Shown here: positions 1-64,000 of the stretch, one piece after another
Layout of the letters: the number at the start of each line of letters is the position of its first letter
Numbering within the stretch: position 1 is the first letter of the stretch
Assembly (NCBI GenBank): GCA_002269645.1
Contig: NIVC01001126.1
Coordinates: 1 to 64,000 of the forward strand
Source of the DNA: Macrostomum lignano
Taxonomy: Eukaryota
DNA length: 64,000 nucleotides
Direction: 5' to 3'
Made by a program: the position numbers and the translations under genes
Notes under the pieces: model-generated
Database searches by the model: none
Seen by the model: the letters and a program-made list of their open reading frames with translations, nothing else
What the model was told of the DNA's origin: nothing

Positions 1-195
1 CTAGTACTTCAGTTCGCGAGCACTTGAAAAGTTTGCTAGTACTTCAGTTCGCGAGAACTTGAAAAGTTTGCTAGTACTTCAGTTCGCGAGAACTTGAAAA
101 GTTCGCTAGTACTTCAGTTTGCGAGAACTTGAAAAGTTGCTTGTACTTCAGTTCGCGAGAACTTGAAAAGTTTGCTAGTACTTCAGTTCGCGCAG
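1..195. repeat. 35-bp tandem repeat (CTAGTACTTCAGTTCGCGAGAACTTGAAAAGTTTG), about 5.5 copies, cut by the window edge
   Basis: Unit starts at 1, 36 and 71 and continues with point variants. Confidence 0.9.
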
Positions 196-760
196 GAAAC
201 TTGCAAAGTTTGTTCGTTCTCGCGGTTCGCTCGCGAGTTACATAAATTTTCGCATTAATTTTAGGCTTATGCGCACTTAAGATCGCGTAATATAAATTTC
301 ACTCATGTTGGCTGCGCTTTTGCGCCAACATTCTTGTACTTTGTCTAAAGCCAATCATTCCTGTTGTGATGTACTATTATATATAGCTAATGCAAGCGTT
401 TTGATCGCTCTGAAAAAAATGATTCTTTACTGCTTAAATTTATTTTACTTACGTAATCTGGCTTACAAAGAAAGAGTTTTTAGCTTAATGAACTAAAATT
501 ATTGTGTTAATCCCGCTCAGAAATGTTTAAATTCTTATCTCAATAAATATCTTATCAAGGTGTGTTCCAAATGCCAAAATGTAAACTCGATTTGCTTGTG
601 AAGAGTAAGTAAAATAAAAGTTGTATTTTGTCAGTGATTATGGCGTGTTTGTATACTTTGTTGTTAGACTTGCTTTTTATGCTACTTTTGGTTTTAAAAG
701 AAATTTTATCATAGTAAAATGTCACTATCTATTAGTATTGACTGTGTCGCACACCTGATT

Positions 761-1440
761 CCGCCCCCTAACACTCGATTCCGCCCCCCTTACACTCAAT
801 TACGCCCCCCTTACACTCGATTCCGCCCCCCTTATACTCGATTCCGCCCCCTAACACTCGATTCCGCCCCCCTTACACTCAATTACGCCCCCTTACACTC
901 GATTCCGCCCCCCTTACACTCGATTCCGCCCCCTTACACTCGATTCCGCCCCCCCTTACACTCGATTCCGCCCCCCTTACACTCGATTCCGCCCCCTAAC
1001 ACTCGATTCCGCCCCCTTACACTCGATTCCGCCCCCTAACACTCGATTCCGCCCCCTAACACTCGATTCCTCCCCCCTTACACTCGATTCCTCCCCCTTA
1101 CACTCGATTCCTCGCCCCTTACACTCGATTCCGCCCCCTTACACTCGATTCCGCCCCCTAACACTCGATTCCGCCCCCCTTACACTCGATTCCGCCCCCT
1201 AACACTCGATTCCTCCCCCCTTACACTCGATTCCTCCCCCCTTACACTCGATTCCGCCCCCTTACACTCGATTCCGCCCCCCCCTTACACTCGATTCCGC
1301 CCCCCTTACACTCGATTCCGCCCCCCTTACACTCGATTCCGCCCCTCCCCCTACACTCGATTCCGCCCCCTTAGACTCGATTCCGCCCCCCCCCTTACAC
1401 TCGATTTCGCCCGCCTAAACTCAATTCCGCCCCCCCCCTG
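761..1440. repeat. About 21-bp minisatellite ACACTCGATTCCGCCCCC(C)TT, each unit with a GC-box (CCGCCC), directly upstream of the SLC33A1 ATG
   Basis: Visible tandem array with variable C-run length; ORF 719..1039 is its translation. Confidence 0.9.
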
Positions 1441-1450
1441 ACTCCCTTGC

Positions 1451-2007
1451 ATGCCATCCCCAGCCACCCGCCAGCGTCGTGTCGCCGGCAACAGCCGGTC
1501 AAGCAGCAGGCAGCAACAGCGAGTGGAAGGACTCAGCTTGGACATAGAAATTCCCTCACAAGTGCCTCTCAACACTAGCGGAGATCTCACAGACGATAAC
1601 GATATTGAAGAGGCCGACAACTCCAGCGGATCCACTACTTCTACATCGCCAGAAGCTGAAGAAGCCGAAGCCGCTTCGTCAACTGCTCAACTGCTCAAGA
1701 AGGCACGGCAGGCTCGTTCGCCGGTGAAAAACTCGAATCCTCATCAGCCGAGCGTGGAAGGCGGCCCCGCTGGCATGGGGGACTTGTCTGCTCAGTCGCT
1801 AGGCGAGATGAGCTCGCAGGATCGGCGATCTGTCCTGTTGCTCACATTTCTGTACGTGCTGCAGGGCATACCGCTGGGTCTGGCCGGCTCTGTGCCCTAC
1901 ATTCTCACGGCTAGGAAGGTGAGGCAGTTGCGGATTCTCACCAAGATCATCCTGGTTCTCGCGATCTAAGTTGCCCCAGTGATCAGCCCTACACTGCACC
2001 TTCACAA

Positions 2008-2044
<37 letters not shown>

Positions 2045-5000
2045 TGAGTCTTCACGACTTCACACTTTCTGTCCGGAGCCTTCACGACTTCACACTTTGT
2101 GCCCGGAGTCTTCACGACTTCACACTTTCTGCCCAGAGTCTTCACGACTTCACACTTTCTGCCCAGAGTCTTCACGACTTCACACTTTCTGCCCAGAGTC
2201 TTCACGACTTCACACTTTCTGCCCGAGTCTTCACGACTTCACACTTTCTGCCCAGAGTCTTCACGACTTCACACTTTCTGCCCAGAGTCTTCACGACTTC
2301 ACACTTTCTGCCCAGAGTCTTCACGACTTCACACTTTCTGCCCAGAGTCTTCACGACTTCACACTTTCTGCCCAGAGTCTTCACGACTTCACACTTTCTG
2401 CCCAGAGTCTTCACGACTTCACACTTTCTGCCCAGAGTCTTCACGACTTCACACTTTCTGCCCAGAGTCTTCACGACTTCACACTTTCTGCCCAGAGTCT
2501 TCACGACTTCACACTTTCTGCCCAGAGTCTTCACGACTTCACACTTTCTGCCCAGAGTCTTCACGACTTCACACTTTCTGCCCAGAGTCTTCACGACTTC
2601 ACACTTTCTGCCCGGAGTCTTCACGACTTCACACTTTCTGTCCGGAATAATAAGATCCCAATGAATGTGATCATTTGTCTACTAAACGCGTGATTATAGA
2701 CTTTATTTGTTTGTTCAATCTCTCCACTAGACCCCATTGCTTTGAGCGTGATAAGGTTTTGGCCAGGTATGTTTAGCATTTTAACATCCAATGACACTTT
2801 CTTGCCAAATAACCCCATAACCGCACGCCGCCCAGGTGAGCTACACAGCTCAGGGTACATTTTCCTTCGTATTCTGGCCATTCTCGCTCAAACTACTGTG
2901 GGCACCGCTGGTGGATTCGATCTACTCGGCTCGATTTGGTCGCCGGAAGTCCTGGTTAATACCGGTGCAGTTCGGCCTAGCGGCCGCTATGACCACATTG
3001 GCCAGCTACACGGACTGGCTGTTGGGCGAGAACCCGCCCGGGCCGGTTCGAGTTCTGCCTCTGGCGGCGGGATTTTTCTCCCTAACATTCCTGGCCGCAA
3101 CGCAGGACATTGCTGTTGACGGCTGGGCTCTGACTATGCTGAGCAGGCGCAATGTTGCTTGGGCATCCGGTTGCAACTCGGTTGGTCAGACTGCCGGCTA
3201 TTTCATTGCCTACGTGCTGTTCCTGGCGTTGGAGTCGGCCGACTTTTGCAACACCTGGCTGCGGAGCAGGCCTGAGCCTGTTGGTCTGGTGAGTCATCGC
3301 TTTTTTTAATAGACTCATTGGAAAGGTGCAAAATTCTCATTGCAACTGGCTCACACAAAACAGTCATTTCTAAAAAAGGCTCATATCTTCATAACAAGCG
3401 TCATTGTCAGAGAATCATATAAAAATGTCATTTACGACTTACGAGCTAAGAGGATCATGCATGACAGTCATTGTAAAAGGCTCATGTAAAAGGGTCATTG
3501 CCAGGAGCTCATGCAAAACGGTTATTGTAAGAGGCTCATATTAAAACTGTCATTTAAGGAAGCTCATAGAAAAAAATCATTGTATGAGCTAAGAGGATCG
3601 TGCATGTCGGTCATTGTAAAAGACTCATATAAAACGGTCATTGTCAAAAGCTCATGTAAAACCGTCATTCTAAGAGACTCATGAAATGGTCATTGCAAGG
3701 AGCTCATGCAAAACGGTCATTGTAAGAGGATCATGCATGACGCTCATTGTAAAAGACTCATACAAAATGGTCATTGTAGGATGCTCATACAAAACAGTCA
3801 TTCTAAGAGTCTCGTAGCTAAAAGCGGCTTATACCAACTATAAAATATCGGTATGACTCCAAACTGCACACACGCAGGTGAGCCTGTCGGGTTTCCTCCG
3901 TTTCTGGGGCCTAGTGTTCCTTGGCACCACATTTTGCCTGCTATTCCGTCGGGAAGAATCAACTAGCAGCAGTAACAGCAGCTCGGAAGTTGATAACGAC
4001 AATCTCGGTGTTAGGGAGACCTATGCCATCCTAGCCAAGGTCATGCGCCTGCGGCCAGTCCTGCTGTACCTGTTCTGCCTGTGCCTGTTGAAATCGGCTT
4101 TCGCTGCCGCCGACGGCATGACCGGATTGAAACTCATCGAAGCCGGTGTGCCGAAAGAACGTCTGGCACTTTTAGGCGTTGTTGTCACGCCGTTTCAACT
4201 GGTTCTGCCTGTGCTGCTAAGTAGACACGTTGGCAATCGGCCATTGTCTTTGTACACAAAGAGTGCCCTGCCCAGGCTGCTGTTGGGCCTGCTGTTTGCC
4301 GGCTTAGTTTGGATAACGCCTCGGTTTAAATCTGCCCACGATGCCAGCTATCCTTGGCACTATTTCCTGCTAGTGACCGTTGCCTATCTGGCCCATCAGG
4401 TGTTCATGTACGCCATGTTCGTGTCTCAGATGGCTTTCCACGCTAAAGTGTCCGATCCGAATGTTGGCGGCACTTATATGACTCTGCTTAATACCGTTAC
4501 TAATCTAGGTGAGACTGTCGAATGTTGGATTCTGATTTTATTGGAATCTTCTTGAGTTCTAAATTTATAGATATACCAATTTTAGCCAACCCACTTACCT
4601 AAGCTATCTAGCCTTAGCAACCGAGCTGTCTAGCCCTAGCAACCGAGCTATCCACTCCTAGCAACCTATAGCTATCTACCCTAGCAACCGAGCTATCAAT
4701 CCCAAGCAACTGAGTTAACTACGCCCTAGCAACCGAGTTATATATCCATAGCAACCGAGCTATATATCCATAGCAACCGAGCTATATATCCATAGCAACC
4801 GAGCTATATATATCCATAGCAACCGAGCTATATATCCATAGCAACCGAGCTATATATCCATAGCAACCGAGCTATATATCCATAGCAACCGAGCTATATA
4901 TCGATAGCAACCGAGCTATCTACCCCTACCAACCGAGCTGTCTAGCCATAGATATACCAATTTTATAGCAACCCAACCCAACTGTTTGCCCTAGCAACCA

Positions 5001-5553
5001 AGCTTACGCTCGTATCTACCCCATAGCAACCGAATTACCGAACTATCTAAGCCTAGCAATTAAGTTATCTACCCTTAGCAACCGTGGTATCTCCCCCTAG
5101 CAACCGAGATATCTATCCATAGCAATCCAACTATTTGCCCCAGTAACCGATCAATCTATCCCTAGCAACCGAGTTGTCCACCTACTGATTATCCCTCCCT
5201 TAGCAAAAATTCATCCAAGCAGAAGTCTTTTCTATTTCTTATTTTTCCTTATAAGACATTTCTTGAACAATAATGCTTAAGCTTTATGCAGATACATAAC
5301 TATTGTTAATAAATATTTCCCCTCAGCCGGCAGCGCTCCAGTCACTTTCCTGCTATTCGTGGTTGACTACATATCAATCAAGTCGTGCAGCACCCCAAGC
5401 CTGGAGTCTGAGTCGTCCTGCATCACCCTAGTGGATGGGTACTACATCCAGTCTGGCCTGTGCTTCATCCTGGGCATTGTGGTTCTGCTGCGAATTCGCG
5501 CCACGTTCAGGCGTCTGGAGTCTCTGCCGTTGGAGCATTGGAAAGTTACGTGA
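1451..5553 (+). CDS. SLC33A1: Acetyl-CoA transporter 1 (AT-1, MFS); exons 1451-1918, 2836-3288, 3878-4508, 5327-5553; about 592 aa
   Basis: Motifs LLTFLYVLQGIPLGLAGSVP, FWPFSLKLLWAPLVDS, RFGRRKSWLIPVQ, FLAATQDIAVDGWALTML and GGTYMTLLNTVTNL. All introns are GT-AG and phases join (1779 nt). Confidence 0.93.
2045..2645. repeat. 30-bp minisatellite CCCAGAGTCTTCACGACTTCACACTTTCTG (about 20 copies) in SLC33A1 intron 1, preceded by (CT)n
   Basis: Near-perfect 30-nt periodicity; source of ORFs 2097..2693, 2099..2650 and 2202..2624. Confidence 0.95.
3350..3810. repeat. Degenerate about 29-bp repeat (AAAACGGTCATTGTAAGAGGCTCATGC-like) in SLC33A1 intron 2
   Basis: Recurring GTCATTGT...CTCAT motif. Confidence 0.75.
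4590..5125. repeat. About 20-bp CC(T/A)TAGCAACCGAGCTA array in SLC33A1 intron 3
   Basis: Tandem units such as TATATCCATAGCAACCGAGC at 4741-4910. Confidence 0.85.
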
Positions 5554-6069
5554 AAATTCACTTTTCTTCGTATGTTTGTGACATTCCTATGTGAATTCCA
5601 AAGACACATGATAACCAATAAGAGATTGTTGTGTTTTGTTTTAATTAATAAAAATATATGATGTACTGTATAATGTCATCTATTGTCGAATTTGTGGTGC
5701 CTTGTTCATTTTGCCTACTGTTAGTAGTTTTTTTCTCATTAGTATGTTTAAATGGGAAAATGGACTGGGAAAGTGTTATTGTCTGCTTTTAATATTGGCA
5801 TTTTTTGTTTAAATATTATCTTGAGAGTTTTGCGTATTTCTTGAATCCTAATTCCCGCTTGATTAAATATAGATTATTAATGTACCGTACAAAATATGTG
5901 CTTTTAATTAGTACTTTTTATTGCTTTAAAGTGCCAAAAGGCAATTTAGTTTTGTTTTAATTATTAACTACATTTAGTGTTTGCGTAACAGTGGAACTCT
6001 ATCTACATGTAATGGAAACTATTGGATAATTTTTCTGTCAATAAAAAATTCAAAGCTAATGCTGACACC

Positions 6070-6305
6070 TTAGCAACTGAGCTATCTGCCATAGCAACCA
6101 AGCTGGCCCTAGCAACCAAGATAGCCCTAGCAACCAAGCTAGCTTTAGCAACCTATCTGGCCCTAGCAACCAAGCTAGCCTTAACAACCGAGCTAACCTT
6201 AGCAACCAAGCTGGCCCCAGCAACCAAGATATCCTTAGCAACCAAGGAACCCTTAGCAACCAAGCTGGCCCTAGCAACCAAGCTAGTCGTAGCAAGCGAG
6301 CTATC
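6070..6305. repeat. 18-bp CCCTAGCAACCAAGCTAG array, same core as the 4590 and 7720 arrays
   Basis: ORF 6022..6375 (LATKLA repeats) is its translation. Confidence 0.85.
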
Positions 6306-6764
6306 CATCTCACAAACTAATACTTCATTCGAAATAGGCTTAATAAAATCTGCTTGCTTCAAGTCTGATATTTAGCCTTAATTAATAATTTTTCGATGTT
6401 ACGAGTATTAATACATTATTTCTGTATCATTTAATTGTTATTTTGTTTGAACACAGCTTTAATCTTGTTTAACCCTAACCATAACCTTGGCTGTTTGTCC
6501 TGTTCATTGTCTAATTTTCCTTTGTCGTGTAAAATAGTTCTACTGATTATCTTACAGGAGTGAGTTATTTAGCAGAGGGCAATCGCAAAAAATAAAGAGT
6601 TTTGTGCTGGTGTGTCTGTTTTAGTTCAGTAAAACCGTCTGTTTCTGGTTCTTGTTGACAATGGCTACTTGGCTAGAGTTCAGCTTCCATTTTTGCTTCC
6701 ATTTTTCAGCTTTAATTGAATTTTGGATTTTGAGCTATAGGATCGGATGGGATTTGGGATTATT

Positions 6765-7055
6765 GATCCCTATGATCAGATGCAATTTGGGATTATCTAT
6801 CCCTATGATCATGTGATTTGGGATTATTGAGCTCTAGGATCATGGGATTTAGGATTATTGAGCTCTAGGATCATATGGGATTTGGGATTATTAATCCCTA
6901 TGATCATATGGGATTTTGGATTATTGATTCCTATGATCAGATGGGATTTGGGATTATTGAGCTGTAGGATCAGATGTGATATGGGATTATTTATCCCTAT
7001 GATAGATAGGATTTGGGATATTGAGCTCTAGGATCAGATGGGATTTGGGATTTGG
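6765..7055. repeat. About 33-bp repeat GGGATTTGGGATTATTGAGCTCTAGGATCAGAT
   Basis: About 8 diverged tandem copies. Confidence 0.8.
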
Positions 7056-7719
7056 GATTTTTCAATGCGATATTATAAGCTCTGCTAATTCGACGTCTTT
7101 AGAGGTATATATACGAGCTTCATTGAATAGCCAACCCAGGGCAGACAGACTAGCCGCCACTGCACCTGCTTCGCAATAAAGCTTTGTTGACTCAGAAAAC
7201 AGCAATTACCTGGCTAGGCTGGTCGAGATAATTGCCTAAGCCCAATCTTTGCAATTGGCTGTGGCTTGTGGAGTCTTTTTGTGTTGGAATTATTAAAGTT
7301 GGCGGTGCACGCAGGTGAATTAGCACGTTCCCAAATAGAAAATTGGCTGGGTTGAGAACTGTCAAGTTGCTTCGCCATTCTGTTGAGATATTTAACCCCA
7401 AGCCTCCTGTTCTCATCGATTGTACTTCTAGTCTGATTGTGCAGAAAGCATTTCAAAGGGAATTCTGAAAGGCGAGAAAGTTAAAAACAAAATGCTGTTC
7501 CATGGTCAGATCACAAAAAGGCTATTTCTGCCTTGACTAAAAGCAGCCACTTCTATTAGCTGTAAAAATGTGCACCAATATAATGACCACTTATGTAGAC
7601 GGCACCCTGTTTCTTGGGAAAAAGCTTACTTTAAGCTACTGACGTATTCAACATTTTCTACACAATTAATTTTTTTACAGATTCTTAAACTCAAATTAAT
7701 TGATATCTATCATGTTGCA

Positions 7720-8295
7720 GCCAACCCAGCGATCTAAGCTATCTATCCTTAGCAACCGAGCCATCTTCCCCTATCAACCCAGCTATCTCTAGCCTTAGCA
7801 ACCAAGCACCCTAACTAAGCTAGCTCGTTAGGGTGCTTCCATCCCTAGCAACCGTGCTAGCCCTAGCAACCAAGCTATCTATCCCTAGCAACCGGGACTA
7901 TCTATCCCTAGCAACCGAGCTATCTACTAGCAACCGAGCTATCTACTAGCAACCGAGATATCATCTACTCCTAGCAACCGAGCTATCTACTCCTAGCAAC
8001 CGAGCTAGTAACCCTAGCAACCAAGCTATCCACCCCAGCAACCGAGCTATCCAGCCCTAGCAACCGAGCTATCTATCCCTAGCAACCGAGCTATCTACTC
8101 CTAGCAACCGAGCTAGTAACCCTAGCAACCAAGCTATCCACCTCAGCAACCGAGCTATCTACTCCTAGCAACCGAGCTAGTAACCCTAGCAACCAAGCTA
8201 TCCACCCCAGCAACCGAGCTATATAGTCATAGCAACCGAGCTAGTAACCCTAGCAACAAAGCTACATGTATCCACCCCAGCAACCGAGCTATCGA
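7720..8295. repeat. About 20-bp CCTAGCAACCGAGCTATCTA array
   Basis: Tandem units sharing the TAGCAAC core. Confidence 0.85.
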
Positions 8296-8821
8296 GATTC
8301 TTCTGTCAGCTTATAGTCTAGAGATCAGAGCGTACATCTAATTCAATTGTTTGGTCTTGGTCTTGTCTATAGACAAAGACCAGAGTAAAAACAGCAAGCA
8401 AGTTTGTAATTCTATCTCTTTATCCTGTCTTCCAGTTTAAAAAACTGTAAAATTGCATTTTTGAGCACATTAAAATCTGATGATTAAACACCGACTTCCA
8501 TGCCCGTAGAGGTCAGAATTATCTACTTGCTGCTATAAATGGGAATTGTCAACTTAGTTGACTTAACCTGTATGACAAAAGCTGTATTTAATTACTCAGA
8601 GGCAGCAAACTGCATGTACAATTTGAAGCTGGTAAACAGTTTTTTACACAGCAAATGTGCATGCGCTCTAAACATTGCGATTGACGCTTATTGATATTGT
8701 CAGGCCTGTCAAATCGCTTCAGAAGCCTCACGCACCTTAAAGCTGGTTCTGCGAGCGAAGAATAGAAATGAAGAACAGCGTTACACCTTATTGACATGTA
8801 AGGTTAGGCTCCAGATTCTCT

Positions 8822-11800
8822 CACCGCTGCCCTCTCCTCTCCACTCCACTCCTCACCTCTCCTCTCCTCTCCTCTCCTCACCTCACCTCTCCTCTCCTCA
8901 CCTCACCTCTCCTCTCCTCTCCTCTCCTATCCTCTCCTCACCTCTCCACTCCTCCCTCTCCTCTCCTCTCCTCTCCTCTCCTATCCTCTCCTCACCTCTC
9001 CACTCCTCTCCTCTCCTCTCCTCTCCTCTCCTCTCCTCTCCACTCCTCTCCTCTCCACTCCTCTCCACTCCTCTCCTCACCTCTCCTCTCCACTCCTCTC
9101 TCCCTCTCCTCACCTCTCCTCTCCTCTCCTCTCCTCACCTCTCCTCTCCACTCCTCTCCTCACCTCTCCTCACCTCTCCTCTCCTCTCCTCTCCTCACCT
9201 CTCCTCTCCTCACCTCTCCTCTCCTCTCCTCTCCTCACCTCTCCTCTCCTCTCCTCTCCACTCCTCTCCTCTCCACTCCTCTCCTCACCTCTCCTCACCT
9301 CTCCTCTCCTCTCCTCTCCTCACCTCTCCTCTCCTCACCTCTCCTCTCCACTCCTCTCCTCACCTCTCCTCTCCTCTCCTCTCCACTCCTCTCCTCTCCA
9401 CTCCTCTCCTCTCCACTCCTCTCCTCTCCACTCCTCTCCTCTCCTCTCCTCTCCTCTCCTCACCTCTCCTCTCCTCTCCTCTCCTCTCCTCTCCTCACCT
9501 CTCCTCTCCTCTCCTCTCCTCTCCTCTCCACTCCTCTCCTCTCCACTCCTCTCCTCACCTCTCCTCACCTCTCCTCTCCTCTCCTCTCCTCACCTCTCCT
9601 CTCCTCACCTCTCCTCTCCTCTCCTCTCCTCTCTCTCCTCTCCTCTCCACTCCTCTCCTCTCCACTCCTCTCCTCTCCACTCCTCTCCTCACCTCTCCTC
9701 TCCTCTCCACTCCTCTCCTCTCCACTCCTCTCCTCTCCACTCCTCTCCTCTCCACTCCTCTCCTCACCTCTCCTCTCCTCTCCTCTCCACTCCTCTCCTC
9801 TCCACTCCTCTCCACTCCTCTCCTCACCTCTCCTCTCCTCTCCTCTCCTCTCCTCTCCTCTCCTCTCCACTCCTCTCCTCACCTCTCCTCTCCTCTCCAC
9901 TCCTCTCCTCACCTCTCCTCTCCTCTCCTCTCCACTCCTCACCTCTCCTCACCTCTCCTCTCCTCTCCTCTCCTCACCTCTCCTCTCCACTCCTCTCCTC
10001 ACCTCTCCTCACCTCTCCTCTCCTCTCCTCTCCTCACCTCTCCTCTCCACTCCTCTCCTCTCCACTCCTCTCCTCTCCACTCCTCTCCTCACCTCTCCTC
10101 TCCTCTCCACTCCTCTCCTCTCCACTCCTCTCCTCTCCACTCCTCTCCTCTCCTCTCCACTCCTCTCCTCACCTCTCCTCTCCTCTCCTCTCCACTCCTC
10201 TCCTCTCCACTCCTCTCCACTCCTCTCCTCACCTCTCCTCTCCTCTCCTCTCCTCTCCTCTCCTCTCCTCTCCTATCCTCTCCTCACCTCTCCTCTCCTC
10301 TCCACTCCTCTCCTCACCTCTCCTCACCTCTCCTCTCCTCTCCTCTCCACTCCTCTCCTCACCTCTCCTCTCCTCTCCACTCCTCTCCTCTCCACTCCTC
10401 TCCTCTCCACTCCTCTCCTCTCCACTCCTCTCCTCACCTCTCCTCTCCTCTCCTCTCCTCTCCTCTCCTCTCCTCACCTCTCCTCTCCTCACCTCTCCTC
10501 TCCTCTCCTCTCCTCTCCTCTCCACTCCTATCCTCTCCTCACCTCTCCACTCCTCTCCTCTCCTCTCCACTCCTCTCCTCACCTCTCCTCTCCTCTCCTC
10601 TCCTCACCTCTCCTCTCCTCTCCACTCCTCTCCTCACCTCTCCTCTCCTCTCCTCTCCACTCCTCACCTCTCCTCACCTCTCCTCTCCTCTCCTCTCCTC
10701 ACCTCTCCTCTCCACTCCTCTCCTCACCTCTCCTCACCTCTCCTCTCCTCTCCTCTCCTCACCTCTCCTCTCCACTCCTCTCCTCTCCACTCCTCTCTCT
10801 CTCCACTCCTCTCCTCACCTCTCCTCTCCTCTCCACTCCTCTCCTCTCCACTCCTCTCCTCTCCACTCCTCTCCTCTCCACTCCTCTCCTCACCTCTCCT
10901 CTCCTCTCCTCACCTCTCCTCTCCTCTCCTCTCCTCTCCTCTCCACTCCTATCCTCTCCTCACCTCTCCACTCCTCTCCTCTCCTCTCCTCTCCTCTCCT
11001 CACCTCTCCTCTCCTCTCCTCTCCACTCCTATTCTCTCCTCACCTCTCCTCTCCTCTCCTCACCTCTCCTCTCCTCTCCTCTCCTCACCTCTCCTCTCCA
11101 CTCCTCTCCTCTCCACTCCTCTCCTCTCCACTCCTCTCCTCACCTCTCCTCTCCTCTCCTCTCCTCTCCTCTCCTCTCCTCTCCTATCCTCTCCTCACCT
11201 CTCCTCTCCTCTCCACTCCTCTCCTCACCTCTCCTCACCTCTCCTCTCCTCTCCTCTCCACTCCTCTCCTCACCTCTCCTCTCCTCTCCACTCCTCTCCT
11301 CTCCACTCCTCTCCTCTCCACTCCTCTCCTCTCCACTCCTCTCCTCACCTCTCCTCTCCTCTCCTCTCCTCTCCTCTCCTCTCCTCACCTCTCCTCTCCT
11401 CACCTCTCCTCTCCTCTCCTCTCCTCTCCTCTCCACTCCTATCCTCTCCTCACCTCTCCACTCCTCTCCTCTCCTCTCCACTCCTCTCCTCACCTCTCCT
11501 CTCCTCTCCTCTCCTCACCTCTCCTCTCCTCTCCACTCCTCTCCTCACCTCTCCTCTCCTCTCCTCTCCTCTCCACTCCTCACCTCTCCTCACCTCTCCT
11601 CTCCTCTCCTCTCCTCACCTCTCCTCTCCACTCCTCTCCTCACCTCTCCTCACCTCTCCTCTCCTCTCCTCTCCTCACCTCTCCTCTCCACTCCTCTCCT
11701 CTCCACTCCTCTCCTCTCCACTCCTCTCCTCACCTCTCCTCTCCTCTCCACTCCTCTCCTCTCCACTCCTCTCCTCTCCACTCCTCTCCTCTCCTCTCCA

Positions 11801-14800
11801 CTCCTCTCCTCACCTCTCCTCTCCTCTCCTCTCCACTCCTCTCCTCTCCACTCCTCTCCACTCCTCTCCTCACCTCTCCTCTCCTCTCCTCTCCTCTCCT
11901 CTCCTCTCCTCTCCTATCCTCTCCTCACCTCTCCTCTCCTCTCCACTCCTCTCCTCACCTCTCCTCACCTCTCCTCTCCTCTCCTCTCCACTCCTCTCCT
12001 CACCTCTCCTCTCCTCTCCACTCCTCTCCTCTCCACTCCTCTCCTCTCCACTCCTCTCCTCTCCACTCCTCTCCTCACCTCTCCTCTCCTCTCCTCTCCT
12101 CTCCTCTCCTCTCCTCTCCTCACCTCTCCTCTCTCACCTCTCCTCTCCTCTCCTCTCTCTCTCCTCTCCACTCCTATCCTCTCCTCACCTCTCCACTCCT
12201 CTCCTCTCCTCTCCTCTCCTCTCCTCACCTCTCCTCTCCTCTCCTCTCCACTCCTATTCTCTCCTCACCTCTCCTCCCTCTCCTCTCCTCTCCTCTCCTC
12301 TCCTCTCCTCTCCTCTCCTCTCCTCTCCTCTCCTCTCCTCTCCTCTCCTCTCCTCTCCTCACCTCTCCTCTCCTCTCCTCTCCTCTCCTCTCCACTCCTA
12401 TTCTCTCCTCACCTCTCCTCTCCTCTCCTCTCCTCTCCTCTCCTCTCCTCTCCTCACCTCTCCTCTCCTCTCCTCTCCTCTCCTCTCCATCCCTATCCTC
12501 TCCTCACCTCTCCACTCCTCTCCTCTCCTCTCCTCTCCTCTCCTCACCTCTCCTCTCCTCTCCTCTCCACTCCTCTCCTCACCTCTCCTCACCTCTCTCT
12601 CCTCTCCTCTCCTCACCTTCCTCTCCACTCCTCTCCTCTCCACTCTCTCCTCTCCACTCCTCTCCTCACCTCTCCTCTCTCTCTCCACTCCTCTCCTCTC
12701 CACTCCTCTCCTCTCCACTCCTCTCCTCTCCTCTCCACTCCTCTCCTCACCTCTCCTCTCCTCCTCTCCACTCCTCTCCTCTCCACTCCTCTCCACTCCT
12801 CTCCACCTCTCCTCTCCTCTCCTCTCCTCTCCTCTCCTCTCCTCTCCTATCCTCTCCTCACCTCTCCTCTCCTCTCCACTCCTCTCCTCACCTCTCCTCA
12901 CCTCTCCTCTCCTCTCCTCTCCTCTCCTCTCCTCACCTCTCCTCTCCTCTCCACTCCTCTCCTCTCCACTCCTCCTCTCCACTCCTCTCCTCTCCACTCC
13001 TCTCCTCACCTCTCCTCTCCTCTCCTCTCCTCTCTCTCCTCTCCTCACCTCTCCTCTCCTCACCTCTCCTCTCCTCTCCTCTCCTCTCCTCTCCACTCCT
13101 ATCCTCTCCTCACCTCTCCACTCCTCTCCTCTCCTCTCCTCTCCTCTCCTCACCTCTCCTCTCCTCTCCTCTCCACTCCTATTCTCTCCTCACCTCTCCT
13201 CTCCTCTCCTCTCCTCTCCTCTCCACTCCTCTCCTCTCCACTCCTCTCCTCACTCTCCTCTCCTCTCCTCTCCTCTCTCTCCTCTCCTCACCTCTCCTCT
13301 CCTCACCTCTCCTCTCCTCTCCTCCTCTCCTCTCCACTCCTATCCTCTCTCACCTCTCCACTCCTCTCCTCTCCTCTCCTCTCCTCTCCTCACCTCTCCT
13401 CTCCTCTCCTCTCCACTCCTATTCTCTCCTCACCTCTCCTCTCCTCTCCTCTCCTCTCCTCTCCTCTCCTCTCCTCTCCTCTCCTCTCCTCTCCTCTCCT
13501 CTCCTCTCCTCTCCTCACCTCTCCTCTCCTCTCCTCTCCTCACCTCTCCTCTCCACTCCTCTCCTCTCCACTCCTCTCCTCTCCACTCCTCTCCTCACTC
13601 TCCTCTCCTCTCCACTCCTCTCCTCTCCACTCCTCTCATCCCTCTCTTCTCATCTCCTCTCATCTCCTCTCCTCTCCTCTCCTCTCCTCTCTCCTCTCCT
13701 CTCCTCTCCTCTCCTCTCCTCTTATCTCCTCTCATCTCCTCTCTTCTCATCTCCTCTCTTCTCATCTCCTCTCATCTCCTCACCTCTCCTCTCCTCTCCA
13801 CTCCTCTCCTCTCCTCTCCTCACCTCTCCTCTCCTCTCCTCTCCACTCCTCTCCTCTCTCTCTCTCTCCACTCCTCTCCTCTCCACTCCTCTCCTCTCCA
13901 CTCCTCTCCTCTCCACTCCTCTCCTCACCTCTCCTCTCCTCTCCTCTCCTCTCCTCCTCTCCTCACCTCTCCTCTCCTCACCTCTCCTCTCCTCTCCTCT
14001 CCTCTCCTCTCCACTCCTATCCTCTCCTCACCTCTCCACTCCTCTCTCTCCTCTCCTCTCCTCTCTCACCTCTCCTCTCCTCTCCTCTCCACTCCTCTCT
14101 CCTCACCTCTCCTCTCCTCTCCTCTCCTCTCCTCTCCTCTCCTCTCTCTCCTCTCCTCTCCTCTCCTCTCCTCTCCTCTCCTCTCCTCTCCCACCTCTCC
14201 TCTCCTCTCCTCTCCTCACCTCTCCTCTCCACTCCTCTCCTCTCCACTCCTCTCCTCTCCACTCCTCTCCTCACCTCTCCTCTCCTCTCCACTCCTCTCC
14301 TCTCCACTCCTCTCATCTCCTCTCTTCTCATCTCCTCTCATCTCCTCTCCTCTCCTCTCCTCTCCTCCTCTCCTCTCCTCTCCACTCTCTCCTCTCCTCT
14401 TATCTCCTCTCATCTCCTCTCTTCATCTCCTCTCTTCTCATCTCCTCTCATCTCCTCACCTCTCCTCTCCTCTCCACTCCTCTCTCTCACCTCTCCACCT
14501 CTCCTCTCCTCTCCTCTCCACTCCTCTCCTCACCTCTCCTCTCCTCTCCACTCCTCTCCTCTCCACTCCTCTCCTCTCCACTCCTCTCCTCTCCACTCCT
14601 CTCCTCACCTCTCCTCTCCTCTCCTCTCCTCTCCTCTCCTCTCCTCACCTCTCCTCTCCTCACCTCTCCTCTCCTCTCCTCTCTCTCTCCTCTCCACTCC
14701 TATCCTCTCCTCACCTCTCCACTCCTCTCCTCTCCTCTCCTCTCCTCTCCTCACCTCTCCTCTCCTCTCCTCTCCACTCCTATTCTCTCCTCACCTCTCC

Positions 14801-15620
14801 TCTCCTCTCCTCTCCTCTCCTCTCCTCTCCTCTCCTCTCCTCTCTCTCTCCTCTCCTCTCCTCTCCTCTCCTCTCCTCTCCTCACCTCTCCTCTCCTCTC
14901 TCTCCTCACCTCTCCTCTCCACTCCTCTCTCTCCTCTCCTCTCCACTCCTCTCCTCACCTCTCCTCTCCTCTCCACTCCTCTCCTCTCCACTCCTCTCAT
15001 CTCCTCTCTTCTCATCTCCTCTCATCTCCTCTCCTCTCCTCTCCTCTCCTCCTCTCCTCTCCTCTCCTCTCCTCTCCTCTCCTCTTATCTCCTCTCATCT
15101 CCTCTCTTCTCATCTCCTCTCTTCTCATCTCCTCTCATCTCCTCACCTCTCCTCTCCTCTCCACTCCTCTCCTCACCTCTCCTCACCTCTCCTCTCCTCT
15201 CCTCTCCACTCCTCTCCTCACCTCTCCTCTCCTCTCCACTCCTCTCCTCTCCACTCCTCTCCTCTCCACTCCTCTCCTCTCCACTCCTCTCCTCACCTCT
15301 CCTCTCCTCTCCTCTCCTCTCCTCTCCTCTCCTCACCTCTCCTCTCCTCACCTCTCCTCTCCTCTCCTCTCCTCTCCTCTCCACTCCTATCCTCTCCTCA
15401 CCTCTCCACTCCTCTCCTCTCCTCTCCTCTCCTCTCCTCACCTCTCCTCTCCTCTCCTCTCCACTCCTATTCTCTCCTCACCTCTCCTCTCCTCTCCTCT
15501 CCTCTCCTCTCCTCTCCTCTCCTCTCCTCTCCTCTCCTCTCCTCTCCTCTCCTCTCCTCTCCTCTCCTCTCCTCTCCTCACCTCTCCTCTCCTCTCCTCT
15601 CCTCTCCTCTCCTTTCTTCT
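8822..15620. repeat. About 6.8-kb (CTCCT)n pentamer satellite with CACCT, CTCCA and CTATC variants
   Basis: Almost purely pyrimidine + strand; explains the 2278-aa SSPLL ORF and all reverse EERRG ORFs. Confidence 0.97.
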
Positions 15621-16001
15621 CTCCTAGCGGTGCTGCTTAGTCAAACACTGAGATTAAACGAACTCATATTTGTTGAGTGGCAGCTTTTCTGTAAATACTG
15701 CAGCCTATTGCGGCTTAGCGGCCAGGATCCTACAGGCAAGCACCAGGAACTGCTGCTTCTGTTGCAGATGGCTGCACTTAAATCAAGCAGTATGCATCCC
15801 CTTAAACAGGCACGTCTACTTTCATACTATATTAATAGTTTACTCTTTATTTTCATTTTTGTCTACGCACTTAAGTACGGCTCGTACGCAGTCACCGAAA
15901 ACGAGAAACAGTAGACTATAAGAAGCGATATTAAAACTTTGACTAGTTGGAAATTCATTTTGAGTTTAAAGTTATTTGTACTTTCGTGGTGTATGTTCAT
16001 G

Positions 16002-16325
16002 TTTTATTTTTTGAGGCAGGGTCTGTTTGCACCCTGGCGCACTTTAAGCGACATTGTCACACAACCGGCGAGAGGCATTACTGCCCATTCTGCCGACTCC
16101 CCTGAGCAGGCACACAAGCGCACGGATACGTAAGCAGTCATACGCAGTCATAGGCATGTACACTTCACTGCGCCTTGGGGGTTGGCCCCTCAAGGCCGTT
16201 AATTGCACGAGCAGAGCCAAGCCGAGATTCTAATTTAGCCCCAAATTAATGAGACTGCACTTGGAATCGAGCCTGGGCCGCTGGCACATCAGAGCGCCGC
16301 GCCAGACCGCTGGGCTACGGCTACC
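16002..16325 (-). mobile_element. tRNA-derived SINE, copy 1
   Basis: On the - strand: A-box TAGCCCAGCGG (16317-16307), B-box-like GGCTCGATTCC (16273-16263), A-rich tail near 16002. A near-identical copy lies at 23322-23680. Confidence 0.8.
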
Positions 16326-16676
16326 CCTGTATGGATATTTTGTGTTGGGAACTTATGTTGGATATGTACTTTTGTGGTATATGTACTTTTGTAATGCATG
16401 TACTTTTGTAATGCATGTACTTTTGTAATACATGTACTTTTATAATATGTAATTTTGTAAAATATGTACCTACCAGTACATATGAAGCTTTGGGGGTATA
16501 TACGTACTTTGTACTCTTTGTAATTTTCTCACTATCGAATTTTGCGCGTCTTGTGTGTGTTCCAACACTTTATCGTTAAACGTGTACTTTTCGCACTCAA
16601 AAAGTGCAAATATTTGTTTCGTACAAAAAGCTAATAGTGAAATTAAAAGGTGACCAGTTGATACTAGATACAGAGG

Positions 16677-18141
16677 TCACAGTTGAGTGCACATCTCAAC
16701 GTCTCTCAACGACTGGGCCCTTCGAATATTCACCGTCGAAGTCGGCTGCAAAAAACTTGGCAGGCGATTCAGGCCCTCCCGCTGCTGCTGGCGAGCGACT
16801 TGCTGCGATTGAGCACGTCTGGCTGGCTGCACTTTCTTCCGGCTCTGCTTCGGGTTGTTCCGTTGCTGCTTCTGCTGTCTGGTGTTTGGGTTTTTTCTGG
16901 CCACGGAGGCTGTCACGTGACTCTGCGGAGCGTACGTCTTCCCTGACACCAGGTGCCGCTTCAGGCAGCGCTCGCTCCATGACAGCAGCTGGGAGGCTTT
17001 ATAAGCCTGCAGCTGGTCGCTTAGCAGCGCTTCATCCGCTTGACCTTCCAGCATCATTACCGATCGTTTGAGCCGGTCGCGAGCCTCTCGACAGTCGTTG
17101 AGCGCCGACGGCTGCTCAAGCGCTCCGGAATCCAGGCACTTCTCCAGCTCCCAGAGCATCGCCTTGAAGGCAGTCAGGTGCGGCCTGAGCAGGTCCAACT
17201 GACCGAGAATGCTCTGCAGGCTGACAGACTTTGCGGCAGCCACCGTAACTGCCGCTGTGTCATCGGAGTCAGCTTCTGTGCTCAGCGGCAAGGGCGGAGG
17301 CAGCGGTACATTGTTGCTTTTGCTGTTGCTGCTGCTGCTGCTGCTGCTTCTGCTGGTGACCATGTTTTTGTTGCAGACTTTAGCAGTTGTAGACTTGTAC
17401 CTTTCTGAGTCTGCGTCGCCTTTGACGCTGTCCTGCGTGTCGCTCACTGGTCCATGTTCCCGACGCCTCCGATGCTGTCGATGGCGGTACAGCAGAACGG
17501 CTGCAGCTGCCACTGCGTTGGTTCGGGTAGAGAGGAGATGAAGCTTTGCTGATTAGGGAAGAGACTGTGGGGATTAGGGAACAGAGCGTGGGGATTAGGG
17601 AACAGAGCGTGGGGATTAGGGAAGAGAGTGTGGGGGATTAGTGAAGAGAGTGTGGGGAGTAGGGAAGAGACTGTGGGGGATTAGGGAAGAGACTGTGGGG
17701 GATTAGGGAAGAGACTGTGGGGATTAGTGAAGAGAGTGTGGGGATTAGGGAAGAGACTGTGGGGGATTAGGGAAGAGACTGTGTGGATTAGTGAAGAAAC
17801 TGTGGGGAATATTGAAGAGCCTGTGAGGATTAGGGAAGAGACTGTGGAGGATTAGTGAAGAGACTGCTGGGGATTGGAGGATTGGAGAATTGTGAAAATG
17901 CTTTGTGACACTCACGGGAAACTCCCACGACTGCCACAATCAGCACAACAATCAATGCAGTCTCCGAGGCTGCACCATCAGCGGCCGACGACGGCTTGTT
18001 GCAGATTCTGCTTTTAATCTCTCCGTCATCTACCGTCAGCACAGAAATGTTGAAGCTGTCACCGACACACCGATCGACGCAAGTCGTTGAGAATGGGTCA
18101 AAGAATGAGTCACTGCAGGCGGGTGCGCTTCGGGTTGACAT
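16677..18141 (-). CDS. Single-pass membrane protein with a short Cys-rich ectodomain and a long low-complexity tail; exons 18141-17916 and 17512-16677 (about 353 aa); 5' end uncertain
   Basis: Phase-1 GT-AG splice (C|gtgagt ... cgcag|TG) fuses the two ORFs into one TM helix ALIVVLIVAVVGVSLAAAAVLLY, followed by the basic stop-transfer RHRQHRRRR. Confidence 0.7.
17551..17880. repeat. About 22-bp GGGGATTAGGGAAGAGACTGTG minisatellite filling the intron of the membrane-protein gene
   Basis: Tandem array between acceptor 17513 and donor 17915. Confidence 0.9.
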
Positions 18142-18144
18142 GGC

Positions 18145-18585
18145 AGTGACTCTATGGCTGTCTGACAGTGTGACTCTCTGCTTGTCTCACAGTGTGACTC
18201 TCTGCTTGTCTCACAGTGTGACTCTATGGCTGTCTCACAGTGTAACTTTCTGGCTGTCTCACAGTGTGACTCTCTGCCTGTCTCACAGTGTGACTCTCTG
18301 CCTGTCTCGCAGTGTGACTCTCTGCCTGTCTCGCAGTGTAACTCTATGGCTGTCTCACAGTGTGACTTTCTGGCTGTGTCACAGTAGTGTGACTCTCTGC
18401 TTGTCTCACCGTGTGACTCTCTACCTGTCTCACAGTGTGACTCTATGGCTGTCTCACAGTGTGACTTTCTGGCTGTCTCACAGTGTGACTTTCTGGCTGT
18501 CTCACAGTGTGACTTTCTGGCTGTCTCACAGTGTGACTCTATGGCTGTCTCACAGTGTGACTCTCTGGCTGTCTCACAGTGTGAC
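18145..18585. repeat. 24-bp minisatellite GTGACTCTCTGGCTGTCTCACAGT
   Basis: Translations SHSVTLCL and ESHCETAR in the ORF track. Confidence 0.9.
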
Positions 18586-19337
18586 TCCACGCTCCTATGC
18601 CTGTATAGAAAACAGACAGGTACAGGTTGCCAATGAACTCCGCATGTCCCAGTCTTAACAACAATAAAGTGTGGTTAAATTCATCACAACCCCAGTTGGT
18701 CAATGCTGCAGTTATTGAATATTTCATAGGCCTGTTCCTGTGAGCTGAGCACAGAGAGCTCAGATTGAATTGACTGACTGCAGTTCATTCAGGCGGAAAT
18801 AATGATTGACTCACATAAACATGGATAGATACAATCTCCCAGCAGTACACTGTTCTTGTGGGATCTGATAGGCTTGTGTTTAAAGAGTACGGGTGCGATT
18901 ATATAGAAGTACAAATCCTGACACCGCTCGTAGCCAAGGAAGGCCGTCATTTCAATCAATGGAATGGAATTCAATGGAATTCAATGGAATTCAATGGAAA
19001 GCAGATCCAGCAGAAGCAGACAGCCGGGCTTCTGGCACTTCCTGTATCCTATATCATGTATGAGAACATTTTCACCCATTTTTGCATTTTTCCTCCCGTT
19101 ACAGCTCTGCCGCAGGAAACTGGGCGTTGATGAGGCTTTCAGTTGGGGAATTTGATACTTTTTTCCCAGAGATGGAAGCGCGATTTTGGTTTGAATAAAA
19201 TTTCCCAAAATTCTCACCGACAAAATTCGCTTTAGCATTAAAAAAATTCTATTTGACACCTGCGACTAAAGTAACATGGGATTCTACTTCTTGCCCACAT
19301 GTTAACCATTCGTGACTGACACGCACTAACTCATCTT

Positions 19338-21830
19338 GCAGTCTCACTCATTCTCTCACTGTCTCACTCATTCTCTCACTGTCTCACTCAATATCTCACT
19401 GTCTCACTCATTCTCTCACTGTCTCACTCAATATCTCACTGTCTCACTCATTCTCTCACTGTCTCACTCATTCTCTCACTGTCTCACTCATTCTCTCACT
19501 GTCTCACTCAATATCTCACTGTCTCACTCATTCTCCCTCTGTCTCACTCATTCTCTCACTGTCTCACTCATTCTCTAACTGTCTCACTCATTCTCCCTCT
19601 GTCTTACTCATTCTCTCACTGTCTCACTCATTCTCTCACTGTCTCACTCATTCTCTCATTGTCTCATTCATTCTCTCACTGTCTCACTCATTCTCTCACT
19701 GTCTCACTCATTCTCTCATTGTCTCACTCACTCTCTCATTGTCTCATTCATTCTCTCACTGTCTCACTCATTCTCTCACTGTCTCACTCATTCTCTCATT
19801 GTCTCACTCACTCTCTCATTGTCTCACTCACTCTCTCATTGTCTCACTCATTCTCTCACTGTCTCATTCATTCTCTCACTGTCTCACTCATTCTCTCACT
19901 GTCTCACTCATTCTCTCACTGTCTCACTCATTCTCTCACTGTCTCACTCATTCTCCCTCTGTCTCACTCATTCTCTCATTGTCTCACTCATTCTCTCACT
20001 GTCTCACTCATTCTCTCATTGTCTCACTCATTCTCTCACTGTCTCACTCATTCTCTCATTGTCTCACTCATTCTCTCACTGTCTCACTCATTCTCTCACT
20101 GTCTCACTCATTCTCTCACTGTCTCACTCATTCTCTCACTGTCTCACTCATTCTCTCACTGTCTCACTCATTCTCCCTCTGTCTCACTCATTCTCTCACT
20201 GTCTCACTCATTCTCTCACTGTCTCACTCATTCTCCCTCTGTCTCACTCATTCTCTCACTGTCTCACTCATTCTCTCACTGTCTCACTCATTCTCCCTCT
20301 GTCTCACTCATTCTCTCATTGTCTCACTCATTCTCTCACTGTCTCACTCATTCTCTCATTGTCTCACTCATTCTCTCACTGTCTCACTCATTCTCTCACT
20401 GTCTCACTCATTCTCTCATTGTCTCACTCACTCTCTCACTGTCTTACTCATTCTCTCACTGTCTCACTCATTCTCTCACTGTCTCACTCATTCTCTCACT
20501 GTCTCACTCATTCTCCCTCTGTCTCACTCATTCTCTCATTGTCTCACTCATTCTCTCACTGTCTCACTCATTCTCTCATTGTCTCACTCATTCTCTCACT
20601 GTCTCACTCATTCTCCCTCTGTCTCACTCATTCTCCCTCTGTCTCACTCATTCTCTCACTGTCTCACTCATTCTCCCTCTGTCTCACTCATTCTCTCATT
20701 GTCTCACTCATTCTCTCACTGTCTCACTCATTCTCTCATTGTCTCACTCATTCTCTCACTGTCTCACTCATTCTCTCATTGTCTCACTCATTCTCTCACT
20801 GTCTCACTCATTCTCCCTCTGTCTCACTCATTCTCCCTCTGTCTCACTCATTCTCTCACTGTCTCAGTCATTCTCTCACTGTCTCACTCATTCTCTCATT
20901 GTCTCATTCATTCTCTCACTGTCTCACTCATTCTCTCACTGTCTCACTCATTCTCCCTCTGTCTCACTCATTCTCTCACTGTCTCACTCATTCTCTCATT
21001 GTCTCACTCATTCTCTCATTGTCTCACTCATTCTCTAACTGTCTCACTCATTCTCCCTCTGTCTCACTCATTCTCTCACTGTCTCACTCATTCTCTTATT
21101 GTCTCACTCATTCTCTCACTGTCTCACTCATTCTCTCATTGTCTCACTCATTCTCTCACTGTCTCACTCATTCTCCCTCTGTCTCACTCATTCTCTCACT
21201 GTCTCACTCATTCTCTCACTGTCTCACTCATTCTCCCTCTGTCTCACTCATTCTCTCATTGTCTCACTCATTCTCTCACTGTCTCACTCATTCTCTCATT
21301 GTCTCACTCATTCTCTCACTGTCTCACTCATTCTCTCACTGTCTCACTCATTCTCTCACTGTCTCACTCATTCTCTCACTGTCTCACTCATTCTCTCACT
21401 GTCTCATTCATTCTCTCACTGTCTCACTCATTCTCCCTCTGTCTCACTCATTCTCTCATTGTCTCACTCATTCTCTCACTGTCTCACTCATTCTCTAACT
21501 GTCTCACTCATTCTCCCTCTGTCTCACTCATTCTCTCACTGTCTCACTCATTCTCTCATTGTCTCATTCATTCTCTCACTGTCTCACTCATTCTCTCACT
21601 GGCTCACTCATTCTCTCACTGTCTCACTCATTCTCCCTTTGTCTCACTCATTCTCTCATTGTCTCACTCATTCTCTCATTGTCTCACTCATTCTCTCACT
21701 GTCTCACTCATTCTCCCTCTGTCTCACTCATTCTCTCATTGTCTCATTCATTCTCTCACTGTCTCACTAAAAATCTCACTGTCTCACTCATTCTCTCACT
21801 GTCTCACTCAGTATCTCACTGTCTCACTCA
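19338..21830. repeat. About 2.5-kb 20-bp minisatellite GTCTCACTCATTCTCTCACT
   Basis: Exact 20-nt periodicity over about 125 units; ORFs 19659..22018 are artefacts of it. Confidence 0.97.
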
Positions 21831-22377
21831 TTGTTTCACCCACTTCTAGACTCCCGAAGTCAGCCGTCCAAGAATTCAATCTTCAGTGCACTATCGGTAT
21901 GCAACAGAGCCGCAAGAATTCCCCTATATGGAATATCTTCCTCTTTCTGGCCAGAAGAACCGATGCCTACCCAGCAAACACACAATTTCCCCTGAGCAAT
22001 GCAATAGCCCTTGGCTAGTCAAACAAACCTGGGTGGGATTTGGGAGGGGGGGCATTGATTCTCGGTACTAGGAATTACCATTCTGCGAGGACATAGTGAG
22101 GGCATAAGATCTGGTTGCAAATCATTTTGGCATAATTGTGTTGGCACAAGTATTTATAGAATAGATCAATGTACCCCCAAGCTAACCTATAATTAAGTTA
22201 GTAAGTCCATTGTGCCCGCTAAAATATTACTCGCTTTGTCAGCTAATTGATCGGGTATTGGGTCAGCTGATATGGCAGTCAGCTCACTTTTATTATCTGT
22301 AATCCCATTTATGCAGACTTGGCATCTGGCTTGCAATTTGTGCAGAAGTTGGTTTGATGAGAAATATTCACAAATAT

Positions 22378-23080
22378 GTCCTTATCTCTCATGTGTGCCT
22401 CTATCTCTGTTTTTATCTCTCATGTGTGCCTCTATCTCTGTTTTTATCTCTCCTGTGTGTCTCTATCTCTGTCCTTATCTCTCCTGTGTGTCTCTATCTC
22501 TGTTTTTATCTCTCCTGTGTGTCTCTATCTCTGTCCTTATCTCTCCTGTGTGTCTCTATCTCTGTTTTTATCTCTCATGTGTGCCTCTATCTCTGTTTTT
22601 ATCTCTCCTGTGTGTCTCTATCTCTGTCCTTATCTCTCCTGTGTGTCTCTATCTCTGTTTTTATCTCTCATGTGTGCCTCTATCTCTGTTTTTATCTCTC
22701 ATGTGTGCCTCTATCTCTGTTTTTATCTCTCATGTGTGCCTCTATCTCTGTTTTTATCTCTCCTGTGTGTCTCTATCTCTGTCCTTATCTCTCATGTGTG
22801 TCTCTATCTCTGTTTTTATCTCTCATGTGTGCCTCTATCTCTGTTTTTATCTCTCCTGTGTGTCTCTATCTCTGTCCTTATCTCTCCTGTGTGTCTCTAT
22901 CTCTGTTTTTATCTCTCCTGTGTGTCTCTATTTCTGTCCTTATCTCTCATGTGTGCCTCTATCTCTGTTTTTATCTCTCCTGTGTGTCTCTATCTCTGTC
23001 CTTATCTCTCCTGTGTGTCTCTATTTCTGTCCTTATCTCTCCTGTGTGTCTCTATCTCTGTCCTTATCTCCCCTGTGTGT
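22378..23080. repeat. 31-bp minisatellite TATCTCTCCTGTGTGTCTCTATCTCTGTTTT
   Basis: Unit restarts at 22383 and 22414 and continues. Confidence 0.92.
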
Positions 23081-23321
23081 GTCCGTATTCAAATCTATGC
23101 TAGTATTATCCCACTATACCTCTAATTCGAAGAAGCCCTACAGCGTAAATGACTTCAACCAGAAATAATCTAATCCCCACCCCCCTAAAAAAGATTTTTT
23201 CCCAAAGCAAAGAAGCCATGCCAGTTTGAATAATTTAATGCAAACAATAATGCATACAATGTCCCAGGTTAGCCAGAGGCTTGACTGTCAACAGAATTTA
23301 ATAACCAGATTCATGCATCGA

Positions 23322-23680
23322 TCTTTTTTATTGGAGGCAGGGGGCTGTATGCACCCTGGCGCACTTTAAGCGACATTGTCACACAACCGGCGAGAGGCAT
23401 TGCTGCCCATTCCGCCGACTCCCCTGAGCAGGCACACAAGCGCGCGGATACGTACGCAGGCACACACTCACACAGGAGTGTACAGCGGCCCTAACTTTAT
23501 ATTATCGTTAGGCATGTACACTTCACTGCGCCTTGGGGGGTTGGCTCTCAAGACCGTTAATTGCACGAGCAGAGCCAAGCCGAGATTCCAATTCAGCCCC
23601 AAATTAATGTGACTGCACTTGGAATCGAGCCTGGGTCGCTGGCACACCAGAGCAGCTGCGCTACCGCTGGGCTACGGCCC
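23322..23680 (-). mobile_element. tRNA-derived SINE, copy 2 (same family as 16002-16325)
   Basis: A-box 23674-23664, B-box-like 23631-23621; shared body GCACCCTGGCGCACTTTAAGCGACATTGTCACACAACCGGCGAGAGGCATT; different, longer middle segment near 23455-23510. Confidence 0.8.
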
Positions 23681-24028
23681 CCCTATGCATCGATCTTACA
23701 GGAAAGGCAAACTCTTTGAGGCAACTGCTACACAGCATGTTCTCAGCAATCATCGTACAGATTGATGCACTTTTATAGCAGCTAAATACACAAGAGAAGG
23801 CCGTGGCCCACAACTTCCCGATCGATGCTTTCCCCTCAACTTCTATTGTGGGAGTTTTTCGACTCCGAATTAATAAAAATGGATGACGTGGGGAGCCAAT
23901 CAAAATCCGGTTAGGGCCAGGTGCAACCGCCTACCAACCCCATCGCTTTAGCTGAAAGCAGAAGACAAAAGATTTCTCCTCATCTATCAGATTATCAGAT
24001 TCCCAAAGCTGAGTCCAATCTAGCCAAA

Positions 24029-24361
24029 ATGCGAGCCGCCAGTCTGCAATTTGCGATTTCTTTCGCTAATTTCTGGCCACCGCTGCTTCTGCTGCTGCTT
24101 CTGCAGCCAGAATCTGCCGCTGCGCAGCAGGCCGTGAAGCTGGAATGGTGGCACTACCTCATCATCGGGGCTGCCGTCTTGCTGCTCATTGTGGCCATCG
24201 CCGTCTCCTGCTACTGCAAAAAATGTCGCGGCAGTGATACCGCCGGTGGCGCCGCCGACGCCAGCGACTTCGCCAACGACGGCAGTCGGCCGAGAGGGAT
24301 CCGGGTGGGCAATGCGGTGGGGAAAATCCATCATCAGCATCAGCACGGAGCTAAGAAGTGA
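24029..24361 (+). CDS. 110-aa single-pass membrane microprotein: signal peptide, very short ectodomain, TM helix, juxtamembrane CYCKKC
   Basis: ATG 24029 (AAAATGC). MRAASL...[14 protein letters not shown] signal-like; [21 protein letters not shown]-like; GC-rich codon usage like neighbouring genes. Confidence 0.65.
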
Positions 24362-24390
24362 ACTGGACTGACAGCTGCTCTGCAAGACCC

Positions 24391-25045
24391 TATATCCCTC
24401 TCCCTCTCTCCCTCTCTCCCTCTCTCTCTCTCCCTCTCTCCCTCTCTCCCTCTCCCCCTCTCCCTCTCTCCCTCTCTCCCTCTCTCCCTCTCTCCCTCTC
24501 CCTCTCTCCCTCTCTCCCTCTCTCCCTCTCTCCCTCTCCCTCTCTCCCTCACTCCTTCTCTCTCTCCCTCTCTCTCCCTCTCTCCCTCTCTCCCTCCCTC
24601 TCTCTCCCTCTCTCCCTCTCTCCCTCCCTCTCTCTCTCCCTTTCTCCCTCTCTCCCTCTCTCCCTCTCTCCCTCTCTCCCTCTCTCCCTCTCTCCCTCTC
24701 TCCCTCTCCCCCCTCTCCATCTCTTCCTCTCTCTCATAATCTCCCTCTCTCGATCTCTCTCCAAATCTTGCTGTCTCCCTCTCCTTTCCCTCCTCTTCTT
24801 CTCTCACTCTTTCCCTCTCTCCCTCTCTCCCTCTCTCCCTCTCTCTTTCTCTCCCTCTCTCCCTCTCTCTTTCTCTCCCTCTCTCCCTCTCTCCCCCTCT
24901 ACATCTCTTCCTCTCTCTCATAATCTCCCCCTCTCGATCTCTCTCCCTCCCTCCCTCTCTCCCTCTCCTCTCCCTCCTCTTCTTCTCTCCCTCTTTCCCT
25001 CTCTCCCTATCTCCCTCTCTTCCTCTCCCCCTCTCCCTTTCTCCC
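24391..25045. repeat. (CTCTCC)n / CT-rich polypyrimidine tract
   Basis: Visible low complexity; ORFs 24340..25164 are artefacts of it. Confidence 0.92.
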
Positions 25046-27621
25046 TTTCAACTTTTACCGTCTTTTTTTTCTCCTTTTTTTCATCTGTACTTCCTCTCAT
25101 CCTCTCCCAAATTCTCCCCTCATCTCCTAACTTAGGCTTTTATCTCTTTATATATAAAATCTAAATCTGCTTGTCAACTTTTCGAATCGCAGTCCGGCCG
25201 TCTTAATCTCATTTTAATTGCGCTCTCTTTCCCGCTTGAAATTTGTGTCAGCAAGCTGTGTATGCTCGATCTGATACTCGCATGTTGCGATTCTAAATAT
25301 TCGTATTATCTGATAAATGTGTCCCATAGTCTCCTGCCCAACTAAAAGTAAATTGTCGAAAAATTCCAGAGATTTTTACTTATTACGTTCAGAAAAAAAC
25401 TGTAATGAATCAACAGAGTTGCTAATTTATAGTGTGCAGCGTTGCAATCGGGCCAACTGACGTCTCTCGCTGAGACCCCAACTGCAACTGTCTAAGCGTA
25501 AATTTGCAACGGCTACAGAGCGACAGAGAAGCACGATCTCCTGTGATAGTTGATTCACACTGCAGTTTTGTCGGGAGGCTGTTAATAAAAAGTCACGAAA
25601 TTGCACGTATTTTTTTGGTTTCCTGGGTCGTTTGTTCTTGAGTTATATAGCTGGTCTATAGAGAAAAAATTATAATACTTCGTACTATGGGCCTATACGA
25701 GGGTACGTGTAGATTTGCTTAATTCTATAATTACTAAATATAAGCATCGTAAACAATTTACATTTTTAGCATTTCAGAAAACTTCTTTATTTGTGTCCTA
25801 TATTGAATAATGAGCAATCAGAGTTCCGGTCTGTGCATATTATATATACTGAACATGCCGTATAAAATAATCTACATGTATATAATAATTTTTGTTCCTT
25901 ACACATGTAGTTAGGCGTTGAGCATTCGGCCTGAAATATAAATTATTTCTTTTTGTTTTTCTGTGCTCAGAACATTTTTTGCCTGACTCAATTAGTCTTC
26001 ATCACATGCTCGTGTTAATTTTCTTACTGCACGCCCGAGTGCAAGTTGTACATTGCCCGGCGGTAAAAATCACGTCGAAATGACGTCGATATTCGCCTTT
26101 CAAAAACTTGCGACAAATGAGTAGTCGTTTGAACCTTCATTCGACGTCGAAATTTCGATATGAAATTTTTATCTTCGTTTTTGCAGAAATGATTATTAGT
26201 GATATTTAAAAAATATTTTTTTCAACGTGATTTTCAGTGTATTGAAAGGATCAATAAGTTCAGTAAAACGGACACAATATTTTTTTGTTTCAACGCATCG
26301 CGAGATACACCTTTTTTAAAATATCGCCATGCTGAATGTCGATCTATTATTTGTCAATTGCAGACTTCCAAATTATTTTACTGCGATCCATACGTAAATC
26401 TTTAACGTAAATTTTCTGTAACACACATGGAAATTCTTATTCTTTCATTGCGTTTCATTTTTTTCGCTATTTAATTAATCTGATATACAATTTATGCGTT
26501 TAAAGTTCGATGTTTTATAATACTGTTGCCTATAGGACGGATAGGTTTAACCGTTTAACCTTTTATACAGGATAAGCGAATTAATAATAAAGTAGCCATA
26601 AATTAGCAACTTTTTACGTTTTAGTACAGCTTATTGGAAATGAATAATAGTGTAATATTTAATAAACAATAATATATTAACTTTTATAAATGTAATAAAA
26701 GCACAATTCTATAGCTAAAAGAATATATTGTTTTAGGAAATTTAAGACGTAAGTATAATTTTAGCTTAAATAGTATATATAATTATCCCATTTAAGCATT
26801 AACTATTTCATTATTCATTCTAATATATGTTTGTTACATTCTAAATAAAAGCATAGCCCAACCCATAGCTGCTCATGAAATAGCTAGAACAGCTATAGCA
26901 TTTAAGTACCCTATCACCAGCATCTAGAGCATAAATTACTACCCATAATATAATTATCTATTTTTCTATGTAATGAAAACAGGATATACTATGTAACTAT
27001 GCTATAAAAACTTTTATAAATGCTCTATATGGCCCAGCAGGAATATATAGAACATTGTATAGTATTTTACTTGTTTAGTAAAGCCGCTGCTTACTCTACC
27101 AAAAATTCATGCAAATGCCCCTCTGTCAACTCGGCGGCTGAGGACGTCCTACGTGACCGCACAAGACGCTTTTTAAGGGCCACTAAAAAGCTGAATTCCC
27201 GTGTGGAGTAACCGCGCAGACGCCGTTGATTTTCAGTGTTTCCCTTTCACGATTCCAATTTGTTGAATTAATGTAGTTGCATTTGTTACCATTGTTGCTC
27301 CTCATTTTTCCATCATCGTCTATTTTCTATTCTTAATAGCTTTGATGCTATTTCCATAATCGTTTCCATAATTGCTGGTGAATTGAATACACTGTTTTTC
27401 ATGGTTGCGGGATAATAGGATCTGGTTTGGATAGCAAATGAAACGTCATACAGCCTTGCTTGGCATTTTATGCTTAAATATTTCTTTCCTATTAAGGTAG
27501 ATTAGTGACTTTAGTGTATGGATTAACATTTATGTTTCGTCAGCTTAGTTCGTTTGTAGTTCGTACATGTAGTTCGTCAGTTTATGACTATTGTATAAAA
27601 ATAATGCACTACAGTTATATT

Positions 27622-28875
27622 CAGTGTTGGGCAAGTTACTCAAAAAAAGTAACGTGCGTTACTGTAACTTAAGTTACCACTTTTTAAAAAGTAACTTACG
27701 TTAGCCTAGTAACTTTGAACAAAAACCCGGTAACTTTTAAGTTACTTCCGTTACTTACTTCCGTTACCTATGTTATTAACAAAATTTTCTGCTTTTTTAA
27801 CATTGCAAATGTGATGGAACAGCACAAATGATCGCGAAAGCCAGGAGGAAGAATACAACAACATTAATTTCAGTAACTGTATTAAATTTTAATCACTTTA
27901 GGCCCTTTCCGTAAAAAAAAGAGAAGCTGAAGGTCAGAAACGTTAAAGGCAAAACGCAATTTAATTTTTAATAACATTATAAGTTATAATACACAAGGAC
28001 AACTTAACGTAACTTCAGTTGTCCTTGATAATACATCGCTCGTAATAAGTACCTGGCTTTACTCCACTCTACAGTCTGCTTTACTAGTCTTTTTATTTAT
28101 TTTCAATTATTATCATTAATATTAAATTATTGTGCAGTGCAGTGCAGTGCCAGTGGACTTTAGTGGTGTAGCCAGGGAGGCCGCCTTAACAATCGTTGGG
28201 GCGGCAACTTCACCCCACCTGCAAGACACCCCACCTGGGGGGTGGGGTTTGGCGTGGCGGGTACCAAAAACCATGAGGCGATTGAGTGCCTGCGGCGCTT
28301 AAATGAGTGCCTGCGGCGCTTAAATGAGTGCTTGCGGCGCTAAAATGAGTGCCTGCGGCGCTAAAAGTGGCAATGGCATGAGGCATGGCCAGCCAGGCCA
28401 ACCCGCCCCCCCCCCAATTAAAATTCCTGGCTACGTCGATCACTGAGTGGATTTGTGGAGACTACAGATGAATTTCTTTCTTTGGTTGTTTGTTTCTAAG
28501 AACTAAACAAAATATTTTTATTAACTTAAAAACGAAAAGCAAAAATATTTTACCGAAAATAACAAAGTAAAAACATGTTTCAAGTATTTCTTTATTAATT
28601 ACAGCGTAATACCGTATGATATTATTCACTTAGTTTTGAATTTAGGATTGAAAAATGCTAAAAATGTGACAACTGGCGTAATAGCTAAGCATATCAGTTT
28701 TAAATTTAAATATTGCGATTGTTGCAAAGTAACTGTAACGGACTTCCGAAATTTGAGTAACTTACCGTTACTCCGTTACCAAAATAGGAAAGTAACTTGC
28801 GTAAGGAACGCTTTACGAAAAAGTAACTTGCGTTACCATTTACAAGTTACTCGGTAACGGAAGTGCCCAACACTG
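27622..28875. mobile_element. Non-autonomous hAT-type element nested in the 26056-29112 element
   Basis: TIR CAGTGTTGGGCA / TGCCCAACACTG; perfect 8-bp TSD GTTATATT (27614-27621, 28876-28883); many subterminal GTAAC/GTTAC motifs. Confidence 0.9.
28161..28446. mobile_element. Small MITE-like insert inside the hAT element, with four copies of an about 21-bp repeat
   Basis: Imperfect TIRs TAGTGGTGTAGCCAGG / CCTGGCTACGTCGATCACTG; possible degenerate TSD GTGGACTT/GTGGATTT; GC-rich island in an AT-rich host. Confidence 0.55.
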
Positions 28876-30076
28876 GTTATATTATTAATATATATGTAGA
28901 TAAAAAATCGTCAGTTTGTCGAAAATCGCCATCTACTTGCGGTCATCAAGAATATGAACGACGTCGACTTTTCGCCATCAATAGTGGAAAACGCGACGTC
29001 GCACACTCTACATCTGATGGCGAAAATTTCGACGTCGAAATCGTGGTTCAAATCGACATGAAATTTCGACGTCGCTTTTCGACGTCATTTCGACGTGATT
29101 TTTACCGCCGGGTGATGTCTAGACGACAATGTGACAAAAGATTTGACTTTCTTGCAGTACTTGACAGTGGGATTACAGATCAGCTTGATGATGAACGCTG
29201 CATGCTGATATGTATGAATACATGTAACTACAGTAACTGATTTCGGATCAAAGACTTCTAAAGTACGTGATATACGTTGCTTTAGTTGCCCTTGTGTCTG
29301 ATGTACGCGTACAACACCCCCTGCATGTTTTGACTCACGTATGTGCACATGTAATTATTTGGAAGTTTAAACTTCAAACATGGTAACTGTAAATGCACTG
29401 TAAAATTTAAGTAGATATTGCTATTTTCTAAGCCGTGCATGCCATCCAAGCTGAATTCTACGAGTATATCAAAGCGCAATACACGCATTTTGTGCATAAC
29501 ACATTTTCCAATAATTATGTCTATATTTCGAGTTACATCTTAGCTTCTACAAGTAGTCAAGTTAAATTGAAGTATGATAAAAATCCATTGATTAATGGTT
29601 TAAATGCTTCGACTGCATATAAAGAAGTCTGGAATTGTGAGCATAAATTAAAGAACTACCGAGCTACATGCACTTTTCGTTTTCATGAGAAACTGTCCGA
29701 AAATTTTTAATTCGTTTTTTATGTTACGTACGCTACGGAACCAATGAGCATAAGTAGGTAGGTCTAAGTAAGTAAGTATTAGATATAATGCTTCAGATCA
29801 GTAGGTCGTCACCATAGAAAATTAAGATTGTTGTACCCGGTTTGCAACGCAAGCAATTATAACAAAAAAATCGATTTATTTTAGGAATTTTCATGTAATA
29901 CAAAATTAAAACTTTTTTTGTAGTTTTTTATTTTTTATACTGCTTAATGTTGTTCTTTAGATGCATATAGGAGCTGTATTGAGTATTTTCAATGGATATT
30001 AGTTTTTTCAAACTGAAAAAGAATTGCACTATTATTTTGTCTCCGTCTTACACCATCCCAAAGGTCAAACGACTCG

Positions 30077-30424
30077 ATGGCCGACAACGTAAAGGTTGCA
30101 GTCCGTGTGCGGCCATTCATATCCTTTTGTCATTCAATTTAAATATACTTAAAACTTCAATGCCACTTAATTCATTTTGTTTATTTTTTTACCAATACCA
30201 TGTATGTAATGTATGATCCAAAATGTTCTTGTTTGCATACGATTGAAAGCAGCACTACTCTGCAGGGCAAAAACCTAGATGAGAAATTGTAAAAAATCTA
30301 TAAAATCTTACTTTATTTTATGGGCATTGTTGTTACAGGCAAATAGCGAATATTAATAAGGGTATGATGGATCATTAATAATTAGTAAAAAGTTAAAGTA
30401 AAATATTATTTATATCATTATTAA

Positions 30425-30469
<45 letters not shown>

Positions 30470-31901
30470 TATATTTTATATCCTTTAGTTTTTATTTGAA
30501 ATTGTGTGTTTCCATTGAAACTGTATTCATAGGTATGTATTTTTTCATCTCTAGGTTTAACTTAAGTTGAGCTCAACTCAAAATTATTTTTATGTTTAAC
30601 TCCTTAACTCTATTCGCAAACTTAATATTCTGACACAATGACCGCGAAGTCAGCCGGCAGAGCAAGCTGATCATTCAGATGAGCGGCAACCAGACCTGCA
30701 TCACGGATCCGAGTTCAGGTCAGGATAAAAAGTTTGCATTCGACTATTCCTATTGGTCGCACGATGGATTTAAAGAGAAGACAAATGGTTACCTGGAGCC
30801 CGCCAATTCTAAATATGCTGATCAGGTGGGTTTCCCATTCGTTTTAATTCAGAATAATTAGCTAAGTAATGAAACATTTTGGCTGGATTTCTATCTAAAT
30901 CAATTATGTCTCAGATAAGACTGTAGGTTAACCGCCAGAAAAAGATAAGATTTCTTTATAAACTAATTTGTCTTAATTACGGTACAGCAATTACTATCTG
31001 GATAAACTCAAATATGCATAATGCTTATGAATTTCCTATACGAGGTACTTATCAATTTAGCCCAGGGGTTGGCAAACTCCGGCCTGAAAAACCTCACTAT
31101 CCGGCCCTCGGGTACTTTGAAACTTCACAATAGCTCAGGGTTTGTCTTTTCCCTTTCCTCTTCTCTCTTCTCTCATCTCTTCTCTCATCGATCTCTTATC
31201 TCGTCTTTCACCTCTCATACCTTCTTTCATCTTTTTAGCTGGGCCCTTGAGGTAAAAAGTTTGCCGACCCCTGATTTAGCCCCCATCAAGATAACTCGAT
31301 CGCGAATCATGCTGCCGAATAACATGCATAGAAACGCGTATTCGACGACCTTGGCCGGGGCGTCCTTGACAACGCGTGGAAAGGCTACAACTGCAGCCTG
31401 TTCGCCTACGGTCAGACTGGCAGCGGCAAGTCTTACTCAATGATTGGCTACGGCGCTAACAAGGGCATTGTGCCCGTCGCGTGCGAAGAACTGTTCCGGG
31501 CAATAGACGAGAAACGGCCGAGTTTGCAGGCTGGAGAGGAGTTCCAAGTGTCCCTGTCCATGACTGAGATCTACAATGAGCAGGTGCGCGACCTGCTAGT
31601 AACTAAATCCACGGTTGGCGGACTCAAAGTTCGTCAGCATCCAAAAAAAGGTTTCTACGTTGAGCAGCTGACTATCGCACCCGTGAGCAGCTATGCTCAG
31701 ATTGAGGCCAAAATTGCGGACGGCTCGCACAACCGCACTGTGGCGGCCACCAACATGAACGCCACCAGCAGCCGGGCGCATACCATTGTGGCCATCAGCT
31801 TCGTGCAGAAGAGCCAAGGCGCCGGTGGTCAAAACATGACCAAAACTTCGGTTATGAATCTGGTGGACTTGGCTGGCAGGTGAGGATAAAGTTAGTTAGT
31901 G

Positions 31902-31941
<40 letters not shown>

Positions 31942-34900
31942 GGTTAGTCAGTTAGTCAGTTAGTTATTCGCCTATTGATGTCTAAATAAATTATAAGTGA
32001 TTGAAACCTAAAAAGCGAAACACACTACTGCTAACTACTTACCAACCGGCAGCGAGCGCGCGGAATCAACTGGCGCCACAGGGGATCGCCTGAAGGAGGG
32101 ATCCGCCATCAATCTGTCGCTCAGCACGCTGGGCAACTGCATCAAAGCTTTGGCGGATCAGAGCTCGGGAAACTCCAAAGTGATGGGTCAGTGTCAACCT
32201 TTGTGCGTTCTAATTATATTCTGATTGTGAATATCATGATTATAATCGTTGTTGTTCCTCTTTCCAGTCCCTTTCAGGGACTCCGTGCTGACCAAGCTGC
32301 TGCAGAATGCTCTTGGAGGCAACAGTAAAACTGTCATGGTAGGCTCTTCTTGATGACAATTTGTGACAGCGGTGAATGTAGCCTGTAGCAAACCCCCTCA
32401 CACCAAAACTATTAAAACGACACTATCAAACCAAAATCCCCCACCATCTAACTAAAACCCACATCAACAAACCAAAAACCCACACCATCAAACCAACAAC
32501 CCACATTATCAAACCAACAACCCACATTATCAAACCAAAAACCCACACTATCAAACCAACAACCCACATTATCAAACCAAAAACCCACACCATCAAACCA
32601 AAAACCCACACCATCAAACTAAAAACCCACACAATCAAATTTAAAAACCCACACCATCAAATTACCAAAAACCCACACCATCAAACCAAAAACCCACATT
32701 ATCAAACCAAAAATCCACACCAATAAACCAAAAACCTACACCATCAATCAAAAATCCCACGCCATCAAACTAAAAACCCACACCATCAAACTAAAAACCC
32801 ACACCACCAAGCTAAAAACCCACACCATCAAACCTAAAACCCACACCACCAAGCTAAAAACCCACACCATCAAACCAAAAACCCACATTATCAAACCAAA
32901 AACCCATACCATTAAACCAAAAACCCACACCATCAAACCAAAAACCCACATTATCAAACCAAAAACCCACACCATCAAACCAAAAACCCACACCATCAAG
33001 CTAAAAACCCACGCCATCAAACTAAAAACCCACACCATCAAACTAAAAACCCACACCACCAAGCTAAAAACCCACACCATCAAACCTAAAACCCACACCA
33101 CCAAGCTAAAAACCCACACCATCAAACCAAAAACCCACATTATCAAACCAAAAACCCATACCATTAAACCAAAAACCCACACCATCAAACCAAAAACCCA
33201 CATTATCAAACCAAAAACCCACACCATCAAACCAAAAACCCACACCATCAAGCTAAAAACCCACACCATTTAACCAAAAACCCACACCATCAAACTAAAA
33301 TCCCACACCATCAAGCTAAAAACCGACACCATTAAACCAAAGACCCACACCATTAAACCAAAAACCCACACCATTTAACCAAAAACCCACACCATCAAAC
33401 TAAAAACCCACACCATTAAACCAAAAACCCACACCATCAAACTAAAATCCCACACCATCAAGCTAAAAACCCACACCATTAAACCAAAAACCCACACCAT
33501 CAAACTAAAAACCCACACCATCAAACATCCCTGACTGCAGATCGCCGCCCTCTCTCCCGCCGACATCAACTTCGACGAGACCCTGTCAACTCTGCGCTTC
33601 GCGGATCGAGCCAAAGCCATCAAGACTAAAGCTGTGGTGAACGAGAGCCCAACTGATAAGCTGATCCGGGAGCTCAGAGAGGAGAACTCCAGACTGATGG
33701 CGATGCTTAAGGCAGGAGGAGGTGGCGGCGGGGACATCACCGACGGCGGCGGTGACACCGGCGAGGACCAGGCTGAGTCCGAGGAGCGAATGCGCGAGCT
33801 GATGAAGAAGAATCAAGAGGAGATGGAAGCGATGGAGCGAGCCTGGGCTGAGAAGCTGGCCCAGGCGCAGGCAGAAGCGCAGGAACAAATTCAGGAGCGA
33901 AAAGCGGAGAGCGAGCGAAAGAAGAACGTGCCGCATCTGTGGAATCTTAACGAGGACGCAGCTCTGTCCGGCATGATAGTGCAATTCGTTGATCCCGGAG
34001 CCGTGCAGACTGTGGGCAGAGACGGCGACTTCCAGCTGAAGGGAGTCAAGTGAGAGAAAAGTCGAAGTTTCGTTTGACAAAGACCCCCCCCCCACTCCCT
34101 TAGACATTCACCCACTCCCTTAGATACCCACCCCACTCCCTTAGACATCCACCCACTCCATTAGACATCCACCCATTCCCTTAGACACCCAACCTCACTC
34201 CCTTAGATACCCACCCTCACTCCCTTAGACCCACCCCACTCCCTTAGATACCCACCCCACTCCCTTAGACATCCACCACACTCCCTTAGACATCCACCCA
34301 CTCCATTAGACATCCACCCACTCCCTTAGACACCCAACCTCACTCCCTTAGATACCCACCCACTCCCTTAGACACCCACCCCACTCCCTTAGATACCCAC
34401 CCCACTCCCTTAGACATCCACCACACTCCCTTAGACATCCACCCACTCCATTAGACATCCACCCACTCCCTTAGACACCCAACCTCACTCCCTTAGATAC
34501 CCACCCACTCCCTTAGACACCCACCCCACTCCCTTAGACACCCACCACACTAGCTCCCTTAGACACCCAACCCCTCTCCCTTAGATACCCACCCCACTCC
34601 CTTAAACACCCACCCCACTCCCTTGGACACCAACCTCACTCCCTTAGATACCCACCCACTCCCTTAGACACCCACCCCACTCCCTTAGACACCCACCCCA
34701 CTCCCTTAGACACCCACCACACTAGCTCCCTTAGACACCCAACCCCTCTCCCTTAGATACCCACCCCACCCCACCCCACTCCCTTAAACACCCACCCCAC
34801 TCCCTTGGACACCAACCCTACTCCCTTAGATACCCACCCCACTCCCTTAGACACCCAAAGCCACTCCCTTAGACACCCACCCCACTTCCTTAGACACCCA

Positions 34901-37900
34901 GCCCACTCCCTTAGACACCCAAAGCCACTCCCTTAGACACCTACCCCACTCCCTTAGACAACCACCCTAATCATTTAGACACCCACCCCACTCCGTTACA
35001 CCAAGCCACTCGATTGCTACTGAACTTAAAAAGTTCCACCTCCTCGCCCTTAACAACAGCATCCAAGCCAGACACGCTGTTCTGAAGAATGTCAACGGCT
35101 CTGTCACGGTAACGCCTATCGATCTCGCCAAAGTGTTCGTCAACGGCCAGGAGGTGAACCAGGAGACTCAGCTGCGCCATCACGACCGAGTCCTGTTCGG
35201 GACCAATCACCTGTACGTCTTCCATCATCCGGTTGACTACGCGAAGCAGGTCAAATCCGGGCAGGACGTCTCGCCGCCGACATTTGAAGAGGCCCAGTCT
35301 GAGATTGCTGAGAGTTCCGGGGTGATGGGACTGTTGGGTGACAAGGCCAAGAGCAACAGTGCAGGTCAGTCTGTCTGGGGTCGGCAAACTTTTTAAGTTA
35401 AATGCCAGATATAGAATCTAGCGCATAACTGTGGGCCAGAGAGAGAATAAGGGAGGAGAGAGGGGAGATAAGAGTGGAGAGGGGAGAGAAAGGGAGATGA
35501 GAGAGGAAAGGGGAGACGAGCAGGGAGATGAGAGAGGAGAGACGAGAGGAGGGGAGAGAGAAATTGAGAGAGGAGAAGGGAGAGGGGAGATAAGAGAGGA
35601 GGGGAGAGAGGAGGGAAGAGAGGAGAGGGAGAGGGGAGATGAGAGAGAGGAGAGAGAAGGGGAGAGGGGAGGGGAGAGGGGGAGGGGAGAGGAGGAGGGG
35701 AGAGGGGGAGGGGAGAGGGTAGAGGAGAGAGGAGAGGAAAGAAAAAAGAGAGGAGAGCTGAGAAGAGACGCTAATCAGAGTGGGTCGGATTGCTACTGAG
35801 AAGTTTCAGAGGACCCGAGGGTCGGGTGTTTGCCAGCATCTGTTCTTTGCTAACTCAACAAACAAGCATAAACCCAAGCTTTCCCCGACTCGCTACTCAT
35901 TCCAGAGGACATGCTACTCATGGACGATTTGGTGAAGCTGTACCCGCAGCTGCAAGAGGCCAACGCCATGTCTGAGGAGATGGACCGGCGGGTTTGGTTC
36001 GAACTGGTGCTGGTCTCCGCCCAGGGCAGGGGACTGAGAGAGGGCGAAGGCCGGACTGAGGTGAGCCTGGGGATGAAGCATTCCGTACTCGATATTCACT
36101 GAACCGAGCATTCACTGAACCGAGCATTCACTGAACCGAGCATTCACTGAACCGAGCATTCACTGAACCGAGCATTCACTGAACCGAGCATTCACTGAAC
36201 CGAGCATTCACTGAACCGAGCATTCACTGAACCGAGCATTCACTGAACCGAGCATTCACTGAACCGAGCATTCACTGAACCGAGCATTCACTGAACCGAG
36301 CATTCACTGAACCGAGCATTCACTGAACCGAGCATTCACTGAACCGAGAATTCACTGAACCGAGCATTCACTGAACCGAGCATTCACTGAACCGAGCATT
36401 CACTGAACCGAGAATTCACTGAACCGAGCATTCACTGAACCGAGAATTCACTGAACCGAGAATTCACTGAACCGAGCATTCACTGAACCGAGCATTCACT
36501 GAACCGAGCATTCACTGAACCGAGCATTCACTGAACCGAGCATTCACTGAACCGAGCATTCACTGAACCGAGCATTCACTGAACCGAGCATTCACTGAAC
36601 CGAGCATTCACTGAACCGAGCATTCACTGAACCGAGCATTCACTGAACCGAGCATTCACCCAACCAAATTAAGTGACTGAATTAGACTTCAGAAGACCTA
36701 TCAATAAATATTTCAGGTCTGCGTCAGCGTACAAAACCTGGACAACAACAACGAGTTCTTTTGGTCCAAAGAAAAGTTCAGCGACCGAAAGTACCTGATG
36801 CAGGACATGTACCAGAACTACACTGAGGGGGCAGACTGGGAGCTGGCCAAAGAGAAAGATCCTTTCTGGGACCCGCCGGACACCCCAATCATGATTGGCA
36901 CCATTCACGTGTACCTGCAGAGCCTTGCCTACCTAATTGAGGTTAGCGAAAGTTTCAATGTCACCGACTTCCGCGGCGAAGACCAGGGCAAGTTGGACAT
37001 CGAGCTGAGACCCTGCGGCGACAACTGGGAGGAGCTGACGGACGAGTACGCCGAGCCCGAAGACCTTCTTGGACAGGCCTTGAACTTCAAAATTAAAATT
37101 CACGGCGGAAGAGACCTGTCTGCTAAGTTTGCAAGCGTAAGTGCTTGTCGAACTTTTGCATTGACACCCACCCCGCTATCCAATGCGACACCCATCTCGC
37201 TATCCAATGTGACACCCACCCCACTGTGGGACATCCAATCCAACATGCGACACCCACCCCACTTTGCGACACTCACCCCGCTATCCAATGCGACACTCAC
37301 CCCGCTATCCAATGCGACACCCACCCCGCTATCCAATGCGACACCCACCCGCTATCGAATGCGACACCCACCTCGCTATCCAATGCGACACCCACCCCGC
37401 TATCCAATGCGACACCCACCCCACTATGCGACACCCACCCCACTATGCGACACTCACCCCACTATGCGACACCCACCCCACTATGCGACACCCACCCCAC
37501 AACTCACTCTCTCGCACAACCGCACATTGCAGTACTTCTGTCAGTATAAGTTCTACCTGGAAGATCAGTACACAAAAACGGGCGAAGTGGCTAAGCCAGT
37601 GAATCCTCGTTTCGAATTCGAGCATCAATACTCGTTTAAACCGGCCACAAAGCAACTGCTGGAGTACCTGCAGCACTCCTACACGATTGTCGAGCTGTGG
37701 GGCAAGCAGAGATGTAGCGATAAGAAAGTGAACAAATCTACCAAGGAGCTCATGAAGGAGAAGCGCAAGGCTCAAGCTGAGAGCGCGAAGGCTCTAGGAG
37801 TGAGATGAAGGGCTGATTTTTTAAGATCTTTTTAAATATCTTAATTGCACTTTAATTGCACTCTGTAAACTTCTGTTGATGATTTTTTTCATTTCGCTTC

Positions 37901-39262
37901 GCTAATCCGCAGGCTCAAAAGAAGAGCATCTCGAAAGTGAGTCGAAACGACCGAGTATTTATTCATCAAATATTTTTTTCGAAACATAGAAGTCTTCACC
38001 CACACTGACTTTTCATCCTTAAAAAAACGGTTTAATTCCAGCAAGCCACAGGTGAAGATGTCGCAACTCTTAGGGCGGAGCTGGACTCGCTAAAAAAGAG
38101 GAATGAACGATCCGAAGCTAAATTGGTAGGAAACTTTTCTGTATTCTTTTGATCGCTACAATACACTTATCTATGATCGATTTGGGGCTCTCGACCTGCA
38201 CTACGAAATCATGGTCGATTTGAGCTCTCGACATGCACTACGAAATCTATGGTCGAGTTGGGGCTCTTGACCTGCACTACGAAATCTATAATCTATGTGG
38301 GGCGCTGACTAATACCAAATCAATGGTCAATTTGGGGCTCTCGACCTGCACTACGAAATCTATGGTCGAGTTGGGGCTCTTGACTTGCACTACGAAATCT
38401 ATGGTCGAGTTGAGGCTCTTGACTTGCACTACGAAATCTATGGTCGAGTTGAGGCTCTTGACTTGCACTACGAAATCTATGGTCGAGTTGGGGCTCTTGA
38501 CTTGCACTACGAAATCTATGGTCGAATTGGGGCTTTTGACCTGAACTATGAAATCTTTGATCTATTTGGGGCTCTTGATGAATACAAATCTATGGCCGAT
38601 CTGGGGCTTTCAACCTGTACTACGAAATCTATGGTTGATTTGGGGCTCTTGACTAATACGAAATCAGTGGTCGGTTTGGGGCTCGTGACTAATACGAAAT
38701 CAGTGGTCGGTTTGGGGCTCGTGACTAATACAAAATCAGTGGTCGGTTTGGGGCTCGTGACTAATACGAAATCAGTGGTCGGTTTGGGGCTCTTGACCCC
38801 TTGACCATCTCATTGAAGAAAATATCACTTGATTTTTTCTTTGCAGAAGCAGCTCCAAGCAATGGTGAACGATGCTAAGAAACAAGGCAACGAAACTATC
38901 GAGGTAATTGCAGTTAATCAAGTAATGTAATTATGCTGTAATTGTAATACGAGCTATTTCCATAGTTCTTTAATTTTATTTGTCAAAACTCCGTATTGAC
39001 GCTCTTGCGTGTTCTCAGGAGTCAGCAGGAACTGGACATGCAATCAATTAGTTGAAAACTCTGTTAAAACAACCAGGTGGACACCCTGGACAAGGTCCTG
39101 TCTGCGCCAGCTCCGGGCGGCGGCCAGGGCCGGATGAAGCTGCGCCAGGCTGCTCTGGCGATGTCGGCCGTCTACAGCGGCTTCGGCGCGGCGCCCGAAG
39201 TTGCTGAGAAGCGCAAGGCCGCGCTGGGAAAGAACGCGTCAAGCACCTGCAGTGTGCAGTGA
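30077..39262 (+). CDS. KIF28: Kinesin-3 family motor, KIF28-like (motor, coiled coil, FHA, C2-like region, C-terminal CaaX); exons 30077-30118, 30637-30825, 31332-31879, 32053-32186, 32268-32338, 33541-34049, 35060-35364, 35906-36060, 36717-37136, 37533-37799, 37913-37936, 38042-38125, 38847-38903, 39077-39262; about 996 aa
   Basis: [23 protein letters not shown]-loop [83 protein letters not shown]. Exons total 2991 nt in frame. Subfamily assignment is from recalled motifs. Confidence 0.9.
30119..30636 (+). other. U12-type (minor spliceosome) AT-AC intron, kinesin intron 1
   Basis: 5' end ATATCCTTTTG, branch site TCCTTAAC at 30601-30608, 3' end ...TGACAC. Removal joins VRVRPF to NDRE in frame. 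Confidence 0.92.
31063..31273. mobile_element. 211-bp hAT MITE in kinesin intron 2
   Basis: TIRs CAGGGGTTGGCAAACT / AGTTTGCCGACCCCTG; perfect 8-bp TSD ATTTAGCC (31055-31062, 31274-31281). Confidence 0.92.
31888..31965. repeat. (TTAG)n microsatellite in kinesin intron 3
   Basis: Visible tetramer run. Confidence 0.9.
32420..33525. repeat. 21-bp minisatellite AAACCAAAAACCCACACCATC in kinesin intron 5
   Basis: Reverse ORFs [14 protein letters not shown] are its translation. Confidence 0.93.
34085..34990. repeat. About 21-bp minisatellite CACCCACCCCACTCCCTTAGA in kinesin intron 6
   Basis: Tandem array between donor 34050 and acceptor 35059. Confidence 0.92.
35375..35842. mobile_element. Degenerate relative of the 31063 MITE in opposite orientation, with an expanded GA-rich interior, in kinesin intron 7
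   Basis: Left end CTGGGGTCGGCAAACTTTTT; shared internal GAAGTTTCA.AG.ACCCGAGGG.CGG; decayed right TIR TTTGCCAGCATCTG; no TSD. Confidence 0.65.
36091..36657. repeat. 16-bp minisatellite CATTCACTGAACCGAG (about 35 copies) in kinesin intron 8
   Basis: Near-perfect 16-nt periodicity. Confidence 0.95.
37160..37500. repeat. 21-24-bp GCGACACCCACCCCGCTATCCAAT repeat in kinesin intron 9
   Basis: Tandem units; intron 37137-37532. Confidence 0.88.
38170..38800. repeat. 39-bp repeat (GGGCTCTTGACTTGCACTACGAAATCTATGGTCGAGTTG) grading into a shorter variant, kinesin intron 12
   Basis: CTACGAAATC recurs at 38351 and 38390 and onward. Confidence 0.88.
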
Positions 39263-39844
39263 AGCCTGCAAATTGCAAACTGCAATTGCTTGCTTGACAA
39301 AACTATTTTTAACAATTGCAGCATGGACTACTAAATCTGAAGGAATTTTTAAACTCAAAATAACCCAAATAGGTTACTTTCACAAGATCAAATTCCACAT
39401 CGTTTCAATTTGTTTTAGAATTATGAGCTATAGTGAAACTTACTTCGAAAAAATGTGAAATTGCGAGCTTTTTAAGTTTTGAGTTTATACGAAGTTTCGA
39501 GCTTTCGAAAATTTTTCTGGATGCTGATTTTCGCTACGGAATGCACTATCGATATGAATAAGTTCTCGAGCAATAAATTGGCAATATGTTTTTGTCCAGT
39601 ATTGATACTTAGGCATTCAAATTTTGATGGTCAGACCAAAGATTCTAGAGTAGCTATAGATATGTCATTCGCAATTAAGTTGCGAAAAAGCAGTGCGTCT
39701 ACTGGTTTTTCAGTAGTTTGTCTGCGCAGCGCTACTTAAATTTAATGTGGCAGCTAAAATTTCTTTGCCTTCCTTGTAGTTTGCGGACTCAGGAGCATAT
39801 GGGTTAAGAATGAACAAGCATTTAACAAGTGAACGCAAGATGGT

Positions 39845-39985
39845 CGAAACTCAGCCTAGGGGGCAGGGCTAATCTAGCTCAGCCAATGAGAGAGCAGTAA
39901 GGAGAGAGGGCAAAGTCAGAGGGACGAAACTCAGCCTAGAGGGCAGGCTCAATCTAGCTCAGCCAATGAGAGAGCAGTAAGGACA
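39845..39985. repeat. Two-copy direct repeat (CGAAACTCAGCCTAG...CTAGCTCAGCCAATGAGAGAGCAGTAAGGA) containing CCAAT
   Basis: Copies start near 39846 and 39925. Confidence 0.75.
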
Positions 39986-40699
39986 AAGTTCAAATTTAGA
40001 CACAAGCGGGCAAGAGGAAAACCAAACTGTTTATCGATCGGCCTAGCTAAAGGGCTGGCCTTTCTCTAATGTAAAAATAGTAGATAAGCGCATTTTTCGA
40101 GTGACACATTTATAGCTATTCTAGTATCTGCGGCCGAAAAAAATACTGTGAATAAATGAACAGTAGCACATGAAAGTTTAATAAATAGATCTATCCATGA
40201 AGTTAGATTTGTGGTACTGCAGATGTGCACTCGTAGTAGCAAATATGAACTATTTTTTAAAGGCCAATAATTTTTATTTTTTCCAATTTTAACTGTTGCT
40301 AATTCCATGAAAACCGCTTTTTGATGAATAATTACCAAATTCTCTATTTTGCAAAAAGTGATCGCACAGAGAAGTGCCTTTTCATGAGCTAACGATTAAT
40401 TATACTTTTAAGAAGTCTATTTATGATGCAAACATATGTAATGCAAAATATATATATTCTTGATATTTAGAGGCCAACGGATGGGTACACTGATTGTATC
40501 GAACTCCCTGCTTAATTCATCAATTTTTTTGGATTAGAATTTGAATTATACATTGTATTGAAAAAATTGCCAAATGCTCGTCGGACAAATGAAACACATT
40601 GTTAAAGTTTTTAATCCGAATTATTGGAATCATCAAAAGGTGCTAGAGAATGTACATGTAGGAGCACGACTCTAAAAGAAGAAGCTGTCTCTGTCTAGC

Positions 40700-40975
40700 T
40701 CGTATTGGTGGGCGCCCCTGTCTCTTGGTGGGCGCCCCTGTCTCTTGGTGGGCGCCTCTGTCTCTTGATGGGTGCTCCTGTCTCTTGATGGGCGCCCCTG
40801 TCTCTTGATGGGCGCCTCTGTCTCTTGATGGGCGCCCCTGTCTCTTGATGGGTGCTCCTAGCTGTCTCTTGGTGGTGCCCCTGTCTCTTGGTAGGTCCCC
40901 TGTCTATTGGTGGGCGCCCCTGTCTTTTGGTAGGCGCCCCCCTGTCTCTTAGTGGCCGCCCCTGGCCTGTCTCTT
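40700..40975. repeat. About 20-bp TGTCTCTTGGTGGGCGCCCC minisatellite
   Basis: Visible tandem array. Confidence 0.88.
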
Positions 40976-41221
40976 GGTATAGAAAAAGTAAATAAACGCA
41001 TTGATTGGAAGTGACATTTTTATAGTTATTCTAGCATCTGTGCAGCTTCTATCCAAGCAAGGTTGTACTTAGAACAGTAAAACAGCAGTGAGTATTTACC
41101 ATAGACAGTCTCGTCGGGCAGTAAACGCGTCTCGTCCCCTACCCGGGGCTGACTTTGCACTGAATCAATGATCTCTTGACCTCGTTCCAACCATTGAGTC
41201 TGCAGTAAAGAGACCGTCTAC

Positions 41222-41560
41222 GGTTGTAGCCAAGAGGTTAGAGCATCGGATTCAGGACTGAAAGGTCGGGGTTCGATTCTTGACCCACTCAGAACAATTT
41301 GTGTCCTTGAGAAACAATTTGTGTCCGTTGCGTCAGTTCCTCCAGCTGTAAAATGGGTGCCAGCATTGGCTGGGATAACTGAGGTTGTGTGTGGCGACTC
41401 CCCAGTTCTTGGACTGAACAGCCGTACGCAGCCTTCAGATGCGCCGCGCAATAGCTGCAGCTGAGCAGTTGGTTATATTTATCCATGGTTTCAACACGCC
41501 TCAGGCTGACTGCAATATCTATGGTCCAAAGCTTCTGACTGAAAAAGCACAACAAAACAC
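41222..41560 (+). mobile_element. tRNA-derived SINE with a CORE-like domain
   Basis: A-box TAGCCAAGAGG (41227-41237) and B-box GGTTCGATTC (41270-41279), followed by TGTGTCCTTGAG...TCAGTTCCTCCAGCTGTAAAATGGG, resembling the MIR/CORE consensus TCAGTTTCCTCATCTGTAAAATGGG. 3' end approximate. Confidence 0.7.
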
Positions 41561-41634
41561 GTTCAATGAACCAAAGAAAACCAGACTATAAGAGCTAGGA
41601 TTAGATTTAAAGTGAAACAGCCGCCGCAGCAATC

Positions 41635-42132
41635 ATGGACAAGGAGCGGCAGGATTCGAAACCGACACCGCAGGATAACAAGCAGCAGCAGCAACAGCAG
41701 CAGCAGCAGAAGACGCCACCATCCAAGCAGCAGCAGCAACAACAACAACAGCAGCAGCAGCAGGAACAAAAGCAATTAGACGACAATCAGCCAAGCTTCA
41801 CCTACGAAGATCAAGATCATGAAGCGATAATTGGCGCAGTGGGCGGCGGGGCTTGCGCAGCCGAACTAGACGAGGCCGACGGCGAGGACGACTCGCAGAG
41901 AGACAGCCGTCCGTCATGCGTGAGCAGCAAGCCGTTCTCGTCTAAACGGTTGGCCAGACTCTCGCAAGCAAGGAAGCTGAGAAAGACCCGACTGAGTCTG
42001 GGCAACTTCATCGGCCCGTCGCCGGCGCTGCAGACCGGAGGAGGCCCAACAAGCTCGAACAGTTCAGAGTCGGGCGCGTCAAGTTACGGCAGCGTCCCGA
42101 GCGACTTCGACGATTTGTGCAACAACAGCTGA
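41635..42132 (+). CDS. Uncharacterised 165-aa polyQ / acidic / Ser-rich disordered protein (single exon or part of a larger gene)
   Basis: Good start context GCAATCATGG; GC-rich codons like true exons here; no recognisable domain. Confidence 0.45.
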   Translation: MDKERQDSKPTPQDNKQQQQQQQQQKTPPSKQQQQQQQQQQQQEQKQLDDNQPSFTYEDQDHEAIIGAVGGGACAAELDEADGEDDSQRDSRPSCVSSKPFSSKRLARLSQARKLRKTRLSLGNFIGPSPALQTGGGPTSSNSSESGASSYGSVPSDFDDLCNNS

Positions 42133-42419
42133 TGGATGGGCTCAATTGAATCCGAACTCTCTCTGCAAGGCTGGGCTGCCAGCTGTTCTTCTTTGTCTTC
42201 CTATGAGATAAATACCATCTTCATTTTTTGTAAGCCTTAAAACTTCAAGCAAGCAAATCTGCGTGAAATGCAACTGACAAAATCAGCTGCTCGGCTATGA
42301 GGATTTTTCCTTTCTAATAAAAGCCAAATTTCATTTTCCTGGCTTCAAAACTTCAGTTTTGCATTTTAACACAAACAGCTAAACTTAGATCGGGAAACGC
42401 TAGGGACCAGTGAGGGAGA

Positions 42420-43535
42420 CTGACAGACAGTGAGGAATAGTGACAGACAGTGGGAGAGAATGACAAACAGTGGAAGTGACAGTGGGAGAGAATAAAAGTC
42501 AGTGAGAGAGAGAGTGACAGACAGCAGGAGAGAGTGAGACAGTGGGAGGGAGTGAGACAGTAGGAGAGAGTGAGATAGTGGGAGAGAGTGAGACAGTGGG
42601 AGAGAGTGAGACAGTAGGAGAGAGTGAGACAGCGGGAGAGAGTGAGATAGTGGGAGAGAGTGAGACAGTAGGAGAGAGTGAGATAGTGGGAGAGAGTGAG
42701 ACAGTAGGAGAGAGTGAGATAGTGGGAGAGAGTGAGACAGTGGGAGGGAGTGAGACAGTAGGAGAGAGTGAGATAGTGGGAGAGAGTGAGACAGTAGGAG
42801 AGAGTGAGACAGCGGGAGAGAGTGAGATAGTGGGAGAGAGTGAGACAGTAGGAGAGAGTGAGACAGCGGGAGAGAGTGAGATAGTGGGAGAGAGTGAGAC
42901 AGTGGGAGAGAGTGAGACAGTGGGAGAGAGTGAGACAGTGGGAGAGAGTGAGACAGTGGGAGAGAGTGAGACAGTGGGAGAGAGTGAGACAGTGGGAGAG
43001 AGTGAGACAGTGGGAGAGAGTGAGACAGTGAGAGAGTGAGACAGTGGGAGAGAGTGAGACAGTGGGAGAGAGTGAGACAGTGGGAGAGAGTGAGACAGTG
43101 GGAGAGAGTGAGACAGTGAGAGAGTGAGACAGTGGGAGAGAGTGAGACAGTGGGAGAGAGTGAGACAGTGGGAGAGAGTGAGACAGTGGGAGAGAGTGAG
43201 ACAGTGGGAGAGAGTGAGACAGTGGGAGAGAGTGAGACAGTGGGAGAGAGTGAGACAGTGGGAGAGAGTGAGACAGTGAGAGAGTGAGACAGTGGGAGAG
43301 AGTGAGACAGTGGGAGGGAGTGAGACAGTGGGAGAGAGTGAGACAGTGGGAGAGAGTGAGACAGTGGGAGAGAGTGAGACAGTGAGAGAGTGAGACAGTG
43401 GGAGAGAGTGAGACAGTGAGAGAGTGAGACAGTGGGAGAGAGTGAGACAGTGGGAGAGAGTGAGACAGTGGGAGAGAGTGAGACAGTGAGAGAGTGAGAC
43501 AGTGGGAGAGAGTGAGACAGTGAGAGAGTGAGACA
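42420..43535. repeat. 18-bp minisatellite GAGACAGTGGGAGAGAGT
   Basis: ORFs VGESET and SHCLTL are its translations. Confidence 0.95.
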
Positions 43536-44699
43536 GCGGACAGGAAACTCAGCAACTCAAAAGCGAAACCGCACAAAATTTTTTGCAGCAGCAACTTTCG
43601 ATTTAAAAACCCCATCAGAGCAACAATCAGCTGCTTATAGATTTGAAAATTTGCTCGCAAAAATCAATATATTTCAGTAAGAAGCTTTTTGATTTGCATT
43701 TTAGTCAAGTGCAGCAAATGGTGTGATAATATTGTGTAGAAATCAACAATTTCAATACTGGACAGCATACAAGACTTATGCTTATTTAGTGCGAAAACAC
43801 GACAGACATGATTAATTAAGCAGGTGAAATTTAATTAAAGTTTAAACAGGTAATTTCGAACGAGAATAGGCGTGATAAAGTAATTATTGTTATTTACATA
43901 ACAAATCATAGCAATAATATAAAAATGTATTAGAAGCACAAGCAAGCATAAACTATTTTTGCGATTTTAGGTAAAAAATCAATACTATTGACAAGTAAAC
44001 TGTTCACTTCAAGTTTACTACAAGTAAACTTAAAAAAGTAAACTTAAAACTTCCTAGCAATTATTAGAAAATACGAAAGCTGGTGGTCAATTTTTTTGTG
44101 ACCGGCCTAAAGACAACATACGTTAAGAAATAGGAATATCTTGTTACTAAAAATAGATCATTCTTTTGAACCTACGATAGCCGCTAATTGGCTAGTTCCA
44201 GTAGCGTACATTTAATCGGAATCCCCTGCTGCTAAAAATAGATCATTCACCCAACACTTCGTCAGCCGCTAATTGGCTATTTCTCAGTAGCGTACATTTT
44301 AATAGAAATCACGTTGCTAAAAATAGATCATAAGTCATCAAAACCCACGCCAGCAGCTGTAGTAGCTATTAACCGAAACAGCCTTTGACAAAAATTTCCT
44401 AAAAAGCATAAATGTAAGGCAAATACGCAAATGTATACATGTGCAAGCATCAGAAACAGTTTAGCTATGTAAAACTGACAAGTATTTAAATACACGGCAC
44501 TAATGTAATCAGGCTCTTTAAAACGACTTCATTTGCGTTAATTGCTTGCTTATGAATTTTTGAAACTGACACAATGCAATAAAAAACATTCGAGCACAAA
44601 ACGAATATTATAAAAAAGATATAAATAACTACAACTGAACAGTAAAGTTAAAAAAAAGGGAGTGGCAAAGACCCACTATTACGAGTAGATTGGGTCTCA

Positions 44700-45172
44700 C
44701 TCTTTGAGCTAAAATCTCACCCCAAACCTCCAATCTCACTCTTAGACCTCATATCTTACTATTTGAACTACGATCTCACCCCATAGACCCTTAATCTTAC
44801 CCTTTGAGCTACAATTTTACTCTTGGATCCCAAATCTCACTTCCAGATCCCCAAATCACACTCTCATATCCCAAATCTCACCCCCAGATCCTAAATCTCA
44901 CTCCCACATCTCAAATCTCATTCCCAGATCTCAAATCTCACTCCCAGATTTCAAATCTCCCTCCCAGATATTTGATTACATTCCTAGACTTCTAATCTCA
45001 CTTCCAGATCTCCAATCTCACTCCTAGATCCCTAATCTCACTCCCAAATGTTCAATCTCACTCCTAGATTTCTAATCTCACTTCCAGATCTTCAATCTCA
45101 CTCCTAGATCTCTAATCTCACTCCTAGATCTCCAATTTCACTCCTAGATCTCCAATCTCACTCCCAGATCCC
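44700..45172. repeat. Degenerate about 20-bp TCTCACTCCCAGATCTCCAA repeat downstream of the tetraspanin
   Basis: Recurring AATCTCACTCC.AGAT motif. Confidence 0.82.
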
Positions 45173-45232
45173 ATATCAGACCTGTAGAACTACAATGTCA
45201 GTCCCGGAAAAAGCAACCAATCAGAGCAAGGC

Positions 45233-46941
45233 TTATTTAAAAGACTTCTTAGTAGCCAAGCGCAGCTCCCGCAGAGTGTGAATAAGCGAGCAGGCCAGCA
45301 CAATGCTCAGCAGCAGCACAATAGCCATGCCCAGAGCGCACAAGGCCACAGCCAGCAGGTTCAAATAGAGCTGCTGGGCCATGCGAACCGCGCAGCCCTG
45401 GTGAAAGATATTAGACGGATGGGACTCTCTAGAGCAGCCGGGGGCGTCGCTGCGACAGCAGGATGTGGGAGTGTACTCGGTGGTCGTGGCCCGGCTGTTG
45501 TTCCAATAGTAGGCCGACTCGCGCCAATCGCGCCACGATACGCTGCCGCAGCATTTCAGCTCGGAGTGAAGCCGATCAACGGCCCGAGTGACGTCCGGAT
45601 CGATACGATAGCGATTGAGCAGAGACTCCTTCACGGACTCTTGCAGGCGGGTCTGGGGGCGGAGTTGAGGCCGAGTTTATGAGGCACTGGGGTTCAAAAT
45701 TCACAAAACTATAATGTCACTCTTAAAAATTCACAATTTCACGCCTGATTTAACAAAGTCACTTCTTAATTCAGACTGTCACTCCCCGATTCAGAATGTC
45801 ACTCCCCAATTCAGAATGTCACTCCCCAATTCAGAATGTCACTCCCCAATTCAGAATGTCACTCCCCAATTCAGAATGTCACTCCCTAATTTAAAATGAC
45901 ACTCCTTAATTAAGAATGTCACTCCCCAATTCAGAATGTCACTCCCTAATTTAGAATGACACTCCCCAATTCAGAATGCCACTCCCCAATTCAGAATGAC
46001 ACTCCTTAATTTAGAATGTCACTCCCCAATTCAGAATGTCACGTTATTTAGAATGACACTCCCCAATTCAGAATGTCACTCCCCAATTCAGAATGTCACT
46101 TCTCAATTTAGAATGACACTCCCCAATTCAGAATGTCACTCCCCAATTCAGAATGTCACTTCTCAATTTAGAATGACACTCCTTTATTCAGAATGTCACT
46201 CCTGTATTTTGAATGACACTCCCCAATTCAGAATGTCACTCCCCAATTCAGAATGTCACTCCCAAATTTAGAATGACACTCCCCAATTCAGAATGTCACT
46301 CCCCAATTCAGAATGTCACTCCCCAATTCAAAATGTCACTTCTCAATTCAGAATGTCACTCCCCAATTCAGAATGTCACTCTCCAATTCAGAATGTCACT
46401 CCCCAATTCAGAATGTCACTCCCCAATTCAGAATGCCATTCCTTGATCCACAATGTCACTCCCCGTTTCAGAAGCTGTCAATCCGTGACTGACGTTGCCT
46501 CTCATCGGGTCAGACTATCACTCTGCAATCCCTAATTTCACCCCAAAGGCAGCTATCTGAGAATCCAACCTGCAGCGAGCCGGCAAACACAAATCCGATG
46601 GCGCACACGGCGCACTCTACTATGAGTAGAGCAACCAGAAAGCCGGTATAGACGCTCAGCAGGCGGATCCTATTGAGAAATATGCCAACAAACCCGAGCA
46701 CAGCGAAAGCGAAGATCAAGCCGCCGCAAGCGGTGAGCAGGAAATGGCTGAGAAAGAACATCTCCCCAGTCAGCACGGAGATGTAGTTGCGTCGGGACAA
46801 CAGCAGCCAGACGCCAAGTATGCAGACGGCCAGACCGCAGAGTGCTACTAATAGATTAAAGAAGATTAGCACGGCTTTGATGCACTCTTTGGAGCAGCAA
46901 TAGCGCTGCTTCTCATTGCGGATGCCCTGGTATTTGGCCAT
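45233..46941 (-). CDS. Tetraspanin (CD151/TSPAN11-like); exons 46941-46570 and 45652-45233; about 263 aa
   Basis: Three N-terminal TM helices; EC2 with CCG, PTSCC and GC motifs; fourth TM helix; phase-0 GT-AG intron. Confidence 0.9.
45775..46440. repeat. 20-bp minisatellite CACTCCCCAATTCAGAATGT in the tetraspanin intron
   Basis: Visible 20-nt periodicity. Confidence 0.92.
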
Positions 46942-47169
46942 GATGCTTCACTGAAATTTGCGGTTCAAAATCTGCTTGTTAATGTCTTTTGATTATAGTT
47001 ACAGGTGGTAAGCTAGTCGAAGAGTTGGTTAGCTTTAAATATCGTGACAATATAAACCGAAAACTGGAGTGCCATATTGGGCGAGACTTGTAGGACATTG
47101 AAGTGACAGTTGAAAGGATAGAGTGATGATTAAAATTATAGAGTGACAACTAAAGCGATGAAGTGAAAA

Positions 47170-47635
47170 ATAGAGTGATAGAGTGACAATTAGAGTGATA
47201 GAGTGACAATTAGAGTGATAGAGTGACAATTAGAGTGATGGAGTGACAGTTAAGAATGACGGAGTGACAATTAGAGAGAGGAGTGCAATTAGAGTGACAG
47301 AGTGACAATTAGAGTGACGGATTAACAATTAGAGTGATAGAGAAACAACTAGACTGATAGTGAAAATTAGAGTGATAGAGTGACAATTAGAGTGACAGAG
47401 TGACAATTAGAGTGATAGCGTGACAATTAGAGTGACAGAGTAACAATTAGAGTGATAGAGAAACAACTAGACTGATAGTGACAATTAGAGTGATAGAGTG
47501 ACAATTAGAGTGACAGAGTGACAATTAGAGTGATAGCGTGACAATTAGAGTGACAGAGTAACAATTAGAGTGATAGAGAAACAACTAGACTGATAGTGAC
47601 AATTAGAGTGATAGAGTGACAATTAGAGTGATACA
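47170..47635. repeat. 20-bp AGAGTGACAATTAGAGTGAT repeat with an internal higher-order triplication
   Basis: Variant AGAAACAACTAGACTGATAG recurs near 47341, 47459 and 47577. Confidence 0.88.
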
Positions 47636-48609
47636 GTGATAAGTAGATTGGCGCAGGAGTGACGTTTTGAGAATTGGAAATGAAATTTGAATAGAACTCT
47701 ATTGACGAATCGATAATCAGAGTGAGTACAGAGTACAGATAAGTAAAACGGCTCAAAAACACATTGAAATCTTAATAGACCCTAAACGTCCTAGAAAAAA
47801 GAAAAATAACTAATGGACTTTGAGAGATTTAGCTTTGATTGGTGTATTTATATCGCATCACAATTTTACTCTTCCAAATATTAATAAAAATTAGGAAAAG
47901 TGACAGAGCGAACACAAGTGTACGTTTACCAATCAAAAAGTGGATTAATCATAAATTATGTGATAAAACATTTTAATTCTCTGTGCAAAATAACTATACT
48001 ACACTAAATGTGGAAGTTAGTGCAGGGTCTACAACAATTGACAGCCAAATATAAAATTTTACATATTTTACCTACCTTAACATAAATTAAACCCGAAACC
48101 TTAATCCATAAACTAAACCCTAAACCTAAATTTAACCCAAACCCTAACCTTAACATTAACCTAACATTAATCTAAACCTAACCTAAACTTTACCTAAATG
48201 AACCTAAACTTAACCCTGACCTAAACCTAGTCCTAACGATAACCTAAATCGTTGGCAGTGAATTGTCCGGCTTCTGTACCAATTGGTGCACAGCTGAGAA
48301 TAGCAGTTCAAGTAAAAGGAAAGATTAAAAACCGTCAGATATTACAGGCAGAGCAAAAGCACAGGTTTGAGAAAAAATCTTAATACGAAGAAAGTAAGTT
48401 ATTCATCGGTTTGAAAGTTTTTGACAGTAAGCACGCATTATCCTACTAAGAAAGGGAGGCTACAAGTAGTATAAAGGAAATTTTGTTCAAATCTACAGTG
48501 CAACCAAATTTCAGAAAAAAATGAAAAAAATTTGGTTGATTGCAGAAAAAGTCTACTCCTTTGTTATTGATAATAGATGGATCTTGATTCCTTTAAAATT
48601 TGAAAGGGT

Positions 48610-49300
48610 CTGGGAGGCTGGCCGAAAAACTGGGGATCTTGGGAGGCTGGCCCAGCAACTGAGGATCTGGAGGCTGATCCAGCAACTGACACTCTGGGAG
48701 GCTGGTCCAGCAACTGAGGAGTGAGGATCTGGGAGGCTGGCCCAGCAACTGAGGAGTGAGGATCTGGGAGGCTGGCCCAGCAACTGAGGATCTGAGAGGC
48801 TGGCCCAGCAACTGAGGATCTGAGAGGCTGGCCCAGCAACTGACACTCTGGGAGGCTGGCCCAGCAACTGAGGATCTGGGAGGCTAGCCTAGCAACTGGG
48901 GATCTGGGAGGCTGGCCCAGCAACTGGGGATCTGAGAGGCTGGCACAGCAACTGAGGATCTGGGAGGCTGGCCCAGCAACTGATGAGGATCTGGGAGGCT
49001 GGCCCAGCAACTAGGGATCTGGGAGGCTGGCCCAGCAACTGAAGATCTGGGAGGCTGGCCCAGCAACTGAGGATCTGGGAGGCTGGCACAGCAACTGAGG
49101 ATCTGGGAGGCTGGCCCAGCAACTGAGGATCTGGGAGGCTGGCACAGCAACTGAGGATCTGAGAGGCTGGCCCAGCAACTGAGGATTTAAGAGGCTGGCA
49201 CAGCAACTGAGGATCTGAGAGGCTGGCCCAGCAACTGAGGATTTAAGAGGCTGGCACAGCAACTGATGAGGATCTGGGAGGCTGGCGCAGCAACTGGGGA
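48610..49300. repeat. 28-bp minisatellite GGGAGGCTGGCCCAGCAACTGAGGATCT
   Basis: Unit restarts at 49021 and 49049 and continues; source of several reverse ORFs. Confidence 0.93.
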
Positions 49301-49795
49301 TCCGAAAATATCCTATTTAAGCTTTCCCTAAAAACTCAATTCACATCGCTATTGAATAAAGTTTGACTAATTAAAAGCCAATTACCTCAACAATTGGTTT
49401 GGAAGAAAACAGAATAATAAAAGAAAAAAAGAGTGCTGCCCAAAATTTTTCACGAGTCGCTTACAGCAGAATAAATTATGCTTGGTGTGCTGTTCGTGCT
49501 TATGTACTACTATTTACTACTGTAGGCAGTGAGTAGTACATTGTGCGCGTAATGAAACACACGCATTTGGGGATAGACAGCATACCTGGTGATTATTGTG
49601 CCAAATAGGAAGAACTGAAAGATAAAAAACAGACACGCTGGTCCCGCTCACAGAGCAAAGCAAAGATTCAAGATTAAATAAATAAAAAAACGGCACAAAC
49701 AAGCATTCAGTTTATAGTTGAAATGCACTACTAACAGTATTAGAAAGCTTTAAAGACTGTCCCTTATAGCAAAAAAGCGAGTAGCGCCGAAAACC

Positions 49796-53757
<3,962 letters not shown>

Positions 53758-54104
53758 TGCAGCGTTGATTGGGAAGTTTTTAGACAGCAGTTTACTGCTG
53801 CAGGCATGAATATAGGTGCACTGATTAGTACGAAATATACTTAGTTTTTACAGTAGACATCGTTTTTAACAGACAGATAAAAAATCTTCAAAGTTTGTAT
53901 CGATTTTGTAACCGTTTCCCAGTAACTTAATGGTGGCATAGGCAGAGACGCACTGCGCATTTACGAGTCGGACACGGACTTCAATCTTTTTTCTTAAATC
54001 CCCAGATGGATTGCCTGACTCATTCAGGCAAACTAGGTAAGGCGGGTTGCAAGAATGATACGGCCGATATATAAGGAGATCTAAAATCTAGAATCAGGAG
54101 AGGA

Positions 54105-54199
54105 AATTTCTGATCCCACTAAATTGCAATGCCGTGAGTACACGGCGGGAGTAACTATGATCATCTTGCTATACACAAATTCCTCGTCATCGAATTAGT
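54105..54199 (+). pseudogene. Diverged 28S (LSU) rRNA-derived fragment, helix 68-71 region
   Basis: 54142-54199 aligns without gaps, 47/58 identities, to the conserved eukaryotic 28S sequence ACGGCGGGAGTAACTATGACTCTCTTAAGGTAGCCAAATGCCTCGTCATCTAATTAGT (reference recalled from memory). Weaker similarity upstream. The H69 stem is partly broken, so this is not a functional rRNA gene. Confidence 0.75.
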
Positions 54200-54936
54200 T
54201 ATTTGTAGCACTTAATTTTGAAGAAACGCCTAACAATATGACGAGTTTTTGCTTTCCGCGTCTACTCTAGGTCTCTAGGGCTATCGGTCTCCTTGATACA
54301 GTCTAGCAAGTTTTACATCGCAATAAAATCGATGACGCACTTGGAATTCTGTCTCTCTTTATTGCTACTAAACAGGGAGAAACAGTCAAGTGAATGCTTC
54401 AGCTTCTGTCTATACCCAGAATTTGCCAAGATGGGTAGAAGGGCATTGGGAAGAGCTGCCTTAACCGACGCGCATGGACACTTTAATGCTGTAGCAATAC
54501 AACTAATCCTCTTAGTCAATGAGAGACAGCGACTGGCAGAGCTTGGGATTGAAGAGGGGAGCAGAGCCAGAGGAAGGGAGGTCGGTTGCTAGTGACAACA
54601 CATTCCAAACCGTGTAGCATCATCTAGCCAGGCTAGGCAAGACAGACAGGCAGGTATGTAATATAAAGCAACTGATACAAAATTCAGTGGGACGGACGGA
54701 TGGGCAGGTGAAAATGAATGTAAGAAACAAAGCCACGTAAATTGGGGAGGGTGGTGGAGAGGAATGAGTTTGAGAACCAGTTTTATTTGCATCAGCCCCC
54801 CTCTACCACAGGGCTCACCCATCACCCCAACCGATGTAATGGAAAAGATGAGATAAGCTACCAGACATTGAGTTTGCTTAGCTGCATATAGGATGAATGG
54901 ATGGGGACAATTCTGCCCTCCTCCTCAGAGCTAGGA

Positions 54937-55073
54937 TATCCCATGGCAACCGGAACGCCTCATCTTGCCCCCCCCGCCTACAGTCTCCTCAAGCGACCAG
55001 CCGCCACGCGCGCAGGTTTCCATGGCAACGCATCCCACCCCTTTTTCGTCTCCCAAGCCCCAGGCTATATTAA
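54937..55073 (+). promoter_or_regulatory. Alpha-tubulin promoter with RFX X-boxes and a TATA-like box
   Basis: GTTTCCATGGCAAC at 55016-55029 matches the X-box consensus GTTNCCATGGNAAC; second site TATCCCATGGCAAC at 54937-54950; TATATTAA at 55066-55073. Confidence 0.78.
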
Positions 55074-55178
55074 CAGAGCCCGGTACCGCTCCACTTTTCA
55101 TTCAACCTCTCAATCCCGCTTCCGTTAAAGCGAATCACCGGCAGACAAAAGCTTTTCTACCATTTCAAAGCAGAAACA

Positions 55179-56624
<1,446 letters not shown>

Positions 56625-57649
56625 GCCAAAGCCGACGCCGCCAAGGAACTGATAAAATAAAGACTTGCAAAAACAAAGACTAAGCTAACAAAATCACTTG
56701 AGCCAAGCCCCTAGTCACTGCCCAAGCTAACTCTACTAAATAACTATATTAAACTGCGTTACACGCGGGCATTCTAAAAGCCTACTACAATAAAATACAT
56801 TAAAACACTGCCTTTCAAAAAAGCCTTTTCTTAATCAAAAAAATTAATAATAAACAACAAAGACAAGTGTGCTGCAGCAACAACCACGGGACAATTGTTT
56901 ATCTTTTAACAGACAAGCAAAAGCCTCCGTGGCCTTCCATTTCAATTTTTTCTTCTTTTTTTCGTCGGCTCTCGAAAACAAACGGAGGCCTAGAAAGCTT
57001 GTTGAAATTACACTAATTCGCGTATTGTTAAATATCTTTGATCGGGGCAATCAAAACAGACTAAAAACTGTACGACAAAGTTTGTTCGACTTAACTTTTA
57101 TTACTCGTATAATAAAGTAAGCAGTAGTCAGGTAATGAAAGAAGGACAGTAAGACTACAAAGTGTCTTTAAACTATAATATAAAACACTATAACTTTCTT
57201 AAATCTGTCTTACCATAAGTCTTAGACGAAACAAGAAAATATGAATGGAAACATAGAAACATTATTAAAAATAAAGACATGGGTGGATAGCTATCGCTTC
57301 ATATTCTTCTTTTAGTTCATCAGGTAATATTTGGCAAAAAATATTCAAATAGAGTCACTATTAAACTGTAAAAAATCTTGGACATTATTCAAAAGGCAAG
57401 GTTTTAGACTTTTTTGACACACCAACAGCCAATCAAAGTCGATATTATTTTGTAAAACAAGTCATGACACAACTAAGAAATGGAATATAGCTACATGAAA
57501 TCGTGCAGGCGTTAATGAATGTTATCAGGGCGAAGTTCAGCGTTAATAGAGAATACCGTAAACGTACGTACTGAACACGTTTGTCCAAAAGTGGGTCCAA
57601 GCATCGCTTCTTGAGGATCGGGTCGTGGGAATGAAGTTAAAGCTAATGT

Positions 57650-57915
57650 ACATTGTGTACATTGGGGGTAGGAGTTGGCTGAGAGCTAGTGTACATTGGG
57701 GGTAGGAGTTGGTTAAAAGCTAGTGTACATTGGGGGTAGGAGTTGGCTGAGAGCTAGTGTACATTGGGGGTAGGGTTGGTTAAAAGCTAGTGTACATTGG
57801 GGGTAGGAGTTAACTGAGAGCTACTGTACGAGCGTACATTGGGGGCAGGGGTTGGTTGGGAGCTAGTGTACACTGGGGGTAGGGTTTGGCTGAGAGCTAG
57901 TGTACACTGGGGGGT
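57650..57915. repeat. 34-bp G-rich minisatellite GCTAGTGTACATTGGGGGTAGGGGTTGGCTGAGA (site 1)
   Basis: Same unit as the array at 60125-60580. Confidence 0.88.
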
Positions 57916-58904
57916 AGGGATGATTGAGACTCTGTTATTATAAAAGTTTTAGCAGCATACGGTCAGACTCTACAAGTTAACAAGCGTAAAAGTTGAAAGC
58001 AGTCCTAGTCCACTATTTTTCGGAAACCCCAGACTTGGAAGACAATAATGAGAAAATTCTAAAACGGTTAAAAAAACAAAAATATTGGGTTATTGAAAAT
58101 TGACTCAAATCAGTACGAACAAATTCGCAAAACAAATTTGACTGTTAGTAATAAAACTACAATTTGTAGTGACAAGTTTCATAATTTTTGATATTACGTA
58201 CAATCTTAATAAATAAGTCCGATACTATTAGCAAACTATTCGATACTTGTATTAAACAGGACCACAAAACACTGCTCCGACTACTGGTAATCCGCTAGAG
58301 AGCAAGTAGTACGCCATAAGGAAACGTCAATTTTTTTTACAAAATTATCAAAACAGCCTTTCCTGGAATTTAATTAATGGAAGACGCGTTTGTACCAGCA
58401 AATAACAGTACATTATTTAAAATAGAATACCACTGCACGACTCTGCTGGAATGAACAAATTGAGAATATATAGATATAATGGCACAAAACAATGAGAAAA
58501 AAAAACAATTTAATGTGGATACTTCAAAAACAGTTGAAAGAAAGAAAGCTTAAATAAATAAATAAATATAGCAAGCAAGAGTAAAAGACATCCCACTGCA
58601 GAAAACCTGTAGCAGCACACTTGGAAGTCAATAACGCAACGGTTTAAGTAAACAAAAAAGTTCACGAGCCAGCCAATAAGAATAGGCGCGCATAAAAAAC
58701 AAACAAAAATCTGGCAAGCTGCGGCCAGGGCTCTGAGCTTCATTTGAAATTTTGTCAGTAGTTCTTGGCACGAATTTGCGAAACGTTTCAAGTTTGTTTT
58801 CGGATTATCAAAACAATTCTTTACCAGCTTAATCTGTGGGATTGGTTATTAACTCTAATTTTTTTTATTTTTAACCTGGATAGAGTTTATTCCCCTCCGT
58901 TTTT

Positions 58905-59530
58905 AAGCGATGAGGATCTCTATGTATAGAATGGGGATCTTTATGTATAGAATGGGGATCTCTATGTATAGAATGGGGATCTCTATGTATAAAATGGGGA
59001 TCTTTATGTATAAAATGAGGATCTTTATGTATGGAATGAGGATCTTTATGTATGGAATGAGGATCTTTATGTATAGAATGGAGATCTTTATGTATAAAAT
59101 GAGGATCTTTATGTATGGAATGAGGATCTTTATGTATAGAATGGGGATCTTTATGTATAAATGGAGATCTTTATGCATAGAATGAGGATCTCTATGTATA
59201 GAATGGAAACCTGTATGTATAGAATGGGGATCTTTATGTATAAAATGAGGATCTTTATGTATAGAATGGGGATCTTTATGTATAGAATGGGGATCTTTAT
59301 GTATAGAATGGGGATCTTTATGTATAGAATGGGGATCTTTATGTATAGAATGGGGATCTTTATGTATAGAATGGGGATCTTTATGTACGGAATCGGGATA
59401 TTTAGACATAGAATGGGGATCTTTATGTATAAAATGAGGGTCTTTATGTATAGAATGGGGATCTTTATGTATAAAATGAGGATCTTTATGTATAGAATGG
59501 GGATATTTAGACATAGAATGGGGATCTTAG
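58905..59530. repeat. 21-bp minisatellite ATGTATAGAATGGGGATCTTT
   Basis: ORFs MYRMGIF and HKDPHSI are its translations. Confidence 0.93.
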
Positions 59531-59777
59531 GCGCAGAATGGGATAGAACGGGGACCTCGACGTATTCAGGATGAGAATCTATGTATTCAGGAAAGGAGTT
59601 TTTGTTTCAGACAGAGATTCTTAGATTTTAACTTGCAACTATGGAACTTAAAATTTGATTTGAGGCAAGCTGATTTGATTTTAATTGGCTCATAATATTG
59701 AGTAGTACTACTTCAAGTAAGAAAAATCGCCATTCTAAAGCCTTTGGCTTCCAAAATAGCAATTATGCATGCTTTTC

Positions 59778-61128
59778 TCAACACTTTCTCTCTGGATTGT
59801 CGTCGCAATAGAATTTATGGCAGCGAGCTTCGTGTTTCTTTCTGTTGCCAGCCAGAGTAAATAATTTTGCGCACACTCGACAGGGAAATTCCCTCACGCC
59901 TCGATGCGTAATCAGGTGCTGATTGAGATTGTTCGATTGGTTGAAACTTTTGCCGCATTCAGAGCAACGAAATGGTTTTTCGCCTGTATGAATAAGCCGG
60001 TGCCGAATCAGGTGCGTCTTCTGCACGAAACCTTTGCCGCAGTCAGCGCAGTTGAACGGCCGGTCCAGCTGGTGGACGCGCTCGTGCTGCCGCAGCGCAG
60101 CTGGGAATCTGAGTTTAGTGGACGGCGGTTGGCTGGGAGCTAGTGTACATTGGTGTACGGGTTGGCTGAGAGCTAGTGTACATTGGGGGTAGGGGTTGGT
60201 TAGAAGCTAGTGTACATTGGGGGTAGGAGTTTGCTAGAAGGTAGTGTACATTGGAGGTAGGAGTTGGCTGTGAGCAAGCGTATATTGGGGGTAGGGGTTG
60301 GCTGAGAGCTAGTGTACATTGGGGGTAGGGGTTGGCTGAGAGCTAGTGTACATTGGGGGTAGGGGTTGGCTGAGAGCTAGTGTACATTGGGGGTAGGGGT
60401 TGGCTGAGAGCTAGTGTACATTGGGGGTAGGGGTTGGCTGAGAGATAGTGTACATTAGGGGTAGGGGTTGGCTGAGAGCTAGTGTACATTGGGGGTAGGG
60501 GTTGGCTGAGAGCTAGTGTAAATTGGGGGTAGGGGTTGGCTGAGAGCTAGTGTACATTGGGGGTAGGGTTGGCTGAGAGCATTGCAGAATGCAACCAAGG
60601 AATTTAACTAAGCCTAAAGGTTTTCTAACAAGCTAAATGCGCTTACCGAAATCGTTTCTCACAATAGCCGCAACAATAGAAGGCATTTCCATTCGTATTT
60701 GAAGCTTCAGCAGGCGGCAATTCTAAATCCACAGTATCGCTAGAGCTTAAACCCGTTGCGTCCGCTTCAACATCCTTGTCAACAGCAGTAGAGCAAGAGG
60801 CTTCAGGAGCAGCACTAGAAGCCGAAGCAGTGGTGGTGGCCGATGCTGCAGCAGCCAAGGCCACCTCAGCTGACTGGTTCAATGCCGCAGTGATGGCCGC
60901 CAGAAAGTGCTGGTTGTGCTCGCGCATGTGCCGCTCAAAGTTGCGCCGACCGCCCGTTACAACCATCTGGCACACGTTGCAACTGCTAGAAGCTGTTGCA
61001 GCTGCCACCACTGCCGCTGCTGCACTGCCGTCTGTCAATTCTCCATTCAACAGTTCGGAATTAAGCGCAGCAAATGTGCCATCAATTTCGTTGTCATTGT
61101 CAATGCCTGACGGACAGAGACTAGACAT
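59778..61128 (-). CDS. C2H2 zinc-finger protein (about 5 fingers, Ala-rich); exons 61128-60647 and 60108-59778; about 270 aa; start may lie further upstream
   Basis: The splice CG|gtaagc ... ctcag|A completes CGYCEKRFRFPAALRQHERVH. Then CADC..HRLIH, TGEKPF linker, CSEC..HLITH, CRVC..HEARCH; N-terminal CNVC..HMREH. Confidence 0.87.
60125..60580. repeat. 34-bp G-rich minisatellite (site 2) in the zinc-finger gene intron
   Basis: About 13 tandem units. Confidence 0.92.
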
Positions 61129-61611
61129 GGCTTGTTCTGTTGCGATAACTGAAGACCAGTTGGTTTCGTTATTGGCTAATTTAAAATTTCTCCCGCATAA
61201 GATGGCAAGAATGAAGCATGCATGAGAGACAGGTGGCAGTGTCAATGATTGAAGACAATAATCAAATATGCAAGACCTGTATAGAATAGGGTTCAACTGA
61301 GTTTTGAGTTTCCCTAAAGTGTCAAAAGCACAGTTGCCATTTGGTATCTAGGGTTCAAATTTTCATAAAATACCAATATCTAAAGCCTGCAGACTCCATG
61401 CTTACAGATTACTCAAATTTTTGAACTGATAGCAATATTAAATTCCTAAGAATTTCAATAATTATAAATGTATGGATACTTCAAATGAAAAAAAATAGGA
61501 AAATGCAACTTGTTGATTCAAATGATTTAGACTAATAAATGGCTATAGTTTATATTGATATACTACTATGTGATCCTGTACTACTCATTGCAGTTTGCAT
61601 GACACATTTTC

Positions 61612-62862
61612 AGTTTGTGATTGAACAGATAATCATTGGCAAATTAGGTGCTAAAACTTTATTTAGCTAATTGCTTACTTCTAGATATGCTGCCTAAGTT
61701 TTTGGCATAAGCTCACAAGAAACCACTAAGCAGCCTACTCTTAAATCTAGGAATATTTATTATAGATACCCTATAAGTACCTGACTTGCTACTTTAAAAT
61801 TGAGTACTTAACCCTATTTTTTTAATAATAAAAATCAAAAAGTTTCTATCATATATCTTGATATTTATGTAGTTTAGTTGAGTCAATTAGTTAAATAGTA
61901 GGCCTATTTAATGCTACCAGGATGCTACTAGAATATTACTAAAATTAATATTAATAAGACAATAGGATTTGTTGCAAATTTGGTGGCATATCAATAGGAT
62001 TTAGAAAGGGAAAGCCAAAAGGCCTAGTACAACTTGGTGGCATTTAGTGAGATAATTTCAAGACAGAAATAACCTGTGACAATTTTGGTATTAGCAGTTG
62101 GAATTTTAATAGAGAGAAGTTAGCCCTGCAACAACTTTGGTAGCAGCTTTTATGATATTTTAAAAGACAAAGGAAAACACCCTGTCATAGCTGGTATAGC
62201 ATCAGTAGAACTTATTATATATCAGAAAAGAAAGATGCCTATTACACATTATTTTAAAAAAATGAAAGGATATACTGTATCAGTTACCACTACTGACTTT
62301 TGTGCCATTTGTGCACTGTTTCTGTGCCTTAACCCATAAAACTACACAAAACATATATAGGAATTAAACATTTAAAAATACAAAAAAGTTTAACAAATAA
62401 TTATACATTTTATATAACAAAGTTATAAAAATGTATGTATCATAGACCCTTTATAGTGCAAATTAATTAGTAAATAATATATTTTATTAATATAATTAAA
62501 ACCTAGAAAAAATATTTTTCTTGAATATGCCTACACATGTACTAGTTATCATTATCAATAAATAAGCTACTTAAACTTTTTGAACTACTTGACTCAACTA
62601 AACTACATAAATATCAAGATATATGATAAAAACTTTTTGATTTTTATTATTAAAAAATAAGGTTAAGTACTCAATTTTAAAGTAGCAAGTCAGGTACTTA
62701 TAGGGTATCTATAATAAATATTCCTAGATTTAAGAGTAGGCTGCTTAGTGGTTTCTTGTGAGCTTATGCCAAAAACTTAGGCAGCATATCTAGAAGTAAG
62801 CAATTAGCTAAATAAAGTTTTAGCACCTAATTTGCCAATGATTATCTGTTCAATCACAAACT
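61612..62862. mobile_element. Foldback/MITE-like element with about 280-bp near-perfect inverted arms (61612-61895, 62579-62862) and an about 680-bp AT-rich spacer
   Basis: For example GATATGCTGCCTAAGTTTTTGGCATAAGCTCACAAGAAACC is present in reverse complement near 62750-62790. No TSD identified. Confidence 0.8.
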
Positions 62863-63308
62863 AAAAATAATCCTAGCCTGAGTGGTCCTACTGATAAAAA
62901 TTGCAATAATTTATAATTTTCTAATTTATTGAAATAAATTAGAAAATATAATATGGAAGCATGGCATAAGACTTAGATTGTGATTATCTAGTAGCACACT
63001 GAGCTTTTTTGCATATAGTCATTATTGATAGATGGCATGCCATGCGTACTATGGGGTTTTTAATCTCTTTCCCACTACCACAGAGCACTGTGTCAATTTA
63101 CACCTATATGGCTCAAGAAATTCCCATAGACTACTGACTGGCTTCTTTAACTATTGAGTTCCAATCCAACTGTCCTAAAATTAAGGCTTGATTGATACTA
63201 CAGTTTATTAAAAACTGTTTATGGTAAAAACAGTCTAAAATCATGCAGTAAATTTTTCTTGATACCACAAACTTGTCAAACTTTACTGTATAATTTAATT
63301 CAACTTAT

Positions 63309-63810
63309 GCAAGACTCAAAATAGCTAATAACATTGACAAGGCCACAAATGCAATTATGGAAGGTTCCCATGTTTTTACTAGCAATGGCACCAACAGCAA
63401 ATATGTGACAGTCCATGGAGATTTGCTAGACAAGGAATAAGAATAAGAGGGTGAGAGTAATGCCAAAATAGCTGAGCATGGAGTCGATTTTTCCAATGAG
63501 AATGAATGGACAACAATTCAAGATGGTAAAAATTTGCATCTTGGCAATCTGCTTGAATTCCTTGCTGTGCCTAGCCTTAACCTAGACATTCAAGCACAAG
63601 CTCTTGAATGTAAAATGGCCTAAGTGCAATTCTATCTGCAGCACTTTCTTACTGCTGATCTGGTGTCTGCCATTTGCATTTGAACCAATGCCTAAGCTGA
63701 CATGGAGCTTCAACATTTGACAGCTAAAGATCAAAATGGAGCTTTTCCCAATTTGCCTATCAACTTGGAGACTGTATACCATACATGCGCAACTGCTAGC
63801 TGACCTGGCC
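63309..63810 (+). pseudogene. Decayed piggyBac (PGBD-type) transposase N-terminal fragment
   Basis: One frame with several stops reads ...EFLAVPSLNLD...VQFYLQHFLTADLVSAICI*TNA*A (63624-63698), matching the piggyBac N-terminal F-x-x-F-x-T-D-x-L...TN-x-YA pattern. The TAA is one change from TAT/TAC. Confidence 0.6.
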
Positions 63811-64000
63811 GATCCGGCCACTGTAAATTGTGGTGGACCAGGGGTAAGTCACAAAAATGCCCACCCCAAAAGAATACAGTAATACTAATTAGATGACAAA
63901 ACATTTAGCCCTTTTAAAACAGTTATAGTTACTCCTGCCATTTACCCCTGCCGTTATTCCTGCCGTTTTGCATTAATTTTGCTTTAGGGTTTCTTTCACA

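What the first reader, a model, noticed from the sequence alone, without database searches (positions are those of the whole stretch)
30119..30636. Textbook U12-type AT-AC intron at the start of the kinesin motor domain
The ORF track misses exon 1 ([14 protein letters not shown], 30077-30118), and no GT donor joins it to the next exon in frame. The intron starts ATATCCTTTTG, carries TCCTTAAC about 29 nt from its end, and ends in AC; removing it restores the conserved VRVRPF-NDRE. These are the established U11/U12 recognition elements. The organism must therefore have a working minor spliceosome, which several invertebrate lineages such as C. elegans have lost. Standard annotators would probably mis-model the N-terminus. 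Slow U12 splicing could rate-limit this motor (inference).
Basis: partly seen in the sequence, partly recalled or inferred. Interest (0 to 1): 0.72.

Follow-up and report, generated by a model that had tools for sequence, protein, structure and literature searches.

The report
Conserved minor-spliceosome intron in a kinesin gene
The first intron of a KIF28/KLP-6-type kinesin gene carries the rare AT-AC "minor spliceosome" signals, and related genes from annelids to acorn worms have the same signals at the same codon boundary, so it is a genuine but ordinary example of a known intron class, odd only in how far its branch site lies from the intron end.

Summary
Exon 1 (30077-30118, [14 protein letters not shown]) is followed by ATATCCTTTTG. 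TCCTTAAC lies at 30601-30608. The intron ends CAC at 30636, and exon 2 starts with NDRE at 30637. Of all frame-preserving donor/acceptor pairs, only 30119-30636 restores the kinesin motif VRVRPF-NDRE. An in-frame TGA at 30631-33 and the lack of any AG before 30637 rule out a GT-AG solution. The gene is a kinesin-3 of the KIF28P/KLP-6 family, and its other mapped introns are GT-AG.

The strongest evidence is comparative. The same phase-0 position carries RTATCCTT(T) plus a nearby U12-type branch motif in Lamellibrachia (two paralogues), Pinctada, Biomphalaria, Priapulus, Cyprideis and Saccoglossus. The nematode Ancylostoma has no intron there.

One caveat: the perfect branch motif is 29 nt from the 3' splice site, against a published optimum of 11-13 nt and 10-14 nt in the orthologues. 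A weak ACTTAAT sits at the orthologous 11-nt spacing, so which branch site is used is open.

The warning about annotation holds in part: two of seven inspected gene models lose exon 1. A functioning minor spliceosome and rate-limiting splicing remain inferences, because no RNA data were available. This is a new member of a known kind, of modest interest.

The parts
30077..30118 (+). Coding exon 1 of the kinesin-3 (KIF28P/KLP-6-like) gene: [14 protein letters not shown], from the initiator ATG
   Evidence: The 14 residues are identical to Lamellibrachia exon 1. Pfam Kinesin profile position 1 starts at residue 10.
30119..30636 (+). Intron 1, 518 nt, phase 0, AT-AC termini, U12-type signals
   Evidence: Orthologous U12-type introns.
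30119..30127 (+). U12-type 5' splice site ATATCCTTT. The -3..+9 12-mer TTCATATCCTTT is identical to the listed SCN8A minor-intron 12-mer
   Evidence: MIDB supplement of PMC6717393. Consensus RUAUCCUU (PMC10853781).
30601..30608 (+). Perfect U12 branch-point consensus TCCTTAAC (distal candidate), with the branch A 29 nt from the intron end
   Evidence: the only copy in the window, both strands. Consensus UCCUURAY.
30620..30626 (+). Weak branch-point-like ACTTAAT (proximal candidate). The motif end is 10 nt from the 3' splice site, the same spacing as in the orthologues
   Evidence: Inference from spacing only. AAACTTAAC is listed as the branch motif of the human EXOSC5 minor intron.
30634..30636 (+). 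3' splice site CAC. YAC is conserved in the AT-AC orthologues
30631..30633 (+). In-frame TGA just upstream of exon 2. It prevents any upstream extension of exon 2
   Evidence: upstream frame reads ...LIF*H.
30620..30621 (+). Competing AC 14 nt downstream of the distal branch A. Using it would add 15 nt containing the TGA, giving an unproductive mRNA
   Evidence: Read from the sequence. Its use is hypothetical.
30637..30825 (+). Exon 2: [19 protein letters not shown]...SKYADQ
31332..31879 (+). Exon 3 (P-loop GQTGSGKS to DLAG), flanked by GT-AG introns
32053..32186 (+). Exon 4 ([17 protein letters not shown]...)
32268..32338 (+). Exon 5 ([12 protein letters not shown]...KTVM)
33541..34038 (+). 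Exon 6 (end of motor, neck coil, start of FHA). The 3' end is approximate
36708..37130 (+). Downstream exon region of the same gene carrying the KIF1B domain
   Evidence: PF12423, E 3.3e-11. Exon limits not mapped.

Best explanation
Window 30119-30636 is a genuine U12-type (minor-spliceosome) intron of the AT-AC subtype. It interrupts, in phase 0, the first beta-strand motif (VRVRPF|NDRE) of a kinesin-3 motor of the KIF28P/KLP-6 family.

Proposed mechanism, inferred from the established U12 pathway:
- U11 snRNP pairs with ATATCCTTT at the 5' splice site.
- U12 snRNP pairs with a branch motif near the 3' end.
- U4atac/U6atac.U5 complete catalysis, joining 30118 to 30637.

The intron is old. It was present at this codon boundary in the common ancestor of protostomes and deuterostomes. 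It was deleted in a nematode, a lineage without minor splicing.

Which branch site is used is open. The candidates are the perfect TCCTTAAC 29 nt upstream and the weak ACTTAAT at the ancestral 11-nt spacing. I rate them about even.
For: Shown:
- Exact signals and coordinates.
- Only this pair restores the conserved motif, and no AG acceptor is available.
- Homology crosses the junction without a gap.
- Introns 2-5 of the same gene are ordinary GT-AG.
- The motifs are far beyond chance.

The same position carries U12 signals in these loci:
- Lamellibrachia L002: ATATCCTTTGA...CCTTAAC-9-CAC
- Lamellibrachia paralogue L010: GTATCCTTG...TTCCTTGAC-9-TAG
- Pinctada L003: ATATCCTTTTT...CCTTAAC-10-TAC
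- Biomphalaria L001: GTATCCTTTGG...TCCTTAAC-10-TAG
- Priapulus L007: ATATCCTTTTTT...TTCCTTAGT-13-CAC
- Cyprideis L009: ATATCCTTTTTC...TTCCTTAAC-10-CAC
- Saccoglossus L006: ATATCCTTTTGT...TCCATAAC-9-TAC, plus a second gene with ATATCCTTTT

Intron length varies from 110 to 5144 nt, and nothing beyond the signals is alignable. Ancylostoma L008 reads straight through VRVRPFNDREK.

Consensus definitions come from PMC2831892 and PMC10853781.
Against: There is no transcript or lariat evidence. No protein 90% or more identical to this gene was found in the 5.8-billion-protein collection, and an exact look-up of one window ORF (36798-37808) found no record. So the junction is inferred.

The perfect branch motif is 29 nt from the 3' splice site, well outside the 11-13 nt optimum. 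An AC 14 nt downstream of it (30620-21) would give a stop codon if used.

The proximal ACTTAAT would pair poorly with the conserved U12 branch-binding sequence: about 4 Watson-Crick pairs plus one G-U, by hand and from memory of the U12 sequence.

No minor snRNA gene lies in the window, which says nothing either way about the rest of the genome.
Confidence: 0.9

Rival explanations
1. The intron is U12-type, but in this species the signals have drifted so that much of the splicing is unproductive. U12 binds the strong distal TCCTTAAC, and the spliceosome uses the AC at 30620-21, 14 nt downstream. This inserts 15 nt with an in-frame TGA. Productive mRNA would then be a minor, possibly regulated, fraction.
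For: The distal motif is perfect and is the only copy in the window. Its 29-nt distance to the productive site is outside the optimum. An AC lies at near-optimal spacing (sequence). From memory of Dietrich et al. 2001 (paper not held), spacings above about 20 nt activate alternative 3' sites. The review notes that U12 3' splice-site choice is error-prone.
Against: The competing site is AAC, whereas the AT-AC orthologues use YAC. The rest of the gene is intact with open conserved exons. A candidate branch motif exists at the ancestral spacing.
Confidence: 0.12
2. It is an AT-AC intron removed by the major (U2-type) spliceosome, the rare 'type II' AT-AC class.
For: U2-dependent AT-AC introns exist (PMC1557818).
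Against: Those introns resemble the U2 5' consensus apart from the termini. Here the 5' site is the U12 consensus ATATCCTTT, a U12 branch consensus is present, and there is no polypyrimidine tract (Y fraction 0.55). The orthologues keep the U12 motifs through AT-AC to GT-AG subtype switches.
Confidence: 0.02
3. Exon 1 is not used. The real transcript starts from another first exon, or from within exon 2, and the ATATCCTT/TCCTTAAC pair is coincidence.
For: No RNA evidence is available. Several deposited models in other species start inside exon 2.
Against: The joint chance is about 1e-8. Exon 1 is 14/14 identical to the annelid exon 1, and the same exon-intron architecture recurs in seven other species. 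The TGA at 30631-33 and the lack of an AG prevent any other exon from joining at NDRE. Truncated models lack the first strand of the motor, which every kinesin has.
Confidence: 0.03

Closest known systems
Canonical U12-type AT-AC introns, e.g. the SCN8A minor intron listed in the Minor Intron Database
   Same: Identical 5' splice-site 12-mer TTCATATCCTTT, a TCCTTAAC-class branch motif, AT-AC termini and no polypyrimidine tract.
   Different: The perfect branch motif is 29 nt from the 3' splice site instead of about 11-13 nt. The host gene family (KIF28/KLP-6) is absent from the mouse/human minor-intron lists held with PMC6717393, where only Kif6 and Kifap3 appear among Kif* names.
Orthologous intron 1 of KIF28P/KLP-6-like genes in Lamellibrachia, Pinctada, Biomphalaria, Priapulus, Cyprideis and Saccoglossus
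   Same: Same codon boundary (VRVRPF|N), phase 0, RTATCCTT(T) 5' site, U12-type branch motif, YAC or TAG end.
   Different: In those species the branch motif ends 9-13 nt from the 3' splice site. Here that spacing is occupied only by a degenerate ACTTAAT, and the perfect motif lies 18 nt further upstream. Biomphalaria and the second Lamellibrachia gene have switched to the GT-AG subtype.
C. elegans KLP-6 (PDB 7wrg) and the Ancylostoma homologue
   Same: Closest solved structure (E 6e-156) with the same N-terminal motif [12 protein letters not shown].
   Different: The Ancylostoma gene has no intron at this position, in line with loss of U12 splicing in C. elegans and some other nematodes (PMC3584512). 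The C. elegans gene itself was not inspected.
U2-type introns a few bases downstream in other kinesin-3 genes (Orbicella, Octopus, Lottia)
   Same: An intron interrupts the same N-terminal motif.
   Different: GTAAGT or GTAGGA donors lie 8 nt (phase 2) or 6 nt (phase 0) downstream, with a polypyrimidine tract and CAG. Whether these are conversions of the U12 intron through a nearby cryptic donor, or independent introns, was not resolved.

Membership tests
U12-type (minor) spliceosomal intron, AT-AC subtype | 5' splice site matching RTATCCTT at +1..+8 | tested here: met
   ATATCCTT(T) at 30119-30127. Consensus from PMC2831892 and PMC10853781.
U12-type (minor) spliceosomal intron, AT-AC subtype | Branch-point sequence matching TCCTTRAY near the 3' end | tested here: met
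   TCCTTAAC at 30601-30608, inside the -55..-5 region used by intronIC.
U12-type (minor) spliceosomal intron, AT-AC subtype | Short branch point to 3' splice-site distance (optimum 11-13 nt) | tested here: inconclusive
   29 nt for the perfect motif, which does not meet the optimum. 11 nt for the weak ACTTAAT. The orthologues show 10-14 nt.
U12-type (minor) spliceosomal intron, AT-AC subtype | Terminal dinucleotides AT...AC (or GT...AG), not mixed | tested here: met
   AT at 30119-20 and AC at 30635-36.
U12-type (minor) spliceosomal intron, AT-AC subtype | No distinct polypyrimidine tract | tested here: met
   Pyrimidine fraction 0.55 in the 20 nt before the terminal AC, with no T/C run.
U12-type (minor) spliceosomal intron, AT-AC subtype | Conservation of class and position in orthologues | tested here: met
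   Eight orthologous or paralogous introns mapped at both ends in seven other species, plus the 5' splice site of a second Saccoglossus gene.
U12-type (minor) spliceosomal intron, AT-AC subtype | Excision actually dependent on U11/U12/U4atac/U6atac, with the junction seen in RNA | not testable with these tools
   No transcript data for this species. No snRNA genes in the 64-kb window.
Kinesin-3, KIF28P/KLP-6 subfamily | Full kinesin motor domain followed by a kinesin-associated neck, an FHA domain and a KIF1B domain | tested here: met
   Pfam PF00225 1-327/327 (E 1.9e-102), PF16183, PF00498, PF12423.
Kinesin-3, KIF28P/KLP-6 subfamily | Closest relatives are KIF28P/KLP-6 rather than KIF1A, KIF13 or KIF14 | tested here: met
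   7wrg (KLP-6) at 522 bits versus KIF1A at 377 and KIF13B at 339. The top database hits are named KIF28P or kinesin-related protein 1, at up to 75% identity. No phylogeny was built.

The most novel reading that the evidence does not exclude
In this species the ancestral branch site has decayed to ACTTAAT, and a perfect TCCTTAAC sits 29 nt from the 3' splice site, beyond the spacing that the human minor spliceosome tolerates. One possibility is that this animal's minor spliceosome can use a branch point about 29 nt away. The other is that competition between the two branch sites, and the AC at 30620-21, makes productive splicing of this ciliary-type kinesin a regulated on/off step coupled to nonsense-mediated decay. 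Separately, the U2-type introns 6-8 nt downstream in other kinesin-3 genes may be snapshots of U12-to-U2 conversion through cryptic donors.
Probability: 0.12. Interest if true: 0.5.

Novelty: new member of a known kind. Interest (0 to 1): 0.3.

Why it matters
The intron marks the source animal as one that very probably keeps minor splicing. It also adds KIF28/KLP-6 to the set of genes carrying a U12-type intron conserved across protostomes and deuterostomes. That family is absent from the mouse/human minor-intron lists I could search, and no searchable paper links KIF28 with minor introns.

There is a practical point too. Two of seven inspected deposited gene models lose the 14-codon first exon, and with it the first strand of the motor, because of this intron. 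Annotation pipelines should allow AT-AC junctions here.

The displaced branch motif is a small natural test case for the spacing rule of the minor spliceosome. None of this changes what is known about the intron class.

Tried and rejected
- **Rfam on the whole window:** no snRNA or other RNA family, so minor-spliceosome presence could not be tested here.
- **Exact look-up of a window ORF:** not on record. The best protein identity was 75%, so the species stays unidentified. The closest hits are an annelid and molluscs.
- **Literature:** no paper holds both KIF28 and 'minor intron'. One irrelevant hit for U12-type intron + kinesin + AT-AC. The MIDB supplement has no Kif28.
- **Primary papers on spacing and branch-site mutagenesis** (PMC86782, PMC60238, PMC2578861) are not held. 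The spacing rule is therefore cited from the review, plus memory where marked.
- **Other ATATCCTT copies:** 6229(+) lies in a minisatellite; 62273(-) has no open frame upstream; 30478(+) is inside the intron with no exon. All were rejected as splice sites.
- **GT-AG/GC-AG alternatives:** all delete conserved residues.
- **The repeat finder with the default seed** missed the MITE in intron 2. A 7-nt seed found it.
- **PWM/intronIC score:** not computed, because the matrices are not available here.
- **Structure prediction and fold search:** not used, as they have no bearing on the question.

Full report
**1. The observation**

Reading 29700-31500 and a script check confirm every coordinate.
- An ATG at 30077 opens [14 protein letters not shown], ending at 30118.
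- The next bases are ATATCCTTTTG.
- TCCTTAAC lies at 30601-30608.
- The intron ends ...CTGACAC at 30636.
- 30637 starts AAT GAC CGC GAA (NDRE), in an exon that runs to 30825 and is followed by GTGGGT.

The intron is 518 nt and in phase 0. The ATG is the first in its stop-free segment. The frame of exon 2 has a TGA at 30631-33, and there is no AG between that stop and 30637. Exon 2 therefore cannot be reached by a conventional acceptor.

One search enumerated every GT/GC/AT donor and AG/AC acceptor pair that keeps the frame open. That gave 113 pairs. Only 30119-30636 keeps both VRVRPF and NDRE. All GT-AG and GC-AG pairs delete conserved residues.

**2. Chance**

RTATCCTTT is expected 1.25 times in the window on both strands and occurs three times. 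TCCTTAAC is expected 2.56 times and occurs once, in this intron.

A 9-mer at one exact position (about 1e-5), combined with an 8-mer inside the -55..-5 region that intronIC scans (about 9e-4; region from PMC7367187), gives about 1e-8.

The other ATATCCTT copies are not splice sites:
- 6229(+) sits in a minisatellite.
- 62273(-) has no open frame upstream.
- 30478(+) is inside the intron.

**3. The gene**

Joining exons 1-6 (30077-30118, 30637-30825, 31332-31879, 32053-32186, 32268-32338, 33541-about 34038) gives an open 494-residue product. Introns 2-5 are GT-AG.

The best solved structure is 7wrg, full-length C. elegans KLP-6 (E 6e-156, 522 bits). KIF1A scores 377 bits and KIF13B 339. The alignment runs [12 protein letters not shown] straight across the junction.

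Pfam finds the Kinesin motor from residue 10, covering profile positions 1-327 of 327. It also finds Kinesin_assoc, FHA and, further downstream, KIF1B.

The closest database proteins are named KIF28P or kinesin-related protein 1. They reach at most 75% identity (Lamellibrachia, Biomphalaria). The source species is therefore not in that collection. It is probably a spiralian, but this is not established.

**4. Comparative test**

I fetched genomic loci for eleven homologues and located the VRVRPF exon and the next exon.

These loci have an intron at exactly the F|N boundary:

| Species (locus) | 5' end | 3' end | Length |
|---|---|---|---|
| Lamellibrachia satsuma (L002) | ATATCCTTTGA | CCTTAAC-9-CAC | 956 nt |
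| L. satsuma paralogue (L010) | GTATCCTTG | TTCCTTGAC-9-TAG | 1581 nt |
| Pinctada imbricata (L003) | ATATCCTTTTT | CCTTAAC-10-TAC | 5144 nt |
| Biomphalaria glabrata (L001) | GTATCCTTTGG | TCCTTAAC-10-TAG | 110 nt |
| Priapulus caudatus (L007) | ATATCCTTTTTT | TTCCTTAGT-13-CAC | 471 nt |
| Cyprideis torosa (L009) | ATATCCTTTTTC | TTCCTTAAC-10-CAC | 946 nt |
| Saccoglossus kowalevskii (L006) | ATATCCTTTTGT | TCCATAAC-9-TAC | 860 nt |

A second, head-to-head Saccoglossus gene also starts its intron with ATATCCTTTT.

Beyond the first nine or ten bases and the branch motif, the introns are unalignable. The signals are therefore held by selection, not by recent common descent.

The species span Lophotrochozoa, Ecdysozoa and Deuterostomia. 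The intron thus predates the protostome-deuterostome split. Two subtype switches to GT-AG are visible.

The nematode Ancylostoma reads straight through VRVRPFNDREK. This fits intron deletion in a lineage without minor splicing (PMC3584512).

Orbicella and Octopus homologues instead have GTAAGT introns 8 nt downstream, with a polypyrimidine tract and CAG. A Lottia KIF1A-like gene has GTAGGA 6 nt downstream. The review notes that U12-to-U2 conversion can occur through a cryptic donor near the old site. Whether that happened here was not resolved, because orthology of these genes was not established.

**5. What is not textbook**

The review gives an optimum branch-to-3'ss distance of 11-13 nt. 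In the orthologues the branch A lies 10-14 nt from the intron end.

In the window the perfect motif places it 29 nt away. The orthologous spacing is occupied by ACTTAAT (30620-30626, branch A 11 nt from the end).

By hand, and using the U12 branch-binding sequence GAGUAAGGA from memory:
- The distal site can form about nine pairs around a bulged A.
- The proximal site can form about four Watson-Crick pairs plus one G-U.

Bona fide minor introns with comparably weak motifs exist, for example AAACTTAAC in human EXOSC5 (supplement of PMC6717393).

From memory of Dietrich et al. 2001 (not held), spacings above about 20 nt activate alternative 3' sites, and the minor spliceosome does not scan. An AC at 30620-21 lies 14 nt from the distal branch A. 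Using it would add 15 nt containing the TGA. That site is AAC, whereas the AT-AC orthologues use YAC.

I therefore leave the branch site open at roughly even odds. I give about 0.12 to substantial unproductive splicing.

**6.

- *A working minor spliceosome.* This is a sound inference from intact signals under evident constraint, but it is untested. The window holds no Rfam family at all.
- *Annotators would mis-model the N-terminus.* This is partly borne out.
  - Pinctada P0006 starts with translated intron (YRIRLTLTPGY) before NEREK, and its exon 1 lies 5.1 kb upstream of the called gene.
  - Saccoglossus P0024 starts at an internal Met of exon 2.
  - Four more deposited models begin inside exon 2 but were not inspected at DNA level: Mactra P0008, B. 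pfeifferi P0021, Desmophyllum P0027 and Ridgeia P0033.
  - Five inspected models have the junction right: P0001, P0002, P0040, P0093 and P0097.
- *Rate-limiting slow splicing.* This is speculation, and nothing here bears on it.

**7. Comparison with what is known, and novelty**

The intron meets the sequence definitions of the U12 class (ATATCCTT, TCCTTAAC, AC; PMC2831892). Its 5' 12-mer is identical to that of the SCN8A minor intron. It is not a U2-type AT-AC intron, since those resemble the U2 donor (PMC1557818).

The host family is not among the Kif* entries of the mouse/human minor-intron lists I could search; only Kif6 and Kifap3 are there. No searchable paper links KIF28 to minor introns.

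It is thus a new member of a known kind, already implicitly annotated in some genomes.

**8. Verdict**

- Observation: confirmed.
- Interpretation: supported, with the spacing caveat.
- Confidence that this is a minor-spliceosome intron spliced 30118^30637: 0.9.
- Interest: 0.3.

Noticed in passing
window 8831-15621: A 6.8-kb (CCTCT)n pentanucleotide array of about 1364 copies. It produces a GC skew of -1.0 (no G at all) over several kilobases.
   Followed up: partly
window, many sites, e.g. 757-1435, 2046-2640, 19341-21832, 32420-33526, 34081-34998, 36094-36659, 42478-43536, 45768-46473, 52697-53449: The window is unusually dense in strand-asymmetric minisatellites with units of about 16-48 nt, several inside introns of the kinesin gene. 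They create long spurious ORFs in the six-frame listing.
   Followed up: partly
window 31063-31273 (intron 2 of the kinesin gene): A 211-bp MITE-like insertion. It has 16-nt terminal inverted repeats CAGGGGTTGGCAAACT/AGTTTGCCGACCCCTG (94% complementary), flanked by an 8-bp direct duplication ATTTAGCC (31055-62 and 31274-81). From general knowledge, an 8-bp duplication is typical of hAT-type elements.
   Followed up: partly
window 30478-30486: A second exact ATATCCTTT lies inside the U12 intron, 359 nt downstream of the real 5' splice site, with no exon upstream. It is probably chance in AT-rich sequence. Whether it binds U11 is unknown.
   Followed up: partly
window 30404-30472: A (TAT)23 microsatellite inside the U12-type intron.
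   Followed up: no
window 45233-45634 and 46510-46941, minus strand: Two ORFs that by eye look like exons of a tetraspanin: hydrophobic segments and a CCG motif (KCCGSVSWRDW) in the translations. Not tested against any family library.
   Followed up: no
L004 4600-7258 and 10001-20355; L006 1-9058 (minus strand) and 10001-30215: Orbicella has a tandem near-identical duplicate of the first kinesin exons. Saccoglossus has two head-to-head KIF28-like genes, both with ATATCCTTTT after VRVRPF.
   Followed up: partly
L001, L002, L008, L010, L011 (called genes): In several deposited annotations the motor/FHA part and the KIF1B-domain part are called as two adjacent genes. Where the motor gene and the gene after it are both fully listed, both are on the + strand. 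This probably splits one kinesin-3 gene.
   Followed up: no
L004 about 10118-10205, L005 about 21396-21860, L011 about 6054-12864: Other kinesin-3 genes (Orbicella, Octopus, Lottia) carry U2-type introns 8 or 6 nt downstream of the U12 position. They may be U12-to-U2 conversions through cryptic donors, or independent introns.
   Followed up: partly
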